IMG/VR virus record: IMGVR_UViG_3300022602_000024
Location: 1-64,000 of that record
Length of the DNA stretch: 64,000 nt
Direction: 5' to 3' (one strand)
Part shown: one piece after another, positions 1-64,000 of the stretch
Position numbering within the stretch: position 1 is the first letter of the stretch
Layout of the letters: each line of letters opens with the position of its first letter
Made by a program: the position numbers and the translations under genes
The notes under the pieces: generated by a model
Told to the model about the DNA's origin: nothing
The model's database searches: none
The model's input: the letters and a program-made list of their open reading frames with translations, nothing else

Positions 1-1050
1 TGTAACCCCACCTAATGTTGTAATATTTGGCTGACTTGCAGTTTGTAGTGTACCTGTTAATGTTGTACTACCACTTGCACCAATTGATGTAACCCCACCT
101 AATGTTGTAATATTTGGCTGACTTGCAGTTTGTAGTGTACCTGTTAATGTTGTACTACCACTTGCACCAATTGATGTAACCCCACCTAATGTTGTAATAT
201 TTGGCTGACTTGCACTAGAACTGTTTAGTGTACCATACAAAACTGCACCACTATTACCAATAGTGGCACCATTGACATTGGTTGCATTAATTGTTGTTAC
301 ATATTCAGTTGTTTCATAAACAGTATTATTAATTGTGGTTGTAGTACCATTAACTGTCAAACAACCTGTAATTGTAAAGTTACCAGCTGCAGTTGTGGTA
401 ACACCGCTTGTACCAATACTTGTAACGCCGGCTAGTGTAGTTACATTAGGTTGACTTGCAGTACTCAATGTACCAGTAAGTGTTGCACCGGAGTTACCAA
501 TTGTACCAGCATTTACTGTGGCAGCAATGATTGTGCTACTACTTGTAATTGCAGCTGTAGTGGTTGCACCACTAACTGCTAAACTAGTTAATGTACCAAC
601 TGATGTTATATTGGTTTGTGCAGCTGTTTGTAGCGTACCAGTTAATGTTGTACTACCACTTGCACCAATTGATGTAACCCCACCTAATGTTGTAATGTTG
701 GGTTGACTTGCAGTACTTAACGTACCAGTTAATGTTGTACTACCACTTGCACCAATTGATGTAACCCCACCTAATGTTGTAATGTTNNNNNNNNNNTTGC
801 ACCAATTGATGTAACCCCACCTAATGTTGTAATGTTGGGTTGACTTGCAGTACTTAACGTACCAGTTAATGTTGTACTACCACTTGCACCAATTGATGTA
901 ACCCCACCTAATGTTGTAATGTTGGGTTGACTTGCAGTACTTAACGTACCAGTTAATGTTGTACTACCACTTGCACCAATTGATGTAACCCCACCTAATG
1001 TTGTAATGTTAGGTTGACTTGCAGTACTCAATGTACCAGTAAGTGTTGCT
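1..1050. repeat. 87-nt (29-codon) coding tandem repeats
   Basis: The unit starting TTGCACCAATTGATGTAACCCC begins at 75, 162, 660, 747, 797, 884 and 971. Consecutive copies are 87 nt apart except across the gap. Confidence 0.92.
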
Positions 1051-1544
1051 CCGCTATTACCAATTGTACCTGCATTGAGCGTTGAGGCTATGATTGTACC
1101 AAATTGTCCAGATGCTCCAACATTACCAATTGTGCCAGCTTGCAATGTTGCAGTATTAATTGTACCTGTTACATTTAAACTGTTAAATTGTGCAGATCCT
1201 GCTCCTGTAACACCACTGGATGTCACTGTCCAAACTTGCGTTCCGCCAACACCCATTGTGATATTGGCAGTATTAACTGTGATGTTAGCTGTTCCATTTG
1301 TTAATGATGTTGCACTTGCTGAGTTGGCAGCTGCAATTGCCGATCCTGCGGCTACACCACCAGTGGTTGCAACTGTTTGAACAGTACCTGTTGTTGTAAA
1401 AACTGTTGCCGTTGGATTTGGTACACTTGCAGTCGGTGCTGGTGCAAAAATAATTGCTCCAGTTGTTGTGTCAACACTGATATTTGCGCCCGATGATCCA
1501 CCAATGTTAATACCGTTTTGTACTATAAAATTTGCGTTTGCCAT
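1..1544 (-). CDS. Repeat-rich tail-fibre/virion protein, 3'-truncated by the window edge and interrupted by an assembly gap
   Basis: ATG at 1544 with SD-like AAGGAAG. ORF 771..1544 runs into the N-gap (787-796). Bases 786..1 form 262 stop-free minus-strand codons carrying the same 29-aa repeat (TLTGTLSTASQPNITTLGGVTSIGASGST), so this is read as one gene. Function is inferred from composition and context. Confidence 0.75.
787..796. other. Assembly gap (10 N) inside the tandem repeat
   Basis: Run of N. Repeat phase implies a true length of 47+87k nt, which would restore the reading frame. Confidence 0.9.
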
Positions 1545-1585
1545 TTTTCTTCCTTATTCGGTTCACTATCCCCGAAATTATACTA

Positions 1586-1614
1586 AGTTAGGGAGAGCCC
1601 GTCCCTCCCTAACT
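1586..1614 (-). promoter_or_regulatory. Strong intergenic hairpin without a U-tract
   Basis: AGTTAGGGAG (1586-1595) and CTCCCTAACT (1605-1614) form a perfect 10-bp inverted repeat between two co-oriented fibre genes. Confidence 0.55.
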
Positions 1615-1623
1615 GTCTCTATC

Positions 1624-4600
1624 TTAGATTGGTAAGTATTGTCTCCACAATCTTACATTGGTGCTCGAATTAGCTGCAACAAACTGTAGTGTTGTTGTAC
1701 CACCGCTTGCAGCGACTGTTGCCACTCCCAAGTTACCACCTGTTGCTACAGTACCGTATACTACCACTTGTGCAGCGGTACCTGTTGACACAACCAATGC
1801 TTCCATTGTTTGATAGTTGCTACCATTTGTGGCCTGTATAATATACTTGGCACTACGGTATGCAGTAAACGAATCAAGTGTAGTTAGTGTGTTGGCACTA
1901 CTTACTGACACGTTAGCATCACCTGTTACCAAACCGCCTCCAGGTGGCATAATAAACACATTACCAGCACTACCTGTTCCAGTTGCAAATACGATACCAT
2001 TATTATCGTTGGCAACGTTGATATTTGTAAAACCAGTACTGCTACTTAGTGATTGTACTGTTGAAGTAGTTGTAAGCACACGAGTGTCAATCACGTCACC
2101 GCTTGCAGGTGCTTGGCTGAATGTTAATGTTGTTCCGCTTACTGTGTAAGCGTATCCAGCACCACCAATCTGCACAATACCGTTGATACTTACTAGTACA
2201 CCAGCAGTTGTTGTATTTACAGGCAAAGTAAATGCAGTTGTTGATCCATCACCACTGTACTGATTTTCTTGGATAATAGTAAATGATGTTGTAGCAGCCA
2301 CCCATTGTGATCCAGTGTACCATTCAATACCACCAGCAGTTGAGTTATAACGCAACATACCTTGTGTGTCTGTACCTAATCCGCTTGCAGTTGGACGTTG
2401 ACTGTTTGTACCAACTGGTAGTAAGATTGAGTCTGCACTATTGATTTGCAATTTAGCACCAGCAACCAGTGTACTGGTTGTTGCACTGTTACCAATCACA
2501 ACAGAATCGTATGTACCAGCATGGGCCCACAACAATGTCTTATCGTTCTTACCGCTCATGTACATGTCACTGTTAGCACCAGTTGACTGACTTACGTTAA
2601 TATTGGCACCTTGGCTGATGATTGCATTGTTACCAAAACTTGCACCGCCTGACACAACCATTGTACCGGTTGTTGTGGTAGCAATTGTGCTGTTAGTAGT
2701 AAATGTAGCAACAATGCTATTAGCATATGTACCGCCCACGTGGATTGCCACTGTCTTACCAACTGTGTCTGTACCAATTGTTAAATTACCAGCATCTACA
2801 TACAAGTAACCGTCATTGGCACCCGACATTGTCCATCCACTTGCAGCCCCAGTGAATCCAGAACCGTTAATACCCATGTCAATATAGTGAGTACTATCTG
2901 TACCGTTATCGGCAGTAGCAACAAAGTCTGTTGATGCGTTGTTACCAGAACTGTTGTTCTGTGCTTGGATCTGTACATAGTTGTTAGCCAATCCAGTAGC
3001 AACAATCAATGGGTTGCTCAAACCAATTGTGCTTTGTGCTGGGCCAAAGTAACCAGTACCCCCAATAACTGCGTTACCAGTAGCAAGTGTCAATCCACCT
3101 GCACCTGTAATTACCAATGCACCTTGTGTGCTGGAACTTGGTATAGCAGTTGTACCGCTTGTAATTACAACATTACCACCGTGTGTTGCTACACCGCTCG
3201 ATGATAGTGTAGTAAATGCACCAGTTGAAGCAGTTGTAGCACCAATTGTTGTTCCATTTATGCTACCACCAGTGATAACTGCATTAGCACTGCTTAGGTT
3301 GGTAACAACCAATGTGCCTGCCGAACCACTGATACTATTAACATTGCCTGAACTGAAGTTAGTGGCAACCAATGTTGTTACGTTTCCGTTTGTTACACCA
3401 AGTGTTGCCACGTTACCTGCTGCGGCTGTCAACGAAGTCAATCCAGTTACACTGCCGCCGGTTAACAATACGTTAGCACTACTGATATTGGTAAACAGAC
3501 CAGTTGTACCAGTAATGTTTGTAGCAGTTACATTACCACCTGTGATTTGTGCATTGGCACTACTGATATTGGTAAACAGACCAGTTGTACCAGTAATGTT
3601 TGTAGCAGTTATGTTACCACCAGTGATTTGTGCGTTGGCAGAACTAAAGTTTGTTCCTTGCAATGTAGTAAATGAACCACTAGTCATACCAGTTGTACTA
3701 CCGCCTGCGATTACTGCATTGCCTGAACTGAAGTTAGTTGCTTGTACTGTAGTTGCATTGATTGCAGTAATACCAGTGAATGTACCACCTGTCAACTGAG
3801 CATTACCTGTGCTGAAGTTTGTAGCCTGTAATGTTGTAAAGTTACCAGCAGCTGGAGTTGCATTACCAATAATACCTTGGAAACTTGCAGCGGTTAATGT
3901 TGTAAATGCACCAGTACTTGCAGTAGCATTACCAATTGGTGTTGCTTGTATGCCAGCACTAACTGTTATTGTGTTGGCTGATAGTGCACTACTGATCACT
4001 GCATTTGAAGCATATAGTGTGTTAACACCACTGATGTTACCACTGGAGCCACTTGTTATCAAGTTACCAACAGTGGCATTACCAGCAACATACAATGCAC
4101 CACCAATGCCCGCACCGCCTGTACCAGCAACTACTAGAGCACCAGTTGTAGTGCTTGAACTTGCAGTTCCAGAGTTGGCAACAATATTACCATTGGCAAT
4201 TATTGTACCAGTACTTGTAATGGTTGTAAATGCACCAGTTGAAGCAGTTGTTGCACCAATTGGTGTGTTGTTTACACTACCACCTGTGATTACTGCATTG
4301 CCTGTGCTGAAGCCAGTTGTGGCAACAGCATACGTTGAAGTTGTATTTGTAGAAACTACAGTTGCAATACTGGCTGCAGTTGAATACAATGTACCGGTAC
4401 TTGGTACATATGAAAGAGAAGTATTTGTAAACGCAGCTGCATTTGCACCTGCTACGTTACCAAATATTGGATAGAATGTTGCGCTACTTGTAGTATTTTG
4501 TTCTGATATAAAGTATGCAACATTGGCTTGTGCAGCACCGCCAGAAATCGTACCAGAGAATGTACCATAAATTGTGCCACCCACAAACAAACTACCGCTT

Positions 4601-7431
4601 GCATTAATTTGGGTAGCATTGACATTGGTAGTTGTTACATTGCCGCCAACATATAAGTTGCCGCTTACACTGCCGTCTCCGTAAACACGTACAGTGCCAG
4701 TATTAGCAGTTAATCCACCACCTAGTACTTGAGCATTTGCTACAGTTAATGCACCCATTTTAACAGGGTCATAAATTGCAAATGTATAGTCGGTTACACC
4801 AGCTGTTGGTTCTGGAACATTACTGAAGAATTTCCAAGTTGCATCAGTATAATCACGAGTTAAACCAGTGTGTTGATAATGACTTGGGCTACCACCAACA
4901 AAGTGTGAGTAGAAACCAATATCGTAATTGTAAGTGCCAGGATTACTTGCATTCAAATACAACAGTGGATCATTGACAGATTCAATTGTTGATACTGTTG
5001 ATGTAATATTACCAAAGATATTACCGCCAACCCATAAGTTAGCACCAACATACATACCACCTGTAACCTGTACTGCACCAGAATTCAAACCAACTGAATC
5101 AGTTGAGCTAGTAAATGTTACTGCACCGCTAGCAGCCAATGTAGTAAATGCACCAGTTGCAGCAGTATTTGCACCAATTGGGAAGTTATCTGAATACCCA
5201 CCAGATATACGTGCATTAGCAGTACTGAATCCTGTTGTAACAACCAGTGTCGAAATGTTACCGTTGGTTACACCTAATGTTGCAACATTACCGGAGATAG
5301 CACTCAGACCAGTTAACCCAGTAATTGATCCACCGGTGATACTGGCATTAGCGGTACTGAAACCAGTAGTAGCAACTAGTGTTGTAATGTTTCCGTTAGT
5401 AGCACTAAATGTAGCAACGTTACCGGTAACTGCACTTAGTCCAGTTAACCCAGTAATTGATCCACCGGTGATTCCAGCATTGGCAGTACTGAAGTTTGTA
5501 GCAACTAGTGTTGTAATATTTCCGTTAGTAGCACTAAATGTAGCAACATTACCGGCTACTGCACTTAGTCCAGTTAAGTTGTTTACACTACCGCCAGTGA
5601 TCTGTGCGTTACCAGAGCTCAAGTTTGTACCTTGTAGTGTAGTAAATGATCCACTGGTCATACCAGTTGTGTATCCACCAGTGATCTGTGCGTTACCTGT
5701 ACTGAATCCAGTAGTAGCAACTAGTGTTGTGATATTACCAGATGTAGCACTAAATGTAGCAACATTACCGGCTACTGCACTTAGTCCAGTTAAGTTGTTT
5801 ACACTACCACCTGTGATCTGTGCGTTACCTGTACTGAATCCAGTAGTAGCAACTAGTGTTGTGATATTACCAGATGTAGCACTAAATGTAGCAACATTAC
5901 CGGCTACTGCTGTTAGTGCAGTCAATCCTGTTGCAAATCCACCAGAAACTTGTGCATTACTTGTGCTGAATCCAGTAGTAGCCACTAATGTTGTGATATT
6001 GCCGTTGGTAGCACTAAATGTAGCTACATTACCAGCTGCTGCCGATAGTGCAGACAACCCAGTAGCAAACCCACCAGAAACTTGTGCATTACTTGTACTA
6101 AATCCAGTTGTGGCAACTAGCGTTGTTACATTGGCATTAGTAGAATTTAATGTTGCAACATAAGCTGTACTTGCATTTGCTGTTGTAAGAGTAGCAGCCG
6201 CAGGAGTCACATTACCAATCACTGTGTTATTGATTCCGTAATCAACACTTAAACCAAATGCTGGATTAGCACTTAACGATACACCACCTAAGTTGATGGT
6301 ATTACCGCTTAGGTACAAACTACGGAAACGCAGTGCATTTGTACCTAAATCATATGCTACATTTGCAGATGGTACAATTGATCCTGTCACTGTAATAGAT
6401 CCAGCAATGCCAACGTTGCCATTGATATAACTGTCACCAACTACACCAATACCACCACCAGTGATGGTTAATGATTGGCCAGTTGCAGAAGTATTGCTAC
6501 CAGTACCACCAGACAAACCTGTGATTTTTCCGCCTGTGATTACAGCATTAGCACTGCTGAAATTGGTTACCAGTCCGTATGTAACAGTTGCATTACCGCC
6601 AGTGATTTGTGCATTGCCAGAACTGAAATTGGTTCCTTGCAATGTAGTAAATGAGCCACTGGTCATACCAGTTGTACTACCACCTGTGATCACTGCATTA
6701 CCTGAACTAAAGTTAGTGGCTTGTAGTGTAGTTGCGTTAATAGCAGTAATACCAGTAAATGTACCACCAGTTAACTGTGCATTACCAGAACTGAAGTTGG
6801 TTCCTTGTAGTGTAGTAAATGAGCCGCCGGTCATGCCAGTTGTACTACCACCTGTGATCACTGCATTAGCAGTGGCAAAGCCAGTTGTTGCGTTTAAGTA
6901 TGTGAAATTACCAGTACTGGGTGTTGTATTACCAATCGGAGTGCCGTTTAATGACCCAATGCTGATACCACCAGACAAGTTTAAACTAGCTGCAGTTAAG
7001 TTACCAACCTTAACGTTAGCAAAACCACTATTTGTCAGTGTTGTAAATGCGTTACCAGAAGTTGTTGTTGCAATGGCTTCAAAAGCCTGATCGTTTTCTA
7101 CCCAGACCCAAGCAGTATTCACAGAACCGTAAGCACCTAGTGATGCATAGTTACGATTGACCATAATACCGATGTTATAACCAGAAATACTGCCGGTATA
7201 TCCGTTGTTGAACACAACAATCGGATCGTTAATATATGTGTTGACTGAATTTAATGTGCTGGTATTGCCGCTGACCGACAAGTTGCCGAGGATGGTAACG
7301 TTAGAATTTAACGTTACGCTTGATGAAAATAGGTTACCGGTAATGGTTCCGGTTGCAATTTTGTATTGCGCATTGATAGTATTATCAGTGATCTGATTAT
7401 TCTGGATTCTGGTTAAAACGCCTGATGACAT
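1624..7431 (-). CDS. Giant repetitive tail-fibre/adhesin-like virion protein (1935 aa)
   Basis: Long ORF rich in G/T/A/N/S with 44-aa and 27-aa internal repeats. C-terminal GDGSTTAFTL...YTVSGTTLTFSQAP and DSF..YRSAKY modules are shared with neighbouring genes. TAAATA and GGAG lie upstream. Confidence 0.8.
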   Translation of the reverse strand: MSSGVLTRIQNNQITDNTINAQYKIATGTITGNLFSSSVTLNSNVTILGNLSVSGNTSTLNSVNTYINDPIVVFNNGYTGSISGYNIGIMVNRNYASLGAYGSVNTAWVWVENDQAFEAIATTTSGNAFTTLTNSGFANVKVGNLTAASLNLSGGISIGSLNGTPIGNTTPSTGNFTYLNATTGFATANAVITGGSTTGMTGGSFTTLQGTNFSSGNAQLTGGTFTGITAINATTLQATNFSSGNAVITGGSTTGMTSGSFTTLQGTNFSSGNAQITGGNATVTYGLVTNFSSANAVITGGKITGLSGGTGSNTSATGQSLTITGGGIGVVGDSYINGNVGIAGSITVTGSIVPSANVAYDLGTNALRFRSLYLSGNTINLGGVSLSANPAFGLSVDYGINNTVIGNVTPAAATLTTANASTAYVATLNSTNANVTTLVATTGFSTSNAQVSGGFATGLSALSAAAGNVATFSATNGNITTLVATTGFSTSNAQVSGGFATGLTALTAVAGNVATFSATSGNITTLVATTGFSTGNAQITGGSVNNLTGLSAVAGNVATFSATSGNITTLVATTGFSTGNAQITGGYTTGMTSGSFTTLQGTNLSSGNAQITGGSVNNLTGLSAVAGNVATFSATNGNITTLVATNFSTANAGITGGSITGLTGLSAVTGNVATFSATNGNITTLVATTGFSTANASITGGSITGLTGLSAISGNVATLGVTNGNISTLVVTTGFSTANARISGGYSDNFPIGANTAATGAFTTLAASGAVTFTSSTDSVGLNSGAVQVTGGMYVGANLWVGGNIFGNITSTVSTIESVNDPLLYLNASNPGTYNYDIGFYSHFVGGSPSHYQHTGLTRDYTDATWKFFSNVPEPTAGVTDYTFAIYDPVKMGALTVANAQVLGGGLTANTGTVRVYGDGSVSGNLYVGGNVTTTNVNATQINASGSLFVGGTIYGTFSGTISGGAAQANVAYFISEQNTTSSATFYPIFGNVAGANAAAFTNTSLSYVPSTGTLYSTAASIATVVSTNTTSTYAVATTGFSTGNAVITGGSVNNTPIGATTASTGAFTTITSTGTIIANGNIVANSGTASSSTTTGALVVAGTGGAGIGGALYVAGNATVGNLITSGSSGNISGVNTLYASNAVISSALSANTITVSAGIQATPIGNATASTGAFTTLTAASFQGIIGNATPAAGNFTTLQATNFSTGNAQLTGGTFTGITAINATTVQATNFSSGNAVIAGGSTTGMTSGSFTTLQGTNFSSANAQITGGNITATNITGTTGLFTNISSANAQITGGNVTATNITGTTGLFTNISSANVLLTGGSVTGLTSLTAAAGNVATLGVTNGNVTTLVATNFSSGNVNSISGSAGTLVVTNLSSANAVITGGSINGTTIGATTASTGAFTTLSSSGVATHGGNVVITSGTTAIPSSSTQGALVITGAGGLTLATGNAVIGGTGYFGPAQSTIGLSNPLIVATGLANNYVQIQAQNNSSGNNASTDFVATADNGTDSTHYIDMGINGSGFTGAASGWTMSGANDGYLYVDAGNLTIGTDTVGKTVAIHVGGTYANSIVATFTTNSTIATTTTGTMVVSGGASFGNNAIISQGANINVSQSTGANSDMYMSGKNDKTLLWAHAGTYDSVVIGNSATTSTLVAGAKLQINSADSILLPVGTNSQRPTASGLGTDTQGMLRYNSTAGGIEWYTGSQWVAATTSFTIIQENQYSGDGSTTAFTLPVNTTTAGVLVSINGIVQIGGAGYAYTVSGTTLTFSQAPASGDVIDTRVLTTTSTVQSLSSSTGFTNINVANDNNGIVFATGTGSAGNVFIMPPGGGLVTGDANVSVSSANTLTTLDSFTAYRSAKYIIQATNGSNYQTMEALVVSTGTAAQVVVYGTVATGGNLGVATVAASGGTTTLQFVAANSSTNVRLWRQYLPI
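5300..6130. repeat. 132-nt (44-aa) coding repeat array
   Basis: TGFSTGNAQITGG...AGNVATFSATSGNITTLVAT units; for example CGTTACCTGTACTGAATCCA occurs at 5691 and 5823. Confidence 0.8.
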
Positions 7432-7452
7432 AGGTAAACTCCTGTGATACAG

Positions 7453-7458
7453 TATTTA
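7453..7458 (-). promoter_or_regulatory. T4-like late promoter core TAAATA
   Basis: TAAATA about 20 nt upstream of ATG 7431, followed by a GGAG SD. The motif recurs before most structural genes. Confidence 0.65.
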
Positions 7459-7499
7459 CCACAGTTCTGACATTTTGGGATTAGGTGACTAGATTACAG

Positions 7500-9200
7500 T
7501 CAGATTACAAAATACGTGCGTTGTATTCGTAGTTGGTTGGAGTTGGTTGTGCCGTTAGCCAGCAAATTGACTGTACTACCATTGATATTGGCGTAATAAC
7601 TTACAGTATTGGCGCCTGTATTAAGTAGTCCAAAGTTATTTATAATTACAGTTCCGTTATTTTGTACCAACATTATCTCAGACATTTGACTGTCATAGGG
7701 ATTGGTGCTAGAAACCGTATAGCGTGCACTTCTATATGTACCAGAAGAGAAACTATCTACAATGGTCAGAGTAGTACTAACTGTGACATTAGGAGCAGAA
7801 ACTATAGTGGTGTTTGCCGAGGTAACAATTGCAGAATTAGCAGCAGTCACATTGGCAACTAGATTTGTTAATTGTACATTTGCCCAAGTTTCGTAAGGCG
7901 TAGCGGAGGCGCCAACTTCAGCTGCAGCCAAGAAACGTATGTCAATTTGGTCACTTGCGCCAGGTGCTTGAGCAAAAGTAATTTGGTTACCACTGACAGT
8001 ATAAGCAAAATTTGGTTGTTGAATAGTACCGTTGATATTAACGATAATGCCGTTACTGTTAGCATAGTGATTTAGAGTAAATGTTACTGTTGATCCATCG
8101 CCAAAGAAGTTTTGTCCATCAATACTATTGATGATACTGACCCATCCAGTGCCGTTGTAAAACTCAATTGACGCATAATCGCTGTTGTATCTAAGTTGCC
8201 CAGCATTGGGACTTGAAGGTCTTGCTACATTGCCGCCAACTGGTAATCCAATAGCAGATGTAGTGCCAAATACTGTCACTGTATTGGCATCTGGTAAAAT
8301 AGTATCAACATAAACATTGGCACTGACAACATTGCCTGCAGTGATATTTCCAGTGTATGTTGTCAGGTACGCACCAACTTGAGTGTTGCCGTATGTGGGC
8401 GCTAGAGCACTAACACCGTTACTCCAGAATAAACCAGTGGATATTGTGACATTGGCTGCACTTACATTTCCGCCGTATATTGGCAAATATGCTGCAACTT
8501 GAGTGTTGCCGTAGTTGCTAAACAATGTACCATTGCTGTTATACAAATTAGTAATGATCAAATTACCAGCAGTTACATTACTGCCAAAACTTAATCCGTT
8601 GACATTTCCACTAATGGTGTTACCAGAGATACTTACATTAGCAATTTGCAAATTTGCAAAAGTTGTAATACCTTGTACACCTGTATATCTTGCACCAACT
8701 ACATAAACAACGTTGGCACCTGTTACTGCTGAAGGCACGTTGGTATCAGCAAAGTTAACAATGCCTGCAGAGTAATCAAAATACCAACTGTCTGCATTTC
8801 CAGAACCCGCTGGTGGTAAATTTACATAATTTGAAGGTGTGCTACTGCCAGACGGACCAGCGTATAACTTGACCTGATAACCTGCGCCAAACTGCGGAGG
8901 AATCCAATTGGTCAAATTGGTTGTCCATGTTTCATTTGCCACTGACTCTGACAGACTAGTTGCTTGTACTGCAGAACTCAAACTGTCTCTATAGACTGTA
9001 ACTACACTACTGTTGCTGGATGGCAAAACAGTAACACTAGGAATTAAATAATCTTGTTGCCATATTGTAGTACCGGGGCTGAGTTGAGGGCTAGCATTGG
9101 CCTCATTGCTAGGGCTTTTGGCCGTAGACGTATCTGTTTTAGAAACTCCACTGAGTTTCTTGTACAAGATGTCAACTAATTGTGTTTGTGATATAGCCAT
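7500..9200 (-). CDS. Virion structural protein (566 aa)
   Basis: Long ORF sharing GQLRYNS, FGDGST..FTL and DSF...YRSARY modules with the 1935-aa protein. Its start overlaps the stop of the upstream gene. Confidence 0.75.
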   Translation of the reverse strand: MAISQTQLVDILYKKLSGVSKTDTSTAKSPSNEANASPQLSPGTTIWQQDYLIPSVTVLPSSNSSVVTVYRDSLSSAVQATSLSESVANETWTTNLTNWIPPQFGAGYQVKLYAGPSGSSTPSNYVNLPPAGSGNADSWYFDYSAGIVNFADTNVPSAVTGANVVYVVGARYTGVQGITTFANLQIANVSISGNTISGNVNGLSFGSNVTAGNLIITNLYNSNGTLFSNYGNTQVAAYLPIYGGNVSAANVTISTGLFWSNGVSALAPTYGNTQVGAYLTTYTGNITAGNVVSANVYVDTILPDANTVTVFGTTSAIGLPVGGNVARPSSPNAGQLRYNSDYASIEFYNGTGWVSIINSIDGQNFFGDGSTVTFTLNHYANSNGIIVNINGTIQQPNFAYTVSGNQITFAQAPGASDQIDIRFLAAAEVGASATPYETWANVQLTNLVANVTAANSAIVTSANTTIVSAPNVTVSTTLTIVDSFSSGTYRSARYTVSSTNPYDSQMSEIMLVQNNGTVIINNFGLLNTGANTVSYYANINGSTVNLLANGTTNSNQLRIQRTYFVI

Positions 9201-11212
9201 TAGTTAGTTGCCGCCTGTATGCTTAATGCAGTCAAACTTTGACCACTTGTTAGTTTCACTCTAACATAAATTTCGTTTGTTGCAGTACTGCTGGAACTCA
9301 CTGTACCAAATGTACAGGTATAACTGCCACTGGATACTAAACTGTTGAATACTGCATTACCACCTAATGCACAACCATTGCTGCCATTACCGCCGCCACC
9401 TGATCCAGGAACACCCGATCCAGGATAAGCAGTGCCCATTGTTAGCCATCCGTTAAGTCCTGACGTTGAGTCAATGGTACTGCCAGGTAATGCTACCCAT
9501 AATCCAGCAATGGTTCCTGAATAACTGATGTTGAATTTACTGACCGCACTACGTACAAACTTGAATGTAAAGTACTGCGCTGTAGTCGAGCGTGTACTCA
9601 AGTTTGGACCAACTGGTAAAAATCCTGTACTATAATTTGTTACATCATACAGTAATTTTGCAGCCACATTAGTTGCATCTGTTTGATAGAATGGACCAGT
9701 AGTGCTATTAAATGCAGACTCTGTACCGGTATATGACGGAGTATCTGCTTGAGTTCCAGCATCAGGATTAACTATACGGTAAGGATTTCCTGACCCAGAT
9801 CCAACACTGCCAGCAATGGTCAAACTGGTTTCTTCAATTTGAGTACCAGTGCCAGTTTTATATAGTACATAAGTTGACGGAGCACTGAATGCCCAAGCAG
9901 TTGAGTTGTATCCGTTGTTGACTGTGATACTAGGGCCTTGAGTTCCTAGTGCATTACCAAATCCACTGGCAATATTGGATGTTGTTGTAAACGCAATAAC
10001 TGCTGTATTGTTTCTTGTAATTGGTGTAGTAACACCAGCAGTGGCATAACTTACCAATGCAGGAGCAGCAAACGCACCATTGGCACTGCTGGACGAAATC
10101 AAGTTAGTTGAGTTTGGATATGTGTCACCGCTGAGGTTTTGTACGTTGCCTTTTATAGTAAATCCAGCACTGGTTGTGAACATAGGAATAGTACTTGAAT
10201 AGGTAACAACATTACTACTCAACACCATGCTTGTTCCACTAAATGCTGGCACGCTAGGGGCGGAGCTATCGTAATACCAAGTGGCATTATTTGTACTTGT
10301 GCCTGTTGCTGAATCATAAAGGCTTACACGATTCCATCCTGCCGATGCTCCGCCAGTTGCAGTGGCATAGGTACTAAATACTGTCCAGAATCCAGCAGTC
10401 ACTGTTGATACCACATTGTGGTAATCTTGTACATTGTATATGTAAAGATTTCCATTGGTAGTGTTGCTGTTGCTACCAGTTAGTGTAACATTGCCATTAG
10501 GCACACCATTTACATAAGTGGTGACTGTTCCTGTACTACCTGGACCTACATTAGTGATAGGTGTGCCAATTGTGCTGAATGAACTTGCTCTAAGTGTGTT
10601 AACTAATGTACCGCCGGCTACGCTTAAGTTACCCCATCCCGAGTTATCAGTTTGTGTAAAGTTACACATTAGCCCACTATTGGTAGTTCCTACAGAAATT
10701 GTTGTGTTATTTGAGAAGCTGGGCGGACTTGGTGGTACTAGTTTACCTAATACATAATTTAATTCTGCAATGGCATCTGTTACATCTGTAGAACTTGTCA
10801 ACGTTACTGCATTACTAACAAATGATCCAGCTACATTTGATCCAAGGCTGATATTATTCCCAGTAAATCCGTCAAGTCCCGACAAGGTATTTAAATTACC
10901 AAAACTTAAATTACCATTGCCATCTGTATAGATGATATAGTTAGCCGAACCGCCCGTAATTTGTACATTGGCTATGCTACCAAGATTAAATTTATACCCC
11001 GAGTCCAGTGTAATTGCATTACCGAGAATATAAACATTGCCAACGTGTGCATTACCTATTACATCTAGAGTATAATTTGGGCTAGAGGTATTAACCCCAA
11101 CACGGCGATTGGTTACATCAAAGTATGCGACATTTGCGTCAATGGCAAGGTTAATACCCTGGCGTTCCAGGTTACTTGATAACATTGGCCCATTGATTCT
11201 TCCAATTGCCAT
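9200..11212 (-). CDS. Virion structural protein (670 aa)
   Basis: Long S/T/G/N-rich ORF with N-terminal MAIGRINGPML...RRVGVNTSSP, within the late structural operon. Confidence 0.72.
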   Translation of the reverse strand: MAIGRINGPMLSSNLERQGINLAIDANVAYFDVTNRRVGVNTSSPNYTLDVIGNAHVGNVYILGNAITLDSGYKFNLGSIANVQITGGSANYIIYTDGNGNLSFGNLNTLSGLDGFTGNNISLGSNVAGSFVSNAVTLTSSTDVTDAIAELNYVLGKLVPPSPPSFSNNTTISVGTTNSGLMCNFTQTDNSGWGNLSVAGGTLVNTLRASSFSTIGTPITNVGPGSTGTVTTYVNGVPNGNVTLTGSNSNTTNGNLYIYNVQDYHNVVSTVTAGFWTVFSTYATATGGASAGWNRVSLYDSATGTSTNNATWYYDSSAPSVPAFSGTSMVLSSNVVTYSSTIPMFTTSAGFTIKGNVQNLSGDTYPNSTNLISSSSANGAFAAPALVSYATAGVTTPITRNNTAVIAFTTTSNIASGFGNALGTQGPSITVNNGYNSTAWAFSAPSTYVLYKTGTGTQIEETSLTIAGSVGSGSGNPYRIVNPDAGTQADTPSYTGTESAFNSTTGPFYQTDATNVAAKLLYDVTNYSTGFLPVGPNLSTRSTTAQYFTFKFVRSAVSKFNISYSGTIAGLWVALPGSTIDSTSGLNGWLTMGTAYPGSGVPGSGGGGNGSNGCALGGNAVFNSLVSSGSYTCTFGTVSSSSTATNEIYVRVKLTSGQSLTALSIQAATN

Positions 11213-11220
11213 ACGTGTCC

Positions 11221-11652
11221 TTAGGCCGGCACGTTGGTGCTGTTAATATTGTGAATTACAATAATTGTGTTGGGGTTTGCCCCAGGGGCAGGCGGAGGAC
11301 TAGTAAATGAAATCTGCGTAGTTCCATTCAGTGTATAATTGATTGTAGGTTGCTGATATACTCCTCCAATGAATACTGCAATAGCATTTACATCAGACTC
11401 AATTTGACTCATTATAAAATTAGACGTTGTGCCGTCACCAGTGAATGTATCAGTTACTAACTGAACTGATCCAATTTTGGCAACCATACTCCATGCACCG
11501 TTGTAATAAAATTCAATTCGGTTATTGCTTTTGTTGAATCTGATAATTCCATTGTCAGGAGTATCACCATAGCTAGAACTGGGCACAATAGGCAAACGTG
11601 CCTGGGTACCACCATTCTTTGCTAGGTCAGGATTTTTAAAATATCTTGCCAT
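11221..11652 (-). CDS. Small virion protein (143 aa)
   Basis: Carries GIIRFN..IEFY.G.W and FTGDGTTSNF modules paralogous to the larger neighbours; tight operon spacing. Confidence 0.7.
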   Translation of the reverse strand: MARYFKNPDLAKNGGTQARLPIVPSSSYGDTPDNGIIRFNKSNNRIEFYYNGAWSMVAKIGSVQLVTDTFTGDGTTSNFIMSQIESDVNAIAVFIGGVYQQPTINYTLNGTTQISFTSPPPAPGANPNTIIVIHNINSTNVPA

Positions 11653-11654
11653 TG

Positions 11655-11963
11655 TTAAATTCCAATGTAACTTACTGTTGCTGTCACTGACACATTAGCA
11701 TTGGCACTGGCGTAGATTGCATCGCCATTGCTGAAAATAACTTTTTCTGTATCAACCACCAGAGTCTGTCCTGCAACTAAACTAGCCAATGAATAAATTT
11801 GTGTTGTTACATTTGCCAGTTTACCATTGGGTACCAAGTACACATTTGCAGTTGTGCCATTGTTTGAATAATTGCAAAAATGCATAACAGTGATAGCACT
11901 ATTACCCGAACTAGTATATATGCTTGTTGGTACTGTTGTTACGTTTGCGTTTATGATTGCCAT
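11655..11963 (-). CDS. Small virion protein (102 aa)
   Basis: ORF in the operon with 2-9 nt spacing and a GGA SD; beta-rich composition. Confidence 0.65.
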   Translation of the reverse strand: MAIINANVTTVPTSIYTSSGNSAITVMHFCNYSNNGTTANVYLVPNGKLANVTTQIYSLASLVAGQTLVVDTEKVIFSNGDAIYASANANVSVTATVSYIGI

Positions 11964-11972
11964 TCTAAAATC

Positions 11973-12494
11973 CTATCCAAAAATTATACTGTATGCGACA
12001 GCCGCGCTTTTTGTTACAAGTTCTTGTTGACTGCCATTGGCATTGTCAACAAACAGTCCGCTCTTGCCGCTGCTGATTGTTCCTGTGTAAAATGTTACTG
12101 CGTTGGCAGTATCAAATAAACTGTGTCCGGTAATGTTTAAATTAGAACTCAGCGTTGGTGTACTATCAGCATATACATTTGATATGCCAGCACTAGATGC
12201 TGTAGCAATATTTGATACTGTTGTACCATTGTATAGTTGCCAAGACTTGAGTGTTTCATTCCACCCAATACTGGCATTTGCACTTATTCCACGATCAACA
12301 ATAATGTTTGCACCAAGTGGATTTGGACCATATCCAGGGCTAAGTCCGTTGTTCAGTGTAATGATATGATCTGTAACAGATGTGTTATTAGTAACAATAC
12401 TTTGACTATTACCGGTAACAATCAAATCGCCATCAATGATAACCGACGGGCTTATAATTGTATATTGATCTGGGATTCTCTTGGTGGTACTCAT
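11973..12494 (-). CDS. Virion structural protein (173 aa)
   Basis: TAAATA at 12516-12521 and AGGA upstream. The DHIITLNNG..GANIIVDRG motif resembles the DPIVVFNNG region of the 1935-aa protein. Confidence 0.7.
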   Translation of the reverse strand: MSTTKRIPDQYTIISPSVIIDGDLIVTGNSQSIVTNNTSVTDHIITLNNGLSPGYGPNPLGANIIVDRGISANASIGWNETLKSWQLYNGTTVSNIATASSAGISNVYADSTPTLSSNLNITGHSLFDTANAVTFYTGTISSGKSGLFVDNANGSQQELVTKSAAVAYSIIFG

Positions 12495-12546
12495 TTAACA
12501 GTCCTGTTTATAGTATATTTATGTGTTTTAAAAGTTTGCTGAATTC

Positions 12547-12580
12547 AAAATAAAAGCGGCCGAAGCCGCTTTTATTGTTT
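12547..12580 (-). terminator. Intrinsic terminator with C(UUCG)G tetraloop
   Basis: Minus strand AATAAAAGCGGC-TTCG-GCCGCTTTTATTTT downstream of the 237-aa gene; U-tracts on both sides. Confidence 0.88.
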
Positions 12581-12593
12581 GCTTATACACTGA

Positions 12594-13307
12594 TTAAGCG
12601 TACTGTACCTGAACAAACGTTGCGTCTGGCGTAGCCAAATGATAACGGAATTTGTTTGGATTGTATCCACCAGCAATGCTAGTAGTCGAGTTTCCATCAT
12701 TTCCAAAATCGTACACAAACTTGTTCGTAATTTTGCTTGTGTATGTATTAGTAGTAACAGATAGACCATTGGCCCCTGCAACATTACCAGTTACACCAAT
12801 AGTAAATGAGTTGCTAGTAACAGCAGTAACTTGTGCTACTGAAGCAATATTGCCATTTGGACTATTCCAGATCAAATAGTCACCAACACGTGGCAATTGT
12901 ACTGGACCAGTCACTGAAGTACGGGTATCGTATGTTACTGTTGTGCTTGTTGCACCACCAGCTACATTAGCAGCCGCGATATTAGCGGCCGCAGTATTCA
13001 AAGTCAATAGAATATTCATTTGACCAGCTGCCGGACTTGGAGTGTTTACTAATGTACAAACTCCTTTGTTTGCACTTGCATCCTGTACTAGGAACTTGTG
13101 TTCACCTTTTTGTCTGACAATAAATCCTTGTGCCGAACTTGCACCTTTGATATAAACTTGTCCTTGGATCTGACGACCTGTTTGTCCTGTGTCGCCACCT
13201 GTTCCACCAACGTATGCACCGTTGATGTACTGTGAACTTGTGTAGCGATCGTGAATCTGGCCATTTGCAGATTCTGTTTTTGTAATTTTTAATGCACCTC
13301 TTGCCAT
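12594..13307 (-). CDS. Hypothetical virion protein near the capsid gene (237 aa)
   Basis: Strong SD (AAGGAG), own TAAATA promoter (13384-13389) and own terminator. Function not recognised. Confidence 0.7.
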   Translation of the reverse strand: MARGALKITKTESANGQIHDRYTSSQYINGAYVGGTGGDTGQTGRQIQGQVYIKGASSAQGFIVRQKGEHKFLVQDASANKGVCTLVNTPSPAAGQMNILLTLNTAAANIAAANVAGGATSTTVTYDTRTSVTGPVQLPRVGDYLIWNSPNGNIASVAQVTAVTSNSFTIGVTGNVAGANGLSVTTNTYTSKITNKFVYDFGNDGNSTTSIAGGYNPNKFRYHLATPDATFVQVQYA

Positions 13308-13402
13308 TTTATTTCTCCTTGTGTTAGCGTTCTAGGCTACCCGGAGTGGTGCTCCGAGAGTTACTCTGAATGAGTGAACAATGTATTTATGGTGTAATCA
13401 AC

Positions 13403-13427
13403 AAAAAAGCACCCTAGGGTGCTTTTT
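13403..13427 (-). terminator. Intrinsic terminator
   Basis: AAAAAAGCACC-CTAG-GGTGCTTTTT inverted repeat with T-tract after the 92-aa gene. Confidence 0.85.
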
Positions 13428-13446
13428 AAATTCAAACAATTTTGTT

Positions 13447-13725
13447 TTAACGATAAATTGAGTGTATATTAGTGGTTGTTCCTGTAACAGGAGATGTTGT
13501 TTTAACTTTTGGTTTTGGAGCAGTCTGTGCTGGTTGTGAACCTATTGAACCAGTCACTGATACTACTGTTGCTGGTGAAGTGGTAGTAACTTTTGGCTTT
13601 GCTTCTGTTACTGGTGATACAACAGGATTAGCAACTTTGGTTTTTGGTGCAGAAGTTATTGTAGTTACCGGAGAAGCTGTATGAGTTGCGGCTACTTTTT
13701 CTACTGGTATTGATAGTGTGGTCAT
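13447..13725 (-). CDS. Thr/Pro/Lys-rich low-complexity small protein (92 aa)
   Basis: ATG 6 nt after the stop of the upstream small gene; followed by a terminator. Confidence 0.55.
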   Translation of the reverse strand: MTTLSIPVEKVAATHTASPVTTITSAPKTKVANPVVSPVTEAKPKVTTTSPATVVSVTGSIGSQPAQTAPKPKVKTTSPVTGTTTNIHSIYR

Positions 13726-13731
13726 AATATA

Positions 13732-13944
13732 TTAACTCTGTGGTGTATTTTTACTAGATGCTTTGGCTACTGTTGTACCATTGTAACTGTTAGGACCTGC
13801 ATATGTTGCTTTGCCAGTTACTGAAGAAACTGCTTGTGTTACGTAAGTAGCAGCAGTGGCTACGGCACCTTGAGTACCTAATGTACCTTTAGTAACTGTT
13901 CCAGTCACTGCGGGTACTCCTGCTTTGTAAATTGCGTTTGCCAT
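13732..13944 (-). CDS. Ala/Thr/Gly-rich basic small protein (70 aa)
   Basis: TATAAATA at 13973-13980 and SD TAAGGA upstream of ATG. Confidence 0.65.
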   Translation of the reverse strand: MANAIYKAGVPAVTGTVTKGTLGTQGAVATAATYVTQAVSSVTGKATYAGPNSYNGTTVAKASSKNTPQS

Positions 13945-13972
13945 TTTATTTTCCTTAATAAGAACGATATAG

Positions 13973-13980
13973 TATTTATA
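13973..13980 (-). promoter_or_regulatory. Late promoter TATAAATA
   Basis: Exact T4 gp55 consensus immediately after a terminator and before an SD/ATG. Confidence 0.8.
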
Positions 13981-13991
13981 TTGTATCCAAC

Positions 13992-14012
13992 AAAAAACCC
14001 CTTGCGGGGCTC
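13992..14012 (-). terminator. Intrinsic terminator with GNRA loop
   Basis: Minus strand GAGCCCC-GCAA-GGGGTTTTTT after the 75-aa gene. Confidence 0.85.
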
Positions 14013-14018
14013 TATTTT

Positions 14019-14246
14019 TTATGCTTGATCTACAAACTTTTTGAGTTCTTCAGCCTTGGCAACAATGTCTGTGCTAGACGGAAAATCTGGTAAGGTTGGA
14101 AAAGCAAGTGTTTCTCGATTGGCGTCAGTTATTTTAGAATGATATTCTTGTAACTTGGCGTCACGACTTTGGAATACTGGCGTTGCGAGGATTTCGTTAG
14201 CCATTTTGAGAAGTTCGAGACGAATCTCGTAAGGTGTTTTGCTCAT
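14019..14246 (-). CDS. Small hypothetical phage protein (75 aa, MSKTPYEIRLELLKMA)
   Basis: SD AAGGAG, TATAAATA at 14306-14313 and a terminator define a monocistronic late unit. Confidence 0.75.
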   Translation of the reverse strand: MSKTPYEIRLELLKMANEILATPVFQSRDAKLQEYHSKITDANRETLAFPTLPDFPSSTDIVAKAEELKKFVDQA

Positions 14247-14305
14247 ATTTTTCTCCTTTGTGTGTATGTGTGTTAAACACGAGCTGTAGCTGTTTGCTAC
14301 AAAAA

Positions 14306-14313
14306 TATTTATA
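14306..14313 (-). promoter_or_regulatory. Late promoter TATAAATA
   Basis: Exact T4 late consensus downstream of the capsid terminator. Confidence 0.8.
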
Positions 14314-14333
14314 CTCTAGATTATACGGCCAAC

Positions 14334-14359
14334 AAAAAAGCACCCGAAAGTGCTTTTTT
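14334..14359 (-). terminator. Intrinsic terminator of the capsid transcript
   Basis: Minus strand AAAAAAGCAC-TTTCGG-GTGCTTTTTT, 45 nt after the gp23 stop. Confidence 0.88.
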
Positions 14360-14404
14360 GTTCCTTCCCGTAACCCCAACAAGTGGGGCTCCCGAACGAG
14401 TGGA

Positions 14405-15583
14405 TTATTGGAATGATAGATTTGCAACTGCAATCTCACCCACGTAGTCGCCAGCGTTACCTAGTGATGATGAAGTGTTTGTCAACTCAACATAACCGTA
14501 ACGTGTCATAAACGAAACTACTGGTTCGAATGTAGATGGATCTAGAACAACACCAGAGCTCATCAATGGAATATAAGGGCAATAGAACGCAGCTGCATCA
14601 GCTTCGCTAGAACCTTTGTATCCAACCAATACTGCTTGGCTGTCGTTTGCATAACCGTCAACATAAATCTTCATAGCACCATTCAATGTACCAACAAACT
14701 TGGTGTTTGTAGGTGCTTCAAATGTACCTTCTGTAGTACGTGCAAATGCGCTAGTTGTAGCACTTTGCAATACTGTCAATGCAGCAGGAGAAACAACTGC
14801 CCAGTTACCTGCGCCGCGACGTGTACGTTGTGCAATCAAGTTAGCTGTACGGTTGATCAATACTGCCAAAGCAGCATGCTCATCACCAACGAAAGTAGCT
14901 GTACCAGAAACTGCTGATTGGTCAAATGTGTAATCAGTAGCGGCTAGTGCACGCAATGAACCTAGAATCTCTTGGTCAATTTCAACTGTAATCTCTTGAG
15001 CCAAAGCTGCCATGATTTCAGCTTCCACGTCCAAACCGTGCATTGATTGTGCATCTTGCGCAGCTTCAAATGTCCAACGAGCAGACAATTTACGTGTTTT
15101 AGCTTCAACAACTTGTTTCAAGATTTGAACGTTGATTCTGTTTCCAGCGATACCTTCAAGAGCTGCAGTAGAAGTAGCTTGACCAGTTGTGTTAGAACCA
15201 GAATATGCAACTGCAATCTTGAATGGGCTCAATGCCTCGTCACCAGCGGCTGCTGATGTACCGTATGCTGAACTGTCAGTGAAGTTGTCAGCATAACGTA
15301 CACGTAGTGTATGAATCTGAGCAACTGGGCCTGTCATTGGCTGAACACCAATGATTTCGTTAGCAATAACTGTAGGCATAACACGACGGATAACTGGTAG
15401 AATAACACGGTTAAGTGTTGCTACGTTACCTGCTTGTGTTGCGCCAGCAGAAGCGTTCTCTGCCAACATTTTGCGAGTATTTTCTAAAATAACTGCCATG
15501 GAGGTTCTTTTTGAACCTTGTAAGCCTTCTAACAGGGCTTCTTTGGTTTCGCCCCAACGGCTTTCTAATAATGCTTGTGTCAT
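14405..15583 (-). CDS. gp23: T4-like major capsid protein
   Basis: Motifs P..RR..P..IA.EIIGVQPMTGP, VEAKTRKLSARWTFEAAQD, AFYCPYIPL and SFMTRYG are typical of gp23. Follows scaffold and protease genes. Confidence 0.96.
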   Translation of the reverse strand: MTQALLESRWGETKEALLEGLQGSKRTSMAVILENTRKMLAENASAGATQAGNVATLNRVILPVIRRVMPTVIANEIIGVQPMTGPVAQIHTLRVRYADNFTDSSAYGTSAAAGDEALSPFKIAVAYSGSNTTGQATSTAALEGIAGNRINVQILKQVVEAKTRKLSARWTFEAAQDAQSMHGLDVEAEIMAALAQEITVEIDQEILGSLRALAATDYTFDQSAVSGTATFVGDEHAALAVLINRTANLIAQRTRRGAGNWAVVSPAALTVLQSATTSAFARTTEGTFEAPTNTKFVGTLNGAMKIYVDGYANDSQAVLVGYKGSSEADAAAFYCPYIPLMSSGVVLDPSTFEPVVSFMTRYGYVELTNTSSSLGNAGDYVGEIAVANLSFQ

Positions 15584-15611
15584 GATTTTTCCTTTTTTAT
15601 CCTTTTAGGGT

Positions 15612-16730
15612 TTAATTAAGCCCTGCTAAACGCTTCATCTCAAAAACATTAGACATGATGTCTGGTGCTTCTGTGGATTCAACGACAGTTTTAGCAGTTT
15701 TATCACCAGTTGCAACTACACGTGATTCTGTTAATACTGCTGCTTTAGGGGCAGGAGCGGCAACGGAACTATTGTTTAGTACTGCTGGTAGATACTTTTC
15801 GTATGCAGACTGCAACTTGTCAGTCGACACACTCTCGAGTAAGTCACGCATGATTGCAGACTTCTCTTTGTTTAATGGTTTCAACATTTCTGCAAGACGT
15901 TCCTTGCGCTCTGCTGATTCCTTAATAATACGAACTTCACGTTCTTTTGATTCAACTAGTGCTTGTTTGCTTTCAATTGCCTGAACTGCTTCAGACAACT
16001 TGCCAGTTACCAACTCAACTTGAGCTTGTAATTGACGAATTTGTTTGTTCTCATTCAAATGAGTACCTGCAAATTCTGTTGCAAATGCTTCGAATAGACG
16101 ACGGCCAAACATGTTCTCGCGAGCAATTTGGATGTCTTCTTTAAGTTGAGTCAACTCTGACTCTAACGAACTGGTTATTGCCTCTTTTACAGCGGTAGCA
16201 GATTGAGCAATGAATTTTTGTTGTAGTTCGGCCAATTTGGCTTTACCTTCGCGAACTAGACGAACCTTAGTTTCCACTACGGCTTTCTTGTCTGCTTCAA
16301 ATTCTTTGATTTCTTCTGCAAGTGCACGCATTGTAAAGTTTTCTAATTTTGCAATAGCATTCTCATAAACTTTACGATCGTTGCGCAATTCTTTAATCTC
16401 TTCTGCTAGTTTAGCAGTCATGAAGTTATTGAATTTGCCTGCACTTTTGACCATGTGACGTTTGAAGTTCACGCGGTCTTCTGCCAATTTCTGTTTTTCG
16501 TCTGCGAACTCTGTTAGTTCTGCAGTGAGAGACTCAGTAACCATTTTGTCAAGAGCTTCAACCATCACTTGCTTGTCATGTTGATAACGTTGTGCAAATT
16601 CTTCACGTAGTTCGGCACGTGCCTGCTCTTTTGCTTCAGTAACTCTGGCTTCCCAGGCTTCGGCAATTGCTTGACGTGTGTCTTCGTTAATAATTCCGTT
16701 ATCCAACAATGGTTTGATAGCATCTAACAT
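15612..16730 (-). CDS. gp22: Prohead core scaffolding protein
   Basis: Helical E/A/K-rich 372-aa protein between protease and capsid genes, matching T4 gene order. Confidence 0.85.
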   Translation of the reverse strand: MLDAIKPLLDNGIINEDTRQAIAEAWEARVTEAKEQARAELREEFAQRYQHDKQVMVEALDKMVTESLTAELTEFADEKQKLAEDRVNFKRHMVKSAGKFNNFMTAKLAEEIKELRNDRKVYENAIAKLENFTMRALAEEIKEFEADKKAVVETKVRLVREGKAKLAELQQKFIAQSATAVKEAITSSLESELTQLKEDIQIARENMFGRRLFEAFATEFAGTHLNENKQIRQLQAQVELVTGKLSEAVQAIESKQALVESKEREVRIIKESAERKERLAEMLKPLNKEKSAIMRDLLESVSTDKLQSAYEKYLPAVLNNSSVAAPAPKAAVLTESRVVATGDKTAKTVVESTEAPDIMSNVFEMKRLAGLN

Positions 16731-16740
16731 TGGATATCTC

Positions 16741-17379
16741 CTATAATTTTAAGTCTTTGATTAAGGCAGTAATGCCTTGTTTCAGGTACTTTTGTACTTT
16801 TTGATCTTGAGTGGCTTCACGTGCCATTTCAAATACCTGTTGTCCTCCGCGCATGTTCATCAAGCCCTCATAGATGGCTTTGGGATATGCATGTGGGGCA
16901 CTAGGTTGTGCTACGATGTCAACGGTAATGATTTCAAAATCGCTAACGTGACCCGAACCTTCGTTAACATTACCAGATCCACGTGAACTTACACCTAGCT
17001 TAACGCCACTTGTAATCATAGATTCAACTAATTGTCCCATGGGGGTTGGTAATATTTTTAATTTGCCAAATCCACAAGGGCCGTCCATCCACATTTGTTC
17101 AATCATGTGGCTAACACGGTCCAAGTTAATTTTCAAATCGTCTGGGTGATCTACTTCGCCTAGGACGGAGTATCCACCTTTAATCTGTTCGTTAATAGTT
17201 TCTACAGCTTTTTGTATTTCGTGAACAGGATAAACACGTTGGTTAGCGTTCTTCACGCCTCCCTCGATGAATATCCCCTTCATATAGAGATTCTTACCCT
17301 TCCCGTCGGTCTTTTCTTCAGAGATAACCTGAATACCAGCCCGGTCAAAAGTTAAGTTCTCACGTAGGTACAAAGCCAT
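16741..17379 (-). CDS. gp21: Prohead core protease
   Basis: GIF.....N.N.RVYP, LGEVDHP, VSH, ILPTPMGQ, GVSSRGSG and D.VAQPSAP.A motifs of T4 gp21. Confidence 0.95.
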   Translation of the reverse strand: MALYLRENLTFDRAGIQVISEEKTDGKGKNLYMKGIFIEGGVKNANQRVYPVHEIQKAVETINEQIKGGYSVLGEVDHPDDLKINLDRVSHMIEQMWMDGPCGFGKLKILPTPMGQLVESMITSGVKLGVSSRGSGNVNEGSGHVSDFEIITVDIVAQPSAPHAYPKAIYEGLMNMRGGQQVFEMAREATQDQKVQKYLKQGITALIKDLKL

Positions 17380-17391
17380 TTGTAGTCCCTA

Positions 17392-18474
17392 TTACTTCTT
17401 ACCAGTTGGTTGACCAGCTTGACCTAGTTCAGATTTCTTGTTTACAGAAACTTTACCGTCTTTTGCTGCACCAACTTTGGTACCTGATTCACTGCCCTGA
17501 CCTTTACCGTCAGTTTCGTATGAACCTTCTTTATTTTTAAACGCACCGCCGGCTTTACCACCAGGAACATTGATGTTACCTGATTTGATTTCGCCTTGGC
17601 CTTTGTTGTATTCATTGCTGGGCTTGGGAATTGCTTTTCCGTCAGCTGCTTCTTCAGCACCGCCGTTGTTTAGATTTTTAGCAGTACCGCCAAAATCTGC
17701 ACCTGGGCCTACTGAACCTGGCTTAGTGTTTACAGATGTTTTCTTACCTGTAGCACCAACTGCGTCACCTTCGCTAGCATCGCCTTGTCCGCCATAGATA
17801 TCGCCAATACGGTCTACGTATTCACGCATCATTTCAGATGTTGACTTACGGCCTTCTGTTTTACCAGAACCGCTTTTGCCAGACGCACCAGACTTGCCTG
17901 ATTTAGCACTACCTGATCCAGATTTTCCAGAACCCGATTTACCAGATCCTTTTTTCAACCACTCAGGTTGCTCGCCTTCGAACATACCGTTTTCTTCTGG
18001 TTGTGCCATTTCGTCGCCTTCTTCGCCGCCCATTTCACCGGCTGGCTCTTCCATTCCGCCCATTTCACTATGGCCTTCATCGCCCATGATTTCGTCAAAC
18101 TTAGCTAGCAACTCGTCTAACTTAGCATCAATATTCATTACTTGATCTTCGATTTCAGCATGTTCTGCTTCGTCGCTACCAGCATGTGCTGCTAAATCAT
18201 CGCCGTCTTCCATATCGCCTTCTGGATCTCCGTCAACCATGTCATCGTCTCCGCCGAATTCTTCATCAGCTTCGCCCATTGACTCTTCACCAGAGATTTC
18301 GTCAACCATGTCACCGACTTGGTCACCGTGGACTTCTTCGCCCATTTGCTCTTCATCCATGATAGATTCATAAATGTCGCGTGACTTCTCTACAACGATG
18401 TTGTGGAATAGTTCGCGTGCTTTGTCATCTTCATCATTGATGATGTATTCTATTAATTTCTCAAACTTGTTCAT
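17392..18474 (-). CDS. Prohead core/internal head protein with acidic N-half and G/K-rich C-half (360 aa)
   Basis: Occupies the T4 gp67/68 position between portal and protease. SD AAGGAG and TAAATA at 18509-18514. Strong charge segregation. Confidence 0.6.
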   Translation of the reverse strand: MNKFEKLIEYIINDEDDKARELFHNIVVEKSRDIYESIMDEEQMGEEVHGDQVGDMVDEISGEESMGEADEEFGGDDDMVDGDPEGDMEDGDDLAAHAGSDEAEHAEIEDQVMNIDAKLDELLAKFDEIMGDEGHSEMGGMEEPAGEMGGEEGDEMAQPEENGMFEGEQPEWLKKGSGKSGSGKSGSGSAKSGKSGASGKSGSGKTEGRKSTSEMMREYVDRIGDIYGGQGDASEGDAVGATGKKTSVNTKPGSVGPGADFGGTAKNLNNGGAEEAADGKAIPKPSNEYNKGQGEIKSGNINVPGGKAGGAFKNKEGSYETDGKGQGSESGTKVGAAKDGKVSVNKKSELGQAGQPTGKK

Positions 18475-18585
18475 AAGAACTCCTTAAAATTGTTTGGCTT
18501 TGTAAGAGTATTTACAAAACTACGTATATTTTGGGGTTAAATGGGTAGTTTTTGAAGGATTTTGCGATTGTTTGTTACAATCTGA

Positions 18586-18819
18586 TTACAGACCGACCGG
18601 AGCTGCGCCGGCTTCTGGTGCAGGTGCATATTGTGTTGCTACCTGCTTGAGTTTCTTTTCGTGTTCTAATTTACGAACGTCGTGACTCTGACGTAGTTGA
18701 TTTAAATGCGCAAAGGTTAGTCGTGGCTTGCGGCTATCGTCGAATTTTAAGACACTTTGATCTTTCTTTTCGTCATAATAGCCTGCAGGCGCTTTGTCAA
18801 ATAATTCAAATATGTTCAT
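18586..18819 (-). CDS. Small head-module protein (77 aa)
   Basis: ORF between portal and core protein; TAAATA at 18826-18831 lies 6 nt before ATG. Confidence 0.65.
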   Translation of the reverse strand: MNIFELFDKAPAGYYDEKKDQSVLKFDDSRKPRLTFAHLNQLRQSHDVRKLEHEKKLKQVATQYAPAPEAGAAPVGL

Positions 18820-18843
18820 ATCTACTATTTAACCTTTTTGTAA

Positions 18844-20565
18844 TTAAAGTGCTGGTCCGCCGCCACCTTGCGCGGCTCCTGCACCTTGAGGACCACCGCC
18901 AGGTGCTTGTGCAGCACCACTTAGATCCATATCCCCGCCGCCAGGTGTGGCTTCGGGACCAAGACCTTCTAGTTCATTATTAACAATACCTGAACTAATA
19001 CCAACACCGCCTAAGTTAGGTGCAGCTGGTGTTGCTGTTTCAGTATCCCCACGTTCTTCAGCAAACAACATTTCGTTTTCGCTCATTTCCTGCTCGGTTA
19101 GGCCTAAGTAACGCTTCATTAAGAAACGCTTGCTCAAGTATGGTATTTGTTCTAGTTGCGTAAATGTAGCAATTCTAGCACTGTCAATGTCTGCTTGACG
19201 GTATTGCGCAAAGTTTTGTGGAGGATTAAATGACAAATCAAACAAACTTCCGTCAATATTAAAGCCTCTCCAACGCATAAACAACTTAAATTCTGCATCT
19301 AACTTGTCGCAAATCATTGCTTGTAAACGCTGGCAATACTGATTAAAACGCCATTCTTGAATAAGCGCGGTACCTACACGACCATCTGTATAAGCAGCAG
19401 TTCCGTCTTCGGCAGTAGTAGGCAAATAACTACTAGGAATACGCAAACCACGGAATAACTTGTTGGTAAAGAAGCGTAAATCAGTGATTTCACCTAGATT
19501 AGCACCGCCAGGTAGCACTTCAACGCTTGATCCACGACCTTCTGCAGTTTGTGGAAAGAAATAGTCTTCGTTTGTGCTTAATGGATTATACGTAGCATCC
19601 ATCATGTTGGCATTTTGATTGGGACCGCCTGATTGTGTAGGTATTCTACGTTGGTGAATTTCGTTTTTAATACGTTCTACAAACGCCATAGCCATATGAC
19701 TGGGCATGTTACCTACGTCAATCTTAAAGATACGACGCTCCGGGGCACGTTGCACACGGTAGATAATGATACTGTCTTCCAGCAGTTCTTTTTGCTTAAA
19801 AACCTTAAAAATGTTCTCTAATACAGAGTTACCAAAGGGCCAAAATACATCTAAGCCTTCTGTTAAACTCACATGCACCACGTGTTCTGCATTGATAGCA
19901 GCTTCGTTCTTAGCATGACTAAAGCGTGAACCACCACCAAATGGTGTTTGTGGTTGTACATAAGCGCCCGATGGTCCACCTACTTGAGGGTGATTCATAT
20001 AAGTGTCTGTGGTAGCAACCGCAGTAGCAGTCAAATTTTGAAAGTTAATGTTCAAGTCTTTAATCAAGTATTGCTCGGGCTCTTTGCCTTTGCTTTCGTT
20101 AACAATAACTTTAGTGATCTTGGACATTTCTGTCCACATGAGCTTAAAGTTTTCAGGGTCACGTAAAAATACTTGGTCTCCGTACTTCAATACGTTACGT
20201 ACAACTTTGAATATGCGCTTGTTCCAGTCGTTTAGTGCAACCCATTGTTGTAGTTGCTCCTTTAATATCTTAACTTCGTTATCACTAGGCTTGTCTTTGA
20301 ACGCCAATGTAAAAGCAGTATGATTGTCTTCGTTCTTTTGTGTCATAAACTCAGCTAAAATGTCTAAAGCTGCGTTTACTTCTGAATCCATATCCATTTG
20401 TTCATATTGATTATAACGTTCAATACGATTTGGATGCCCAATATACACTTCAGGTAACTGGCTTTGATAGTTGCGGAATCCGGGGTCAGGCAAGCGACCA
20501 CCACCCAATGGGGAGATGTTACTTGGTAAATTGCTTGTCTTAAAGTACTTTTTCCAGCCTGCCAT
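18844..20565 (-). CDS. gp20: Portal vertex protein
   Basis: LEDSIIIYRVQRAPERRIFKIDVGNMP, EDYFFP....GRGSSVE.LPGG and LRIPSSYL motifs of T4 gp20. Confidence 0.96.
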   Translation of the reverse strand: MAGWKKYFKTSNLPSNISPLGGGRLPDPGFRNYQSQLPEVYIGHPNRIERYNQYEQMDMDSEVNAALDILAEFMTQKNEDNHTAFTLAFKDKPSDNEVKILKEQLQQWVALNDWNKRIFKVVRNVLKYGDQVFLRDPENFKLMWTEMSKITKVIVNESKGKEPEQYLIKDLNINFQNLTATAVATTDTYMNHPQVGGPSGAYVQPQTPFGGGSRFSHAKNEAAINAEHVVHVSLTEGLDVFWPFGNSVLENIFKVFKQKELLEDSIIIYRVQRAPERRIFKIDVGNMPSHMAMAFVERIKNEIHQRRIPTQSGGPNQNANMMDATYNPLSTNEDYFFPQTAEGRGSSVEVLPGGANLGEITDLRFFTNKLFRGLRIPSSYLPTTAEDGTAAYTDGRVGTALIQEWRFNQYCQRLQAMICDKLDAEFKLFMRWRGFNIDGSLFDLSFNPPQNFAQYRQADIDSARIATFTQLEQIPYLSKRFLMKRYLGLTEQEMSENEMLFAEERGDTETATPAAPNLGGVGISSGIVNNELEGLGPEATPGGGDMDLSGAAQAPGGGPQGAGAAQGGGGPAL

Positions 20566-20585
20566 ATTGTATCCTGTGTATGCTA

Positions 20586-20593
20586 TATTTATA
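20586..20593 (-). promoter_or_regulatory. Late promoter TATAAATA for the portal operon
   Basis: Exact consensus about 20 nt upstream of the portal ATG. Confidence 0.78.
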
Positions 20594-20597
20594 GCAT

Positions 20598-23204
20598 TTA
20601 GGCCACAGCCCGGAAATGATTTTCTGAGATATCTTTGTGATCTTCGAGTATATTAATCATTTCGTCAAATTTATCTAACAATGCTTGCATACCTGGCAAC
20701 ATACCGTTGACTAACGGAGTTACCAGTTCACGTTGCCCACCTTCTGCCACTGTTACATTAGATCCGCTAGAACTGGGATTTACAATTCCCCCGCTAGCAA
20801 GCTGAGCATGAACGTGGTCTCCAGTTGCAGTAACTTTTGTACCATCTTTTCGTAATATTTCTTGTCCTTTTTTCTCAAAATCAACTCTAGAGAATCCTAT
20901 TGCTTTTAGTGCAGCAACCACTGTGTCAACATCACCTAGGGGATTAATGTCTATGGCTTTACCCCACCCGTGCACATCGTTTTTGTGTGCTGCAAAAATA
21001 TCCGAATCATTAAGTGCATTTATCATCACGTGAGATAATACAGAATCAGAATTCATTTTATCAAGCATGCCTTGCAGTTGAGGGGTGATCCCACCAGTAC
21101 CAGCTCTACCATTGGTCATCAATCTACCTACATTTGGTGGCACTAATTCAGACAATCCTCTTGTAAGCGATCTACCCGGGCCTTCGGTGCCATACAATTC
21201 AGTGTCGCCACCGCCTTCACTGACAGAAGCTGGTGCAGCAGTTCCTGCTGAGCCACCAATACCCCCAGCAGTAGCAGGTTTGTGTATGCCAGTATGAGCC
21301 CCACCAATGGCTGCACCTCCGCCCGAGGATCCAAAAGCGTGAGCACCACTGACAGCAGCAGAGGCACGTCCATTGGCTTCACGTCTTTGTTTTTCTTCTG
21401 GTGAGACAAATCCAAGTTTGTCCCTGTAGTTGTACAAATCATCGTATATTTCTTTGATCATGTCAGAAAATTGGCTAAGACCTCCATCTAGTCCTTTCAT
21501 GATCTCTATACGCTGACTTTGCCAATCCATCATTTGTTCTGCAAAGTGTGTAGGGTCACCAGCTCCGCTAGTTAATGCTTTGGCTGCGTCCCCAAAAACA
21601 TCAGCCATTTTAGTACCAGCAAGACTTAGTTTTTCAGCATTTTGATAAATGCCTTGAACATCACCGTACTCGCCTGTTAACAGGTTTACTTGCCCAAATC
21701 CAGTTTTACCTACTTGATTCAACATAGGCTTTGACATTTGTTGTATAGTTGTTACTGTTGCTTTGCCTGTTCTTGCAGCTTCGTTTGAGATATTTCTTGA
21801 ATTTTTTGCAGCCTCTTCAACCATTTGTCTGATAGCTGGTGCTTGTGCAGAAGCCATTAAGAATCCCTGTTGTGTAATAAATCCGTAAACACGTTGTTGC
21901 ATATAAGCAGTTTGTGTTTCTTGATTATCGCCAAGAGTTTTTAGATTCTGTTGAAATCCTTCTACTAATTTTTTAAATCTGTCGGCTATTTCTTCTTGTG
22001 TTCCACCGCCGGCTACTGCTTCTTCTCGCAGTTTTGATAAAACTTGAGTTTGCATTGTAGCGGCTTCAGCACGAGCCTGCGCTTTTTTAGCATCTTCACT
22101 AGTGAATGCACTTATGGCTTTTATGTTAACTAACCAATCACGTGTTTCTTTGGCAATGTCTTGAGCATTTTTTCTTTGTAAATCGCCAGCCATACCCAGT
22201 ACACCCATATAGTGTATAGTACCGTCAGCGATATCTTCAAATGTTAGACCCAAATTCAGCAGTTGCTCAGTGAAACCATTGGTGCCCATTGCATTACTAA
22301 CCATACTGAACTGTTTAGCACCTTGTGTAACCGAACCTCCAAACTTTATGAGACTTTCAGTGTTATTTTTTATTGCATTAGCAAATTGTGTTTGATCTAA
22401 ATAAGCATCTTCAGCAAGTTGACGCAATTCTAATAACCCACCAGCAAATGTAGCACCAGCAGATGATACTGTTTGCATGGCTTTGACTGCACCATCCATT
22501 TCTTTAGATAGTGTTTGTATTTTAAACTTTTTAAGGTCTTCGTATTTTTCAAACAAGAAGCCACCAGCAGCCGTAGCTGCGGCCCCAAGTGCCCATAACG
22601 GGGCTGCTGCGCCCCCAGTGGCCGCAGACAAAACTCCTAATCCTGTCATTGCACTAGAAGCTGCGCCAGTCATGCCTTTGACTACTTCAACATTCCTGTC
22701 AATTTGTAGTGTTTGCAATTCTCCTGCAGCCTGAAAAGCACTGGCATTGCTTTGATAACTGCTTATTAAAGATTTATAAACATTTATACCGTAGTTGGCA
22801 GTTGCAACTGCAATGGTTTCTGCACTGTCGACCACTGCTTTGACCAGATGTGCCGAAGCTGATTGTTCTTTGAGCTTGTTTATTTCAGACTGTTTAGCGG
22901 CTCGTTCGTTAGCGTCAGTTAATTCATCAACTTGTTCTTGTAAATAATGCAGATCTCCAGCAACATCTGTGTAGCTTTTTCGTCCCGATTTTAATGCTTT
23001 ATCAAGTTGATTTAAAGAATAATTGGCTTGTCGTAATATTGTGTCTTGATCCCTGGTAGATCCAGCCAATTTCTTCGATTTATCAATTATGCCCTCAAGT
23101 GCTTCAGCTTCTTTTTTACCAAGAGAATTTAATAGAAGTTGATTTTTTCTCTTCCATTCAAACAGTTCTTTTTCTAATTCTAACGCTTCATTATTTTCAG
23201 GCAT
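20598..23204 (-). CDS. Tape-measure-like protein with C-terminal M15-type peptidase motif
   Basis: Long helical A/Q/G-rich ORF with HGWGKAID...DHVH near the C-terminus and a terminal ASGGIV....TVAEGG.RELV motif. Start moved to ATG 23204 because the track start (23234) overlaps the promoter region. Confidence 0.72.
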   Translation of the reverse strand: MPENNEALELEKELFEWKRKNQLLLNSLGKKEAEALEGIIDKSKKLAGSTRDQDTILRQANYSLNQLDKALKSGRKSYTDVAGDLHYLQEQVDELTDANERAAKQSEINKLKEQSASAHLVKAVVDSAETIAVATANYGINVYKSLISSYQSNASAFQAAGELQTLQIDRNVEVVKGMTGAASSAMTGLGVLSAATGGAAAPLWALGAAATAAGGFLFEKYEDLKKFKIQTLSKEMDGAVKAMQTVSSAGATFAGGLLELRQLAEDAYLDQTQFANAIKNNTESLIKFGGSVTQGAKQFSMVSNAMGTNGFTEQLLNLGLTFEDIADGTIHYMGVLGMAGDLQRKNAQDIAKETRDWLVNIKAISAFTSEDAKKAQARAEAATMQTQVLSKLREEAVAGGGTQEEIADRFKKLVEGFQQNLKTLGDNQETQTAYMQQRVYGFITQQGFLMASAQAPAIRQMVEEAAKNSRNISNEAARTGKATVTTIQQMSKPMLNQVGKTGFGQVNLLTGEYGDVQGIYQNAEKLSLAGTKMADVFGDAAKALTSGAGDPTHFAEQMMDWQSQRIEIMKGLDGGLSQFSDMIKEIYDDLYNYRDKLGFVSPEEKQRREANGRASAAVSGAHAFGSSGGGAAIGGAHTGIHKPATAGGIGGSAGTAAPASVSEGGGDTELYGTEGPGRSLTRGLSELVPPNVGRLMTNGRAGTGGITPQLQGMLDKMNSDSVLSHVMINALNDSDIFAAHKNDVHGWGKAIDINPLGDVDTVVAALKAIGFSRVDFEKKGQEILRKDGTKVTATGDHVHAQLASGGIVNPSSSGSNVTVAEGGQRELVTPLVNGMLPGMQALLDKFDEMINILEDHKDISENHFRAVA

Positions 23205-23216
23205 GATTTTTCCAGG

Positions 23217-23241
23217 TAAATATGAATATATCATTTATTTA
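23217..23241. promoter_or_regulatory. Face-to-face TAAATA late promoters
   Basis: TAAATA on + at 23217-23222 and on - at 23241-23236, between divergent genes. Confidence 0.6.
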
Positions 23242-23254
23242 TGGGATCAAAAAT

Positions 23255-24094
23255 ATGGAAAATATCTCTGCTAATCCTTTAGCTAAACATTTTAGACAAC
23301 CTGCAATTTACATGAAATTGCCTAGTGGTGGTCGTTTTTGGAAAGAAGGCAGTTTAAATCTTCCCGCAACCGGCGATATACCTGTTTACCCAATGACTGC
23401 ACGTGATGAAATTACTATCCGTACACCCGATGCATTGATGAACGGTCAAGGTGTAGTTGATGTTATACAAAGTTGTTGCCCAAACATAATAGATGCGTGG
23501 AAAATGCCCAGTATTGACGTTGATGCAGTATTGCTAAACATACGTATTGCCAGTTACGGGGGCAATATGGATTTTGATACCAAATGTCCAGCTTGCCAAA
23601 ATGAATCAAGTTTTAGTTTAGACATGGGCAAGATAGTACAACAAATTTCTATGCCAAACTACGATGATCCTTTGGTATTTGACGGATTTAAAATAAAACT
23701 TAAACCACAACCGTATTTTGAAGTAAACCGTGTAAATCAAATCAGTTTCACTGAGCAACAGATACTGCGTTCAGTTAACGATAACAATATACCCGACGAA
23801 GAAAAGAAAACAATAACTGAAAAATATCTAAACAAGTTGATTGATTTAAACATCGAAGTTAGTTTAAACAGTACCAGTTCTATTACATTAGATGACGGTA
23901 CAGTAGTTACTAATATAATGCATATTAAAGAATTCTATGCCAATGCAGAATACAGAATATTAAAAGACATAGAAAAACGTCTCAAAGAGATCAATGATCA
24001 AGTGGCACTTGATCCAGTTGATGTTGTGTGCTCTGCTTGCGCTAACGAATATAAAATTCCGCTAACCTTTGACTACGCAAATTTTTTCGGTTAA
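23255..24094 (+). CDS. T4 gp26-like baseplate hub/tail assembly protein
   Basis: NPL..HFRQPAIY.KLPS.G, MTARDE, L.IR.ASYG, CP.C and C..C motifs, ending DYANFFG. ATG 23255 is preferred over 23222. Confidence 0.75.
   Translation: MENISANPLAKHFRQPAIYMKLPSGGRFWKEGSLNLPATGDIPVYPMTARDEITIRTPDALMNGQGVVDVIQSCCPNIIDAWKMPSIDVDAVLLNIRIASYGGNMDFDTKCPACQNESSFSLDMGKIVQQISMPNYDDPLVFDGFKIKLKPQPYFEVNRVNQISFTEQQILRSVNDNNIPDEEKKTITEKYLNKLIDLNIEVSLNSTSSITLDDGTVVTNIMHIKEFYANAEYRILKDIEKRLKEINDQVALDPVDVVCSACANEYKIPLTFDYANFFG
24082..24088 (+). other. Slippery heptamer T TTT TTC (putative -1 programmed frameshift)
   Basis: X XXY YYZ heptamer two codons before the stop. The -1 frame is open from 24073 through 24318. 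Confidence 0.65.
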
Positions 24095-24099
24095 GGCTT

Positions 24100-24318
24100 T
24101 TGTCTCTATCCAATGAAGAGATTGTAGCACAAATTGAATCAATGGAAAATGAGACAAAAGCCATTAAACAAGAAGCACTAAAAATGTGTTGGTATATGCG
24201 AGGTGGTCTTAGTTATACCGAATCTATGGATTTAAGTTTTACAGAACGTGAAATTATTGGTAAAATAATTAAAGAACATATAGAAACAACTAAAGAGTCA
24301 GGATTGCCATTCTTTTAA
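24100..24318 (+). CDS. gp51-like baseplate hub assembly protein, probably the frameshift extension of the upstream ORF
   Basis: CWYMRGGLSY.E..DLS..ERE.I..II.E motif. Only a TTG or an SD-less ATG is available as an independent start. Confidence 0.65.
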   Translation: MSLSNEEIVAQIESMENETKAIKQEALKMCWYMRGGLSYTESMDLSFTEREIIGKIIKEHIETTKESGLPFF

Positions 24319-24742
24319 GATGTACTGCGTACATCTGTTGTTTCGCTTATCAGCTCACAACACTATTCTTATTCGCTTAAGCGGATTAAGTTTCATCCAG
24401 ATTCCTCAGTCACACTTTGCCCGCACAGGGCAAAGATCACTTCATCCGAGTTCGGAACAGTCATTAGCGTTACTGCATTACAGAGGCGGTTGTCCGGTAC
24501 CTCGAGCAGTGTCTTTATCACAACGGCAACTAATATAATATACGCTAACATACTATATTAACCTGCACTATCGCTAGTGCGTCTTTTTAGCCTTAAATTC
24601 TTTTCAAACAATCAAACTAGAGCATTTAACCAGTCGTCATCCTTAACGGGTAGTGATTGAGTACTCTCAACGGCGAGAGATTTACGTCCCTGTGACCCTG
24701 GGTCCAGTTTTCATGTACGCACGAACTTGGCCTGCGTGAGCC
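24318..24742 (-). ncRNA. Candidate large structured ncRNA (~420 nt) 3' of the GIY-YIG gene
   Basis: At least 10 stems read by eye, one GNRA-capped hairpin, a nested multi-stem and an 8-bp loop-to-distal complement. No credible ORF. Family not recognised. Confidence 0.65.
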
Positions 24743-25177
24743 TTAACCGTTTAACTTATCTTTTATGTGGGAGCCATGTACACGGACCTGAATGTGTCCG
24801 TTATAATAATCTGCTGATTCTAAGACTTGGTGTCGAAATTGTTCTCTTGCTTCTATGTAGGAGCATTCTGCTTTGGATTTACAGTAAAAAAGTATTTCTC
24901 TAGTGAAGTTTTCTTTGCCTAGAGTTTCTACATCTTTGTTTAGTTCTATATTTGAGCCATAATATTCGCGCCAATCACTGTCAATTGTACCACGAATTTT
25001 CTTTTTTTTCTTTGTACCGTTTTTGAGTTTTACTGTTTTATATGTTGTTTTAGAGAATTTTGCTAGTTTCTTGCCTATATATTTACGATTAGATAGATTA
25101 TTTGTAATGAGGTATACAAACCCGACACAATCTTCGGGCAAGTCCTCTACAGTGATGTTTTGATAAAGCCATGACAT
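24743..25177 (-). CDS. Minimal GIY-YIG endonuclease (Seg-like catalytic domain only, 144 aa)
   Basis: GFVYLITN...RKYIGKK, Y.GS, F.REIL, conserved E (YIEARE) and N (YYNG). No appended DNA-binding domain. Confidence 0.85.
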   Translation of the reverse strand: MSWLYQNITVEDLPEDCVGFVYLITNNLSNRKYIGKKLAKFSKTTYKTVKLKNGTKKKKKIRGTIDSDWREYYGSNIELNKDVETLGKENFTREILFYCKSKAECSYIEAREQFRHQVLESADYYNGHIQVRVHGSHIKDKLNG

Positions 25178-25196
25178 GCATATTAGTTATCATATT

Positions 25197-26258
25197 TTAA
25201 TATAATTGTAATTTTTTTAATAGATTTTCGTTCTCATACAACATTCCGAGATTATATCTGTTTTGTTGATCGTTAAAAGGACTACACCATGCACCAGACG
25301 TAGATCTTCCAAAATTGGTATAATCGTTGCCCAACCCAAAGTGTACTACTTTGGTTTGCTTCAATCCCAAACGATTACACCAGTATGTTTGCTTATCCAA
25401 GTACTTTGTAACATTGTAATCTACAGGAAATTGATTGATAATATCTAATGCTAATCCTGCACTCAACCTGTTGCAAATATTTTCATCGTTGCTCATCTGC
25501 ATGGGGTCTTGCGGTTTTTCCTTACACATGCGCACCGCTATCTTAGCACATTGTACAGGAAAAGTTTTGCTAAAGCTAAAAGTAATTTGCCTAATACAAT
25601 CTGCACTTAGATCAATATCAACCGCACCGTTGCTATTGGGTAGATAGATAAAATCTAACAACAGATCTATACCCTGTTGATTGCATTGAGCTATTAACCA
25701 ATCTAAATCTTTGTGTTTGTCGCCAGTTAATGCAAAAGGATAGCTACAGATACAAACATCATTGGCACGTAAATCATCATCTTCGATGTACGCCCACTCT
25801 GCACCAATTTTGCTCCAGATATCCATATGCCACCAGTAGTCTCCGCGAAATACTCTAAATCTTTTGTTTTTGTTAAACAAATAAAAGTTTATAAAACTTT
25901 CTTGTGTTCCTGCACTAAAGCCTACATACTTAAACTGATCAAAATTTTGTAAATTGTATCTGGTGCCTGCGGCAATCCAACTTGGAAATTTTTCTTCAAA
26001 TTGCTTTACAATCCAAGGATTCAGCAAATGTTGCGCTAAATTCAAACTTTGAGTATAGTCAATAACTTCACTGTCTTTTATGCTGTTGCCACTGCTAAAA
26101 ATACTGCGATATCTAGATCTTACAGGCTCAAATTTATTATTATCAGGAAATGCCCATATATATTCGCCGGGTACATCTAGTGTGCGGTCTCCACTGGCTT
26201 TTGCAAGAACCCAGGCCAAGGTTCTAACTTGATTTATATCTGTGCTAAAATTCTGCAT
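25197..26258 (-). CDS. PLP-dependent fold-type I (aminotransferase-like) protein, paralog B
   Basis: LLLDFIYLP and FSFSKTFP motifs (Asp and Lys of the PLP site); aligns by eye with paralog A. Start placed at ATG 26258. Confidence 0.6.
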   Translation of the reverse strand: MQNFSTDINQVRTLAWVLAKASGDRTLDVPGEYIWAFPDNNKFEPVRSRYRSIFSSGNSIKDSEVIDYTQSLNLAQHLLNPWIVKQFEEKFPSWIAAGTRYNLQNFDQFKYVGFSAGTQESFINFYLFNKNKRFRVFRGDYWWHMDIWSKIGAEWAYIEDDDLRANDVCICSYPFALTGDKHKDLDWLIAQCNQQGIDLLLDFIYLPNSNGAVDIDLSADCIRQITFSFSKTFPVQCAKIAVRMCKEKPQDPMQMSNDENICNRLSAGLALDIINQFPVDYNVTKYLDKQTYWCNRLGLKQTKVVHFGLGNDYTNFGRSTSGAWCSPFNDQQNRYNLGMLYENENLLKKLQLY

Positions 26259-26704
26259 GCTTGTTGATAGTAGTTGTAGTCTTCTTCCCAGTCTGGGTCG
26301 TTGTTGTTTTTTTCGTGACGTGTTTTCAAGATCCAATATAGTACAGGATTGTACAAGTCAATTATAAATTTTCCATTGGGACCAAAAAACAAACAACTTG
26401 GGTATACATTGCCGTTTTCAGCAAAAAACTTGCTCTCCCATATTAACTCTTCTAAATTGTAGTCGTCTATGACAATAGATTCCAATTCAAAGCTGCGATC
26501 TTTGACAATTTTTCCATCGGCTACGACGGTATCACTGGGCAATTTGTCCCAGTGCTCGATAACTAATGAACAAGGACCTTCATCTAACTCTATGTCATAA
26601 TTATATTCGTTGTTGACCAAACCAGAATATAATTCTTGATTGGCCACAGTTATTTTACACTTTGGAGAGTCAACAATGTTTTTAAATATTATCTGCAGTT
26701 TCAT
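26234..26704 (-). CDS. Hypothetical protein (156 aa)
   Basis: Overlaps both flanking PLP-type genes by about 25 nt; function not recognised. Confidence 0.6.
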   Translation of the reverse strand: MKLQIIFKNIVDSPKCKITVANQELYSGLVNNEYNYDIELDEGPCSLVIEHWDKLPSDTVVADGKIVKDRSFELESIVIDDYNLEELIWESKFFAENGNVYPSCLFFGPNGKFIIDLYNPVLYWILKTRHEKNNNDPDWEEDYNYYQQACRILAQI

Positions 26705-27710
26705 TTTTTATTTTCTCAAACAAATCCCAATGATCAAAAATGCTGACCAAGCTAATTCTATTATTAAAATCAGCAGGATCTAATTGTAATTTATATACAT
26801 TCAATAAATTTTTCCTACTGTATAAATCCCAATCAGAATCGCCAATGGCAAACAATACAGAATCACTAGCAGTTAAGTTGAAGTATTCACATACTTGTTT
26901 TTGTTGTTGTATATAACGTTTATATATGTAGCTACAAGGAAATTGTTCTATTATCTTTGTTCCTATATATGCTGACAAATTGTTGTTGTAATTAATGCTA
27001 TCGTGTAGTTTTTGACCGTCAAATGTATCTTTTGTGTACCTTACACCTATGCGCAAGTTGGCTACAGGAAATGCTTTGCTTATACTAAATGCCACAGTAT
27101 CAATACAGCCTGCAGATAAATCCAAAGTGATGCCGCTACTAATGGGATAGTAACAACAATCAATCAATACAGGTACATTCAATGACTCGCATTGTTGTAT
27201 AATATTTAAAAACTCTGGGTGTGCTGATCCGGTATCACAAAAAGGCATGCTAATCACAACTGCATCATTTGATGCAATAGGATCGCTATCGGTGATAAAA
27301 CTCCAACTGGCACGGTTGCTGATCCATGTTTTTAAATGATAAAAGTATTCTCCGGAATAGCATCTAAACCGTCTTGTACAATGTCTAAAATAAAAACTAT
27401 CAAATGATTGTGTGGTTCCAGCACTGTAATCTGCTGAGTATTTTTCTAAACCTATTACGGTATTAGAATCGTGCCCTAAAATCCATTGAGTTATTTTCTT
27501 TTTAAATTCGTGTAACGCAGACCAATTTTGCAACTCGCTATACATACTTTGATCAAATAACTGCTTGATGTATTCTACAACTTGTGTATCTTTAACTGCA
27601 CGACTACCTTGAAATATATGATTTGCAGAAAATCTAGCATCAAAAAAGTTGCTGTGATTCTTTGTTGAAATCAAATAAGCCAACTGGCGAATGTTATGTG
27701 ATTTCGACAT
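26682..27710 (-). CDS. PLP-dependent fold-type I (aminotransferase-like) protein, paralog A
   Basis: VLIDCCYYP and FSISKAFPVANLRIG match the class I/II aminotransferase D..Y / S.SK.....G.RIG pattern. Start placed at ATG 27710, overlapping the gp46 stop. Confidence 0.68.
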   Translation of the reverse strand: MSKSHNIRQLAYLISTKNHSNFFDARFSANHIFQGSRAVKDTQVVEYIKQLFDQSMYSELQNWSALHEFKKKITQWILGHDSNTVIGLEKYSADYSAGTTQSFDSFYFRHCTRRFRCYSGEYFYHLKTWISNRASWSFITDSDPIASNDAVVISMPFCDTGSAHPEFLNIIQQCESLNVPVLIDCCYYPISSGITLDLSAGCIDTVAFSISKAFPVANLRIGVRYTKDTFDGQKLHDSINYNNNLSAYIGTKIIEQFPCSYIYKRYIQQQKQVCEYFNLTASDSVLFAIGDSDWDLYSRKNLLNVYKLQLDPADFNNRISLVSIFDHWDLFEKIKNETADNI

Positions 27711-29463
27711 CTGTATTATAACTTGTGTAACCGTTTTCTTTAACAACGTGCAAAGTATTGTTAACACGTCCTGCTAACTCGTCTTTGTGCGATACTAGCC
27801 AAATTGATTTGTTACTATCTCGGCTCATTTTCTTAAGAATACTCAATGAATTCTCAACTCCTGAGCTATCCATACCTGAATCTACCAACTCATCAATGAA
27901 CAACAAGTTGATGGGTTGATATAAACTTTCCCATACATCACGGAATGCCCATGACAAACTCAAGATAAGTCTGTTACGCTCGCCCCTACTCAAGTTGTCA
28001 AAGTCTAAGTCTCTACCCAGTTCAGTAATGGCTACAGTTAAGTCGTTGTTGAATTTTACAGTATGCGGCAAGCCTATACGATCTAAATATTGCCCTAATC
28101 TAGCATTAAGATAACTTAAATTTTGATCAATAATACGTTTACGTATAAATGAATCTTTGTTGGTCAACAGTTTTAACAAAAACTCTTGATGATTTTTGAT
28201 GTTGTCTAGTTCATTCATAACATCGTAACTGATTTCTTCTACTGCTTGCTCTTCCATGTCACGAATCTGATCGGCGTAAAGATCTGTTTCTTCTTGTTTG
28301 GCAGTTAACTGTGCAAGAATACTGCCCATGCTACTGCGATGCTCAAAAGCATCTGCTTCACTGTTGTAATAAACTTCAGGTTGTACACCTAGTTCTCCCA
28401 AGTCTGCCAGTGCTTGAGTATGTTCCATCCATTGAGTATTAGTGGCCAAGGCCTGTAGTGCAGCTTCTTGTAGTGCAGCACGCTTAGATTCCAACATTTT
28501 TTCGTGACTGTCATCATGTAGGTCCTGCCCGCAAGCATGACACTTGTGATCTTCTAATGCAGCAATGTCAGCTCGCAGTTGATCAATAACTTTTTCTTCA
28601 CGTTTTTCATCTAGTTCGCACCGTCGAATCCAGTTAGTCAGTTCAGTAATGGCTTTACGTTTTGTATTGTGGGCATTTAAGGCCTGGTGTGCACTCAATT
28701 CGGCTTCGATGTCTAGTTTGCTTAGTTCATCATATGCGGCCTGTAACGCATCTATATCGTCGGCGTGTTTTTTGAGCCATATCGACTGTGTGCGTTTTAC
28801 CTTATCAATTTGTTCTTGAATACGCTTATTAGCATCCGTGACTGCTTTGATTCGAAATTCCTCTTGGCTAATGGCATCCTTAGTTACTTTGTTTAATTCT
28901 TTAAGACGATCTGCTTTTTCGCTTAATAATGTAATGCCCAACAGTTGCTCAATGATAGTGCGTTGATCATTGGCTTTGAGTGCAAGGAATGGTTCAGTAT
29001 AAGTGTTTAATGCAACAATATGCTTAAACATATCATGACTCATGCCTAACATTCTTTCAATTTCTGCTTGCGTTTCTCTACTGTCACCTTGAGCATCATC
29101 GGTAATTTCTCGTTCAACATTACCGACAAAGAATTTCATTACTCCAGGTTTGCGGCCACGCTCAATTCTGTAATCAATACCGTCTTTTTCAAAATCAATT
29201 GTGACCAACATACCTTTGGTATTGGTTTTGTTGATTAGATTATCTTTTTTAATGTTAGTAAGTGCATTGCCGTATAGTGCATAGCTCAATGCATTAATGA
29301 TAGTGGTCTTACCAGTGCCATTACGTGCACCCGAATCATCGCCGCCTAAGTCTAAGTTTTCACCTAGCACCAAAGTTAAATCATTACGATCAAAGTTAAC
29401 GGCTTGTGTAGTATTACCTACACTCATAAAGTTTTTAACAGTAAGGTCTTTTATTTTAAACAT
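27694..29463 (-). CDS. gp46: Recombination endonuclease subunit (Rad50/SbcC-like ATPase)
   Basis: KNFMSVGN, Walker A NGTGKT, CHAC zinc hook, LSRGE signature and LLFIDE Walker B. Confidence 0.95.
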   Translation of the reverse strand: MFKIKDLTVKNFMSVGNTTQAVNFDRNDLTLVLGENLDLGGDDSGARNGTGKTTIINALSYALYGNALTNIKKDNLINKTNTKGMLVTIDFEKDGIDYRIERGRKPGVMKFFVGNVEREITDDAQGDSRETQAEIERMLGMSHDMFKHIVALNTYTEPFLALKANDQRTIIEQLLGITLLSEKADRLKELNKVTKDAISQEEFRIKAVTDANKRIQEQIDKVKRTQSIWLKKHADDIDALQAAYDELSKLDIEAELSAHQALNAHNTKRKAITELTNWIRRCELDEKREEKVIDQLRADIAALEDHKCHACGQDLHDDSHEKMLESKRAALQEAALQALATNTQWMEHTQALADLGELGVQPEVYYNSEADAFEHRSSMGSILAQLTAKQEETDLYADQIRDMEEQAVEEISYDVMNELDNIKNHQEFLLKLLTNKDSFIRKRIIDQNLSYLNARLGQYLDRIGLPHTVKFNNDLTVAITELGRDLDFDNLSRGERNRLILSLSWAFRDVWESLYQPINLLFIDELVDSGMDSSGVENSLSILKKMSRDSNKSIWLVSHKDELAGRVNNTLHVVKENGYTSYNTDVEIT

Positions 29464-30479
29464 CAGAGATTTCTATAAATGTCAAGTAGTAAATTTGGAT
29501 TATATTGTTTACTATCTATAGTGTTTAGTTGACTATATACGATTTGATCCACGGACTCAAATTCAATATTGCCTTGTATTTCGTATTCCGTTAGTTCAGT
29601 TACTTTGGCAGGTATAAGAGTAATCTCACGTAAGCTATACGTGTTGATAAATGTTTCTTTGATAAACGTGGCTTCTTCGTAGCTGATATCAATGTCCAAG
29701 TTCACACGCACATGCATGTTAGGTTGCAACATAGCTTCGGTGTGCTTTAGTACATCACTCAAATTAAATACACGATACCGGGGTTGGTCAGGCCAAGCGT
29801 AGTACACCGGGTCCTTGCCCCATTCGAGCACCGTAAGCCCTCTATCATCGTCCCCGGCATCGGCGTAATTGTGTGGAAAGCAATTTCCAATGTAGGTAAT
29901 ATTCTTTTGTGTCTGTCGTTTGTGAAAGTGTCCGGTGAACACATGATCAAAATGACTAAACTGCTCTCTACGAACTTCTCCATGTTCGGGCATGGCCACC
30001 ATGGCATTCATTAAATATCCGGGCAGTTCGAAGTGCCCAAACATATATTTTCCTTTTAGTTTAGGAATACGTTTATGGTCATCGCCACATAGCCAAGGAG
30101 CAATAACCACATCGCCTGAACTAAACCAGTCGTTACAGATTTGCACGTTAGGGAGATGTTTGGCCCACTCTACACTTTGTACGTCTCGTTTGTCTCGATA
30201 ATACAAGTCGTGATTACCAGGAATAAAATATACACGATCAAAATTAGCATTAAGATGCTCTAATGCTTGCAGGCTGTAACCCAAAGTAAGAATATTGATT
30301 GATGCACGATTGTTGTGCCAGTCGCCCAAAAAGATTGCAGTTTCGCACCCTTCTTCTCGTGCTTTAGCAGTGGCCCATTTAACAAAGTTCAAACAGTCCT
30401 CGTTGTGTAAAGTGCTGTTTGATTTAAGTCCAAAATGGATATCAGTGAATAGTGCGGCTTTTTTAAATAAATTACTCAT
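29463..30479 (-). CDS. gp47: Recombination endonuclease subunit (Mre11/SbcD-like nuclease)
   Basis: TDIHFG, GDW, PGNHD, GHFE and GHFH metallophosphoesterase motifs; adjacent to gp46. Confidence 0.95.
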   Translation of the reverse strand: MSNLFKKAALFTDIHFGLKSNSTLHNEDCLNFVKWATAKAREEGCETAIFLGDWHNNRASINILTLGYSLQALEHLNANFDRVYFIPGNHDLYYRDKRDVQSVEWAKHLPNVQICNDWFSSGDVVIAPWLCGDDHKRIPKLKGKYMFGHFELPGYLMNAMVAMPEHGEVRREQFSHFDHVFTGHFHKRQTQKNITYIGNCFPHNYADAGDDDRGLTVLEWGKDPVYYAWPDQPRYRVFNLSDVLKHTEAMLQPNMHVRVNLDIDISYEEATFIKETFINTYSLREITLIPAKVTELTEYEIQGNIEFESVDQIVYSQLNTIDSKQYNPNLLLDIYRNL

Positions 30480-30485
30480 CTAAGC

Positions 30486-30515
30486 AGTATAGCAAATACT
30501 CCAGGCCAAGGTCAA
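30486..30515 (-). promoter_or_regulatory. Sigma70-type promoter for the gp47-gp46 operon
   Basis: Minus strand TTGACC-18 nt-TATACT with TG extension, ending 6 nt before ATG 30479. Confidence 0.65.
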
Positions 30516-30519
30516 ATCT

Positions 30520-31395
30520 TTATTCTTCATAAACTGGGCCACTGCCACCGCCCATACCCTGACGAGTATAACTGGGATTGAGTCCGTTCATTTCCAAAAT
30601 ATCATCACGCAGGTTTTGATTACGTTTTTCAATGTTTAGCACACGAGTAAATGAATTAGTAATAGCTGCAGTATAGTAAGCAAATGGATTTTGGCTTTTT
30701 GACTCATCAAACTGTAGTCCAATTTGACTTAACTGTAACAGGGCTTGGCTACGCATTTCGTCATTGTAAGTGTACCCGCGCCAATTGCTACGAGTAGCAT
30801 ACCGCTCGCACAGTTTCATAAACATGTGTGCTAACTTGTTAGTCATTTGTCCGTGATCCCTGCTGAAGTTTCCGGTATCCAATGGACCTTTCCAGTGACT
30901 TTTGCCCACACAGACTGGTTTTCCTTCGGCATCTACTTTGTAATGTTGGAATGGAGGAAAGTTGCATTTGACATATTTGGTATTGCCAGCAATATCTAAT
31001 TCGTCATCGTCGTATTCACTACGGGGAATGGCACCTTCTTCGTCTTCCATGGCTTTTACTGCGGCTTTTCGGCTTTTGACATCATCAATTGGAATGTGAT
31101 CCCAGGTCATGACTCGAAATACCACATCTGTATCAGCAATATCTTTGAGTTTGATTTCAAACTCATCTAACTTACGTTTTGTGCCGTCGGCAGTGGCTGC
31201 TTCGTGTGCCAACTTGGCCAACCTAAGGGCACGATTTTGGCGAGCTTCTTTGATATTCTTTTTGTTAATTTTATTGACATCCGGAATAATCATATCGTAA
31301 TCGGCATCTTTCATATCCAAAAATTTACAATATGTATTCTTGCTCTTGTGTATTTCTTTTAATATGTCTTTGTTATTAAGATAATTGTGTCTCAC
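30520..31395 (-). CDS. gp55: Late-transcription sigma factor
   Basis: NYLNNKDIL N-terminus and W.GYTY.DEM...FD.SKSQNPFAYYT motif; T4 gene order 55-47-46. GTG start. Confidence 0.88.
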   Translation of the reverse strand: MRHNYLNNKDILKEIHKSKNTYCKFLDMKDADYDMIIPDVNKINKKNIKEARQNRALRLAKLAHEAATADGTKRKLDEFEIKLKDIADTDVVFRVMTWDHIPIDDVKSRKAAVKAMEDEEGAIPRSEYDDDELDIAGNTKYVKCNFPPFQHYKVDAEGKPVCVGKSHWKGPLDTGNFSRDHGQMTNKLAHMFMKLCERYATRSNWRGYTYNDEMRSQALLQLSQIGLQFDESKSQNPFAYYTAAITNSFTRVLNIEKRNQNLRDDILEMNGLNPSYTRQGMGGGSGPVYEE

Positions 31396-31419
31396 CGGTA
31401 AATCCTTATAAGTTAGCGT

Positions 31420-31449
31420 ATACTAACATATTTAAAACAATAATGTCAA
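31420..31449 (-). promoter_or_regulatory. Sigma70-type promoter for gp55
   Basis: Minus strand TTGACA-18 nt-TAGTAT with TG extension. Confidence 0.65.
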
Positions 31450-31493
31450 CCTTTTTAAAACATTTTTATTATAGTAGCCGTTTATTTTACTAA

Positions 31494-31499
31494 TAAATA
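31494..31499 (+). promoter_or_regulatory. Late promoter TAAATA for the baseplate operon
   Basis: Lies 20 nt before ATG 31520, divergent from the gp55 promoter. Confidence 0.65.
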
Positions 31500-31519
31500 C
31501 TACATAATAGGGAACAGAT

Positions 31520-32494
31520 ATGCCAGTAAGGCCAACTCAATCAGTGGGACAAATAGTTACTAATGCAACAGCCGCTGCTTTGGGCGTTGCAAATACCAAT
31601 AGCCGTCAATCTGTTGACAGCATGTTTACCTATACACTTAATTCTCAAGCTGCCCCGACAGTTAAATTTCCTGGTGAAGCAACTGATTGGCGAGTACGAA
31701 TAACTCTACCTAATGCTGCCAAGTACTTTTACAATGATACAACCAACAATTTGTTATCTGTATTAAATACCAGCTCAGACAAACAAATAGTCAAACAAAG
31801 TGCTTCGTCGGGTAGCAGAGTAGCAAATGCATCTGCACAAATACCCGACACTGCTAGAATTGGTGTAGTATTTCCTTATACTCCAACAGTTGCGGTAACA
31901 CATACTGCCAACTACACACCTCAAAAATTAACACACAACAACTACGCCCAATATTTTTACGATAGTTCTGAGGTACAACCTATCAATATTACTGCTGAGT
32001 TCACCGTACAAAACATAAACGAAGGCAAATATTTGCTGGCCACTATATATTTTTTCAGGAGCTTGACCAAAATGTTCTTTGGGCAAGACGGAAATGCTGG
32101 TGTAGCTGGGCAACCGGCAGCTGGAAATCCTCCTCCTATTGTGTATCTGAACGGATACGGGCAATACTATTTGCCCAATGTTCCTATAGTGATAACCAGT
32201 TTCCAACATACCATGCCTGCAGACTGTGATTACATTAACATACCAGACCCAGCAGACCCAAATGCCACACTGAGCAGTTACGGAACTCGTTTGCCAACAA
32301 CAAGTTCGATATCGTTAACAGTACAACCAGTCTATAGTAGATTGGCACAGAGTCAAGGCTTTAGTCTAAATGATTTTGCTGCAGGAGCATTAATTAATAA
32401 TGTTAATTCTGGATTGCCAGCAACAGTATTTGGCGCATCAACTCCTGGTGCAAACAATGTAAAAACCAAATTTACAAACGGTGGATTCCTATAA
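31520..32494 (+). CDS. Baseplate tail-tube initiator/cap-like protein (gp48/gp54-like)
   Basis: VVFPYTP.V...H.ANY, HNNY...FY..S.V..I.I, FFRS.TKMFFG and PP.V.LNGYG...P.VPIVI motifs; first gene of the baseplate cluster. Confidence 0.62.
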   Translation: MPVRPTQSVGQIVTNATAAALGVANTNSRQSVDSMFTYTLNSQAAPTVKFPGEATDWRVRITLPNAAKYFYNDTTNNLLSVLNTSSDKQIVKQSASSGSRVANASAQIPDTARIGVVFPYTPTVAVTHTANYTPQKLTHNNYAQYFYDSSEVQPINITAEFTVQNINEGKYLLATIYFFRSLTKMFFGQDGNAGVAGQPAAGNPPPIVYLNGYGQYYLPNVPIVITSFQHTMPADCDYINIPDPADPNATLSSYGTRLPTTSSISLTVQPVYSRLAQSQGFSLNDFAAGALINNVNSGLPATVFGASTPGANNVKTKFTNGGFL

Positions 32495-32796
32495 TGTCAA
32501 TAGCATACGCAAAGACTAGCCCTTACTACAATACCACTACAAAGGGATTTTATTTGGATGTCTGGAACGGTATAACAATACCACCAGACATAACAGATGC
32601 CCTGTATCAAATTGATAGCCCGTATAATCGTCGACCTGATTTACTTGCATACGATATGTATAAAGATACAGGACTTTGGTGGGTATTTGCTGTGCGCAAC
32701 CCAGATGTATTACTAGACCCGTTGTTAAATTTTGTAACAGGCACAGTAATCTATGTTCCCGCACGTACAACAGTGCAACAAGCACTAGGAATTTAA
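32494..32796 (+). CDS. Baseplate wedge gp53-like / LysM-like protein
   Basis: RPDLLAYD.Y....LWWVFA..N motif. Confidence 0.72.
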   Translation: MSIAYAKTSPYYNTTTKGFYLDVWNGITIPPDITDALYQIDSPYNRRPDLLAYDMYKDTGLWWVFAVRNPDVLLDPLLNFVTGTVIYVPARTTVQQALGI

Positions 32797-32799
32797 TCA

Positions 32800-34866
32800 A
32801 TGCCAGTTTCAGCAAATTCAACGTCGGGCGCATCAAACCGCCAAATGGCAAAAACTCAATTGATACCTAATCCATTGTGGGCTTATGCATCGTCTACTTA
32901 TGCTTGGAGTTTATGGTATTTGAGCACAACAGATATAAACAGTTTGATGGAATTGCAAGATGTTGGGTCAGCTAATGGCTGGAGCCCGACCACAGTTAAT
33001 ACAGCAACTAATCCCAATGGGCGAACAACAGATACCAGTTTTGTAGTTGCTGAAGATTCGGGTCTGTATCCCAATTATCGTGTTCCTGGATTTCCAGTTA
33101 ACTACAACATTCAATCAGTTGAGTTTGATACAACTTTTTCGCATCTTGCACAGTTTAGAAGCAGTAATTCTATTATTGGCACTATGAAAATATTAGAACC
33201 TTACGGGGTTACATTCCTGGAATCATTGATATCAGCGTCATATAATCCAAACTCAAAAACATATGTACCTTACACCCAAGCCCCATACATGCTTCAATTG
33301 GAGTTTTTTGGGTATGACGATAATGGCGAGTTAATATCACCTACTGCAGCAACACAACTTAAAAAACGATTTCCTATTAGGTTACTACAATGCAAGGTAC
33401 AACTTACCAAAGCTGGGGCAGAATACACGATTAAATTTTGTCCTTGGGGACACCAAGGATTTGATAATATCTACGGAAAACTCCCCAAGGCAGTTAATAT
33501 AAAAGGTGGAACAGTTGGCGAAATACTCTCTGACCTAGAAAGTCAATTAAACACACATTACGTTAACGATCAAAAAATTGCTCAAAATGCAGCCTACGCT
33601 GATCAGTATAAGTTTAAAATAGATCCTAAGATTGCTACTTCCCCTATTGTAAATAATCCAACACTGTCTCAGAGTGATCCCAACTCTGACACATTAGATT
33701 TCTCTAAGAAAAATATTCCTATTTCTGCAGGAACTGAAATATTGGCAATACTTGATAGGCTCTTTGCCCAAGCAGGCTATTTAATTCAAGACCAACTACA
33801 ACTTGGGACAACAAGCAGTCCGGGATCTAGTACAGATACTGCAAATCAAGGCAACCCAGTTAAGATTCTTAGAACTCAAGTATCTGTTCAGTTACAAGGA
33901 GTACAGAACAGCAAAGACAGTTCGCCTGCTCCTGGAGTAGTAGATCCAATAAAAGGTAAGTTTCCTTTTTTAATTACATACGCCATTGGTCCATATTCTA
34001 GTTATAAGTCAGAAAGTTATTTGATTGGGTCGTTAGCAGATAGTACGCCAATTACAATTAAACAATATGATTATTTGTATACCGGACAAAATATTGATGT
34101 AATTGATTTTAAATTAGATTTTGATATGGCATACTATAATGCTGCTTTGGGTTATACCGCTGCTATTGCAGGTCAGACTCCAACTAAAGATTCTTCAGTA
34201 AACACAGTTGAATCAGCTGAGGGATCGTTTAAACCAACGATTACTGCTATAACATTGGGGTACGATGCATTTAAAACTGCACCAAATTTGACACCTTTGC
34301 CTACTCAATTTTTAGTAACTGATTTGGCTAAAACGTCCGGCGGCGGGATTAGTAATGATCCTAGCGGACAAAAAGGATCAGATGTATTGGCTTCTATATA
34401 CAGCAAAGCACTAGGCGATATGATCAAAGTCAATTTGGAAATACTTGGTGACCCAGTATGGATCAAGCAAGATGATTGGTTGTACGTTCAAGACCCTACA
34501 AATACATCTAGCCCTTACAATCAATGGGACCAGGCCGCTTGGTCGCAAGATAAGTTTTTTGCCAAGTACGGTCACGTAAGAACAGATGTAAGTGATCTAG
34601 TAGTGACATTAAACATTAACACACCGGTTGATCTTGATCTTGACGCTGGGGTACAAAACGGAGGAAATGCTGGATTAATGTATCCGAATCCTGGTAGTCG
34701 TCCGTCGACGTTCAGTGGACAATACCGAGTCATTATGGTAAAAAACATATTTAAAAATGGTAAATTTACACAAGTATTAACCTTAGTAAGATATGTAAAT
34801 TCAGATTTAATCAAAGCATACTATAATAATATAATCAAAACTGGGCAATCAAACAGTGGAGGATAA
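32800..34866 (+). CDS. Baseplate hub protein (gp27-like, 688 aa)
   Basis: Located between gp53-like and gp5-like genes; LEILGDP and FSG.Y.V..V...F..G.FTQ.L.L.R motifs. Confidence 0.6.
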   Translation: MPVSANSTSGASNRQMAKTQLIPNPLWAYASSTYAWSLWYLSTTDINSLMELQDVGSANGWSPTTVNTATNPNGRTTDTSFVVAEDSGLYPNYRVPGFPVNYNIQSVEFDTTFSHLAQFRSSNSIIGTMKILEPYGVTFLESLISASYNPNSKTYVPYTQAPYMLQLEFFGYDDNGELISPTAATQLKKRFPIRLLQCKVQLTKAGAEYTIKFCPWGHQGFDNIYGKLPKAVNIKGGTVGEILSDLESQLNTHYVNDQKIAQNAAYADQYKFKIDPKIATSPIVNNPTLSQSDPNSDTLDFSKKNIPISAGTEILAILDRLFAQAGYLIQDQLQLGTTSSPGSSTDTANQGNPVKILRTQVSVQLQGVQNSKDSSPAPGVVDPIKGKFPFLITYAIGPYSSYKSESYLIGSLADSTPITIKQYDYLYTGQNIDVIDFKLDFDMAYYNAALGYTAAIAGQTPTKDSSVNTVESAEGSFKPTITAITLGYDAFKTAPNLTPLPTQFLVTDLAKTSGGGISNDPSGQKGSDVLASIYSKALGDMIKVNLEILGDPVWIKQDDWLYVQDPTNTSSPYNQWDQAAWSQDKFFAKYGHVRTDVSDLVVTLNINTPVDLDLDAGVQNGGNAGLMYPNPGSRPSTFSGQYRVIMVKNIFKNGKFTQVLTLVRYVNSDLIKAYYNNIIKTGQSNSGG

Positions 34867-34873
34867 TCAATAA

Positions 34874-36577
34874 ATGGCAACAACTTCAACTAGAAAATCG
34901 GGCCCTTCAGCAGGAGCAATAGCTGACAAGACATCAGGATTTACAGTAAGTCCTGGTCCTTATGAAGCCATAGTGCAAGGGCATGTCAAAGGCAGCAGAA
35001 TGGGGCAATTGATTGTTACTATTCCAGACTGGGGAGCAGGTGCAAATCCATATGATGCAACTGATGAAGGCGAAGGTGACAGTGCAAAATCAAATCAACT
35101 TACTGTAAGTTATGCTAGTCCCTTTTATGGAGTAACTTATAATTCTTTAACAGGCGATGCTCCTAACACTCCACAGACAGCGGGACAAAGTTACGGCATG
35201 TGGTTTGTACCTCCTGACATTGGCAACACAGTATTAGTGACATTTGTGGGCGGTGATACGTCAAGGGGCTATTGGTTTGGTTGTGTTTACAATAGTCCCA
35301 GCCATCATATGGTTCCAGGCATTGCCAGAAATATAGGAACCAATACTGCCACACCGCCGGACAGCGATGGCTTGAGCGGTAAAATTAACAAATCAAATAT
35401 CAATAACATGCCGGTAGTTGAATATGATATTAGTGATCCTAATGCATTTACCGACGGCTTTAATACAACTCCGAGATACCCGCACGAATATCAGGCATCT
35501 ATACTGATCAATCAGGGACTAGACCAAGACAAAGTCAGGGGAGCAATCAGTTCCAGCAGTCTACGAGAATCGCCTAGCAATGTTTATGGCATCAGCACCC
35601 CGGGACGTGCATTAGGCAACAAATCGCAAGATTCAAATCAACCACAGGCGGTGTACTTTAGATCTGGTGGACACAGTTTTGTTATGGATGACGGGGCAGA
35701 TGGCACAGGGCAGGATCCAGAAGGGACAGATCAGCTGATCAGATTACGTACTGCCAGTGGACATCAAATCTTAATGAACGATACAGAGAATGTGTTGTAT
35801 ATTGCTGGCGCATCTGGGGCGCAATGGATAGAGTTCAGTGCAGATGGCAGTATAAATGTATTTGGTGCAGCAGGTATCAACATGCGCAGTGAAGGCCCTA
35901 TAAACATGCATAGCGATGCCAGTATTACATTAGACAGTCCTCATATAGCAATCAATGCCTTGCCATCGACTAAACTGCCGCCTAGTGCACTGGGCGCATT
36001 GGGAATCATACCTACTATCAACATAAAGAGTATGGGCAAAATGTCTGTGGGTGCTGCATTGGCTGCTGATTTTTCTTCGGCAGCCGCATTGAGTATAGCA
36101 GCTCCTGTTGCAGTAAATGTATCAAGCGCCGGGGCAGTAAATTTAGGAGGACAAGCAACTACAGTCTTAACATCTGCTGCGGTGGTAATTTCTGGAACTA
36201 CATCAACACAAATATCAGGCGGTGTTGTAGGATTAAACTGTGTTCCAGCAGTTCCTGTGCCTAAAATTCCTACTACCTTTATACCACCTATTCCTCATAC
36301 ATTACAAGATACCGTATTAAATGGGTCCAACTGGCAAAGTGTCAGCAGTAGTTTATTAACAACAGTATCAGTGGCACCTGCACATGAACCCTGGGTTGGA
36401 TCAGACGGCAAATCAAGACCTAAAGCTGCAGGTGGATTAGCTGGCTTGGCAGCAGGAGCACTATTAGGTGGAGTAACTTCTTCCTTGACGCAAACTGCTG
36501 CATCTACCATAAACTCAGCAACTACTGCTGTTACAGATTCGTTGCCTTCAGTATCATCAATAGTACCTAAATCATGA
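34874..36577 (+). CDS. gp5: Baseplate central spike (gp5/VgrG-like, OB-fold plus beta-helix)
   Basis: YGMWFVPPDIG..VLV.F..GD...GYW OB-fold motif, RT.SGHQILMND, beta-helix repeats and PAHEPW. No internal lysozyme recognised. Confidence 0.75.
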   Translation: MATTSTRKSGPSAGAIADKTSGFTVSPGPYEAIVQGHVKGSRMGQLIVTIPDWGAGANPYDATDEGEGDSAKSNQLTVSYASPFYGVTYNSLTGDAPNTPQTAGQSYGMWFVPPDIGNTVLVTFVGGDTSRGYWFGCVYNSPSHHMVPGIARNIGTNTATPPDSDGLSGKINKSNINNMPVVEYDISDPNAFTDGFNTTPRYPHEYQASILINQGLDQDKVRGAISSSSLRESPSNVYGISTPGRALGNKSQDSNQPQAVYFRSGGHSFVMDDGADGTGQDPEGTDQLIRLRTASGHQILMNDTENVLYIAGASGAQWIEFSADGSINVFGAAGINMRSEGPINMHSDASITLDSPHIAINALPSTKLPPSALGALGIIPTINIKSMGKMSVGAALAADFSSAAALSIAAPVAVNVSSAGAVNLGGQATTVLTSAAVVISGTTSTQISGGVVGLNCVPAVPVPKIPTTFIPPIPHTLQDTVLNGSNWQSVSSSLLTTVSVAPAHEPWVGSDGKSRPKAAGGLAGLAAGALLGGVTSSLTQTAASTINSATTAVTDSLPSVSSIVPKS

Positions 36578-37245
36578 TAACAAAAATAGATCCTGGGCTA
36601 CAAAGTACAGTTGGCATATCGCCCCAGACACCTTTGCCTGTGTCTTGGTTGGGACTGCCAACAGCACCACAAGTTCATCCGCACTGGGCATCTACTTACG
36701 TGTTAACTCCTGACCAAACTACAAACCTATTAGCACAAATTGGTTACGACAGCAGCGGATGGAACAACGGGTTAATTGGCAACAACAACCAACTTGGGCG
36801 CTATCAAATTTCAACTGTAGTATTAGAAAACTACGGATTATTGGCTGCAGGATCGAATGCATATTATGGCACAGATTGTATATACTATAGACATTGTTGG
36901 CAACAAAATGTAATACCTAGAAGCAACGGCAACGGCAACTATGCTTATAATATAACCAACTATGTTGATTTTTTAAACAATCAATCTGCACAAGATCACT
37001 TAGCATATCAACTATTGTTTGACATAAATGTAGCATTAAGTCAAAACGGAGCGTTAACATCAACCGACACCGAAGACATCATTGCTGGTATGATGTATGT
37101 TGGATGGCAACTAGGTACAGGCATCGGATCAGGATACCAGTACCCGTCAGGGTCGGGAGCATGGGCATGGAGATATCATGCCATTGGCGATGGTGTTAAT
37201 GCATATGTTAGTGGCCGTTATTCTGTAGTTATTTTAAGTCAATAA
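36574..37245 (+). CDS. Possible lysozyme-like baseplate protein (223 aa)
   Basis: ATGA overlap with gp5; LGRYQI...FLNNQSAQD pattern is reminiscent of lysozyme-fold proteins. Weak assignment. Confidence 0.4.
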   Translation: MITKIDPGLQSTVGISPQTPLPVSWLGLPTAPQVHPHWASTYVLTPDQTTNLLAQIGYDSSGWNNGLIGNNNQLGRYQISTVVLENYGLLAAGSNAYYGTDCIYYRHCWQQNVIPRSNGNGNYAYNITNYVDFLNNQSAQDHLAYQLLFDINVALSQNGALTSTDTEDIIAGMMYVGWQLGTGIGSGYQYPSGSGAWAWRYHAIGDGVNAYVSGRYSVVILSQ

Positions 37246-37253
37246 ATACTATT

Positions 37254-37661
37254 ATGAGTACATACCGCGGATTTAGCACATTACAAAATTACAAAACGTA
37301 TACTCTTACGGATTTTCAGTTGGCTCAACAAGACCTTATTAACTATTTTAGTATTAAAAAAGGTGAAAAGTTGATGCAACCAAATTTTGGAAGTGATATA
37401 TGGGCTACATTATTTGAACCATTAGACGAAACAACACAGGCCATAATCACCGCTGACATCAATAAAATAGTTAACTACGATCCAAGATTAGCAATAACAG
37501 AAATTAATGTGACTAAACAAAACAACGGTTTCTTAATTCAAATGAATATCAGCTATGTTCCTACGGATGAAACTGCAACAATTTTATTAAACTTTGACCG
37601 CAATAGTCAGACATTAACCACTGGTGCAAGTAACCCAATTACAGGTGCGTTGATCGGTTGA
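37254..37661 (+). CDS. gp25: Baseplate wedge subunit
   Basis: DLINYF...KGEKLMQPNFGS.IW..LFEPL and I...DPRL motifs. Confidence 0.88.
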   Translation: MSTYRGFSTLQNYKTYTLTDFQLAQQDLINYFSIKKGEKLMQPNFGSDIWATLFEPLDETTQAIITADINKIVNYDPRLAITEINVTKQNNGFLIQMNISYVPTDETATILLNFDRNSQTLTTGASNPITGALIG

Positions 37662-37725
37662 TATACTACCGCTAATTAACTGGCCATATTATAACCTAAA
37701 TAAATACTGTATATAGGTAAAAAAT

Positions 37726-40700
37726 ATGGCACAAACCACACGTCAATCAAGTCTACTAGTAAACCAAGATTGGACCAAAGTCTATCAAGCGTTTACTAAC
37801 GCTGACTTTACTAGTTACGATTTCCAAACTCTGCGCAATAGTATGATCAACTATTTGCAGACTTTTTACCCAGAGACTTTTAACGACTTCTTAGAAAGCA
37901 GTGAGTATCTAGCACTCATTGACATGATTGCTTTCTTGGGGCAAAGTCTTGCGTTTCGCACAGATTTGAATGCACGTGAAAACTTTATTGATACTGCACA
38001 ACGTCGTGACAGTATCTTAAAACTAGCTCGTATGTTGAGCTACAATCCCAGCAGAAATGTGGCGGCACAAGGACTCTTAAAGATTGATAGTATTCGTACA
38101 ACAGAATCAATCTACGACAGTAATAACAATAATCTTGCTAATGCTACAGTTAACTGGAACGATATTACCAACGATAGTTGGCTTGAACAATTCACTGCCA
38201 TTGTCAATGCAGCATTGGTAACTGAAGAACAAATTGGTAAACCTGGTAATAGCAAGTTAATCAACAATATTCAAACAGATGAATATACAATCAATTTAAA
38301 TCCTAGCGTTTTGCCAGTAGCCCCATTTACAGTAAATGTGCAAGGATCATCAATGGGATTTGAGGCAGTGAGTGCTACTACTGCTGGACAGAATTACATA
38401 TACGAAAGTGACCCTACAAAACTAGGCGCATTTAATATTTTATATCAAAATGACAACAATGGTAATGGTAGTAATAACACAGGATTCTTTTTGTTCTTTA
38501 AACAAGGAACATTAAATGTTACAAATTTTAATATTACTAATGCCATCCCAAATAACTATGTTCCAGTTAATACAAACAACATAACAGATACTGACCAATG
38601 GTTATACGCATTAGATGTAAACGGAAACCCAACCACATTGTGGACACAAGTTCCTGCATTGCCTGGTATCAATGTAATTTATAACAATTCGACTGATAAA
38701 AACTTATATCAAGTCAATAGCTTAAACAACGATCAAGTCAATATTGTTTTTGGTGACGGAAGTTTTAGTAATATCCCACAAGGTGCATTTAGTTTTTTCT
38801 ATAGAACTGCCAATGGTCAAACATATACCATTGGTCCTGACGATATGGCCGCAGTTACTATTAGATTTAATTATATTAGTAAAAATAATATAGTAGAAAC
38901 GTTAACTGCTACTGCAAGTTTAAAATACACAGTGGCCAGTGCAAATGCTGCTCCAAGTACTACCAGCATTAAAACTCTAGCCCCACAAAATTACTATACA
39001 CAAAATCGTATGATTACCGCGGAAGATTATAATATTTTCCCATTAACCAACTTCACTAGCATACAAAAAATCAAAGCATTGAATCGTAGCAGTAGCGGAG
39101 TTAGTTTATACTTAGATGCCATTGATCCCACTGGTAGCTATTCTAGTACAAATATTTTTGGTGATGATGGCACAATATCCGCCAACAACACCATCAAGTC
39201 TACTACATTTAGTTTCTTAACAACCAATGACATCTATTCTGCAATCTACAATGATATTATTCCAATTGTTGAATCCACAGAAGTAAAAAATTATTTTTAC
39301 GGAACTTACCCAAGATACAATGTGTCCACGGTTGGTGCAAATGTATCTTTTGAACAATACACTAGCTCAACTTCAACTAGTTCGGGTTACTTGCAATTGG
39401 CTGGTAACACATTGCCAGTGGGAGTAAGTGTCAGTGGCAATCTAGGAAACTTATATTACATCAACACAGGAGCATTGTTACAATTTAATGCACCCACTGG
39501 CTATTATTTTGATAGCCAACATGCGTTACAATCAGGAACTCCTGTTGCGGCCGGAGATACTATTTCTTTTTATTCTGCAGTCACTGGTATAGTACCACAA
39601 ACAAGCGTATCAACTCCAAATTTGGTCACATTAGGCACAGTTGTTCCCACTGGTGCAATTTTAAGTGACATTGGGTTACAAGGTAATGCCGCAATTATTC
39701 CTACGTATACAACAGGATTTAATGCAAACTTAGTAACAATAATGGTTAGCCAAATACAGGCAAAAGTTAATTTTGGTCTAAAATTTGATCAAACAGTTAT
39801 TAACGGTGACGGGTCAAGAGGTGCTTGGACAAACATATTACCAAGTAATATCATAACAGACAACACCTGGATGTTAAAATTTACTTATAGCCAAGGCCTG
39901 TATAATGTTCAATATAAAGTAATTGATTATACATTTGCTAGCGATGCAGAAACTAATTTCTATTTTGATCCCAGTGTGACTGTGTATGATTCAGCGACAG
40001 GATTAAGTATTACTGATTCAATTAAAATATTAAAAATAAACACAAAATACGATACATCAGTGCCATTGGGACAAGACTTATCCTGGCAAATATACGACAC
40101 AGTGACAGAGTCTGATGGCTATGTTGATCAACGTCAAGTACGTGTTACTTTCCCTAGCACACAGATGCTTGGCGTACCAGACAATCCTGACTTATACACT
40201 TTGGTTGCTAATACTGCACCTAGTAGGTCTAGTTTGTATTTCCAGTACAAACACAATGCACCTGCCCGTAGTCGTGTTGATCCAACTCCAGTAAACATAA
40301 TGGATTTGTATATATTAACAGCTGCTTACAGTGGCGACTACATTGCATGGCTACAAGATTTAACAGGTACTGTACCAGAACCTGTTCCCCCAACTAGTAG
40401 CAGTTTAGAAGTAGCATATTCCACTTTAGAAAAATACAAAACTACTAGCGATAGTCTAGTATACAATCCAGCAAAATTTAAACCTTTGTTTGGTGCCAAA
40501 GCAGATCCTAGCCTGCAAGCAAACTTCCAAGTGGTTATTAATCCTGCAGTTGGTATTTCTGCAAACGAAATAAAAACATTAATTATCAATGCAATGAATG
40601 CTTATTTTAATCCTGCTAACTGGGATTTTGGAGACACATTCTATTTTTCAGAGTTGGCAGCATATTTGCACGCTACACTTGCACCAAACTTAGCAAGTAT

Positions 40701-40866
40701 TGTAATTGTTCCTACTAACAACAGTTTAATATTTGGTAACTATTTTCAAGTCAATGCTGAACCTTGGGAAATAATCACTTCTGCCGCAACTGTTAACAAT
40801 ATAGAAGTAGTAAGTGCAATTACTGCTGCATCGCTGAACTTGAATCCAAATTACATCTTGGGATAA
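37726..40866 (+). CDS. gp6: Baseplate wedge subunit (1046 aa)
   Basis: DF..LR..MI.YL, DF.ESSE..ALID..A, ENF.DTA.RR.S..KLA, FGDG and QNRMITAEDY motifs. Confidence 0.85.
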   Translation: MAQTTRQSSLLVNQDWTKVYQAFTNADFTSYDFQTLRNSMINYLQTFYPETFNDFLESSEYLALIDMIAFLGQSLAFRTDLNARENFIDTAQRRDSILKLARMLSYNPSRNVAAQGLLKIDSIRTTESIYDSNNNNLANATVNWNDITNDSWLEQFTAIVNAALVTEEQIGKPGNSKLINNIQTDEYTINLNPSVLPVAPFTVNVQGSSMGFEAVSATTAGQNYIYESDPTKLGAFNILYQNDNNGNGSNNTGFFLFFKQGTLNVTNFNITNAIPNNYVPVNTNNITDTDQWLYALDVNGNPTTLWTQVPALPGINVIYNNSTDKNLYQVNSLNNDQVNIVFGDGSFSNIPQGAFSFFYRTANGQTYTIGPDDMAAVTIRFNYISKNNIVETLTATASLKYTVASANAAPSTTSIKTLAPQNYYTQNRMITAEDYNIFPLTNFTSIQKIKALNRSSSGVSLYLDAIDPTGSYSSTNIFGDDGTISANNTIKSTTFSFLTTNDIYSAIYNDIIPIVESTEVKNYFYGTYPRYNVSTVGANVSFEQYTSSTSTSSGYLQLAGNTLPVGVSVSGNLGNLYYINTGALLQFNAPTGYYFDSQHALQSGTPVAAGDTISFYSAVTGIVPQTSVSTPNLVTLGTVVPTGAILSDIGLQGNAAIIPTYTTGFNANLVTIMVSQIQAKVNFGLKFDQTVINGDGSRGAWTNILPSNIITDNTWMLKFTYSQGLYNVQYKVIDYTFASDAETNFYFDPSVTVYDSATGLSITDSIKILKINTKYDTSVPLGQDLSWQIYDTVTESDGYVDQRQVRVTFPSTQMLGVPDNPDLYTLVANTAPSRSSLYFQYKHNAPARSRVDPTPVNIMDLYILTAAYSGDYIAWLQDLTGTVPEPVPPTSSSLEVAYSTLEKYKTTSDSLVYNPAKFKPLFGAKADPSLQANFQVVINPAVGISANEIKTLIINAMNAYFNPANWDFGDTFYFSELAAYLHATLAPNLASIVIVPTNNSLIFGNYFQVNAEPWEIITSAATVNNIEVVSAITAASLNLNPNYILG

Positions 40867-40869
40867 TAA

Positions 40870-43800
40870 ATGGCTCTTTTTAACACAATTAATTTTTTAC
40901 CTTCCGTATTCCAAACTGTAACTAATCAACGGTTTTTAGGCGCCACTCTTGACCAGTTAGTAACTGATGCAGTGAATGTCCCCACTGACGGATACATTGG
41001 GCGTACATTTGCCCCAACATATCAAGCCGGGGACAATTATATTCCTGAACTCAACGAGTTAAGAAAAAATTATCAACTTGAGGCTAGTGTAGTTGTTACT
41101 GATAAAAACAATAATATTGAATTTAATGCTGGATTCATTGACTTATTGAACAGCCTATATTCAAACGGCGGAATAGTTAATAATCAACAAAGACTATTTG
41201 CGGGAGACAAATACAATTATGATGGCCATTTTGATTATGATAAGTTTGTAAACTATTATAATTATTATTGGTTGCCCAACGGCCCATTGGACGCAAACGG
41301 AAATCCTACGTCAGTGGCAGTATCAGCAGCAGGTACACCGTACTCGGCAATTTATACAGTTACACGCAATACCGCACTAGGCGGATATGTTTTTAGCGGA
41401 TTAGGTACACAACCTAACTTGCCGTTGACATTGGCACGCAGCGGAACTTATCAATTTGTTATTAACCAGCCTGGCATTAACTTTTGGATACAAAGTGATT
41501 CTGGCATTGCCGGAACTAAATCTAATCTTCCATCTGTCAGCACACGTTCTGTGTTTGGAGTCAAAAACAACGGCACAGACAGCGGCACAATAACATTTAC
41601 AGTACCGTCATCATCTAGTCAAGATTTCTATGCCAATATGCCAGTTGTGGCCAATGTGGATGCTGCGGTTAACAATTTAAAATACAAAGATATACAAGGA
41701 CAACTTCTTAGTACATTCTTAGCCAACAACGGATCTGGTATAGATGGTATTAACAATTCATTGTCTGGGAAAAAATTTATTTTTGTATACGAGATAACAA
41801 CTGATGCAGACTGGACAGTTAACGGTGTAACTATCCCTGCAGCACAACGCAATAGTGTTTGGCAAATTACGGTTAACAATACAAATGGCATTATGTCTCT
41901 TAATCCGGTGCAAACAGTTACACCTCTAACCAAGGTTTCTATCACATCTGGTAAAACATATGCAAGCGTGCAGTTTTGGTTAAACAATAATTTTCAATAT
42001 TTAACTATTCCAAATATAACTGCTGCTCAAGAGTTTTTGTATTACCAAGACAGCCTAAACCCTGACTTTAACGGAGTGATTAAACTGGTTGACAACTCTT
42101 CGGCAGTCATTGATGTAGAGGCTGAAATCATTGGAAAGACAGGATATGTTAGTCCCAATGGAGTACTGTTTACTAATGGATTAAAAATACAATTTGATGC
42201 AACTGTGACTTCTGCTACTTACGCTGGTAATCAATATTATGTCGAAGGAGTTGGTACTGGCATGACATTGGTACCAGTGTCAGAATTGGTATCGCCTATT
42301 CCTGTTGGGGCATTTGGAATTGACACCAATGAAGAAGCAGATTATATAACCATTAACCGTGCTAGTCAAGACAGAAATCCCTGGTCGGTTGGTAATCACT
42401 GGTTTCATAAGGATGTTATTGAAGCAACTGCCAAATACAACAACGAACAGGTGACTATTGCTAGTTATGGTCCAAACATCGCCGGACGTCGCCCTATTAT
42501 TGAATTTGAGCCCAACTTACAGTTGTTTAACTATGGCAAACAAGCTGGCAATAAGATAACTTACATTACATTTGAAGCAACAGATGCATTTGCAGACATT
42601 GAAGGGCAAAGAACTTATACTTTAGATGGGCACGTATTAAAAAATGGCGACCGTATTGTTTTTGCCAATGATTATGACATTACCATTGTAAATGAAATTT
42701 GGGAAGTGCAAATACAAGAAGTCAGTGCTGGTATACAATACTTGACCTTGGTTGAAACCACAGATGATCCAGTGTTACCCGGACAAAACTTTTTAGTAAC
42801 CAGTGGGTTGCACGCTGGTAAAATTTATCAATATAACGGAACTTGGAATTCTATTCCTTGCCAAATCAAATATACTTTAAATCAACCTCCTTTGTTTGAT
42901 CTAGTAGACAGCAACGGTTATAGTTTTGCAGACACTACTGTTTATCCTGGTAGTACATTTGCTGGAACACAATTCTTTGGATATAATGTTCCCACAGTCT
43001 CGGCCGGTTCGTTTATTGTAGGGTCAACCTACACAATCACATCCGTTGGTACAACAGACTTTACTGCAATAGGGGCAAGTGCAAATCAGTATGGCATTAC
43101 TTTCACAGCCACTGGTGTTGGTACTGGTACAGGCATGGCTTGTTCAGTATCTTTGGCAGATACCCTACTAGGATTTCCATTAACATATCAAAACTTTAAC
43201 AATATCGGCGATATCCAGTTTAGCAATTATTACGATACAGATACATTTACATACGTAGAAAATCAATCCGTGGTTGCTGTTAACTGTAACTCTGGTTACC
43301 TTAATAAAAATTCCGGACTTACTACTAGTACAAAACTAAACAATTGGGTCAGTAGCATTGAAGTAACAGAGCAGTTTCAAACATTTACTAATTTCTTCAA
43401 TGGAAGAACATTACCATTAAATGGAGTTGAGACTGCATATGTACCCATTGATGTATTGCCAGTTACTCAAAAAACAATCCCTCATATTAAAGTTTATCTC
43501 AATAATAATTTGTTAATGGGTCCTGGCACAGCTACAAATCCACAAGACTATCAGATTAGTCAATTTGGAATTTATAATGCTATAACATTAACTACATTGC
43601 CAACTGTTGGTGATAAAATTGATGTTAAGATTTTTAGCAATACTGCAAGTTCCTTGGGCTACTACGAAGTGCCTGACAACTTAGATTTTAACGCATTAAA
43701 TGAAAATTTTGAAACAATCACTTTAGGGCAAATAAGAACACACTACAATACGCTAATAGAGAATAAAGCAGTAGGTACAACAACAACTCCGCCATTGCAA

Positions 43801-46800
43801 GACAGTTACCTAAAACAACAAGGTGGTACAATATTAAAACATGATTCTCCGTTGGTTTATGCAATGACTTTCTTAGCTGATCCGACAGTTAATTTTGAAA
43901 ACGGAATAAATCTAGCCAGAAGAGAATACACTAAATTTAAAAATAAATTTTTAAATCTCAGTACAACACTAAGCACACTGAACTATTCTGATGTTGCTGG
44001 AAGCGTTGATAAAATATTGCAGAACATTAACGGAATAAAAAATAGTAGTTTTCCTTGGTATTATAGCGACATGGTACCTCAAGGCAGTAACTATTTTACC
44101 ATAACATATAATGTAGTTAATGCAAGACAGACACAATATGAAATTAGCAGTATCTTTAATAATACTGTTATCAGTAATCGTTCTGTATTAATTTATGTCA
44201 ATGGCGTGCAAAAAACAGTGGGCGCGGATTATAATTTTAGTTTAGTAAGTCCGTCGGTGACATTCACCAATACACTAACAGTCGGAGATGTTATTGTAAT
44301 CAGAGAATACAGCAGCACTGACGGAAATTATATTCCCGAAACTCCTAGTAAGTTAGGACTCTATCCTTCGACTCCACCGGAGATTTATGTAGATAATACA
44401 TACCAGACTCCTACTACAGTTATTCGCGGTCACGATGGTAGTTTAACTCCGGCATTTGGTGATTTCAGAGATCAATTTTTGTTGGAGCTTGAGTTAAGAA
44501 TCTACAATAATATCAAATCAAACTATGCTAATAATCAAATTGATTTATCTGCAATCACTCCTGGACGTTTTAGAACAACTGATTATTCGTTGGCTGAATA
44601 CAATCAAGTACTAGCGCAACATTTTTTAACCTGGGTTGGATCTAATAGTGTAGACTATACTTCTAACAGTGGATACAGTCCAAATAATCCATGGACTTGG
44701 AACTATGGAGAATTTCCAGACATAGTTGACGGTACATATTTACAAGGTTTTTGGCGTGCAATATACAAATATTGGTACGACACTGATACCCCTAATCTAA
44801 CTCCCTGGGAGATGCTAGGGTTTAGTAGCAGACCCAGCTGGTGGACAAAACGTTATGGTCCTGCACCTTATACCAGCGGCAATACATTGCTATGGGAAGA
44901 CATGGAAGCAGGATATGTTTGGAATAACGGAACTCCTTACACTAACACAAACTATGCAAGACCTGGATTGACCACTTTAAATGGTCGTGGATTTGTCCCA
45001 GTTGATTCTGCAGGAAATTTACTAACCCCAACTCAGATTCCGGTATTTAAACAATATAATTATTCTGGCGCCAGCAGTAATTTTTCAGTTGGTCAGCAAG
45101 GTCCGGTAGAAACAGCTTGGCGCAGAAGCAGTGATTATCCTTTTGCAGTACAAAATACCCTGGCATTATTATATCCAGCCAAGTATTTTGCAACACAACT
45201 AGATACTTCAAGATTTTATAAAAATTCAGCCACTGGGCAATTCACAGACTCTAGTAACCGAGCAATTGCACCTAAGTTACTAACAGTCAACGGAGCAACA
45301 GTCAATGGAACTGTGCAAAGGACCAGTGGATACATTAATTGGATTGCAGACGGGATTAAAAATCTAGGAATGGATCCAGCGGCATTGATCACCGAATACT
45401 TTACCAATTTGTCTGTACAACTAAATTATAAGGTCGGCGGATTCATTGATCAAAATTTAATCACAATATCTGCAGAACAAACAACACCTGGCTCTACCAA
45501 TGCATCTGTTATTATTCCCGATACAAACTATAAGGTATATCTTAGTAAATCTGTACCAGTTTCATCATTGATATATAGCGCAGTTATTATAGAGTTAACT
45601 TCCTTGGGCTATAGTGTCAAAGGATACGATACAAACAATCCATTTTTTAGTATTATTCCTAGTATTGCCAGTGGCAATGTGATACCTGTGACTGCTAATA
45701 ATATAACTGTGCAACTGTATCAAGATAAAACAAATACAGTGCAAACTGTTCCTTATGGTACAACATTTACCAGCATACAACAAACTGCTGATTTTTTATA
45801 CAGTTACGAAAGATATTTGATATCACAGGGACTGGTATTTAATACGTTTAATCCAGATTTAAATATTGAACAAAACTGGACTCTGAGCATTCAAGAATTT
45901 ATGTATTGGGCACAACAAGGCTGGGCACCTGGCAATGTTATCATATTAAATCCAATTTCAACACAGTTAGAATTAAATGTTCCCGGTGCAGTTATTGATG
46001 AGATCAATAATACCAGTAACGGTAATAGAATCTTAGATGAAAACTTTAATCCGATTAAGAGTAATTTCTTTAATATTATACGTACCGATGGCCCTGATGG
46101 TAATAGATCTTTGATAAGCACTATCAACGGATCAACTATTGCTTATGCACATCTGAGCTTGGTACAGTATGAACATGTATTGGTATTTGATAATGTTGAT
46201 GCCTTCGGGGATATCATTTATATTCCTAGTCAAGGAACCAGACAATATCGTTTAAAATTGAATGGCACCAAAACTGGAGCTTGGAATGGCGCATTGAGTG
46301 CTCCAGGATATATCTATAGTAACCCAAATTTAAAAACTTGGTCTACTGGCACAGATTATAAACTCGGCGACATTGTTATATATAACAATAGATACTATAC
46401 TGCAAGTCAGGACATACCAGCTGCAACAACGTTTAACTTGTCTCTATGGACTCCAATTAATCAGAGCGATATACAAACTGGGTTACTAAGTAATTTTGCA
46501 TTAAATGCCGAAGAGTTTGTGAACTTTTATGATGTAGATAACCCACCACAGAATAAAATTTATCAAGAATATGCGTCGGGTTTGATTGGCTTCAGACAAC
46601 GCCAATATTTAACAGACTTAGGTGTTAGTTTACCCACACAGACCAAATTCTATCAGGGATTCATCAAGCAAAAAGGTACAAACAATGCTATCAATGCGCT
46701 GACAAAAGCCAACTTTAACAATGTTCAAGGTAACTTGAATGTTTATGAGGAATGGGCATTCTTGGCTGGAGTTTACGGTGGAGTAAACAGCAATCAGTTT

Positions 46801-49800
46801 AAAGAATTTGTATTGGATCAAGCTGTATTCAATACTAATCCTGTTGCGTTTACCATTGGCGACACATATAGTACTGCAAATGCTATTATAGATTTTACAT
46901 TGGCAAATATTTATAATGCTAGCAATCTGTATACTACAAGCACATCAGTATATACTAATCGTACAAATACTTCTTATATAGAAGATTTGCCTACCACTGG
47001 ATATATGAATCTTCAAGACATTGATTATACTATATTTGATATTGCTAATATTAATCCTACTACAGAAAATATTACCAACTTGGGCGCAGGAAGCAAAATT
47101 TGGGTAGCAAAGAATTTTAGTGGACAATGGGATATACTTAGAGCAACAGAAACAAATTTAACTGCAACTGTATTAAGTTATGTTTTAGATAACTACGCAC
47201 AGTTAACTTTTAATAATGCTCACAATTTTAATACCGGTGATGTATTCATATTAAAATATTTTAATAATTCATATGACGGAATTTATACCATTGTTAATGT
47301 ACCTAACTTAACAACAGTGGTTATTGCCATAAATGACATTACCACTGGGTCAGCGTTGAACTCATTGAGCCCGTTAAAGAACTTGATGAGAGTATCTCAT
47401 GTTAATGGAACAGGAACAGTATATCGTCTGACTTCGGCTCACGTGTCTACAGTCACAGATTTGGTTAACTTACCAGTACCGCCTAATGGTTGGTTAGATA
47501 ATGATCATGTATGGGTAGACAACGCCAGTTCTGATGGGTGGGCAACATACACATACAATAAAACATGGCAAGCAAATTCATCTATTAGAATAACTGCTAA
47601 CTCCGCAGTTAATAATTCTTACTTTGGGCATGTTACACGAATTAGCACAGACACTAATACAATATATGTAGGTAGTCCAGGTACACGACAAGTGCAGTTA
47701 TTTGCCAATGTAACCGGAACTTATACCGCGACTACTACTCTATCAAATGTGGATAGCAGTTTTGGTACTGCAATAGAAACACAAGGCAATTTGTTGGCTG
47801 TCGGGGCACCTGTTAGCAGCAATGTACATGTTTATTTAGGAACGACACCAATACAAACTCTACATTCAACTGACGCTATGGAGTTGTTTGGCAGCAGTAT
47901 ATCAATGAGTGCAGATCAACATTGGTTGTATGTTGGCGCACCAGAGTCGGGTAATGTAAAAGCATTCTGGACTGCTACTGTAGGAACAAATACCAACTAC
48001 TGTTACATAGCGACCATTGGCACCACAACAGGCAACTTTGGACAAACTGTTAAAACCAACAGGGACGGGTCTATTGTGATTGTCGGTGCGCCTGCGGCCA
48101 ATACTACAAAAACACAAAACGGCAATGTTTATGTTTACACTAGAACTGCCAACACATTTGTGTTAAGCCAAACTTTAACTAGTCAACATCAAAACAACTA
48201 TGCCAATTTTGGTACCAGTGTAGATATTGACAGCACGGCCACAAATCTATTCATTGGTGTTCCCGGATCTACAGCAGCTGGATATGCCAATGGACAAGTT
48301 GAAAGATATGTATTGACGGGATCAACCTATGTGTTCGATGAAATCATTGCACATCCATTTGGCGACATCGGAACATTTGGGTCTGCAGTCAGTGTTAGTA
48401 GTGATGCTAATATATTGGCAGTGGGCAGTGTTGGTTCGCCTAGTCAAGAAACAACCACATTTGACTACACTACTATGACCATTGATGCCGACACTACTAA
48501 ACTGGTAGATCGTATTTTTAACAGTGGGGCAACATATCTATTCCAACTTTTACAAGATTATTTAACTGGTACCGACGGAGAATATTTATATACACAAGAA
48601 CTTGAAAGTCAGTTGTATTCTGGGGAAGAATATGGTGCTAGTGTTGCTGCCACTCGCGGAGTGATTGCAATCGGTGCACCCGGCTACAATAAAAACCAAG
48701 GAACAGCATACATACTCACTAATAAAACTCAACAGTTGAATTGGAGTGTGACACGTAAACAGTCTCCCGCAGTTGACATCAATAGCATTAATAGAACATT
48801 TATCTATAATAAAACTAATAATAACATTATTACTACACTGGATTTTATTGATCCAATAAAAGGCAAAATACTAAATGCAGTTGATAGAGATATTAACTAT
48901 AAACTAACTAAAGATCCAGCACTCTATAACAAAGGTTCAACTAGTATGGTTGAAAACTTGTCCTGGGGTCCAGAGCAAGTTGGTATAGTATGGTGGGATC
49001 TAAGCACAGTCAGATATATTAATTACGAGCAAGATACACTAACATATAGATTAACAAACTGGGGAACTGTATTCCCTGGTAGTAGTGTTGATGTATATCA
49101 ATGGGTTGAAAGTACAGTTCCTCCAAGCCAATACACAGCCAATGGAGGAATTGGTATTCCGCTACATGCAGATAATTCTGCATATAGCACATACGGATAT
49201 GTGAATCCTGCCAATGGTGTATTGACAGTAAAGTATTATTTCTGGGTCCGAGATTTAACTCTGATTGCCAAAGGAAAAAATAATAGTGTCTATGCAATTG
49301 CAGAATCTATTAGAAATCCACATAGTCAAGGCATACCTTATGCAACAGTACTTAGAGACGATACAGTTGCACTATACAATGTTGATACTTTATTGTCGGG
49401 GTCAAATAGTGTAATACAACTTGGCAGTCAGAATCCTGGCGAAACCAAAGAAACTAATCTAATACACAGTGAATATGCTTTGGTACAAGAAGGAAACCCT
49501 AGTAGTAAAATACCAAATAGCATACTAATCAAATTAATAGACAGTTTGTCTGGAGTCGACAGAGCTGGTAATGTAGTGCCCGATCCTGCTCTTATACCGA
49601 GTCAAGCATACGGAGTCAGCATACGCCCTCGCCAGTCAATGATAATAAATCAGCCATTGGCATTGAGCAACTATTTGAGTTTAGTTAACCCTTTATTGCT
49701 AGCTTATCCTGTTGTGGAACGTAAAGTGTTAACCATATTAAACAGTAGTGAAGCTGCTCCAAATGCAGATTCTGGCGCTTATCAAATAACAGTCAATAAC

Positions 49801-52275
49801 ATTGATGAATTAAGTTATGTGGATACTGCATTGTTGAGTGCAGGTTCTGCGGTGCTAGTGCTTGACGATAGTACACAATCAAGCAAATGGGCGATTTATA
49901 CACTAGGAACCACGGGGGGAACCTTCCCAACAACACCAACTCGAGTTCAAAGTTATAAAACTAACTTGTATTGGACTCGTGCTGACTGGTACGATTCAAG
50001 TTACAATCCGACTTCAACACCAAACATAATTGTAGCCAACAAGTTAGAGTATGGTAAACTGACCTTAACTGCAAACACTTACGTTAAAGTATTGGATGAT
50101 GGCACAGGAAACTTTATTGTTTATTACATTGATAATAACTTAAAACAAACACTGGTAGGTATTCAAAATGGTACAATACAAATCAATACTACCACGATTC
50201 CTGCACTTGAATTAAGACAAATATTGTTGGCCATGCAAGAAAATATTTTTGTTGATGACCTTGCAATAGAATATAATCAAATATTCTTTGCAATGATCAA
50301 ATACATATTAACAGAACAAAAAAATCTTGATTGGGTATTTAAGACCAGTTTCTTGAGTATTACGCAAAGTATTCGCAAGTTGGAAGAATTTCCAAGTTAT
50401 GTTCCTGACAACCAAAACTTCTATTTGGATTACATCAATGAAGTTAAACCTTATCGTACAGAAATTCGTGAATTTGTTGCTGACTATGTTGGTAACGATA
50501 CCTACGGCAGTGACATTACCGATTTTGACTTAACACCATATTGGGACACCAACTTAAACATATATCGTAGCCCCAATGGCGAACAAGTTTATGACTCTGT
50601 GTTACAAGCCACTGGAGAAAACAGTCAGTGGAACAACAGTCACAAATATCAAGTCACTGGTGCAGTGATTGAAAATTCAGGATCTGGTTATATAATCCCT
50701 CCACAGGTAGTTATATCTGGCGGTGGTGGCACTGGTGCCACCGGCTACGCAGTGCTAAATGAATCTGGCGGTGTTGCTGCAATTTCTATAACTAACCCAG
50801 GATCCGGATATACAACAACTCCCTCTATACAGATCAATGGCGGAACTAATACCGCTACTGCTTATGCAATACTAAGAAATATTTACAACAGTGATACTGG
50901 TGTTGGTCACAATCTTGTGCGAAGCATCAGTACCACAATGAAGTTTGACCGTATTAGTTATACTACGTCAAATACATTTGTGTACTGGGATACAGTAATT
51001 GCTGGACAATATATTACCGCTAATACAGTAATATCATTGAATGAAATGTTGTATAAAACAAAGGATAATATCATCATTGATGCCAACGTTACGTTCCCTG
51101 TAGCAAACGTTACAAGTATTGCTGCTGGGTCATTCGACAATGCAGCAGATCGCATTACTGCATTTAACCAAAATGCAGATCTTGGATTATACTTGGGCGG
51201 TATCAACTACCCAGGGGTAAAAGTTGATGGTAATACGTATCTTGGAACTACGTATGATACAAAGATTCAAAGTTTCTATGGAAATGTCTTGGGAGTTGAT
51301 CCTAACGACATTGTAGTTGACGGTGGAGCATATTACGATACCTACAATAGTCATGCCCCAGAAGAAATGATTCCAGGTCGTTTGTACGACAGCTTGAATA
51401 TCAGTGTATACACTGGTATTGCTGGCAACACAAGCACCATTGGATACAGAATAACACACGGTATGACTACAGATCCCACTACTGGTTATGTGCTAAATCC
51501 TTCATTTTTGACCTTCAACGCCAATGCCGCGTTAATCGGCGGAAATGGGTGGGACTATTATGCACTTGGACGTTACGGAAATGTTAACTATCAAAACTGG
51601 CCACAATACTATGCTATTTTTGCTGGTAATACCTCAACCCTAACTTCTGATTTACACCAGACTGATACATATATTCATGTGAGCAATGCGCAGGCATTTG
51701 CTAATCCTAACCCTGAATTGGCAATACCTGGCGTAGTTTATATCAATGGTGAAAAGATTGTATTCTACAAAAACTACAGTCAAGAACCAGTTACTCCATG
51801 GGCAGCTAATTTGATTGTGCCCGCAGGAACTTTGGTGTCCTATGGAAATTTGGCAAATATTCAATTAACCACAGGCAACGTACAATCAAATGTGTATTTG
51901 ACCACTGGTAATGTATTTGCACGTTATTTTGCCAACATCACTGCAAACTTGACATTGATTGATATTAATTCTCTGGGACAAATACGCAGAGGCGTAGATG
52001 GTACTGCAACACCTACAGTACAGGTTGATGGTAGCAACGTAGTAGAAAGCGATATTATGCAACTAATACCTGGTGGCAATGTAGTGCACTTAACTAGCTG
52101 GATTGAAACAGAGACTGCGTTTGCGGCAAACATTACTGATCAAAACGGCAATTATATTGCTACAGATCCATCAGGAACAGTGATTCTCAATACTGGATTA
52201 ACCGTTGGACTGCCGGCTCCTGCATTAGAATACAGTTTAACTCCGCAAGCACAGTTCATCAAAGGGCAAGGTTAA
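40870..52275 (+). CDS. Giant baseplate wedge/virion protein (3801 aa, gp7-like position) with FG-GAP-type propeller
   Basis: Uninterrupted ORF after gp6. About six FG-GAP-like repeats at ~47610-48720, a GSGY..PP.V.ISGGGG module and EVKPYRT.IRE. Confidence 0.75.
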   Translation: MALFNTINFLPSVFQTVTNQRFLGATLDQLVTDAVNVPTDGYIGRTFAPTYQAGDNYIPELNELRKNYQLEASVVVTDKNNNIEFNAGFIDLLNSLYSNGGIVNNQQRLFAGDKYNYDGHFDYDKFVNYYNYYWLPNGPLDANGNPTSVAVSAAGTPYSAIYTVTRNTALGGYVFSGLGTQPNLPLTLARSGTYQFVINQPGINFWIQSDSGIAGTKSNLPSVSTRSVFGVKNNGTDSGTITFTVPSSSSQDFYANMPVVANVDAAVNNLKYKDIQGQLLSTFLANNGSGIDGINNSLSGKKFIFVYEITTDADWTVNGVTIPAAQRNSVWQITVNNTNGIMSLNPVQTVTPLTKVSITSGKTYASVQFWLNNNFQYLTIPNITAAQEFLYYQDSLNPDFNGVIKLVDNSSAVIDVEAEIIGKTGYVSPNGVLFTNGLKIQFDATVTSATYAGNQYYVEGVGTGMTLVPVSELVSPIPVGAFGIDTNEEADYITINRASQDRNPWSVGNHWFHKDVIEATAKYNNEQVTIASYGPNIAGRRPIIEFEPNLQLFNYGKQAGNKITYITFEATDAFADIEGQRTYTLDGHVLKNGDRIVFANDYDITIVNEIWEVQIQEVSAGIQYLTLVETTDDPVLPGQNFLVTSGLHAGKIYQYNGTWNSIPCQIKYTLNQPPLFDLVDSNGYSFADTTVYPGSTFAGTQFFGYNVPTVSAGSFIVGSTYTITSVGTTDFTAIGASANQYGITFTATGVGTGTGMACSVSLADTLLGFPLTYQNFNNIGDIQFSNYYDTDTFTYVENQSVVAVNCNSGYLNKNSGLTTSTKLNNWVSSIEVTEQFQTFTNFFNGRTLPLNGVETAYVPIDVLPVTQKTIPHIKVYLNNNLLMGPGTATNPQDYQISQFGIYNAITLTTLPTVGDKIDVKIFSNTASSLGYYEVPDNLDFNALNENFETITLGQIRTHYNTLIENKAVGTTTTPPLQDSYLKQQGGTILKHDSPLVYAMTFLADPTVNFENGINLARREYTKFKNKFLNLSTTLSTLNYSDVAGSVDKILQNINGIKNSSFPWYYSDMVPQGSNYFTITYNVVNARQTQYEISSIFNNTVISNRSVLIYVNGVQKTVGADYNFSLVSPSVTFTNTLTVGDVIVIREYSSTDGNYIPETPSKLGLYPSTPPEIYVDNTYQTPTTVIRGHDGSLTPAFGDFRDQFLLELELRIYNNIKSNYANNQIDLSAITPGRFRTTDYSLAEYNQVLAQHFLTWVGSNSVDYTSNSGYSPNNPWTWNYGEFPDIVDGTYLQGFWRAIYKYWYDTDTPNLTPWEMLGFSSRPSWWTKRYGPAPYTSGNTLLWEDMEAGYVWNNGTPYTNTNYARPGLTTLNGRGFVPVDSAGNLLTPTQIPVFKQYNYSGASSNFSVGQQGPVETAWRRSSDYPFAVQNTLALLYPAKYFATQLDTSRFYKNSATGQFTDSSNRAIAPKLLTVNGATVNGTVQRTSGYINWIADGIKNLGMDPAALITEYFTNLSVQLNYKVGGFIDQNLITISAEQTTPGSTNASVIIPDTNYKVYLSKSVPVSSLIYSAVIIELTSLGYSVKGYDTNNPFFSIIPSIASGNVIPVTANNITVQLYQDKTNTVQTVPYGTTFTSIQQTADFLYSYERYLISQGLVFNTFNPDLNIEQNWTLSIQEFMYWAQQGWAPGNVIILNPISTQLELNVPGAVIDEINNTSNGNRILDENFNPIKSNFFNIIRTDGPDGNRSLISTINGSTIAYAHLSLVQYEHVLVFDNVDAFGDIIYIPSQGTRQYRLKLNGTKTGAWNGALSAPGYIYSNPNLKTWSTGTDYKLGDIVIYNNRYYTASQDIPAATTFNLSLWTPINQSDIQTGLLSNFALNAEEFVNFYDVDNPPQNKIYQEYASGLIGFRQRQYLTDLGVSLPTQTKFYQGFIKQKGTNNAINALTKANFNNVQGNLNVYEEWAFLAGVYGGVNSNQFKEFVLDQAVFNTNPVAFTIGDTYSTANAIIDFTLANIYNASNLYTTSTSVYTNRTNTSYIEDLPTTGYMNLQDIDYTIFDIANINPTTENITNLGAGSKIWVAKNFSGQWDILRATETNLTATVLSYVLDNYAQLTFNNAHNFNTGDVFILKYFNNSYDGIYTIVNVPNLTTVVIAINDITTGSALNSLSPLKNLMRVSHVNGTGTVYRLTSAHVSTVTDLVNLPVPPNGWLDNDHVWVDNASSDGWATYTYNKTWQANSSIRITANSAVNNSYFGHVTRISTDTNTIYVGSPGTRQVQLFANVTGTYTATTTLSNVDSSFGTAIETQGNLLAVGAPVSSNVHVYLGTTPIQTLHSTDAMELFGSSISMSADQHWLYVGAPESGNVKAFWTATVGTNTNYCYIATIGTTTGNFGQTVKTNRDGSIVIVGAPAANTTKTQNGNVYVYTRTANTFVLSQTLTSQHQNNYANFGTSVDIDSTATNLFIGVPGSTAAGYANGQVERYVLTGSTYVFDEIIAHPFGDIGTFGSAVSVSSDANILAVGSVGSPSQETTTFDYTTMTIDADTTKLVDRIFNSGATYLFQLLQDYLTGTDGEYLYTQELESQLYSGEEYGASVAATRGVIAIGAPGYNKNQGTAYILTNKTQQLNWSVTRKQSPAVDINSINRTFIYNKTNNNIITTLDFIDPIKGKILNAVDRDINYKLTKDPALYNKGSTSMVENLSWGPEQVGIVWWDLSTVRYINYEQDTLTYRLTNWGTVFPGSSVDVYQWVESTVPPSQYTANGGIGIPLHADNSAYSTYGYVNPANGVLTVKYYFWVRDLTLIAKGKNNSVYAIAESIRNPHSQGIPYATVLRDDTVALYNVDTLLSGSNSVIQLGSQNPGETKETNLIHSEYALVQEGNPSSKIPNSILIKLIDSLSGVDRAGNVVPDPALIPSQAYGVSIRPRQSMIINQPLALSNYLSLVNPLLLAYPVVERKVLTILNSSEAAPNADSGAYQITVNNIDELSYVDTALLSAGSAVLVLDDSTQSSKWAIYTLGTTGGTFPTTPTRVQSYKTNLYWTRADWYDSSYNPTSTPNIIVANKLEYGKLTLTANTYVKVLDDGTGNFIVYYIDNNLKQTLVGIQNGTIQINTTTIPALELRQILLAMQENIFVDDLAIEYNQIFFAMIKYILTEQKNLDWVFKTSFLSITQSIRKLEEFPSYVPDNQNFYLDYINEVKPYRTEIREFVADYVGNDTYGSDITDFDLTPYWDTNLNIYRSPNGEQVYDSVLQATGENSQWNNSHKYQVTGAVIENSGSGYIIPPQVVISGGGGTGATGYAVLNESGGVAAISITNPGSGYTTTPSIQINGGTNTATAYAILRNIYNSDTGVGHNLVRSISTTMKFDRISYTTSNTFVYWDTVIAGQYITANTVISLNEMLYKTKDNIIIDANVTFPVANVTSIAAGSFDNAADRITAFNQNADLGLYLGGINYPGVKVDGNTYLGTTYDTKIQSFYGNVLGVDPNDIVVDGGAYYDTYNSHAPEEMIPGRLYDSLNISVYTGIAGNTSTIGYRITHGMTTDPTTGYVLNPSFLTFNANAALIGGNGWDYYALGRYGNVNYQNWPQYYAIFAGNTSTLTSDLHQTDTYIHVSNAQAFANPNPELAIPGVVYINGEKIVFYKNYSQEPVTPWAANLIVPAGTLVSYGNLANIQLTTGNVQSNVYLTTGNVFARYFANITANLTLIDINSLGQIRRGVDGTATPTVQVDGSNVVESDIMQLIPGGNVVHLTSWIETETAFAANITDQNGNYIATDPSGTVILNTGLTVGLPAPALEYSLTPQAQFIKGQG

Positions 52276-52314
52276 TATGCTGAATAAATATAGTATTAAA
52301 GGTATAGAACTACT

Positions 52315-53529
52315 ATGAGCATTACTACAACAACAATTAACCAACTGCCCGCTGGCATACTGACGGATAATATGGTATTCCCTGCGGAAGCAAATATCAT
52401 AGTAGGAAATGCAACAGTTAGTATTACTGCACAAGCACTTAAAAGTTATGTAGCGGCCAATATTACCCCAATAACAGTATATGCCACTACAGGCACAGCC
52501 CCGTTTGTAATCTCTAGTACTACATTAGTTCCTAACTTGTATGTTGCTCGTGCAAATGTAGCAGATACAACCACAAATGGACTAACAATAAACACTACGT
52601 TTACTGGCACAGGCGATTTAAGTATAACCGGAAACTATACTACATTAACCACAACACTGGCTGCGGTTAACTCTACTGTTGGTACATTTGGCGGTCGATT
52701 ATCTAACTCTTTTGTTATTCCTCAGGTTGTAGTTAACAGCAAAGGTCTGGTAACTGGTGTAGCTAATGTGTTTATTACAACACCGCAACTCCAAGGATTA
52801 ACCACTTCTGCAGACATAACGCCTATTGTAGGATCCAATGCTGCAGTTAACTTAGGTAGTTCAACACTATGGTTTAACAACGCTTATGTTAATAACCTAA
52901 TAGGAGCTGCTAGTAATCTAACATTAACTGGGATTACATCAACTGGTACGTTAATACCATCTGCAAACTTAACTTACAATCTAGGCAGTACAGCCAATTG
53001 GTACAACACTTTATATGTCAACAGTATTACTTCTGCATCATCGGGCGGTGGACTGACTGTTACTGGAAGTATTATTCCTACTGCTAATGCTAGTTACAAT
53101 TTGGGAAGTACTACTGCTTGGTGGAATACAGTTTATGGTACAGCAGTTCATGCACTATACGCTGACTTGGCAGAGAACTACGAAAGTGATGTAGAATATC
53201 CTCCAGGTACAGTTGTGGTATTTGGTGATGAGACCGAAGTTACTATCAGTACAGGACCAAACGACCGTCGTGTAGCTGGTGTGGTATCAACTGCTCCTGC
53301 TTATTTGATGAATAAATCACAAAAAGGTGTAAGCGTAGCATTGCAAGGCCGTGTACCGTGTCAAGTTATAGGCAATATCCGTCGAGGCGACATGTTGGTA
53401 ACTAGCCAATTTCCCGGAGTAGCCATGGTCAATAATGATCCCCGTCCAGGAACAGTGATAGGTAAAGCATTAGAAAATTATAGCGAACCAGCAGTAGGAG
53501 TTATTGAAGTAGTGGTAGGACGTTTATAA
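52315..53529 (+). CDS. Tail fibre with C-terminal intramolecular-chaperone (peptidase G2-like) domain
   Basis: ALYADLAENY....Y.PGTVV.FG...GVVST.PAY.MN...VAL.GRVP...G..IGKAL motif; TAAATA at 52285. Confidence 0.75.
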   Translation: MSITTTTINQLPAGILTDNMVFPAEANIIVGNATVSITAQALKSYVAANITPITVYATTGTAPFVISSTTLVPNLYVARANVADTTTNGLTINTTFTGTGDLSITGNYTTLTTTLAAVNSTVGTFGGRLSNSFVIPQVVVNSKGLVTGVANVFITTPQLQGLTTSADITPIVGSNAAVNLGSSTLWFNNAYVNNLIGAASNLTLTGITSTGTLIPSANLTYNLGSTANWYNTLYVNSITSASSGGGLTVTGSIIPTANASYNLGSTTAWWNTVYGTAVHALYADLAENYESDVEYPPGTVVVFGDETEVTISTGPNDRRVAGVVSTAPAYLMNKSQKGVSVALQGRVPCQVIGNIRRGDMLVTSQFPGVAMVNNDPRPGTVIGKALENYSEPAVGVIEVVVGRL

Positions 53530-53555
53530 TCGCCACGGAAAAATACAATAAATAT

Positions 53556-54254
53556 ATGGATAAGCAACAAAGTACAAACACTATGGATAATAAAACCCAA
53601 CCAACCGCTGAAGTTAAACCTGAAAAAAAGCCTAACGAATCATCGGGCATTTATATTCGCGGACACATTAAAATCTTTGATCCTGAAACCAAGGAAGTTT
53701 ATATTGACAAAGCCAATGCTATCCACTATGAGAATATGAGTATTGCGTTGGCTAACAGTATTGCTGATAAAGGACAAAACTTTATCTATGAAATGAATTT
53801 TGGTAACGGTGGTACCAGTGTTGATCCTACAGGCATTATTACATATCTTCCTACCAACACAGTGGGTCAAAATGCCAACTTGTACAATCCCACTTATAGT
53901 AAGATTGTCGATGATACTGCTATTGCAAATCCAGACCCAGTTAATAACAAAATGACAGTGAGTCATATTCCTGGCACAGTATACACAGATATACTAGTAA
54001 GTTGTTTACTTGATTACGGCGAACCTTCGGGGCAAAGTGCATTTGACAACAGTACCAACTTAAGCGGCCAGTATGTATTTGACGAACTGGGCTTGCGTGG
54101 TCGTAGTACTGATGGCACTAGTGGACTAACAAGTACCGGACTATTGCTAACACACGTGGTATTTCATCCAGTACAAAAAGCATTAAATCGTTTAATTCAA
54201 ATTGATTATACTGTGCGCATTCAAACTTTAACTAATCTAAGTTCAATAGGATAA
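53556..54254 (+). CDS. Conserved virion structural protein (232 aa)
   Basis: NAIHYENMS, FGNGGT, FDELGL and LLTHVVFHPVQK motifs. ATG 53583 is a possible alternative start. Confidence 0.65.
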   Translation: MDKQQSTNTMDNKTQPTAEVKPEKKPNESSGIYIRGHIKIFDPETKEVYIDKANAIHYENMSIALANSIADKGQNFIYEMNFGNGGTSVDPTGIITYLPTNTVGQNANLYNPTYSKIVDDTAIANPDPVNNKMTVSHIPGTVYTDILVSCLLDYGEPSGQSAFDNSTNLSGQYVFDELGLRGRSTDGTSGLTSTGLLLTHVVFHPVQKALNRLIQIDYTVRIQTLTNLSSIG

Positions 54255-54258
54255 TTAA

Positions 54259-55878
54259 ATGAGTTATACCATATCATTAACAGACGGCACGGTACTAAAC
54301 ACACCACTTATGCCTGCAGGTACTCTTGCAGACGGAACCACAGACAGTACAACAGGTTTAACACTAGTTGGTCGCAACTACACTGGCTACGGTGGTATTC
54401 AAAATGAAAACTTTATAAAGTTGTTGGAAAACTTTGCCGACACTATCCCGCCTACACAGAGTGTTAACGCTACTATTCCATTAGTTGGTACCATATGGTA
54501 TGACACTGGCAATAACTTATTAAAAGTTTTTGATGGCACAAACTTTAATGTGATCAGTGGACGTCAAGCTGGTGCTACTGCTCCTACTGCCAAGAACGTT
54601 GGAGATCAATGGTGGGATACTGTTAACTTACAGTTGAATTCTTGGACTGGCACTGCCTGGCAAGTGATTGGACCAAACTATACTGCTGGACAAGGCCTAA
54701 CAGGATCCGTACCTGGAACTATTGTTGATAGTAATTCAACTGCGCACACGGTTGCAAACACTTATGCTGGCGGCGAACTAATAAGTATTTCAAGTTATGA
54801 TGCAGCTTTTACTCCTGCCACTGCAATTGCTAATTTTCCTGCAACTATTGCTCCTGGTATTACTGTAGCAAATACTTCTACATTTGTTGGCACTGCAACT
54901 AACAGTACAACAGTTGGTGGATTGTCTCCAACTGTATTTGCAAGAAAAGATATTCCTACAACTTTTGCTAGTGATATTACAGTAACTGGCAATTTAGTTA
55001 ATAACGGAGCAAACATATCTGTTGTTAATAACTCATTCAGATTACATAATCACAATATCCAGGGCAATATTGAACTTCGGGTTACGGCTGATTCGGGCTT
55101 CCCTCTCGGCTCAATTACTGCACTAAAAATCAATGGTGCAGATGGCACTGCTCAAGTGTATGCAGATCCTACTACTCCCACTGGCATTGCTACTAAAAAC
55201 TACGTTGACGCAGTTAGTTCTAGTGTTAACAACACAGTATCTGCTATTACCTCAGAGATAAATGCTAATGTATCGGCAATACAAGCAGATTATCTTGCTA
55301 ACATATCAGTGGTGACTAACCAATTGATATCTCAAATTACCGCAGTGGAAAATGCTGCAGTAGCTAATATCACTGCGGTAGCGTCGGCTTTGGTGTCAAA
55401 TGTTACATTGATAGTTGCTAATCTAGCAACAACTGCATCTAATATTAATGCATTAAATGGCGGATTAAATACCAAAGCACCAATAGCAAGTCCGACATTT
55501 ACTGGAACTCCGGCAGCTCCAACACCATCACCAAACAACAATAGCACAACTATTGCTACAACTGCATATGTAGATGCTTCGGCTGGTGTTTTGGCAGCTG
55601 ATTATAATAGCAAATTTACCAGCGAAGTGTCAGCAAGAAACGCTGCAATTACAGCTGCCACAGGATCATTTGCACCCAAGGCAAATCCGACATTTACTGG
55701 CACGGTCAGTGCACCAACTCCGTCATCGGGTGATAATAGCGGAACAGTTGCTACCACTGCATTTGTACATGCCGCAGTGGGTGGCATTGGTAGTAGCTGG
55801 CAAGGAAGCGGGTATACTGTTGCTGGATCGCCGCCATCGGGTGGCTCCAATGGAGATTTTTGGTTCCAGGTAGGATAA
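54259..55878 (+). CDS. Tail fibre/baseplate-anchored fibre protein (539 aa)
   Basis: N-terminal MSYTI..DGT.D....LTLVG.NY.GYG..NENF..LLENFA anchor, SPTFTG.P.APT repeats and terminal GDFWFQ. Confidence 0.72.
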   Translation: MSYTISLTDGTVLNTPLMPAGTLADGTTDSTTGLTLVGRNYTGYGGIQNENFIKLLENFADTIPPTQSVNATIPLVGTIWYDTGNNLLKVFDGTNFNVISGRQAGATAPTAKNVGDQWWDTVNLQLNSWTGTAWQVIGPNYTAGQGLTGSVPGTIVDSNSTAHTVANTYAGGELISISSYDAAFTPATAIANFPATIAPGITVANTSTFVGTATNSTTVGGLSPTVFARKDIPTTFASDITVTGNLVNNGANISVVNNSFRLHNHNIQGNIELRVTADSGFPLGSITALKINGADGTAQVYADPTTPTGIATKNYVDAVSSSVNNTVSAITSEINANVSAIQADYLANISVVTNQLISQITAVENAAVANITAVASALVSNVTLIVANLATTASNINALNGGLNTKAPIASPTFTGTPAAPTPSPNNNSTTIATTAYVDASAGVLAADYNSKFTSEVSARNAAITAATGSFAPKANPTFTGTVSAPTPSSGDNSGTVATTAFVHAAVGGIGSSWQGSGYTVAGSPPSGGSNGDFWFQVG

Positions 55879-55881
55879 CAC

Positions 55882-58800
55882 ATGGCTGCAGAGAACAGAG
55901 CAATTTGGGTTAATCAGCAAGGCACTTGGAAAAAAGTCACTAACTTTTCTATCAATCAAGGCGGAAACTGGGTCCCAGTGTCTGCGGCTTATTACAACGA
56001 TAACGGAATTTGGAAACAGTTTTATCCCAGTGGCGGCGTAGTAAATGCACTTGGTGCTGGTACATACAGTTGGTTAGTACCACCTGGTGTTACTTCAATC
56101 ACTGTTGACCTAGTAGGTGGTGGCGGTGGTGGTGGCACTGGAGAAGAAGTAGACTCCGGCGGAGCTGGTGGCGGTGGTGGCTCTGGTGGATATCAAAGCG
56201 GAGTCACATTTCCTACAGTACCTGGCGAAACTCTAACAATTACAGTTGGTGCTGGTGGTGCTGGTGGGTTAACGTCAGGACGTGGGTCCACTGCCGGAGG
56301 TAGTGATGGTGGTACTACTTCCATTACAGGATCACAAGGTACATTAACTGCCACAGGCGGAACAGGTGCCTTGGCAGGTGGAGATTCTGGTGGCGGATCC
56401 AAAAAAAATGCCGGAGTTATTGGAAATTTAGTAAACAGTATTTTTGGTGGAGGAAGTTCTAACCCTCCTCCACCAGGCGTTGGTGGCCTAGGCGGCACTG
56501 GCGGCTATCCTAACGGAGCCAATGGTGTTACAGGCGATGCTGGACAAAGTGATGGCGCATCAGGCAATGGTGGTGCCGGTGGGTCAACTCCATTTGGTGC
56601 AGGCGGACCAGGCGGAATAGGCGGTAAGTCTACTCAATCCACTACTGCATCGACTGCTACAGGTTCGGCTGGATTGGGATATGGATCTGGTGGTGGCGGA
56701 GCAGGATTCCAAAATGCAGTAAATCCATTGGGATGGTCAGGCGGCAATGGACAAGATGGCGGTGTTCAAATACGTTGGAACAACGGACTACTATCAACTT
56801 TCTTGCAACCTGGTGCACCTGCGGCCAGCAATGGTACAATAATACCAAATCAGGCAACATTAACTCCTAGTGTTACAACTGCATCAACATCGGCCAACAA
56901 TCCGACTTATGCTTCGGGTGTTATAGTATCCGTTCCAGGATCCAGTTCCGCATCCTCAACAACAAACTCTGGAGCATCGGTAAATGCAATAACGGTTGCC
57001 ACTGCAAGCGGTACAACATCGGGTACAACATCAGACTCTCTACCTACTCCGGATGTGATAAAACAACTAGCAGATGCAATCAACGGGCTAACACCGTCTC
57101 AAATTGCGGCCTATATGGATAAAAATAAGATACCTCCAATTTCCATATCGCTTGCATCGGGAATAACCGCGCAGGAAGTTCAAGATCAATATAATGCAGT
57201 TGACCCAAACGGCATTTATAGTACTGCCGCTTTTGTATCGTTACCAACAACAATACAAGTTGATCCTCCTAGCGGAAACAGCGGTACTGAATTCACCATA
57301 AGCATATTCAACGGATATCCTAATCAACCATATGGAGTATGGGCAGTAACATCTCCGCCACCAGATTCTTATCAAGCAGCACACCCAGGGCTCACGGAGT
57401 ATCAAATAGAAGGGATTATCTTTAATGATGGAACTGGTCTGATGACTACAGACGCCAAGGGTTACGCAAAAAATATTATATCCGGATATGCCATGACTGG
57501 ATATCAGTATGCAAACTCACTAGATAATGAAACAATCAATGTAAAATTAACACCTTTTGCATCAGGTGGGGCATTTCCTGCTGGCGGATATAATTCGTTT
57601 GCAAAAAGTTCAGTCAGTGTAGCAGTTTTAAACACCTACAATACAACTGAAAGCAATAAGGCTATTTATGCAAAAATATTGGCCGATACGGCAGGCATGA
57701 CACCGTCTCAAATTGCACACTACATGGATACCAATGGTTACTCGGCTTTAACCGTGGCCAGTGCATTAGGACTGTCGGGTTCTGCTGTTCAGGCAGCTTA
57801 TAACGCAGTTGATCCAAATGGTCCTTACAGTACAGCAGAGCAAACCAACCCGACACTAACACTTGATCCACCCACTGGTGATCTATCAACAGTGTTTACT
57901 GCCACTCTCACTAATGGACTGCGTAATTTAACGTACACCTTTGCTGTTATTGATGCAGCTGGAACTTTTATTAATGGGGAAGGAAAATCTGTAGTGCTCG
58001 ATTCGTCTGGCACAGGGTCAACAACGGTCTCTGCCTTACAACTAGCGACTCTGTATGAAGCTCTAAATGTTAATGAGATAATAACAACGTTCAATGGGAT
58101 AACTCTTAATCCAATACATATAGGTGCACAGCAATCATCTAGTAGTACTTTACTTCAGAGTAACCCTGTATACATCACATGCGTCAATGCTCCGGGTAGT
58201 GCACCTGCAAACTCTGGAACCAGTGGGTCAGGTGGCGACGGCGGATATGCGGCATCAGCAGACTTAGCACCAATTCCTTTTGCAAACTATAACCAAACAA
58301 ACGCCTACTGGGACAAAACATCTCGCCAGCTAACTCCTGATCCCAAATGGCGCAATTGGGGCATACTACGATGTGTAACTGGGGTTCCTGTTGATGGGTG
58401 GGGAGCAGATGGCACGCCCGATACCACAGGTACAGTAACATTACCGGTATCGGGCAAAAATGTAGATGTGGTAATACTAGATTTGGGCACTTTTAATCCT
58501 AATCACCCAGAATTTGCAGTAAATCCCAATGGCACTGGCGGTAGTAGAGCAGTCACATTCAACTGGTTTATTTACAACGAATGGCTAAATTTAGGAATTA
58601 ATAGTCAATATTCTGACACCAGTTACAACACTTATGATGCCAATCATGCGGCACATTGTGCTGGTATCGCAGCAGGTAATACTTATGGGTGGGCACGTAG
58701 CGCAAACATATATTCAATAAATTACGCAGTATGTCCAGGAGGCAACAGTGCCACTGGATTTGCCAATGCATTTGATTATGTTAGAGCTTTCCATGTCAAC

Positions 58801-59634
58801 AAACCAGTCAACCCTGCAACAAATCGCAAAAACCCCACAGTGATAAGTTGCAGTGACTATTGGCAACATTACGAAAACTCTTATTCTAATATTATTACAG
58901 TGAATTATCGGGGTACAACTTACAATGCCCCAGCTGGAGGATTCACACAAGCACAACTGGCAACGCTAGGTATATTGGATCCATTGGGCAATGGTACAAT
59001 ACGTGTAGACCAAAGAAATGCCACCGTGGATGCTGCAGTGGCACGTTGTATTGCAGCAGGAGTAACCGTGGTTAGTATTGCAGGAAACTATGGATCTTAC
59101 ATAGATGTTCCTTCTGGACAAGATTACAACAATTATTTCATTGACAACACAAGTGCAGTAGTATATTACCATCAAGGATCTAGTCCTGGTGCTGCACCTG
59201 GAGTTATCTGTGTAGGCAATATGAATTCCACAGTGGTTGAACAAAAGGCCAACGATAGTGGCAACGGACCCAGGGTAGATGTGTTTGCTCCTGGTACCAG
59301 CATTATCAGTTCATTGAATACTGCAATTGGTGCAACACAATTGGCCAACATCAATGCAATTACTGGCACTTATAATTTGCCCACAGTACCTGATCCTCGC
59401 AATCCCGCATTTTATGTAGGCAAAGACTCTGGTACCAGTATGGCATGCCCACAAGTTGCTGGGTATCTTGCGTGTATGTTGGAAAAATACCCCACTGCAA
59501 CACCAACACAATTGTACGGTTTTGTTGCCAACAATGCTACTACAGGGCAATTGACATCCACGGTTGCAGGGTACGGACTCAACAATGATCTCAATGGCGC
59601 ATCCAACTTGGTTTTGCGGGCAGCTTTTACATAA
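55882..59634 (+). CDS. Multidomain virion protein: Gly-rich N-terminus, 203-aa duplication, C-terminal S8 subtilisin-like protease (1250 aa)
   Basis: Catalytic triad motifs VVILDLG (58465-58488), NHAAHCAGIAAG (58642-) and SGTSMACPQVAG (59428-); also DVFAPG. Confidence 0.8.
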   Translation: MAAENRAIWVNQQGTWKKVTNFSINQGGNWVPVSAAYYNDNGIWKQFYPSGGVVNALGAGTYSWLVPPGVTSITVDLVGGGGGGGTGEEVDSGGAGGGGGSGGYQSGVTFPTVPGETLTITVGAGGAGGLTSGRGSTAGGSDGGTTSITGSQGTLTATGGTGALAGGDSGGGSKKNAGVIGNLVNSIFGGGSSNPPPPGVGGLGGTGGYPNGANGVTGDAGQSDGASGNGGAGGSTPFGAGGPGGIGGKSTQSTTASTATGSAGLGYGSGGGGAGFQNAVNPLGWSGGNGQDGGVQIRWNNGLLSTFLQPGAPAASNGTIIPNQATLTPSVTTASTSANNPTYASGVIVSVPGSSSASSTTNSGASVNAITVATASGTTSGTTSDSLPTPDVIKQLADAINGLTPSQIAAYMDKNKIPPISISLASGITAQEVQDQYNAVDPNGIYSTAAFVSLPTTIQVDPPSGNSGTEFTISIFNGYPNQPYGVWAVTSPPPDSYQAAHPGLTEYQIEGIIFNDGTGLMTTDAKGYAKNIISGYAMTGYQYANSLDNETINVKLTPFASGGAFPAGGYNSFAKSSVSVAVLNTYNTTESNKAIYAKILADTAGMTPSQIAHYMDTNGYSALTVASALGLSGSAVQAAYNAVDPNGPYSTAEQTNPTLTLDPPTGDLSTVFTATLTNGLRNLTYTFAVIDAAGTFINGEGKSVVLDSSGTGSTTVSALQLATLYEALNVNEIITTFNGITLNPIHIGAQQSSSSTLLQSNPVYITCVNAPGSAPANSGTSGSGGDGGYAASADLAPIPFANYNQTNAYWDKTSRQLTPDPKWRNWGILRCVTGVPVDGWGADGTPDTTGTVTLPVSGKNVDVVILDLGTFNPNHPEFAVNPNGTGGSRAVTFNWFIYNEWLNLGINSQYSDTSYNTYDANHAAHCAGIAAGNTYGWARSANIYSINYAVCPGGNSATGFANAFDYVRAFHVNKPVNPATNRKNPTVISCSDYWQHYENSYSNIITVNYRGTTYNAPAGGFTQAQLATLGILDPLGNGTIRVDQRNATVDAAVARCIAAGVTVVSIAGNYGSYIDVPSGQDYNNYFIDNTSAVVYYHQGSSPGAAPGVICVGNMNSTVVEQKANDSGNGPRVDVFAPGTSIISSLNTAIGATQLANINAITGTYNLPTVPDPRNPAFYVGKDSGTSMACPQVAGYLACMLEKYPTATPTQLYGFVANNATTGQLTSTVAGYGLNNDLNGASNLVLRAAFT

Positions 59635-59659
59635 ATATATAGAATAGATAACCAACAAT

Positions 59660-61336
59660 ATGTCATATACCATAACAGCCAGCGATAGTACAGTAAATAT
59701 CACGATTGCAGACGGAGCTATCAACGAAACTAGTACTTCTTTAAGTTTACCTGGGCCTAACTATCTGGGGTATGGGCAGGTATTAGATCAAAACTTATTA
59801 AAGTTGTTGACTAACTTTGCTTCTAATACTGCACCTGTAGGTACAAGTGTTCAAGGACAACTTTGGTTTAACAAAGCAACACAAACACTAAACGTTTACA
59901 CTAATCAAGGATACTCTCCTGTTTCTGGTGTTACTATTAGCAATACTACTCCAACAAATCCAAGTGCTGGCGAAATATGGTTTAACTCTGCCACTGAACA
60001 AACATACATGTATTACAATGGCGCATTTGTTCTAATAGGACCAATGTACACCAGTGCACAAGGCACAAGCGGAGCAATACCAGTTAAACTTTACGACATT
60101 GGCGGCACTGGTGCAACACATAATGTATTGCAAATGCAATATGGTGGTACTATTATTGCTATGTTTAGTTCAGACCCTGCGTTCCAGCCTAGCCCGGCAA
60201 TAAACGGATTTCCTTGGGTGTACTCGGGTCTCACAATCAACACATCAATATTTTCCACCACTGGTCAATTTTATGCAAATGCCAATACTGCTGCTTATTT
60301 GCCAACAGACCCAACCATACAAAATATTCAAAATAACATTAACTTGTTGTCAGGCAACATAAGTTCTGTCAGCGCAGCTGCCACTGCTTCGGTTAATGCG
60401 GCCAATGTGGCACTCACTAACTACATCAACAGTATCAGTAGTTCAATTACTTCGCAGTTGGCAGCCGCAGAAGTAACACTTACAAATCAGTCTAATCAAA
60501 TTGTTGCAGCCGCAACAGCAAATCTTAATGCTACGATTGCCAACGTTGAAGCATTTGCTAATAGTATAGTTGCAAACTTGTCTGGAATAGAATCAAACTT
60601 AAATGCATTGTCTTCCCTGACTGTTAGTACTATTTTGGCAATTGAAAGTAATGTTGCAACACTACAATCTGAGGTGTATACCAATGCTAGTGTAGCTGCA
60701 TACTTGCCATCATACGGTGGCGCAATCTCTGCTAGCACAATAACTGCAACTACACCAAGTTATAGTGATAGCAGTACCAATGTTGCTACTACTGCATTTG
60801 TACGTTCTATTATTCCGCGAGGTATAATCACTTTATGGTCAGGCGGATCAGTGCCATCGGGATGGGCATTATGCAATGGATCCAACGGTACCCCTGATTT
60901 ACGAGATAAATTTATTCTAGGTGCGGGCGGATCTTTACCAGGGTCAGGCGGTGCTACTACCGCAACTGTAAGCGGTATTCCTGCACATACTCACACAGTA
61001 TCTTTAACCGGTACTACCGATTCTGGCGGTGCACATACACCAACTGGCACTTTTAACGATCCTGGGCACGCACATGGATATGTAGACCCACAATTACCAA
61101 GTGGAGGAACAACTTCGTATCAAAATGGCCCTCAAGGATCTACGTGGAGAGCAGAAAACATTGCAAATAGTCAAACTCAAACATCAGTAACTGGCATATC
61201 TATAACAGTAGATCCAGTTCCTGCACACCAACATACCCTAACTGTGTCTGGGACTACTGCCAGCACTGGCTCGGGGTATGCATCAGTGAGTACAATGCCA
61301 CCTTACTATGCAATGGCTTACATTATGAAATTATAG
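59660..61336 (+). CDS. Short tail fibre with tail-collar domain (558 aa)
   Basis: Anchor N-terminus plus IPRGII.LWSG..VPSGWALCNG.NGTPDLRDKF collar motif and MPPYYAMAYIMK end. Confidence 0.8.
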   Translation: MSYTITASDSTVNITIADGAINETSTSLSLPGPNYLGYGQVLDQNLLKLLTNFASNTAPVGTSVQGQLWFNKATQTLNVYTNQGYSPVSGVTISNTTPTNPSAGEIWFNSATEQTYMYYNGAFVLIGPMYTSAQGTSGAIPVKLYDIGGTGATHNVLQMQYGGTIIAMFSSDPAFQPSPAINGFPWVYSGLTINTSIFSTTGQFYANANTAAYLPTDPTIQNIQNNINLLSGNISSVSAAATASVNAANVALTNYINSISSSITSQLAAAEVTLTNQSNQIVAAATANLNATIANVEAFANSIVANLSGIESNLNALSSLTVSTILAIESNVATLQSEVYTNASVAAYLPSYGGAISASTITATTPSYSDSSTNVATTAFVRSIIPRGIITLWSGGSVPSGWALCNGSNGTPDLRDKFILGAGGSLPGSGGATTATVSGIPAHTHTVSLTGTTDSGGAHTPTGTFNDPGHAHGYVDPQLPSGGTTSYQNGPQGSTWRAENIANSQTQTSVTGISITVDPVPAHQHTLTVSGTTASTGSGYASVSTMPPYYAMAYIMKL

Positions 61337-61384
61337 GACGCTGATCCAATAAACTACTAGATAAATACAAAAAGGAACAGCTAA

Positions 61385-62734
61385 ATGTCTTATACAATTA
61401 ATAAATCGGATGGAAGCACACTAGTATCTGGTGGCTTGTCTGACGGCACTATTGATACAACACACTCAAGTTTAACATTAATTGGTAAAGATTACGCTGG
61501 TTACGGTCAATTTCTAAACGAGAATTTTGTTTTCTTATTGGAAAATTTTGCATCAATTGGTAGCCCATCAAACCCAATTCCGGGACAACTATGGTTTGAT
61601 AAACATAACAATATTCTTAAAGTCTATACCGGAAACAGTTGGAAAATCTCCACTGGTGCTACTACTAGTCCGTATTCTAGTCCGCCAGTTGATACTAGTG
61701 CACAAGGTGGAGACTTATGGTTTGATACATCAAACAGCCAACTAAAAGTTTGGTCTGGCACAAACTGGGTAACTATTGGTCCAGTTGGTACTGCAGCAAC
61801 AGGAAATTCTGGAGCAGTTCCGGCAGTGATATTAGACACTACTGGTGGTACACACGTGGTAGTGCAGATTTTGATTTACGGTATACCGTATGTCATTATT
61901 TCCAAGGACGCTACTTTTTTCACCAACATATCTGGATTTTCTACAGTTAATCCAGGCTTTAACGTCAATACTGCTTCCTCACCGTTTTTGGGAGTAGCTG
62001 CCGGGCAAGCTCTAACTGCTAATATTATAACCGCAGGATCTGTAGTAACAAACGGAATAACTACGTCAGGTACCACTGCAATTACACCGTCGGCAATTAC
62101 AACCAGCACACTCAATGCATCGACGATAGTTACATCATCGTCGATCACAGTAGGCAGTTCTACTGTAGCCGGGACATCAGTAACAACTCCAACACTGAAT
62201 GCGACAGCAGTAAATGTCAGCGGAACAATAGCCCCAACTGCTAATTTAGGTGTAAATTTGGGATCTAGTGGTACTTGGTTCAACAATGTGTATGCAGCTC
62301 AGTTTGTAGGTACCACATTTGCAGGAACAGCGGTACGTGCACTCTACGCTGACTTGGCAGAACGGTTTGAAGCAGACACAGAATACGAGCCAGGAACCGT
62401 GGTTGAAATGGGCGGCCCTGCAGAAATAACCAAAGTCGGTGCAGAATTAAGCGATAATGTATTTGGAGTCATAAGTACTAATGCAGCCTATTTGATGAAT
62501 GCCGGTGCCGGAACAGATGTTACACATCCACCTATAGCAATGAGCGGTAGAGTTCCAGTCAAAGTAGTAGGTACAGTCAAAAAAGGTGATAGATTAGTCA
62601 GTGCCGGAAACGGATGTGCCCGTGCAGGGTCAAAAGCAGAAATTACTCCTTGGAATGTAATTGGACGTAGTTTGGTTGACAAACTGGATGCTGATGAAGG
62701 TATAATTGAAGCTATAGTAAAAATAAATTCATAA
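61385..62734 (+). CDS. Tail fibre with C-terminal intramolecular-chaperone (peptidase G2-like) domain (449 aa)
   Basis: Anchor N-terminus plus ALYADLAERF...PGTVV..GG...GRVPV.V.G motif; TAAATA at 61362. Confidence 0.75.
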   Translation: MSYTINKSDGSTLVSGGLSDGTIDTTHSSLTLIGKDYAGYGQFLNENFVFLLENFASIGSPSNPIPGQLWFDKHNNILKVYTGNSWKISTGATTSPYSSPPVDTSAQGGDLWFDTSNSQLKVWSGTNWVTIGPVGTAATGNSGAVPAVILDTTGGTHVVVQILIYGIPYVIISKDATFFTNISGFSTVNPGFNVNTASSPFLGVAAGQALTANIITAGSVVTNGITTSGTTAITPSAITTSTLNASTIVTSSSITVGSSTVAGTSVTTPTLNATAVNVSGTIAPTANLGVNLGSSGTWFNNVYAAQFVGTTFAGTAVRALYADLAERFEADTEYEPGTVVEMGGPAEITKVGAELSDNVFGVISTNAAYLMNAGAGTDVTHPPIAMSGRVPVKVVGTVKKGDRLVSAGNGCARAGSKAEITPWNVIGRSLVDKLDADEGIIEAIVKINS

Positions 62735-62746
62735 GGATAAACAAAA

Positions 62747-63706
62747 ATGGCATATTCACAAGGTGGTTTAATTGCAGCCACAGACTACAATGGTTTTGTG
62801 GGCACTGCTACTACATCAGGCACTATAAATTATGTCTGGAGTACTGGTAACGGCCAATACGGTTACGGACAGACTGCACTAACACAAGCCGCATCATCAG
62901 CAGGATTGATTACTGCCACACAATGGGCCACAATGATCAACACCTTAAACAGTATCAGTAAACATCAAAGTGGTGGTTCTGGTACTGGTATCACTGCTCC
63001 TACTGCTGGTAACCAAATCAATTATCTAAGCACACTATCAACTAACATTGCTACTATCAATACAAACCATAATAGTGCCAACACACAAGGCAGTATAGTG
63101 TCTGGATCGGGCGTTGCAGCCAGCGCCATCACTGCAACCAACAACACTACATATGGTCCTACAGTATTCCAAACACGTACAGTGACATTCAGTAGTGGCG
63201 ATGCTGCACGTTATTTCTTTAACGCTGGTGGTTCAATCAACTTGGTTGTTACCGGTGTAACAAACAACGACAGCACATCACGCAGTACTGATGCAGTAAA
63301 CGTGTTACTTACATACTTTGCAGGAATGAGCAACTTTAAAGGTACTAGCAATGGCCAACGCACTGGTACAGGTGGTACACTGAGTGGCAGTTACACATCG
63401 GGTTACTGGGGACTAACAACCAGTTACCAAACTATTGCACAGGTTACTACATCTAGCAGTACTTACTCTGGTGATTACATGTTGTTGCAAGCCAAAACAA
63501 ATGGTAGCAATTTATCCGGCAATGGCGATAACGGCAGTGTAATTTCTTTTGCACTGACTTATTATTCAGCACACACCAGTACAACTTCTGCATTGTACGG
63601 AAGTTCGGGCGACACATTGAATGTAACTCCCACAACCCGTATTGACTATTATCCACCAGAAACAACCAACTTGTCATCAAGTTGGGGAACCCCGACAATA
63701 GCCTAA
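62747..63706 (+). CDS. Virion structural protein (319 aa)
   Basis: SD AAGGA; MAYSQGGLI.ATDYN, GYGQ and ARYFFNAGG motifs; last gene of the fibre operon. Confidence 0.68.
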   Translation: MAYSQGGLIAATDYNGFVGTATTSGTINYVWSTGNGQYGYGQTALTQAASSAGLITATQWATMINTLNSISKHQSGGSGTGITAPTAGNQINYLSTLSTNIATINTNHNSANTQGSIVSGSGVAASAITATNNTTYGPTVFQTRTVTFSSGDAARYFFNAGGSINLVVTGVTNNDSTSRSTDAVNVLLTYFAGMSNFKGTSNGQRTGTGGTLSGSYTSGYWGLTTSYQTIAQVTTSSSTYSGDYMLLQAKTNGSNLSGNGDNGSVISFALTYYSAHTSTTSALYGSSGDTLNVTPTTRIDYYPPETTNLSSSWGTPTIA

Positions 63707-63718
63707 TACCCAATCGGG

Positions 63719-63747
63719 TTGACCTTTAAGGTGTAGCATAGTATAAT
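63719..63747 (+). promoter_or_regulatory. Near-consensus sigma70 promoter
   Basis: TTGACC (63719-63724), 17-nt spacer, TATAAT (63742-63747). Confidence 0.75.
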
Positions 63748-63767
63748 CACTTGCTACACCTTTTATT
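63728..63767 (+). terminator. Terminator-like 11-bp hairpin overlapping the promoter
   Basis: AAGGTGTAGCA / TGCTACACCTT inverted repeat followed by TTATT, about 20 nt after the stop of the last structural gene. Confidence 0.65.
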
Positions 63768-63772
63768 CTATT

Positions 63773-64000
63773 ATGAGCGAAGTCGAACAGTTAACTAAAC
63801 AAATTAAACAGGCCACAGACTATCAAATCAATAAAACCATTCTACGGGAAAAGATTCAAACGGATCTACACTTTACCTATAATGGTGGATTATTTAAAGC
63901 CACACAAGAACTGATTGCTTTTGTATATGCTTGGAGCGGCACTGAAGAATTTTGGCCCTGGGATCACGGCAATCCCATTTTCTTAGAAGATACCTACGGT
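63773..64000 (+). CDS. Hypothetical protein, truncated by the window edge
   Basis: ATG 63773 opens 76 stop-free codons (MSEVEQLTKQIKQATDYQINK...LEDTYG) downstream of the sigma70 promoter. Confidence 0.65.
   Translation, partial: MSEVEQLTKQIKQATDYQINKTILREKIQTDLHFTYNGGLFKATQELIAFVYAWSGTEEFWPWDHGNPIFLEDTYG

Follow-up and report, generated by a model that had tools for sequence, protein, structure and literature searches.

How can a phage genome that carries a single gene of the T4 gp26/gp51 family supply both functions, which T4 encodes as two separate genes, 26 and 51? This question is raised by a locus of a giant freshwater phage, found in a window of 64,000 nucleotides (positions 1 to 64,000 of the IMG/VR record IMGVR_UViG_3300022602_000024). 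In this window, an ORF encoding a gp26-like protein ends with AAT TTT TTC GGT TAA and overlaps a short ORF in the -1 frame. A sequence-only reading proposed that a -1 programmed frameshift fuses the gp26-like ORF to a gp51-like ORF, following the logic of the tail chaperones G/GT. As detailed below, comparative sequence data strongly support the frameshift, whereas the equivalence with tail chaperones is only an analogy of logic. The relevant features are as follows:

20598–23234, minus strand: adjacent, divergently transcribed 878-aa gene encoding a probable tape measure protein with a C-terminal VanY/M15-like peptidase motif, a presumed client of the chaperone.
23255–24094, plus strand: 0-frame gene for the short form (279 aa; an alternative ATG lies at 23222), a T4_baseplate (gp26/gp51-family) domain with two Cys pairs (C111/C114 and C259/C262) and an invariant C-terminal FF.
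24082–24088, plus strand: slippery heptamer T_TTT_TTC in the X_XXY_YYZ register, spanning the third base of Asn276 and the two Phe codons.
24088–24318, plus strand: -1-frame extension of 76 codons plus TAA (RLRLLSLSNEE...WYMRGG...ER...ESGLPFF), a Gp51_C-like tail that would be added to the long form.
24092–24094, plus strand: 0-frame stop codon TAA, one codon after the heptamer and inside the base of the stem.
24092–24166, plus strand: downstream stem-loop, the putative frameshift stimulator.
24318–24336, plus strand: terminator-like hairpin followed by a T-rich tail, directly after the stop of the -1 ORF, marking the end of the transcription unit.

The -1 frame is closed upstream by TGA at 24070–24072, opens at 24073 and runs to TAA at 24316–24318. 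A fusion starting from the ATG at 23255 would contain 278 + 76 = 354 aa (DYANFF|RLRLLSLSNEE at the junction). The first ATG of the -1 ORF is located at 24142 and is not preceded by any GGAG-like motif, whereas a TTG at 24100 has only AAGG 3 nt upstream.

Conservation of the slippery site, the -1 ORF and the downstream stem

All 83 distinct related loci (27–99% aa identity) carry the same heptamer, followed by G in 82 of 83, a 0-frame stop 1–6 codons later and, in all complete loci, a -1 ORF of 70–77 aa, while the +1 control frame runs only 2–20 codons. The same arrangement is found in the seven cultured jumbo-phage records that were read, including Cassandra, PAC2, Kaldavass and Phosso. This pattern is beyond chance, as codon usage elsewhere in the same genes (TTT 77% and TTC 23%, giving 0.175 for TTT-TTC, with NNT at about 0.62) predicts a frequency of only about 0.11 per independent lineage. 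The -1 ORF is conserved as a protein from its first codon, residues R1, L4 and L5, directly after the slip, being at least 90% conserved. By contrast, it lacks any conserved start codon: only 1 of 83 loci has a start codon in the open -1 stretch preceding the slip, the position of the first start inside the ORF varies and 2 loci have none. A blastn search of the locus against the phage collection did not reveal any DNA match.

The minimum-energy fold of the region 24089–24175 (-28.9 kcal/mol, z -6.06, 0 of 200 shuffles as stable) contains a core of 12 perfect bp (24095–24106 with 24151–24162), extended by 3 bp (24092–24094 with 24164–24166) across a 1-nt bulge. The first pair lies 3 nt and the core 6 nt after the heptamer, and the 44-nt loop contains inner hairpins. 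The TCTCT/AGAGA hairpin proposed by the sequence-only reading is therefore rejected as the conserved element, as TCTC (24103–24106) pairs with GAGA (24151–24154) and not with AGAGA at 24117–24121. RNAalifold by itself returned no consensus structure on an alignment of 65 sequences; the stem was named by eye from this alignment and then tested. In these sequences, 77.7% of cells are paired, compared with 69.5% in shuffles (0 of 500 reach the observed value) and at most 53.8% in slid controls. Pair 30-95 is UA in 34 and CG in 20 sequences and pair 33-92 is GC in 34 and AU in 26. These compensatory changes pair synonymous Leu third positions with K/R and S,T/V,I codon changes located 20 codons away. 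A long-range stem starts 1–8 nt after the heptamer in 77 of 80 loci (median z -3.38), although PA5oct, 121Q and a few other loci have weak fold z-scores. No Rfam family matches the element.

The same cassette, with T_TTT_TTC at the FF and the -1 relation, occurs in 62 of 62 distinct cyanophage-type loci. In these loci, the tail is shorter (59–66 aa) and the downstream hairpin differs and is weaker. The cassette is also found in S-PM2, Melnitz, C48C1, phiM9 and Aeromonas ZPAH1; in phiM9, the heptamer is T_TTT_TTG. Ackermannviridae (Klebsiella phage May) and Vibrio phage K490 have a -1 ORF with a Gp51_C-like motif but no canonical heptamer, and the mechanism is not claimed for them.

Relationships with T4 gp26 and gp51 and with tail assembly chaperones

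The upstream ORF matches the Pfam family PF12322 T4_baseplate (1.8e-16, 61 bits for a cut-off of 24.5, profile positions 9–218 of 219), which also matches T4 gp26 and gp51, and phrog_150 baseplate hub (1.4e-21). BLASTP against T4 gave only E 0.004 for gp51 and nothing for gp26. The PF12322 domain ends at the FF in the protein of the window, at FF in T4 gp26, which ends 3 residues later, and at VF in T4 gp51, which continues for ~48 aa. These boundaries rely on Pfam profile coordinates, as an hhalign comparison of the jumbo-phage domain with full-length gp51 gave only 61% probability and a mis-registered C-terminus. The -1 extension, which is about 20 aa longer than the tail of T4 gp51, resembles only the C-terminal tail that gp51 alone possesses (Gp51_C, PF28602) and not the whole protein. 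This relationship rests on moderate scores: comparison of an alignment of the extensions with an alignment of gp51 tails gave a probability of 77% and E 2e-5 over 36 columns, and 20 of the 100 nearest Atlas clusters carry Gp51_C, the best with a score of 0.90 (170 of 256 shared features). The AlphaFold model of the domain has a pLDDT of 85.8. Docking of the extension on the domain gave an ipSAE of 0.43 against a best control of 0.00, which is rated as weak support. The 98%-complete genome contains one PF12322 gene, whereas T4 has two full-length paralogous genes on opposite strands. T4 encodes the FF of gp26 as TTC TTT and the VF of gp51 as GTG TTT, neither of which is slippery.

In T4, gp26 and gp51 are hub assembly chaperones, and gp51 is required for assembly but is absent from the particle (PMC3004832). 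Some GenBank annotators already call T4-type gp26, gp51 and gp28 "tape measure protein assembly chaperone", so that this part of the idea is not new. The logic recalls that of the -1 frameshift of the tail assembly chaperones gpG/gpGT of lambda and gpE/gpE+E' of P2 (Xu, Hendrix and Duda 2004, cited in PMC9024508 and reviewed in PMC5009743), P2 using T_TTT_TTG. However, no sequence or fold similarity to known tail assembly chaperones was found: there was no such Pfam or PHROG hit, no PDB sequence hit and no Foldseek hit at E <= 0.001 for the domain model or for a T4-type gp51 model, and VIA-align of the domain model matched only a generic helical hairpin. Moreover, the short form is about 280 aa long with a Zn-ribbon-like pair of Cys motifs, against about 90–140 aa, and the putative stimulator is a long-range stem. 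The gene is adjacent to the probable tape measure gene but divergent from it, not directly upstream on the same strand. The synteny of portal, 878-aa gene and hub gene is shared with PA5oct and 121Q, where the homolog of the 878-aa protein is a virion protein. The nearest named Atlas clusters of this protein are tape measure families and VanY (scores 0.93–0.87), which is a lead only; no Pfam, PDB or T4 gp29 sequence match was found. The tube (PF06841) and sheath (PF04984) families were not found in the genome. The arrangement may also be compared with the -1 frameshift of E. coli dnaX (tau/gamma), where a heptamer and a stem-loop about 6 nt downstream seem to set a fixed ratio of two proteins sharing an N-terminus; in dnaX, however, the shifted form is the shorter one and an upstream SD-like element contributes, whereas none is seen here.

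A model for the expression of the locus and its alternatives

Taken together, these data most likely reflect a single late gene yielding two proteins by -1 programmed ribosomal frameshifting, although this is inferred from comparative sequence data without protein, ribosome-profiling or reporter evidence. Most ribosomes would read the 0 frame and stop at TAA 24092–24094, giving the 279-aa gp26-like short form. A fraction would pause with the two tRNA-Phe on UUU_UUC because of the 12–15-bp stem starting 3–6 nt downstream, slip back one base on U_UUU_UUC, re-read C24088 as CGG and continue for 76 codons. The resulting 354-aa long form would carry an extra helical module, probably packed on the domain, that resembles the C-terminal tail of T4 gp51. 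The two forms would share the domain that, in T4, is needed to assemble the baseplate hub around the tape measure, and the frameshift efficiency would set a fixed short:long ratio of a putative hub/tape-measure assembly chaperone. In this model, T4 and its close relatives have replaced the frameshift by two paralogous genes, 26 (short) and 51 (long).

Independent translation of the downstream ORF, from TTG 24100 or by termination-reinitiation at the overlapping stop, with a T run that only reflects a conserved Phe-Phe motif, appears unlikely. It is true that the ORF is annotated as a separate small gene in 121Q, Kaldavass, Phosso, S-PM2 and phiM9, that a TTG sits at codon 5 of the -1 ORF in 37 of 83 loci and that FF is also conserved in T4 gp26, which has no frameshift. 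In some lineages (121Q, Kaldavass, phiM9), an ATG overlaps the 0-frame stop, so coupled re-initiation could also make a free small protein there. However, the first ATG is usually at codon 33–37, inside the WYMRGG motif, residues preceding every candidate start are conserved, and the only SD-like AAGG lies inside the stem. The synonymous choices NNT-TTT-TTC are invariant, while T4 uses TTC TTT. In PA5oct and ZPAH1, gene callers found no ORF there at all.

Transcriptional slippage adding one U to the T6 run would produce exactly the same NFFRLR fusion, and some relatives have T7–T8 (Melnitz and C48C1). Nevertheless, without RNA reads, this also seems improbable, as T6 is shorter than the runs of about 8–9 that appear to slip efficiently in bacteria, the X_XXY_YYZ register and the following G are nearly or fully invariant, and a covarying stem 3–6 nt downstream is the hallmark of ribosomal frameshifting and not of polymerase slippage. 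Lastly, homopolymer runs are error-prone and T4 gp51 has both parts in one frame, but an assembly or sequencing indel, or a decaying gp51-like gene broken by a 1-nt deletion, is refuted by the comparative data: the same arrangement occurs in 145 distinct loci from independent assemblies and in finished cultured genomes, contigs from four independent lake and freshwater DNA runs show no indel at the T run, and both reading frames remain under protein-level conservation.

Implications for gp26 and gp51 of T4-related phages

None of the 16 GenBank/RefSeq records inspected carries a joined or slippage feature, the -1 ORF being annotated as a tiny orphan gene or not at all, and no description of this frameshift was found in literature searches that could not cover subscription-only papers. 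Thousands of phage genomes and metagenomic contigs would need a corrected gene model. Sullivan et al. (PMC3037559) noted in 2010 that cyanophage gp51 lacks the first ~200 aa and is only about 20% of the T4 length; this "short gp51" of cyanophages and marine vibriophages, a small ORF directly after gp26, was described as a reduced gene with no frameshift proposed. The frameshift gives a mechanistic answer to this puzzle.

It is somewhat more probable than not that the frameshift is the general, and possibly ancestral, way that T4-superfamily and related jumbo myoviruses make their gp26 and gp51 functions, the lineages seen here being Kyanoviridae, Pootjesviridae, Emmerichvirinae and the Rak2/121Q-, PA5oct- and Atu_ph07-type jumbo phages. 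Under this reading, the two genes of T4 are a later duplication that replaced it, and PF12322/Gp51_C would be a second, non-homologous family of frameshifted tape-measure chaperones. That would extend the Xu-Hendrix-Duda rule to the one large group of long-tailed phages thought to lack it, and would also explain the "short" or "missing" gp51 of cyanophages and Aeh1-like phages. T4 gp26 and gp51 are among the last T4 tail genes without a defined role, and the frameshift links them to the best-understood logic of tail length and initiation control, a fixed-ratio short/long chaperone pair.

Anatomy and genomic context of the putative frameshift site

The sequence-only reading, which proposed a -1 frameshift joining a gp26-like and a gp51-like ORF, is matched by the window in its sequence statements, although the stimulatory hairpin that it named is not the conserved one (see below). 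The upstream ORF ends AAT TTT TTC GGT TAA and its probable start is the ATG at 23255 (279 aa), because homologs begin there; an upstream ATG at 23222 would give 290 aa. The elements of the locus are the following:

23255-24094 (+), upstream 0-frame ORF, with its stop codon at 24092-24094
24082-24088 (+), heptamer T_TTT_TTC in the X_XXY_YYZ register
24070-24072 (+), TGA that closes the -1 frame upstream of the heptamer
24073-24318 (+), open -1 frame, ending with TAA at 24316-24318
24318-24336 (+), terminator-like hairpin following the -1 stop

Slippage would give a protein of 278 + 76 = 354 aa. The -1 ORF has no ATG before 24142, and the TTG at 24100 has only an AAGG 3 nt upstream.

The window corresponds to the first 64 kb of a 354-kb viral contig that is 98% complete, and the sequence is found in lake and freshwater metagenomes. 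The neighbouring genes encode a T4-type portal, prohead protease and major capsid protein, gp46/47-like nuclease subunits and a late sigma factor. An 878-aa gene (20598-23234, - strand) lies between the portal gene and the upstream ORF, on the opposite strand to the latter. Two giant ORFs of 3801 aa (40870-52275, + strand) and 1935 aa (1624-7431, - strand) are also present in the window. On the other side of the locus, a 144-aa ORF (24743-25177, - strand) matches phrog_447 (labelled NAD synthetase) and several homing-endonuclease PHROGs, and is probably a GIY-YIG-type mobile endonuclease. Directly 3' of this ORF, positions 24606-24742 (- strand) strongly match Rfam RF01718, the Polynucleobacter-1 RNA motif (103.5 bits, gathering score 37, E 6e-23), which may hint at a Polynucleobacter-type freshwater host. 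Between the -1 ORF stop and this RNA motif, the short stretch 24284-24440 has a word depth of up to ~380 in four lake and freshwater DNA metagenomes, against ~5-20 for the flanking phage gene, and looks like an element shared with many other genomes in those samples.

The upstream ORF is a Pfam T4_baseplate domain (PF12322, 1.8e-16) and belongs to phrog_150 "baseplate hub". A search for its cultured relatives found 96 records; these relatives, at 27-34% identity, are jumbo myoviruses, i.e., Atu_ph07, Phosso, PA5oct and kin, 121Q/PBECO4-type, GAP32, CBB and Xanthomonas phages. The protein database holds 2940 relatives, most of them on metagenomic contigs of up to 360 kb.

Conservation of the slippery heptamer and of a downstream RNA stem

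Eighty loci were retrieved from IMG/VR with an alignment of the domain, and the loci collected earlier and those of the cultured phages were added. Every one of the resulting 83 distinct loci has T_TTT_TTC at the invariant C-terminal Phe-Phe, in the same register, and it is followed by G in 82 of them. A 0-frame stop lies 1 to 6 codons later and the -1 ORF is 70-77 aa in all complete loci, whereas the +1 frame, used as a control, runs only 2-20 codons. Cassandra, PAC2, Kaldavass and Phosso show the same cassette. Elsewhere in these same genes, Phe is encoded by TTT (77%) or TTC (23%), and the codon before FF (Asn, Ser-AGY or His) ends in T about 62% of the time. The three synonymous choices that make the heptamer are therefore expected about 0.11 of the time per independent lineage. 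The -1 peptide is conserved from its very first codon (R-x-R-L-L, with R1, L4 and L5 at 90% or more), i.e., upstream of any possible initiation codon. Only 1 of 83 loci has a start codon in the short open -1 stretch before the slip, the position of the first start inside the ORF varies widely and two loci have none. Contigs from four independent DNA runs show no indel at the T run.

In an alignment of 65 junctions, the consensus GGCTTTTG, located 6 nt after the heptamer, is the reverse complement of CAAAAGCC, located about 57 nt further on. In the window, this stem has 12 perfect pairs (24095-24106 with 24151-24162), and three more pairs include the stop codon. The fold of 24089-24175 has an energy of -28.9 kcal/mol (z -6.06), and none of 200 shuffles is as stable. 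The TCTCT/AGAGA hairpin proposed by the sequence-only reading is not the conserved structure. RNAalifold on its own gave no consensus and no Rfam family matches the element, but when the named helix was counted on the alignment, 77.7% of cells were found to be paired, against 69.5% in shuffles (0 of 500 reach the observed value) and at most 53.8% when the partner is slid. One pair is UA in 34 sequences and CG in 20, and another is GC in 34 and AU in 26. The 5' partners are synonymous third positions of Leu codons, while the 3' partners change K/R and S,T/V,I about 20 codons downstream; the coupling is therefore at the RNA level. Atu_ph07 keeps a 10-bp version with different letters, and one subfamily uses a different stem that starts 2 nt after the heptamer. 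Over 80 loci, the median z is -3.38, and in 77 of them a long-range stem starts 1-8 nt after the heptamer.

Relation to T4 gp26 and gp51 and distribution among other phages

The PF12322 profile matches residues 1-206 of T4 gp26 (208 aa, ending ..EFFELL) and residues 1-201 (..VDVFK) of T4 gp51 (249 aa), which continues for about 48 more residues. In the 290-aa version of the window protein, the match ends at residue 289, the FF, and the 0-frame stop lies one codon later. The slip site therefore lies exactly at the domain boundary where the gp51 tail begins. The -1 extension aligns with an alignment of gp51 tails with a probability of 77% (E 2e-5), and 20 of its 100 nearest Atlas clusters carry PF28602 Gp51_C, the family precomputed on gp51 homologs, so that it probably resembles this tail. 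T4 encodes its FF as TTC TTT and its VF as GTG TTT, and thus has no slippery site. The genome of the window has one PF12322 gene, whereas T4 has two. T4 also annotates an internal in-frame start, 26' (3803-4090 of the retrieved T4 locus), that gives the C-terminal 95 aa of gp26, a further way in which this family makes more than one product from one gene.

A predicted model of a T4-type gp51 (pLDDT 90.9) shows the tail as four helices within one compact fold, and the predicted model of the window's domain has a pLDDT of 85.8. Folding the domain and the extension as two chains gave an ipSAE of 0.43 against a best control of 0.00. The runs agree in at least 72% of contacts and the partner pLDDT is at least 74, but this is rated only as weak support, as the mark was reached by 58 of 80 solved complexes and by 2 of 110 mismatched pairs in the calibration of the method.

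The cassette is also found outside these jumbo phages. Sinorhizobium phiM9 (Pootjesviridae) has T_TTT_TTG and S-PM2 (Kyanoviridae) has T_TTT_TTC, both followed by a -1 ORF annotated as a small "gp51", while Melnitz and C48C1 (Kyanoviridae) have T_TTT_TTT and an annotated small "gp51"-type ORF. Aeromonas ZPAH1 (Emmerichvirinae) has T_TTT_TTC, and its -1 Gp51_C-like ORF (1393-1566 of the retrieved locus), like that of PA5oct (4334-4558 of the retrieved locus), is not annotated at all because it has no early start codon. All 62 of 62 distinct cyanophage-type IMG/VR loci have T_TTT_TTC followed by G and a 59-66-aa -1 ORF conserved from the slip. Their downstream hairpin is different and weaker: about 5-45 nt after the heptamer, a recurrent hairpin of the type GTTCTATAAT...ATTATAGAAC is encoded by the conserved FYN..NYYRT peptide, with only modest fold z-scores (median -1.29). 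Sullivan et al. recorded in 2010 that cyanophage and marine vibriophage gp51 lack the first ~200 residues and that gp51 is "missing" in Aeh1, but did not propose a frameshift (PMC3037559). That such a -1 ORF goes unannotated without an early start codon probably explains why gp51 was reported missing in Aeh1. In Klebsiella phage May (Ackermannviridae; 1489-1662 of the retrieved locus) and Vibrio phage K490 (1455-1652 of the retrieved locus), a -1 ORF with a Gp51_C-like ..MPWH.. motif follows the PF12322 gene, but there is no X_XXY_YYZ heptamer, and K490 has an ATG overlapping the stop. The mechanism may differ in these phages, for example coupling or a non-canonical shift.

Alternative explanations and putative function

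Independent initiation of the downstream ORF is contradicted by the conservation upstream of every start, by the invariant synonymous sites and by the loci with no start, although it may add a free small protein in a few lineages that have an ATG at the stop. Transcriptional slippage would give the same protein and, in the absence of RNA data, it can only be said that the fixed register and the covarying stem favour the ribosomal mechanism. A sequencing error or gene decay is excluded by 145 distinct loci and by finished genomes. Taken as a whole, these data make it likely that the frameshift is real and makes two isoforms, although slippage in vivo is inferred, without protein evidence.

In T4, gp26 and gp51 are listed as hub assembly chaperones; gp51 is required for assembly but is not in the particle, and the hub contains the tape measure gp29 (PMC3004832). 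One GenBank record (Konradin) already names gp26, gp51 and gp28 "tape measure protein assembly chaperone". The neighbouring 878-aa gene encodes a virion protein in PA5oct and 121Q. Its product in the window, a probable tape measure, has hydrophobic Gly/Ala-rich segments and a C-terminal H..D...H.H motif like VanY/M15 peptidases; it has no Pfam or PDB sequence hit and, by language-model features, is nearest to tape measure families and VanY peptidases, which is only a lead. No sequence or fold similarity to lambda-type chaperones was found. The system would therefore work like G/GT but is not a member of that family. That it chaperones the tape measure is an inference, and a tape-measure/hub chaperone acting through a ratio of the two forms appears somewhat more likely than not.

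No annotation of this frameshift was found in the 16 records inspected, nor any description of it in full-text searches, which did not cover subscription-only literature. Frameshifted tail chaperones are already known, but here the device appears in an unrelated protein family and in the phage group usually treated as lacking it.

What the first reader, a model, noticed from the sequence alone, without database searches (positions are those of the whole stretch)
24318..25190. Minimal GIY-YIG nuclease followed directly by a ~420-nt ornate structured RNA: candidate phage nuclease-RNA system
Seen in sequence: in an otherwise gene-dense genome, 420 nt after the GIY-YIG stop (24743) lack a credible ORF but are packed with stems. 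In plus coordinates these are ACGCA/TGCGT (24717-24737), CTCTC/GAGAG (24664-24679), CAATCA/TGATTG (24609-24659) enclosing ACTAG/CCAGT, GCACTA/TAGTGC (24565-24580, GCGA GNRA loop on minus), a 12-bp AU-rich stem (24531-24560), a nested ACTGC-GAGG-CGG multi-stem (24472-24510), TCCG/CGGA (24445-24456), an 8-bp CTTTGCCC/GGGCAAAG (24415-24435) and an 8-bp terminal AGATGTAC/GTACATCT (24318-24336). G-U pairs and the GNRA loop favour the minus strand, co-oriented with the nuclease. The 144-aa nuclease has only the catalytic domain plus a basic insert (KLKNGTKKKKKIRG). Established: homing GIY-YIG enzymes such as I-TevI and SegA use an extra DNA-binding region, and TnpB/IscB nucleases use an adjacent structured RNA for targeting. 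Inference: the RNA may be a scaffold, guide or regulator for the nuclease, or an independent late ncRNA or ribozyme. I do not recognise the family.
Basis: partly seen in the sequence, partly recalled or inferred. Interest (0 to 1): 0.85.

Follow-up and report, generated by a model that had tools for sequence, protein, structure and literature searches.

The report
Known orphan phage RNA beside nuclease
The gap after the small GIY-YIG nuclease gene encodes a real, roughly 425-nt pseudoknotted RNA whose first third is the orphan Rfam family Polynucleobacter-1; it is common in uncultured freshwater T4-like phages, nearly always follows a small nuclease gene, and shows no sign of being a guide RNA.

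Summary
Window 24318-24742 (minus strand) has no ORF and encodes one structured RNA. In 52 non-redundant relatives, 106 nested pairs are 94% canonical and 51 show compensatory changes; slid controls give 35-43% and 0-3. Three pseudoknots covary.

The family is partly known. Positions 24606-24742 are a full-length Rfam RF01718 hit (Polynucleobacter-1, 103.5 bits). Weinberg et al. (2010) already placed this motif downstream of the same gene family. The most widely conserved part, however, is a 3' core of about 230 nt. That core also occurs with two other 5' domains that Rfam does not detect.

The ORF is a stand-alone SegE-type GIY-YIG domain (PF19835, phrog_447).

About 95% of RNA copies have this gene upstream on the same strand. 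Most of the rest carry a PD-(D/E)XK nuclease (PF24608) in the same slot, and no locus has both.

Against an obligate partnership: unrelated genes are often inserted between nuclease and RNA, close GIY-YIG homologs exist without the RNA, and there is no guide-like segment.

Function remains unknown. My best reading is an autonomous trans-acting RNA made from the operon's 3' end. An unexplained feature is two repeated modules that are identical at three variable positions in 150 of 151 RNAs.

The parts
24743..25177 (-). Stand-alone SegE-type GIY-YIG nuclease gene, 144 aa; stop codon at 24743-24745.
   Evidence: PF19835: E 2.8e-32, 112 bits, whole profile 1-123. phrog_447. Y22, Y33, E109 and N126 are invariant in 56 homologs. 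AF2 pLDDT 95 with a GIY-YIG-like beta-beta-[hairpin]-alpha-beta-alpha topology. BFVD top hits are SegE-like and Seg-like endonucleases.
24318..24742 (-). The whole structured RNA ('type A'), about 425 nt. It starts directly after the stop codon and ends at the stop codon of the convergent gene.
   Evidence: Conserved over its full length in relatives. 106 nested pairs, 94% canonical, 51 with compensatory changes, against 0-3 in slid controls.
24606..24742 (-). 5' domain: a full-length member of Rfam RF01718, Polynucleobacter-1 RNA.
   Evidence: cmscan: 103.5 bits (gathering score 37), E 2.6e-21, model positions 1-141. Extra pseudoknot 24742-24740 x 24731-24729 (GC31/AU21 at 24741/24730).
24565..24580 (-). 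Hairpin closed by a GNRA-type loop (GCGA/GUGA).
   Evidence: 99% canonical, 3 of 4 pairs with compensatory changes.
24529..24562 (-). 13-bp AU-rich hairpin. Its loop (24547-24542) forms pseudoknot PK1.
   Evidence: 95% canonical, 12 of 13 pairs covary.
24465..24470 (-). 3' strand of PK1; pairs with the hairpin loop at 24547-24542.
   Evidence: All six pairs show double changes (e.g. CG45/UA7, GC36/AU15, UA48/GC4). Slid controls are 21-39% canonical. The same pseudoknot covaries in type B RNAs.
24472..24510 (-). Multi-stem around the near-invariant GAGGUACCGGACAACCGCCUC core. It includes the GGUACC palindrome at 24501-24496.
   Evidence: Helices 24510-24506/24476-24472 and 24503-24500/24486-24483 covary. 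The core 19-mer is exact in more than 120 viral and more than 120 metagenome contigs.
24520..24524 (-). GUUGU, 5' strand of pseudoknot PK2; pairs with ACAAC at 24493-24489.
   Evidence: Counted pairs: 24522/24491 UA50 CG2; 24521/24492 GC50 GU1 AU1; 24520/24493 UA48 AU2 GC2. Multi-site compensation in L030 and L072. The outer two pairs are inferred from sequence and were not counted.
24440..24463 (-). Module a: (A/G)UGAC, a loop, then motif X (24450-24440, CUC-R-GAU-R-A-W-G).
   Evidence: Repeat of module b. X and Y are identical at three variable positions in 150 of 151 RNAs, spread over 7 haplotypes.
24415..24435 (-). GC-rich 8-bp hairpin between the two modules.
   Evidence: 96% canonical; mostly invariant, one covarying pair.
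24390..24414 (-). Module b: GUGUGAC, a loop, then motif Y (24402-24390, UCU-R-GAU-R-A-W-AC).
   Evidence: Loop a and loop b are complementary in several lineages (UUCC/GGAA in the window; AUUGU/ACAAU and CUAU/AUAG elsewhere).
24362..24389 (-). Variable linker: length-variable, often a small CGCUUCGC-type hairpin, absent in some members.
   Evidence: A4 columns about 520-600. No match elsewhere in the window beyond chance.
24337..24361 (-). Hairpin whose loop carries the conserved UGAGCGAnAGCGAAA motif.
   Evidence: The closing helix has 6 of 6 pairs with compensatory changes; the inner GC/GC pairs covary.
24318..24336 (-). Terminal 8-bp hairpin with a conserved CGNAG loop.
   Evidence: 96% canonical, 6 covarying pairs. 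On the + strand it scores as a terminator-like site for the convergent baseplate genes.
24100..24318 (+). Convergent 72-aa gene, followed upstream by a gp26-like baseplate gene (23222-24094). This marks the 3' boundary of the RNA slot.
   Evidence: Syntenic in most relatives at 51% mean identity. PF12322 for the 290-aa neighbour.

Best explanation
Shown. Window 24318-24742 (-) is a gene for one large, compactly folded non-coding RNA of an uncultured freshwater T4-like phage. Its 5' third is a Polynucleobacter-1 (RF01718) domain. Its 3' half is a more widely conserved core. That core contains two pseudoknots, an invariant GAGGUACCGGACAACCGCCUC stem-junction, and two tandem homologous GA-rich modules flanking a GC hairpin.

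Inferred. The RNA has no room for a promoter of its own. It always abuts the stop codon of whichever ORF precedes it. So it is most likely made by read-through of the leftward operon (gp46 ... nuclease) and then acts as a folded, trans-acting particle. Candidate roles are a protein-binding or sequestering scaffold or a ribozyme-like RNA; a guide role is unlikely. The two modules, kept identical, suggest a pseudo-twofold architecture or two equivalent binding sites.

The upstream 144-aa protein is an intact stand-alone SegE-type GIY-YIG DNA endonuclease. It probably acts on DNA without needing the RNA. The two are linked by shared transcription and a fixed syntenic slot, and possibly by co-inheritance.
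For: RNA reality and strand.

Modular architecture: a shared 3' core with three different 5' domains.

RNA type is not specially tied to the nuclease. It switches about 11 times on the GIY tree and 12 times on the gp46 tree. The window is type A, while its closest syntenic relatives L036 and L212 are type B.

No promoter space: the RNA abuts the stop codon of the preceding ORF, GIY or inserted gene alike. No convincing sigma-70 site lies before it.

Independence from the GIY-YIG:
- Unrelated ORFs are inserted between them in 11 of 70 and 22 of 95 loci.
- The same RNA follows an unrelated PD-(D/E)XK nuclease in 11 loci.
- Three or four RNA loci have no nuclease upstream.
- GIY proteins about 80% identical occur without the RNA (L045, L046, L060).
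- 501 isolate phage records have homologs, but none has the RNA.

No guide-like segment.

Nuclease intact.
Against: The function itself is untested, and no transcript data were available.

Co-occurrence is very high: about 95% of RNAs have a GIY gene upstream and about 98% have some small nuclease.

GIY and PD-(D/E)XK are mutually exclusive in the same slot: 282 loci against 11, with none having both. This is the pattern expected if 'a small endonuclease next to this RNA' is itself the selected unit.

GIY-RNA adjacency (about 75-85% direct) is tighter than gp46-GIY adjacency.

The GIY is more conserved than gp46: 75% against 64% mean identity, higher in 53 of 67 loci. That could reflect an additional binding partner.

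Shared ancestry inflates all co-occurrence counts, and the IMG/VR and metagenome samples overlap.
Confidence: 0.42

Rival explanations
1. Nuclease-RNA functional unit. The RNA binds the small nuclease, regulates it (for example as inhibitor, timer or activator), or is its scaffold. Alternatively the nuclease drives preferential inheritance of the RNA gene in mixed infections, as T4 SegB does for the tRNA region.
For: About 95-98% co-occurrence, always the same order and strand. In-situ, mutually exclusive replacement of GIY-YIG by PF24608 PD-(D/E)XK directly upstream of the RNA. Near-universal occupancy and strong conservation of a nuclease that lacks a DNA-binding domain. Two identical modules could be sites for a dimeric protein.
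Against: Two unrelated folds would have to recognise the same conserved RNA core. Unrelated genes inserted between them are tolerated. RNA type does not track the GIY tree better than the gp46 tree. Close GIY homologs exist without the RNA, and RNAs without a nuclease. The wider family lacks the RNA. The nuclease is fixed rather than sporadic, unlike classical free-standing homing genes.
Confidence: 0.3
2. Cis-acting 3' element. The structure works only on its own transcript or locus, for example as a 3'-end stabiliser of the operon mRNA, or as an insulator/terminator between convergent early and late transcription units.
For: It sits at the convergence point of two transcription units. The terminal hairpin scores as a terminator for the + strand. 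The RNA always follows directly after a stop codon.
Against: About 425 nt with three covarying pseudoknots, invariant 20-mers and exchangeable 5' domains is far more than a terminator or exonuclease block needs. It is conserved regardless of which ORF precedes it.
Confidence: 0.13
3. RNA-guided GIY-YIG nuclease. The RNA supplies DNA-target specificity by base pairing.
For: The nuclease lacks a DNA-binding domain and is adjacent to a large RNA.
Against: There is no constant-length hypervariable segment at either end. The variable linker is internal, 5-75 nt, hairpin-forming and dispensable. No complementary targets were found in the window or in cis. The nuclease family works without this RNA in most phages. 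There is no transposon context.
Confidence: 0.04
4. Not an RNA gene. The gap would be a decayed C-terminal (DNA-binding) part of a longer Seg-like endonuclease, or another degraded ORF.
For: Full-length Seg enzymes carry a C-terminal domain. In some relatives the GIY ORF runs 45 nt further into the gap.
Against: There are 6-18 stops per frame. Indels are not in multiples of three. 51 base pairs show compensatory changes. There is a strong Rfam covariance-model hit.
Confidence: 0.01

Closest known systems
Polynucleobacter-1 RNA motif (Rfam RF01718; Weinberg et al. 2010, PMC2864571)
   Same: Window 24606-24742 is a full-length, high-scoring member. That gene is the same family as the window's GIY-YIG (37% identity, E 3e-19). 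The authors' own alignment file already carries a 'tail' with extra helices and a pseudoknot. Function is unknown in both cases.
   Different: The Rfam model stops after 141 nt, while the RNA here is about 425 nt. The most widely conserved part is the 3' core, which also occurs with two other 5' domains that Rfam does not detect. The two GA-rich modules, the UGAGCGAnAGCGAAA hairpin and the terminal hairpin are outside the published consensus. In 2010 no phage source was known; here nearly all copies are on T4-like viral contigs. The gene was not then recognised as a GIY-YIG nuclease.
T4 SegB and the T4 tRNA/small-RNA gene cluster (free-standing Seg-type GIY-YIG next to structured-RNA genes; recalled from the literature, not re-read here)
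   Same: A Seg-type GIY-YIG gene embedded beside structured-RNA genes in a T4-like phage. This offers a way to work: the nuclease biases inheritance of the adjacent RNA locus.
   Different: Here the protein has no C-terminal DNA-binding domain. It is nearly fixed and more conserved than gp46 rather than sporadic. No cleavage site or inheritance bias has been tested.
Group I introns with an intron-encoded GIY-YIG enzyme (I-TevI in td)
   Same: A GIY-YIG ORF physically joined to a large pseudoknotted RNA with GNRA loops in a T4-like phage.
   Different: No group I covariance model matches, even at E <= 10. No interrupted host gene exists, because the downstream genes are convergent. Only 20 nt lie upstream of the ORF, so the RNA lies on one side only.
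OMEGA systems (TnpB/IscB with omega-RNA; HEARO RNA)
   Same: A compact nuclease gene adjacent to a large conserved structured RNA.
   Different: Different nuclease fold (GIY-YIG or PD-(D/E)XK, not RuvC/HNH). No transposon ends. No terminal guide segment. The RNA is separable from the nuclease gene.
Large orphan 'ornate' RNAs of phages and prophages (GOLLD, ROOL; cryo-EM multimers, bioRxiv 10.1101/2024.12.08.627333) and phi29 pRNA
   Same: Size, multiple pseudoknots, phage association and unknown function. The complementary loop a/loop b pairs and palindromes (GGUACC, GAUUAAUC) resemble the loop-loop contacts that build pRNA rings or RNA cages. Resemblance only.
   Different: No sequence or covariance-model similarity. 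Oligomerisation is untested. T4-like phages are not known to use a packaging RNA.

Membership tests
Rfam RF01718 Polynucleobacter-1 RNA | Covariance-model score above the curated gathering score, over the whole model | tested here: met
   103.5 bits against 37; model positions 1-141 of 141; E 2.6e-21.
Rfam RF01718 Polynucleobacter-1 RNA | Consensus helices maintained by compensatory changes in relatives | tested here: met
   All domain-1 helices are 86-100% canonical, with 2-5 covarying pairs each, in 52 sequences.
Rfam RF01718 Polynucleobacter-1 RNA | Location downstream of a GOS11034 / PSSM2_218-like gene (the authors' context note) | tested here: met
   The upstream ORF is 37% identical to PSSM2_218, E 3e-19.
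GIY-YIG nuclease superfamily, SegE-type domain (PF19835) | Profile match above the curated cut-off | tested here: met
   112 bits against 25; profile 1-123 of 123.
GIY-YIG nuclease superfamily, SegE-type domain (PF19835) | Catalytic motif residues (GIY Tyr, YIG Tyr, Glu, Asn; Arg) | tested here: met
   Y22, Y33, E109 and N126 are invariant in 56 homologs. The canonical Arg position is not obvious; R93 is nearly invariant.
GIY-YIG nuclease superfamily, SegE-type domain (PF19835) | GIY-YIG fold | tested here: inconclusive
   The AF2 model (pLDDT 95) has beta-beta-[long hairpin]-alpha-beta-alpha order. BFVD hits are Seg-like endonucleases at E down to 1e-18. Foldseek found no PDB chain at E < 0.001, not even I-TevI.
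Free-standing or intron-encoded homing endonucleases (Seg, I-TevI type) | Separate C-terminal DNA-binding region giving site specificity | tested here: not met
   144 aa, covered end to end by the catalytic-domain profile. Homologs are mostly 130-160 aa.
Free-standing or intron-encoded homing endonucleases (Seg, I-TevI type) | Sporadic presence or absence among close relatives, with fast decay | tested here: not met
   Present in about 95% of RNA-bearing loci. 75-80% mean identity, above gp46.
Free-standing or intron-encoded homing endonucleases (Seg, I-TevI type) | Site-specific cleavage of the nuclease-less allele and biased inheritance | not testable with these tools
   Needs cleavage assays and phage crosses.
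Group I intron | Match to group I covariance models; flanking exons of an interrupted gene | tested here: not met
   No group I hit at E <= 10. The downstream genes are convergent, and only 20 nt separate the upstream gene from the ORF.
OMEGA / RNA-guided nucleases (TnpB, IscB) | RuvC (+/- HNH) nuclease; omega-RNA with a terminal variable guide at a transposon end | tested here: not met
   The protein is GIY-YIG. The variable stretch is internal, length-variable and dispensable. No targets were found.
Intrinsic terminator only | A single GC-rich hairpin followed by a U-run is the only conserved element | tested here: not met
   The terminator-like score applies only to the + strand at 24318-24336. 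The other 400 nt are conserved and covary.

The most novel reading that the evidence does not exclude
The RNA and a small DNA endonuclease form one selected two-part unit, with the endonuclease being GIY-YIG in most phages and, interchangeably, a PD-(D/E)XK enzyme in a few. The RNA would be a cofactor or regulator of the nuclease, or a cargo whose inheritance the nuclease drives. That would be the first RNA-associated GIY-YIG system. In addition, the RNA's two modules, kept identical at every variable position, may reflect an unusual pseudo-symmetric or self-associating fold.
Probability: 0.3. Interest if true: 0.8.

Novelty: new member of a known kind. Interest (0 to 1): 0.55.

Why it matters
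Polynucleobacter-1 has been an orphan Rfam motif since 2010. It had no organismal home beyond one bacterial genome and lake metagenomes.

This window and its relatives change that picture in five ways:
- They place the motif in uncultured freshwater T4-like phages.
- They show it is only the 5' third of a roughly 425-nt multi-pseudoknot RNA.
- They show the truly conserved unit is a 3' core shared by at least three 5'-domain variants.
- They identify the long-noted upstream gene as a stand-alone GIY-YIG nuclease.
- They show that gene can be swapped for a PD-(D/E)XK nuclease.

RNAs of this size and complexity usually turn out to be ribozymes or RNP scaffolds. The orphan therefore becomes experimentally approachable through co-expression, binding, structure probing and cryo-EM. 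It also provides a clean test of whether a minimal nuclease and a large RNA cooperate.

Tried and rejected
- Group I intron, hammerhead, tRNA/tmRNA, or any other Rfam family for 24318-24605. There were no hits; the best were cow-rumen-2 at E 3.5 and no tRNA. The UGAUGAGCGA...CGAAA motif looks hammerhead-like, but its flanks pair with each other (6 of 6 covarying pairs), which is the wrong topology.
- Coding or pseudogene reading of the gap. Rejected.
- Isolate phages with the RNA. blastn of the locus and of the RNA alone against 50,697 phage records found nothing. Melnitz, P-HM1 and phiM12 loci were negative by Rfam and nhmmer.
- Bacterial genomes. The core 19-mer gave 15 hits in 185,579 species genomes. 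Twelve were chance hits in high-GC MAGs, and three were true hits on phage-like MAG contigs.
- A pattern taken from the Polynucleobacter genome copy, searched in IMG/VR. The 21-mer gave 0 hits. The 15-mer gave 75 hits, none confirmed by nhmmer or tblastn.
- A common complementary partner for motifs X and Y. None was found in cis in 151 loci, nor as 11-mers or longer in the window. My window pattern was badly designed and is uninformative.
- A Watson-Crick X:Y helix. It shows no double changes, and by eye the two motifs as they read in type C RNAs cannot form it. Not adopted.
- Co-evolution of RNA type with the GIY tree. It was no better than with the gp46 tree.
- Foldseek against the PDB for the nuclease. 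No significant match. phmmer against PDB sequences: none.
- Metagenome scan for transcript-like short contigs. All contigs were 1 kb or longer and looked genomic, so they give no evidence on expression. They were used only for linkage counts.
- I did not pass a typed 655-column structure string to the count of structure pairs. Pair counts and slid controls were computed in scripts instead.
Full report
**1. What is there**

On the minus strand, a 144-aa ORF (24743-25177) is followed by 425 nt (24318-24742). That stretch runs up to the stop codon of a convergent 72-aa gene (24100-24318, + strand), which sits beside a gp26-like baseplate gene. gp46-like and tape-measure-like genes lie nearby, so this is a T4-like myovirus. 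The window has no tRNA. The three minus-strand frames of the gap contain 18, 12 and 6 stops. Independent gene calls on related contigs leave the same 440-480 nt empty.

**2. The RNA is real, and the evidence is comparative**

Folding energy alone is unremarkable: z = -1.57, and 6 of 100 shuffles fold as well.

The evidence comes from relatives. A search with the ORF's protein found at least 587 viral contigs. In most of them the whole gap is conserved at 68-82% identity. A 17-sequence alignment already gave 92 predicted pairs, 44 with compensatory changes.

In 52 non-redundant full-length relatives (A4), the results were:
- 106 nested pairs are 94.4% canonical.
- 51 pairs combine at least 85% canonical cells with double changes.
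- Sliding the 3' partners by 1-3 columns gives 35-43% canonical and 0-3 such pairs.
- G-U cells outnumber A-C cells 597 to 122, so the minus strand is the RNA strand.

The TCCG/CGGA stem is not (48% canonical).

A mutual-information scan added three pseudoknots:
- 24742-24740 x 24731-24729 in domain 1.
- The loop of the AU-rich hairpin (24547-24542) x 24470-24465, where all six pairs show double changes.
- GUUGU (24524-24520) x ACAAC (24493-24489). Its three inner pairs were counted; the outer two are inferred from the sequence.

**3. The family is partly known**

cmscan puts 24606-24742 in Rfam RF01718, Polynucleobacter-1 RNA. The score is 103.5 bits against a gathering score of 37, over the full model. 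Nothing else in Rfam matches the remaining 290 nt.

The one paper in the library that names the motif is Weinberg et al. 2010 (PMC2864571). It calls it a candidate RNA of unknown function from lake and estuary metagenomes and one Polynucleobacter genome. It says most copies lie downstream of GOS11034 genes 'with possible homology to PSSM2_218 of cyanophage P-SSM2', and that no purified phage had it.

PSSM2_218 is 37% identical to the window's ORF (E 3e-19), so this is the same gene-RNA pair. The authors' Stockholm file also carries a 'tail' subfamily with extra helices and a pseudoknot. Its flanks for the Polynucleobacter genome copy contain recognisable homologs of the 3' core.

The basic gene-RNA association is 16 years old, but its function is still unknown.

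**4. What appears to be new**

*(a) Source.* Essentially all copies found here are on T4-like viral or viral-like contigs from freshwater. The order is gp46 - (0-3 variable genes) - nuclease - RNA - convergent 72-aa and gp26-like genes. Among 185,579 bacterial and archaeal species genomes, only three contigs truly carry the RNA, and they look like phage contigs binned into MAGs. No isolate phage in INPHARED has it.

*(b) Architecture.* The most conserved unit is not the Rfam domain. It is a 3' core of about 230 nt, from GCCGUUG to the terminal hairpin. This core occurs with three different 5' domains:
- Type A carries the RF01718 domain. The window is type A.
- Type B has a different domain of about 190 nt that Rfam does not detect.
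- Type C has a different, longer 5' part.

Among the loci held, counts were A 97, B 93 and C 8; this set is redundant.

Type changes about 11-12 times on either the nuclease tree or the gp46 tree. The window (type A) and its closest syntenic relatives L036 and L212 (type B) differ in type, although their 379-aa neighbours are 75-78% identical. So the 5' domains are exchanged by recombination.

*(c) Two tandem modules.* The modules (24463-24440 and 24414-24390) flank the GC hairpin. Their motifs X (CUC-R-GAU-R-A-W) and Y (UCU-R-GAU-R-A-W) carry the same bases at all three variable positions in 150 of 151 RNAs, across seven haplotypes. In type C both motifs read ...ACAUGAA. In the Polynucleobacter clade both read ...AGCGAAAG. 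Identity covariation of this kind is not explained by X:Y Watson-Crick pairing. No complementary partner was found in cis. The loops of the two modules are complementary in several lineages. Together these point to a pseudo-symmetric fold, two equivalent sites for one partner, or self-association. This remains unexplained.

**5. The protein**

PF19835 (SegE_GIY-YIG) covers residues 3-129 with the whole 123-position profile. The PHROG family is phrog_447, misnamed 'NAD synthetase'.

Y22, Y33, E109 and N126 are invariant in 56 diverse homologs. The AF2 model (pLDDT 95) has the GIY-YIG strand-helix order with a long basic beta-hairpin (residues 40-66) inserted after the YIG strand. Viral predicted structures of Seg-like endonucleases match it. 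No PDB chain does.

The hairpin is a family trait and does not mark RNA-linked members.

The family is large: 2138 representatives at 50% clustering, mostly 130-160 aa. It is a common gene of T4-like cyanophages, rhizobiophages, Melnitz and others. There it sits in other contexts, with the next gene following directly.

There is no DNA-binding extension, so it is not a typical site-specific homing enzyme.

**6. How tight is the link?**

Starting from the RNA (exact core 19-mer):
- In IMG/VR, I analysed the 80 loci listed (L084-L163) of the 120 fetched. 70 of 75 loci with usable upstream sequence have the GIY gene upstream on the same strand. Of those, 59 are adjacent and 11 have an insert of about 1.0-1.2 kb.
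- In JGI metagenome contigs the figure is 95 of 100, with 73 adjacent and 22 with an insert.
- The two samples overlap, and both are affected by shared ancestry.

Starting from the GIY: nearly all of the 80 best loci have an RNA downstream. L045, L046 and L060 do not. Their proteins are about 80% identical but sit in a different context followed by a membrane protein. L074 cannot be judged because its contig ends.

The inserts are diverse, non-endonuclease ORFs of 73-88 aa up to about 240-360 aa. The RNA always abuts the stop codon of whatever ORF precedes it.

Among the GIY-less RNA loci, the ORF directly upstream is usually a 171-172-aa PF24608 'phage putative PDDEXK endonuclease'. Over 323 loci, 282 carry the GIY, 11 carry PF24608 and none carries both. 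Three loci (L088, L414, L144) have neither.

The GIY is more conserved than gp46: 75% against 64% mean identity, and higher in 53 of 67 loci of the RNA-first set.

**7. Interpretation**

The data fit two readings.

*Independence (preferred, 0.42).* The RNA is an autonomous, trans-acting folded RNA produced from the 3' end of the operon. The nuclease acts on DNA by itself. Their association is transcriptional and syntenic. The supporting points are:
- Inserted genes between them are tolerated.
- The same RNA core pairs with two unrelated nuclease folds.
- RNA-only and GIY-only loci exist.
- The wider protein family lacks the RNA.
- The RNA does not co-inherit with the GIY specifically.

*Functional unit (0.30).* Near-universal occupancy of the slot by a small endonuclease, mutually exclusive replacement in situ, tight adjacency and unusual conservation are what one expects if nuclease plus RNA is itself selected. 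The RNA could then be a regulator or cofactor, or the nuclease could drive inheritance of the RNA gene. The closest precedent I know is T4 SegB beside the tRNA genes (from memory, not re-read).

*Less likely readings.*
- A guide-RNA mechanism is unlikely (0.04). There is no terminal, constant-length variable segment, no targets and no transposon context.
- A purely cis-acting 3' element (0.13) does not need this complexity.
- A decayed coding region is excluded.

**8. Verdict**

This is a genuine, well-supported structured RNA and a new member of a known but functionally orphan family. The analysis assigns it to phages, enlarges and re-centres its architecture, and identifies its gene partner. 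It does not show what the RNA does.

No step had to be referred. I did not need to read any protein through a stop codon.

Noticed in passing
window 24390-24402 and 24440-24450; alignment A4: Two repeated motifs of the RNA (X and Y) carry identical bases at three variable positions in 150 of 151 RNAs, across seven haplotypes. Other clades change further positions in parallel. No Watson-Crick explanation was found.
   Followed up: partly
L124, L135, L179, L185, L304, L315, L346, L352, L362, L363, L386: In these RNA-bearing loci a 171-172-aa PF24608 PD-(D/E)XK putative endonuclease occupies the slot of the GIY-YIG gene. It is usually directly upstream of the RNA. No locus has both nucleases (0 of 323).
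   Followed up: partly
L007, L017, L021, L034, L047, L059, L061, L071 and others (between GIY stop and RNA start): The junction between the nuclease gene and the RNA is a hot spot for inserted accessory ORFs. Examples are 276-342-aa proteins with GCSxxxG...HPG motifs that look like SGNH hydrolases (by eye; Pfam found nothing), a 73-aa QSregVF_b protein, and an 88-aa zinc-ribbon-like protein.
   Followed up: partly
window 25197-26336 and 26682-27767 (-), with 26234-26704 between them: Two paralogous proteins of 379 and 361 aa, about 30% identical via relatives, lie between gp46 and the nuclease gene. The only family signal is a weak aminotransferase class I/II match, on the 361-aa protein alone. 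The same trio occurs in L036 and L212.
   Followed up: no
window 24318-24336: The RNA's terminal hairpin, read on the + strand, scores as an intrinsic-terminator-like site for the convergent baseplate genes. One hairpin may therefore serve both strands.
   Followed up: no
window 10802-10815 (-) and 24468-24481 (-): A 14-mer of the RNA (GTAATGCAGTAACG) recurs once elsewhere in the window on the same strand. About 0.2 such matches are expected by chance, so it is probably coincidence.
   Followed up: no
L208, L212 (NZ_JBBAKG010000003.1 and NZ_JBBAKG010000001.1, 'Haliscomenobacter sp.' MAG EUL_031): Two contigs of 148 and 183 kb in a bacterial MAG carry gp46, the nuclease, the RNA and baseplate genes in phage order. 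They look like T4-like phage genomes binned into the MAG.
   Followed up: no
GenBank records of cyanophages and rhizobiophages (e.g. L082, L083, L219): Members of this GIY-YIG family (phrog_447, T4-GC 213) are widely annotated as 'NAD synthetase'. This looks like a propagated misannotation.
   Followed up: no
L051, L052, L062, L064, L070, L075, L076: In these loci the nuclease ORF ends 45 nt later (stop at 3477), while the type B RNA hit starts at about 3437. The ORF's 3' end therefore overlaps the start of the RNA.
   Followed up: no
L081 (Melnitz, MZ577097.1) 3498-3938: In the OM43 phage Melnitz, the closest isolate homolog (50% identity) lies just downstream of the nrdB-like gene, separated by one small ORF, and is followed by a 148-nt gap with no Rfam or nhmmer hit. 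From memory, this recalls the position of denA next to nrdB in T4.
   Followed up: no

What the first reader, a model, noticed from the sequence alone, without database searches (positions are those of the whole stretch)
24463..24560. Long-range pseudoknot/kissing interaction inside the candidate RNA
Seen in sequence: on the minus strand the loop region of the 12-bp hairpin (GUUAGCGU, 24549-24542) is complementary over 8 nt to ACGCUAAU (24470-24463), about 70 nt downstream and just beyond the nested multi-stem. A GGAUGAA motif also occurs twice (24447-24441 and 24398-24392). Inference: loop-distal pairing and a GNRA loop indicate tertiary folding typical of functional large RNAs rather than chance hairpins.
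Basis: partly seen in the sequence, partly recalled or inferred. Interest (0 to 1): 0.6.

Follow-up and report, generated by a model that had tools for sequence, protein, structure and literature searches.

The report
Pseudoknotted phage RNA with twin boxes
The proposed long-range pairing is real: it is a pseudoknot, kept by compensatory changes across more than a hundred related freshwater phages, inside a roughly 425-base structured RNA of unknown function that follows a small nuclease gene and of which only the first third had been described.

Summary
Confirmed. On the minus strand the 6-nt loop of the 12-bp hairpin (24548-24543) pairs with 24469-24464. In relatives the two segments change together (AGCG/CGCU to AGUA/UACU, AGCA/UGCU, GAUA/UAUC, and unrelated 7-8-mers in distant members). 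The core pairs are 98% paired, with far more double changes than shuffled or slid controls.

It is an H-type pseudoknot, not a loop-loop kiss. A second pseudoknot (GUUG 24524-21 with CAAC 24492-89) lies inside it.

Both belong to a ~425-nt RNA (24742 to 24318, minus strand). The RNA starts one base after the stop codon of a 144-aa stand-alone GIY-YIG nuclease gene in a 354-kb T4-like freshwater phage.

Only its 5' third is a known family (Rfam RF01718, Polynucleobacter-1). The pseudoknotted 3' domain is undescribed and is the more widely conserved part.

The two GGAUGAA copies are also real and more striking. The heptamer differs between phages (nine or more versions), yet the two copies are identical in 161 of 163 loci, with no complementary partner in cis. 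This is unexplained.

Function is unknown. My best reading is a compact scaffold that presents the twin boxes, probably acting together with the co-transcribed nuclease. No expression data could be obtained.

The parts
24743..25177 (-). 144-aa stand-alone GIY-YIG nuclease gene. Its stop codon abuts the 5' end of the RNA.
   Evidence: Pfam PF19835 SegE_GIY-YIG, E = 2.8e-32, covering residues 3-129, with no DNA-binding domain. phrog_447. More than 587 relatives in IMG/VR at 75-86% identity.
24606..24742 (-). 5' domain of the RNA, equal to Rfam RF01718 (Polynucleobacter-1 RNA).
   Evidence: 103.5 bits against a gathering score of 37, full-length model match. Present only in clade 1 of the family.
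24565..24580 (-). H1: 6-bp hairpin capped by the GNRA tetraloop GCGA (24574-24571).
   Evidence: The stem covaries and the loop is GYGA throughout clade 1.
24531..24560 (-). H2: the 12-bp A/U-rich hairpin whose loop forms pseudoknot 1.
   Evidence: All 12 pairs show changes on both sides among relatives.
24543..24548 (-). PK1, 5' strand: hairpin loop UUAGCG.
   Evidence: Pairs with 24469-24464. Covariation.
24464..24469 (-). PK1, 3' strand: CGCUAA, directly 3' of the H3 domain and 5' of the first RUGAC motif.
24521..24524 (-). PK2, 5' strand: GUUG within the invariant CCGUUG.
   Evidence: 100% paired with 24492-24489. Double changes to GUCG:CGAC and GUCA:UGAC.
24489..24492 (-). PK2, 3' strand: CAAC in the apical loop of H3b, inside the near-invariant 19-nt core (24501-24483).
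24472..24510 (-). H3 domain. The outer stem is 24510-06 with 24476-72. The inner stem is 24503-24499 with 24487-24483.
   Evidence: Inner stem 98.8% paired. The outer stem covaries in clade 1.
24441..24447 (-). Box 1, GGAUGAA (general form RGAURAW), preceded by CUC.
   Evidence: Identical to box 2 in 161 of 163 loci although nine or more versions exist.
24415..24435 (-). H4: 8-bp hairpin lying between the two boxes.
   Evidence: 98.3% paired, four pairs with double changes.
24392..24398 (-). Box 2, GGAUGAA, preceded by UCU.
24337..24361 (-). H6: hairpin with a conserved UGAGC...GCGAAA internal loop (tandem G.A type).
   Evidence: Outer stem 89.6% paired and all four pairs covary. The inner G-C pair changes to A-U in 5 sequences.
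24318..24336 (-). H7: terminal 8-bp hairpin, terminator-like and shared with the convergent 72-aa gene.
   Evidence: 93.3% paired and all eight pairs covary. Listed as terminator-like on the + strand.

Best explanation
The finding sits in the conserved core of a ~425-nt non-coding RNA (window 24742 down to 24318, minus strand). The RNA is made as the 3' extension of the transcript of a small stand-alone GIY-YIG nuclease gene in a 354-kb T4-like freshwater phage.

Shown:
- The six loop bases of hairpin H2 pair with six bases about 75 nt downstream, giving an H-type pseudoknot (PK1).
- Inside the long connecting loop, the junction bases GUUG pair with the apical loop CAAC of the H3 domain (PK2).
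- The two pseudoknots tie H2, the junction and H3 into one compact, interlocked fold.
- This fold is followed directly by a module that carries two identical heptamers with no pairing partner in cis.
- The pseudoknotted 3' domain, not the Rfam motif, is the universally conserved part of the family.

Inferred:
- The RNA is a stable, trans-acting structured RNA or RNA-protein scaffold rather than a simple 3' UTR.
- The double-pseudoknot core serves to hold the twin-box module in a fixed geometry.
- It most likely acts together with the nuclease encoded just upstream, either binding or regulating it, or being processed by it.

The confidence given applies to the structural and identity claim. I put the functional part at about 0.3.
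For: Pairings and strand:
- PK1 covariation on three independent treatments.
- PK1 is also present, with unrelated sequences, in the most divergent members.
- PK2 is 100% paired with two kinds of double change.
- Nine further helices were counted. H2, H4, H6 and H7 are backed by many double changes, while H3b is nearly invariant and the inner H6 and Pvar pairings counted poorly. The whole structure is 78% paired against 65% in shuffles, with 512 double-change cells against 191.
- G.U against A.C is 153 to 21, which fixes the transcribed strand.

Not coding, not a known family:
- No conserved ORF; the median longest ORF is 30 aa.
- No Rfam family beyond RF01718, even at E = 5.
- No tRNA or tmRNA.

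Linkage to the upstream gene:
- 73 of 80 loci found through the protein carry the RNA.
- 103 of 111 loci found through the RNA carry the small GIY-YIG gene directly upstream.
- The exceptions carry a PD-(D/E)XK nuclease, a full-length GIY-YIG-NUMOD3 enzyme, MazG or a phosphorylase.
- The RNA starts right after the upstream stop codon, also where an extra ORF is inserted.
Against: - No expression data. Transcription, ends and stability are therefore inferred.
- Covariation cannot tell intramolecular pairing from intermolecular pairing.
- PK2 rests on few independent changes (5 sequences).
- More distant homologs of the nuclease in cultured cyanophages and Methylophilales phages lack the RNA. 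A few RNAs lack a neighbouring nuclease. A nuclease partnership is therefore not obligatory.
- Protein columns of the nuclease do not track the box sequence.
Confidence: 0.8

Rival explanations
1. The loop-distal pairing is intermolecular. Copies of the RNA pair loop to distal strand and build dimers or rings, as in phi29 pRNA or the cage-forming GOLLD and ROOL RNAs.
For: Covariation is equally satisfied in trans. Large phage-associated RNAs are known to multimerise (paper 10.1101/2024.12.08.627333, listed). AUCURGAU around box 2 is self-complementary, read from the sequences.
Against: The geometry fits a classical H-type pseudoknot: a 12-bp stem, short linkers of 0-1 nt flanking the loop strand, and a long 61-nt third loop. 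PK2 nested inside it argues for one compact monomeric core. There is no direct evidence either way.
Confidence: 0.12
2. The RNA is only a cis-acting 3' UTR element that stabilises, terminates or tunes the mRNA of a potentially toxic nuclease.
For: It starts one base after the stop codon and ends in a terminator-like hairpin. It always directly follows an ORF.
Against: About 425 nt with eleven helices, two pseudoknots and invariant unpaired stretches is far more than 3'-end protection needs. The same RNA follows unrelated genes such as PD-(D/E)XK, MazG and a phosphorylase. Homologous nuclease genes in cultured phages do without it.
Confidence: 0.12
3. The conserved element is a DNA-level homing target or hot spot. 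Selfish free-standing endonuclease genes of different families insert next to a conserved RNA gene, and co-conversion keeps the region similar. The nuclease and the RNA have no joint function.
For: Three kinds of nuclease gene occupy the same position: small GIY-YIG, GIY-YIG-NUMOD3 and PD-(D/E)XK. The cassette is much better conserved (78% aa) than the neighbouring baseplate genes (39-51%). Extra ORFs are inserted in about 12% of loci.
Against: Co-occurrence is near-obligate in both directions (73 of 80 and 103 of 111), unlike sporadic homing genes. The small protein lacks any DNA-binding domain. It belongs to a family that is widespread and near-core in T4-like cyanophages. This rival does not touch the reality of the RNA fold.
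Confidence: 0.15
4. The twin boxes are programmable recognition segments, and the RNA guides the adjacent nuclease (GIY-YIG or PD-(D/E)XK, both without a DNA-binding domain) to nucleic-acid targets.
For: Two fast-changing but always identical 7-8-nt segments sit in a conserved scaffold, flanked by constant CUC and UCU. They have no partner in cis. The adjacent nuclease genes come from two unrelated folds.
Against: Seven or eight nucleotides is very short for a guide. No complementary target was found in the loci or in the 354-kb genome. Related nucleases work without the RNA in cultured phages. Some RNAs have no nuclease neighbour.
Confidence: 0.07
5. The complementarity and the repeated heptamer are chance features, or reflect a small protein-coding gene (the 52-aa ORF 24393-24551).
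For: In a single sequence the 8-nt match is only suggestive. An ATG-started 52-aa ORF overlaps the region.
Against: Compensatory changes occur in many lineages. The ORF is not conserved: the median longest ORF is 30 aa and indels are not in threes. It has no Pfam or PHROG hit.
Confidence: 0.01

Closest known systems
Polynucleobacter-1 RNA motif (Rfam RF01718; Weinberg et al. 2010, PMC2864571)
   Same: The 137 nt directly 5' of the finding match the model over its full length (103.5 bits). As Weinberg noted, it lies downstream of a gene related to cyanophage genes, in freshwater sequence.
   Different: The model ends at 24606, so the finding (24463-24560) and the whole 3' domain (24605-24318) lie outside it. 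The 3' domain is the more widely conserved part, and most family members have no RF01718 motif at all. Weinberg found it in no purified phage. Here it sits in a 98%-complete 354-kb phage genome.
H-type pseudoknots that organise compact RNA cores (ribozymes, riboswitches, tmRNA)
   Same: A hairpin loop pairs with a downstream single strand. A second pseudoknot is nested inside it. Invariant unpaired nucleotides surround the junctions.
   Different: There is no match to any ribozyme, riboswitch or tmRNA model. No cleavage site, ligand or downstream regulated gene can be pointed to.
Large ornate phage-associated RNAs (GOLLD, ROOL)
   Same: It is large, multi-helix, phage-borne, known only from comparative genomics, and of unknown function.
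   Different: There is no sequence or model similarity. It is smaller, at about 425 nt. It is tied to a nuclease gene rather than to tRNA clusters, and there are no tRNAs in the window.
Guide or bridge RNAs of mobile-element nucleases and recombinases (omega RNA of TnpB/IscB, IS110 bridge RNA)
   Same: A structured RNA is encoded next to a compact nuclease gene. Short variable segments are embedded in a conserved scaffold. In bridge RNAs two loops carry matched bases because target and donor share a core.
   Different: The nuclease families (GIY-YIG, PD-(D/E)XK) are not known to be RNA-guided. The variable segments are only 7-8 nt and identical to each other. No target was found. This is an analogy, not membership.
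Box C/D (kink-turn) RNAs
   Same: RGAUGA followed by a UGA-containing motif resembles the C and D boxes, and it occurs twice in a pseudo-symmetric arrangement.
   Different: In divergent members the boxes read UGGUAAU, ACGAAAU or AUGAAGAG and still match each other. The G.A kink-turn signature is therefore not the conserved feature. Weak snoRNA hits lie elsewhere and far below threshold.

Membership tests
Rfam RF01718 Polynucleobacter-1 RNA | Covariance-model score at or above the gathering score (37 bits) | tested here: met
   103.5 bits at 24606-24742 (-), model positions 1-141 of 141.
Rfam RF01718 Polynucleobacter-1 RNA | The finding's own coordinates (24463-24560) are covered by the model | tested here: not met
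   The model ends at 24606. Nothing in Rfam 15 matches 24318-24605 above E = 4.
Rfam RF01718 Polynucleobacter-1 RNA | Lies downstream of a GOS11034 / P-SSM2 PSSM2_218-like gene (Weinberg 2010 supplement) | tested here: inconclusive
   The upstream gene has homologs in 339 Synechococcus-phage and 22 Prochlorococcus-phage records. PSSM2_218 itself was not compared.
H-type pseudoknot | Hairpin-loop bases pair with a single strand outside the hairpin, and the pairing is kept by compensatory changes | tested here: met
   Core pairs are 92-98% paired and 4 of 5 pairs show changes on both sides.
Kissing-loop complex | Both partners are hairpin loops | tested here: not met
   The distal strand 24469-24464 lies in the junction between H3 and the RUGAC motif, not in a hairpin loop.
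GNRA tetraloop with receptor | A conserved GNRA loop and an identifiable receptor | tested here: inconclusive
   The loop is GCGA or GUGA throughout clade 1. It is replaced by a different hairpin in clade 2. No receptor was identified.
Group I intron with internal homing-endonuclease ORF | Match to the intron core and flanking exons of a host gene | tested here: not met
   No Intron_gpI hit even at E = 5. No downstream ORF on the same strand; the next genes are convergent.
Box C/D kink-turn RNA | Conserved C (RUGAUGA) and D (CUGA) boxes with G.A pairs | tested here: not met
   The boxes vary freely, for example UGGUAAU and ACGAAAU, in divergent members.
Type III toxin-antitoxin RNA (ToxI-like) | Tandem array of complete repeat units next to the toxin gene | tested here: not met
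   Only the box and its short flank are repeated, always exactly twice. H4 occurs once.
Guide RNA of an RNA-guided nuclease | A variable segment complementary to a target, and a nuclease that depends on the RNA | tested here: inconclusive
   Variable segments and an adjacent nuclease are present. No complementary target was found nearby or in the genome. Dependence cannot be tested here.
T4 gene-60-type translational bypass | Matched take-off and landing codons inside an ORF, with a stop after take-off only | tested here: not met
   No ORF reads into box 1; that frame is closed 10 codons upstream (read). Both boxes carry the same URA triplet. Spacing varies.
GIY-YIG nuclease superfamily (neighbouring gene) | Match to a GIY-YIG domain model, with the GIY, YIG, Arg, Glu and Asn motifs | tested here: met
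   PF19835, E = 2.8e-32. The motifs VYLI, YYG, REIL, EARE and YYNG are visible in the translation.

The most novel reading that the evidence does not exclude
The two always-identical, fast-changing heptamers are the working part of the RNA. One possibility is that they are programmable recognition segments through which a compact nuclease (GIY-YIG or PD-(D/E)XK) is aimed at two copies or the two halves of a nucleic-acid target. The other is that they contact each other directly under an identity rule (parallel homo-base pairs). The second reading would explain why only two coordinated changes are needed each time, and why the boxes turn over as fast as ordinary stems. Either would be without precedent for these nuclease families or for natural RNA folds.
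Probability: 0.08. Interest if true: 0.95.

Novelty: new variant of a known kind. Interest (0 to 1): 0.68.

Why it matters
A 16-year-old orphan Rfam motif turns out to be an optional 5' appendage of a much larger, double-pseudoknotted RNA.

The work provides a covariation-backed architecture, a defined gene context (a near-obligate small nuclease gene upstream), and a concrete oddity to test. That oddity is two heptamers that mutate often yet stay identical to each other, a constraint ordinary base pairing does not explain.

RNAs of this size and complexity have usually turned out to be ribozymes or RNA-protein machines. A nuclease-linked one in phages is a natural candidate for a new RNA-protein system.

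Tried and rejected
- Protein-coding reading of the 52-aa ORF 24393-24551: not conserved and no family hit.
- Group I intron, other ribozymes, riboswitches, tmRNA, tRNA: no Rfam or ARAGORN match.
- Hammerhead reading of the UGAGC...GCGAAA hairpin: the flanking bases pair with each other, so the three-stem topology is absent (read).
- RNAalifold's helix between the two box regions: its pairs never vary in the main clades and break in divergent members. I do not count it.
- Pairing between the variable stretches before the boxes (24457-54 with 24405-02): only 45% paired overall and absent in divergent members. It is clade-limited at best.
- T4 gene-60-like bypass: no ORF.
- Cis partner for the boxes: none. 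The best Watson-Crick-compatible column for box position 7 reaches 0.76, which is the composition level.
- Trans partner in the loci or in the phage genome: no positional enrichment and no paired complementary sites.
- Co-variation of the GIY-YIG protein with the box sequence: none above 29% of the box entropy.
- Solved-structure relatives of the nuclease by sequence: none, at E up to 1.
- Cultured phages carrying the RNA: none with four different queries. The nearest cultured homologs of the nuclease (Melnitz, S-SRM01, P-HM1) lack it.
- Bacterial genomes: 79 pattern matches, of which only 5 are real, all on MAG contigs.
- A first alignment-free test was discarded because its distal window was cut too early. 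It was replaced.
- Several two-state column pairs with high mutual information, for example 24516 with the H4 pair 24432:24418, follow the clade split. I did not interpret them.

Full report
**What is in the sequence**

Read on the minus strand, 24560-24549 pairs with 24542-24531. This is a 12-bp hairpin with ten Watson-Crick and two G.U pairs, and its loop is UUAGCG (24548-24543).

The two outer bases of that 8-mer are the hairpin's own closing pair, so the free loop offers six bases.

GGAUGAA stands at 24447-24441 and at 24398-24392. A GCGA tetraloop caps a 6-bp stem at 24580-24565.

In this single sequence the match is only suggestive. ACGCTAAY is expected about 3.6 times and GGATGAA about 5.3 times in the window on both strands.

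**Where it lies**

The window is the first 64 kb of a 354,429-bp virus record rated 98% complete. Its GC content is 40.5%.

Directly 5' of the finding on the same strand, Rfam's Polynucleobacter-1 RNA (RF01718) matches 24606-24742 over its full length, at 103.5 bits against a gathering score of 37. It is the only copy in the genome.

One base further upstream ends a 144-aa ORF (24743-25177). This ORF is a stand-alone SegE-type GIY-YIG nuclease domain (Pfam E = 2.8e-32, residues 3-129) with no DNA-binding domain.

Downstream lie two convergent genes: a 72-aa ORF and a T4-type baseplate gene.

Weinberg et al. (PMC2864571, supplement) described the motif from freshwater and estuary sequence. They placed it downstream of a gene resembling a cyanophage gene, noted that its 3' half is not always detected, and found it in no purified phage. 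No other paper in the library mentions it. Searches for a GIY-YIG-linked structured RNA found nothing relevant.

**Relatives**

The protein has more than 587 relatives in IMG/VR at 75-86% identity. In 73 of the 80 loci fetched, homologous non-coding DNA follows the gene.

About 38 of these loci carry the whole ~460-nt stretch. The others carry only the part that corresponds to window ~24570-24310.

An Rfam scan of 20 loci found RF01718 only in the three clade-1 loci included. The region holding the finding is therefore the conserved core of the family, and the Rfam motif is a clade-specific 5' domain.

**Test of the pairing (PK1)**

In the 51-sequence alignment A1 the loop and the distal segment change together. 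Examples are AGCG/CGCU, AGUA/UACU, AGCA/UGCU, GAUA/UAUC and AGUG/CACU in clade 1, and AUCUAUUU/AAAUAGAU and relatives in clade 2.

Three treatments agree:
- **Alignment A1.** The four core pairs are 98.4% paired and all four have changes on both sides. There are 55 double-change cells against 15.6 +/- 6.6 in shuffles (0 of 500 shuffles reach this), and at most 11 when the partner is slid by 1-3 columns.
- **Covariance-model alignment.** I built a model from clade 1 containing only the nested stems and aligned 57 matches with it. The pseudoknot was not part of the model. On that alignment PK1 is 92% paired and four of its five pairs show double changes. Counted together with PK2, there are 42 double-change cells against 10.8 in shuffles.
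- **Alignment-free test.** Across 131 distinct loci, I found the hairpin loop by folding and compared it with the 85 nt after the invariant core. A Watson-Crick run of 7 or more occurs in 62 of 131 cognate pairs, against 1.2% of shuffled partners and 3% of non-cognate partners. The mean run lengths are 6.06, 4.23 and 4.25.

The most divergent members keep the pairing with unrelated sequences: CUAAUUA, CUUAAUA, CUUAACA, CCGUAUU and CCAAUUC.

The distal strand lies in a junction. This is therefore an H-type pseudoknot with a 61-nt third loop, not a loop-loop kiss.

**The rest of the fold**

A second pseudoknot lies inside that third loop. GUUG (24524-24521, within the invariant CCGUUG) pairs with CAAC (24492-24489, the apical loop of the inner H3 stem). 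It is 100% paired, with changes to GUCG:CGAC and GUCA:UGAC. It rests on few sequences.

Helices supported by many double changes:
- H2
- H4 (24435-28 with 24422-15; 98% paired)
- H6 (outer stem 90% paired)
- the terminal hairpin H7 (93% paired)

H3b is nearly invariant.

The whole structure is 78% paired against 65% in shuffles, with 512 double-change cells against 191.

G.U pairs outnumber A.C by 153 to 21 in 1653 cells. The constraint therefore acts on an RNA of minus-strand sense, not on DNA or on the opposite transcript.

The overlapping 52-aa ORF is not conserved.

**The twin boxes**

The two GGAUGAA copies generalise to RGAURAW, preceded by CUC for the first copy and UCU for the second. 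Nine heptamers occur among 163 loci, and the two copies are identical in 161 of them.

Mutual information for the three variable positions is 0.84-0.99, with 98-100% identity.

Divergent members use quite different boxes (UGGUAAU, ACGAAAU, AUGAAGAG), again in matched pairs.

On a tree of 123 RNAs built without the box columns, the box label changes at least 47 times. In phylogenetically independent pairs the second box followed the first in 12.3 of 13, 9 of 9 and 4 of 5 cases for positions 1, 5 and 7. It never went the other way.

I could find no partner for the boxes:
- No complementary column in cis.
- No positional enrichment of the complement in the loci.
- No paired complementary sites in the 354-kb genome.
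- No nuclease residue that tracks the box.

Ordinary base pairing does not give an identity rule. I leave the feature unexplained and list the candidate readings under the novel case.

**Gene context**

A scan with the invariant 19-mer of the RNA core returned 120 loci. Of the 111 with enough upstream sequence, 103 have the small GIY-YIG gene directly upstream.

The exceptions are:
- a 172-176-aa PD-(D/E)XK nuclease in three loci,
- a 357-aa GIY-YIG-NUMOD3 enzyme in one,
- MazG in one,
- a phosphorylase-family protein in one,
- no obvious gene in two.

About one locus in eight has an extra 238-356-aa ORF without family matches between the nuclease gene and the RNA. There the RNA starts right after that ORF.

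The convergent 72-aa and baseplate genes are present in at least 112 loci, but at only 51% and 39% identity, against 78% for the nuclease.

Homologs of the nuclease at 37-50% identity are common in cultured T4-like cyanophages and in Methylophilales phage Melnitz, often labelled "NAD synthetase". Three that I inspected have no such RNA.

No cultured phage matches the RNA. Among 185,579 species genomes, only five MAG contigs do.

**Interpretation**

Shown:
- This is a real, conserved, strand-specific RNA of about 425 nt.
- It has two pseudoknots, and the finding is one of them.

Inferred:
- It is made as the 3' extension of the upstream transcript.
- It is a stable trans-acting RNA or RNA-protein scaffold.
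- Its compact core holds the twin-box module.
- It most likely works with the neighbouring nuclease.

The near-obligate linkage and the swap between two nuclease folds speak for a functional tie. Against an obligatory tie stand the RNA-free homologs in cultured phages and the few nuclease-free RNAs. These observations keep the homing-hot-spot reading alive.

**Verdict**

The RNA extends a known orphan motif into a larger, undescribed family. The identity-coupled boxes are the most surprising part and the best handle for experiments.

Noticed in passing
window 24743-25177 (-); cultured phage records: The small GIY-YIG nuclease family is labelled 'NAD synthetase' in many cyanophage records and in phrog_447, although Pfam places it in SegE-type GIY-YIG nucleases. 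This is probably a propagated misannotation.
   Followed up: partly
L010, L011, L016, L025 (alignment A1, columns 134-186): Four relatives carry a 30-60-nt expansion built of UAUAG-like repeats, inserted between the inner H3 stem and the 3' strand of the outer H3 stem.
   Followed up: no
L057, L097, L103, L149 and other clade-2 or divergent loci, about 100-150 nt upstream of the invariant core: In place of the GNRA hairpin these members have a covarying 5-bp stem that closes a conserved 19-nt loop (CUCUGUGAAAAAGAUACAA). Their 5' region is not recognised by RF01718.
   Followed up: partly
L008, L022, L035, L060, L062, L072 (between the nuclease gene and the RNA): An extra ORF of 238-356 aa with no Pfam or PHROG match is inserted in about one locus in eight. 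The RNA then starts right after this ORF.
   Followed up: partly
L097, L129, L192: Here the RNA follows a 172-176-aa PD-(D/E)XK nuclease (PF24608; a Holliday-junction-resolvase-like PHROG) instead of the GIY-YIG gene.
   Followed up: partly
L219, L221, L235, L249, L254: Five contigs filed under bacterial MAGs (Haliscomenobacter twice, Flavobacteriales, Methylococcales, Methylomonas) carry the RNA. They are probably phage contigs binned with bacteria, two of them 148 and 183 kb long.
   Followed up: no
window 24318-24336: The terminal hairpin of the RNA doubles as a terminator-like site for the convergent 72-aa gene on the + strand. Its stem covaries in all eight pairs.
   Followed up: partly
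window 24396-24403 and homologous places: AUCURGAU, made of box 2 with its 5' flank, is self-complementary whether R is A or G (U-A or G.U). It is a possible dimerisation site.
   Followed up: no
window 1-64000: ARAGORN finds no tRNA or tmRNA gene in this 64-kb stretch of a 354-kb phage.
   Followed up: yes
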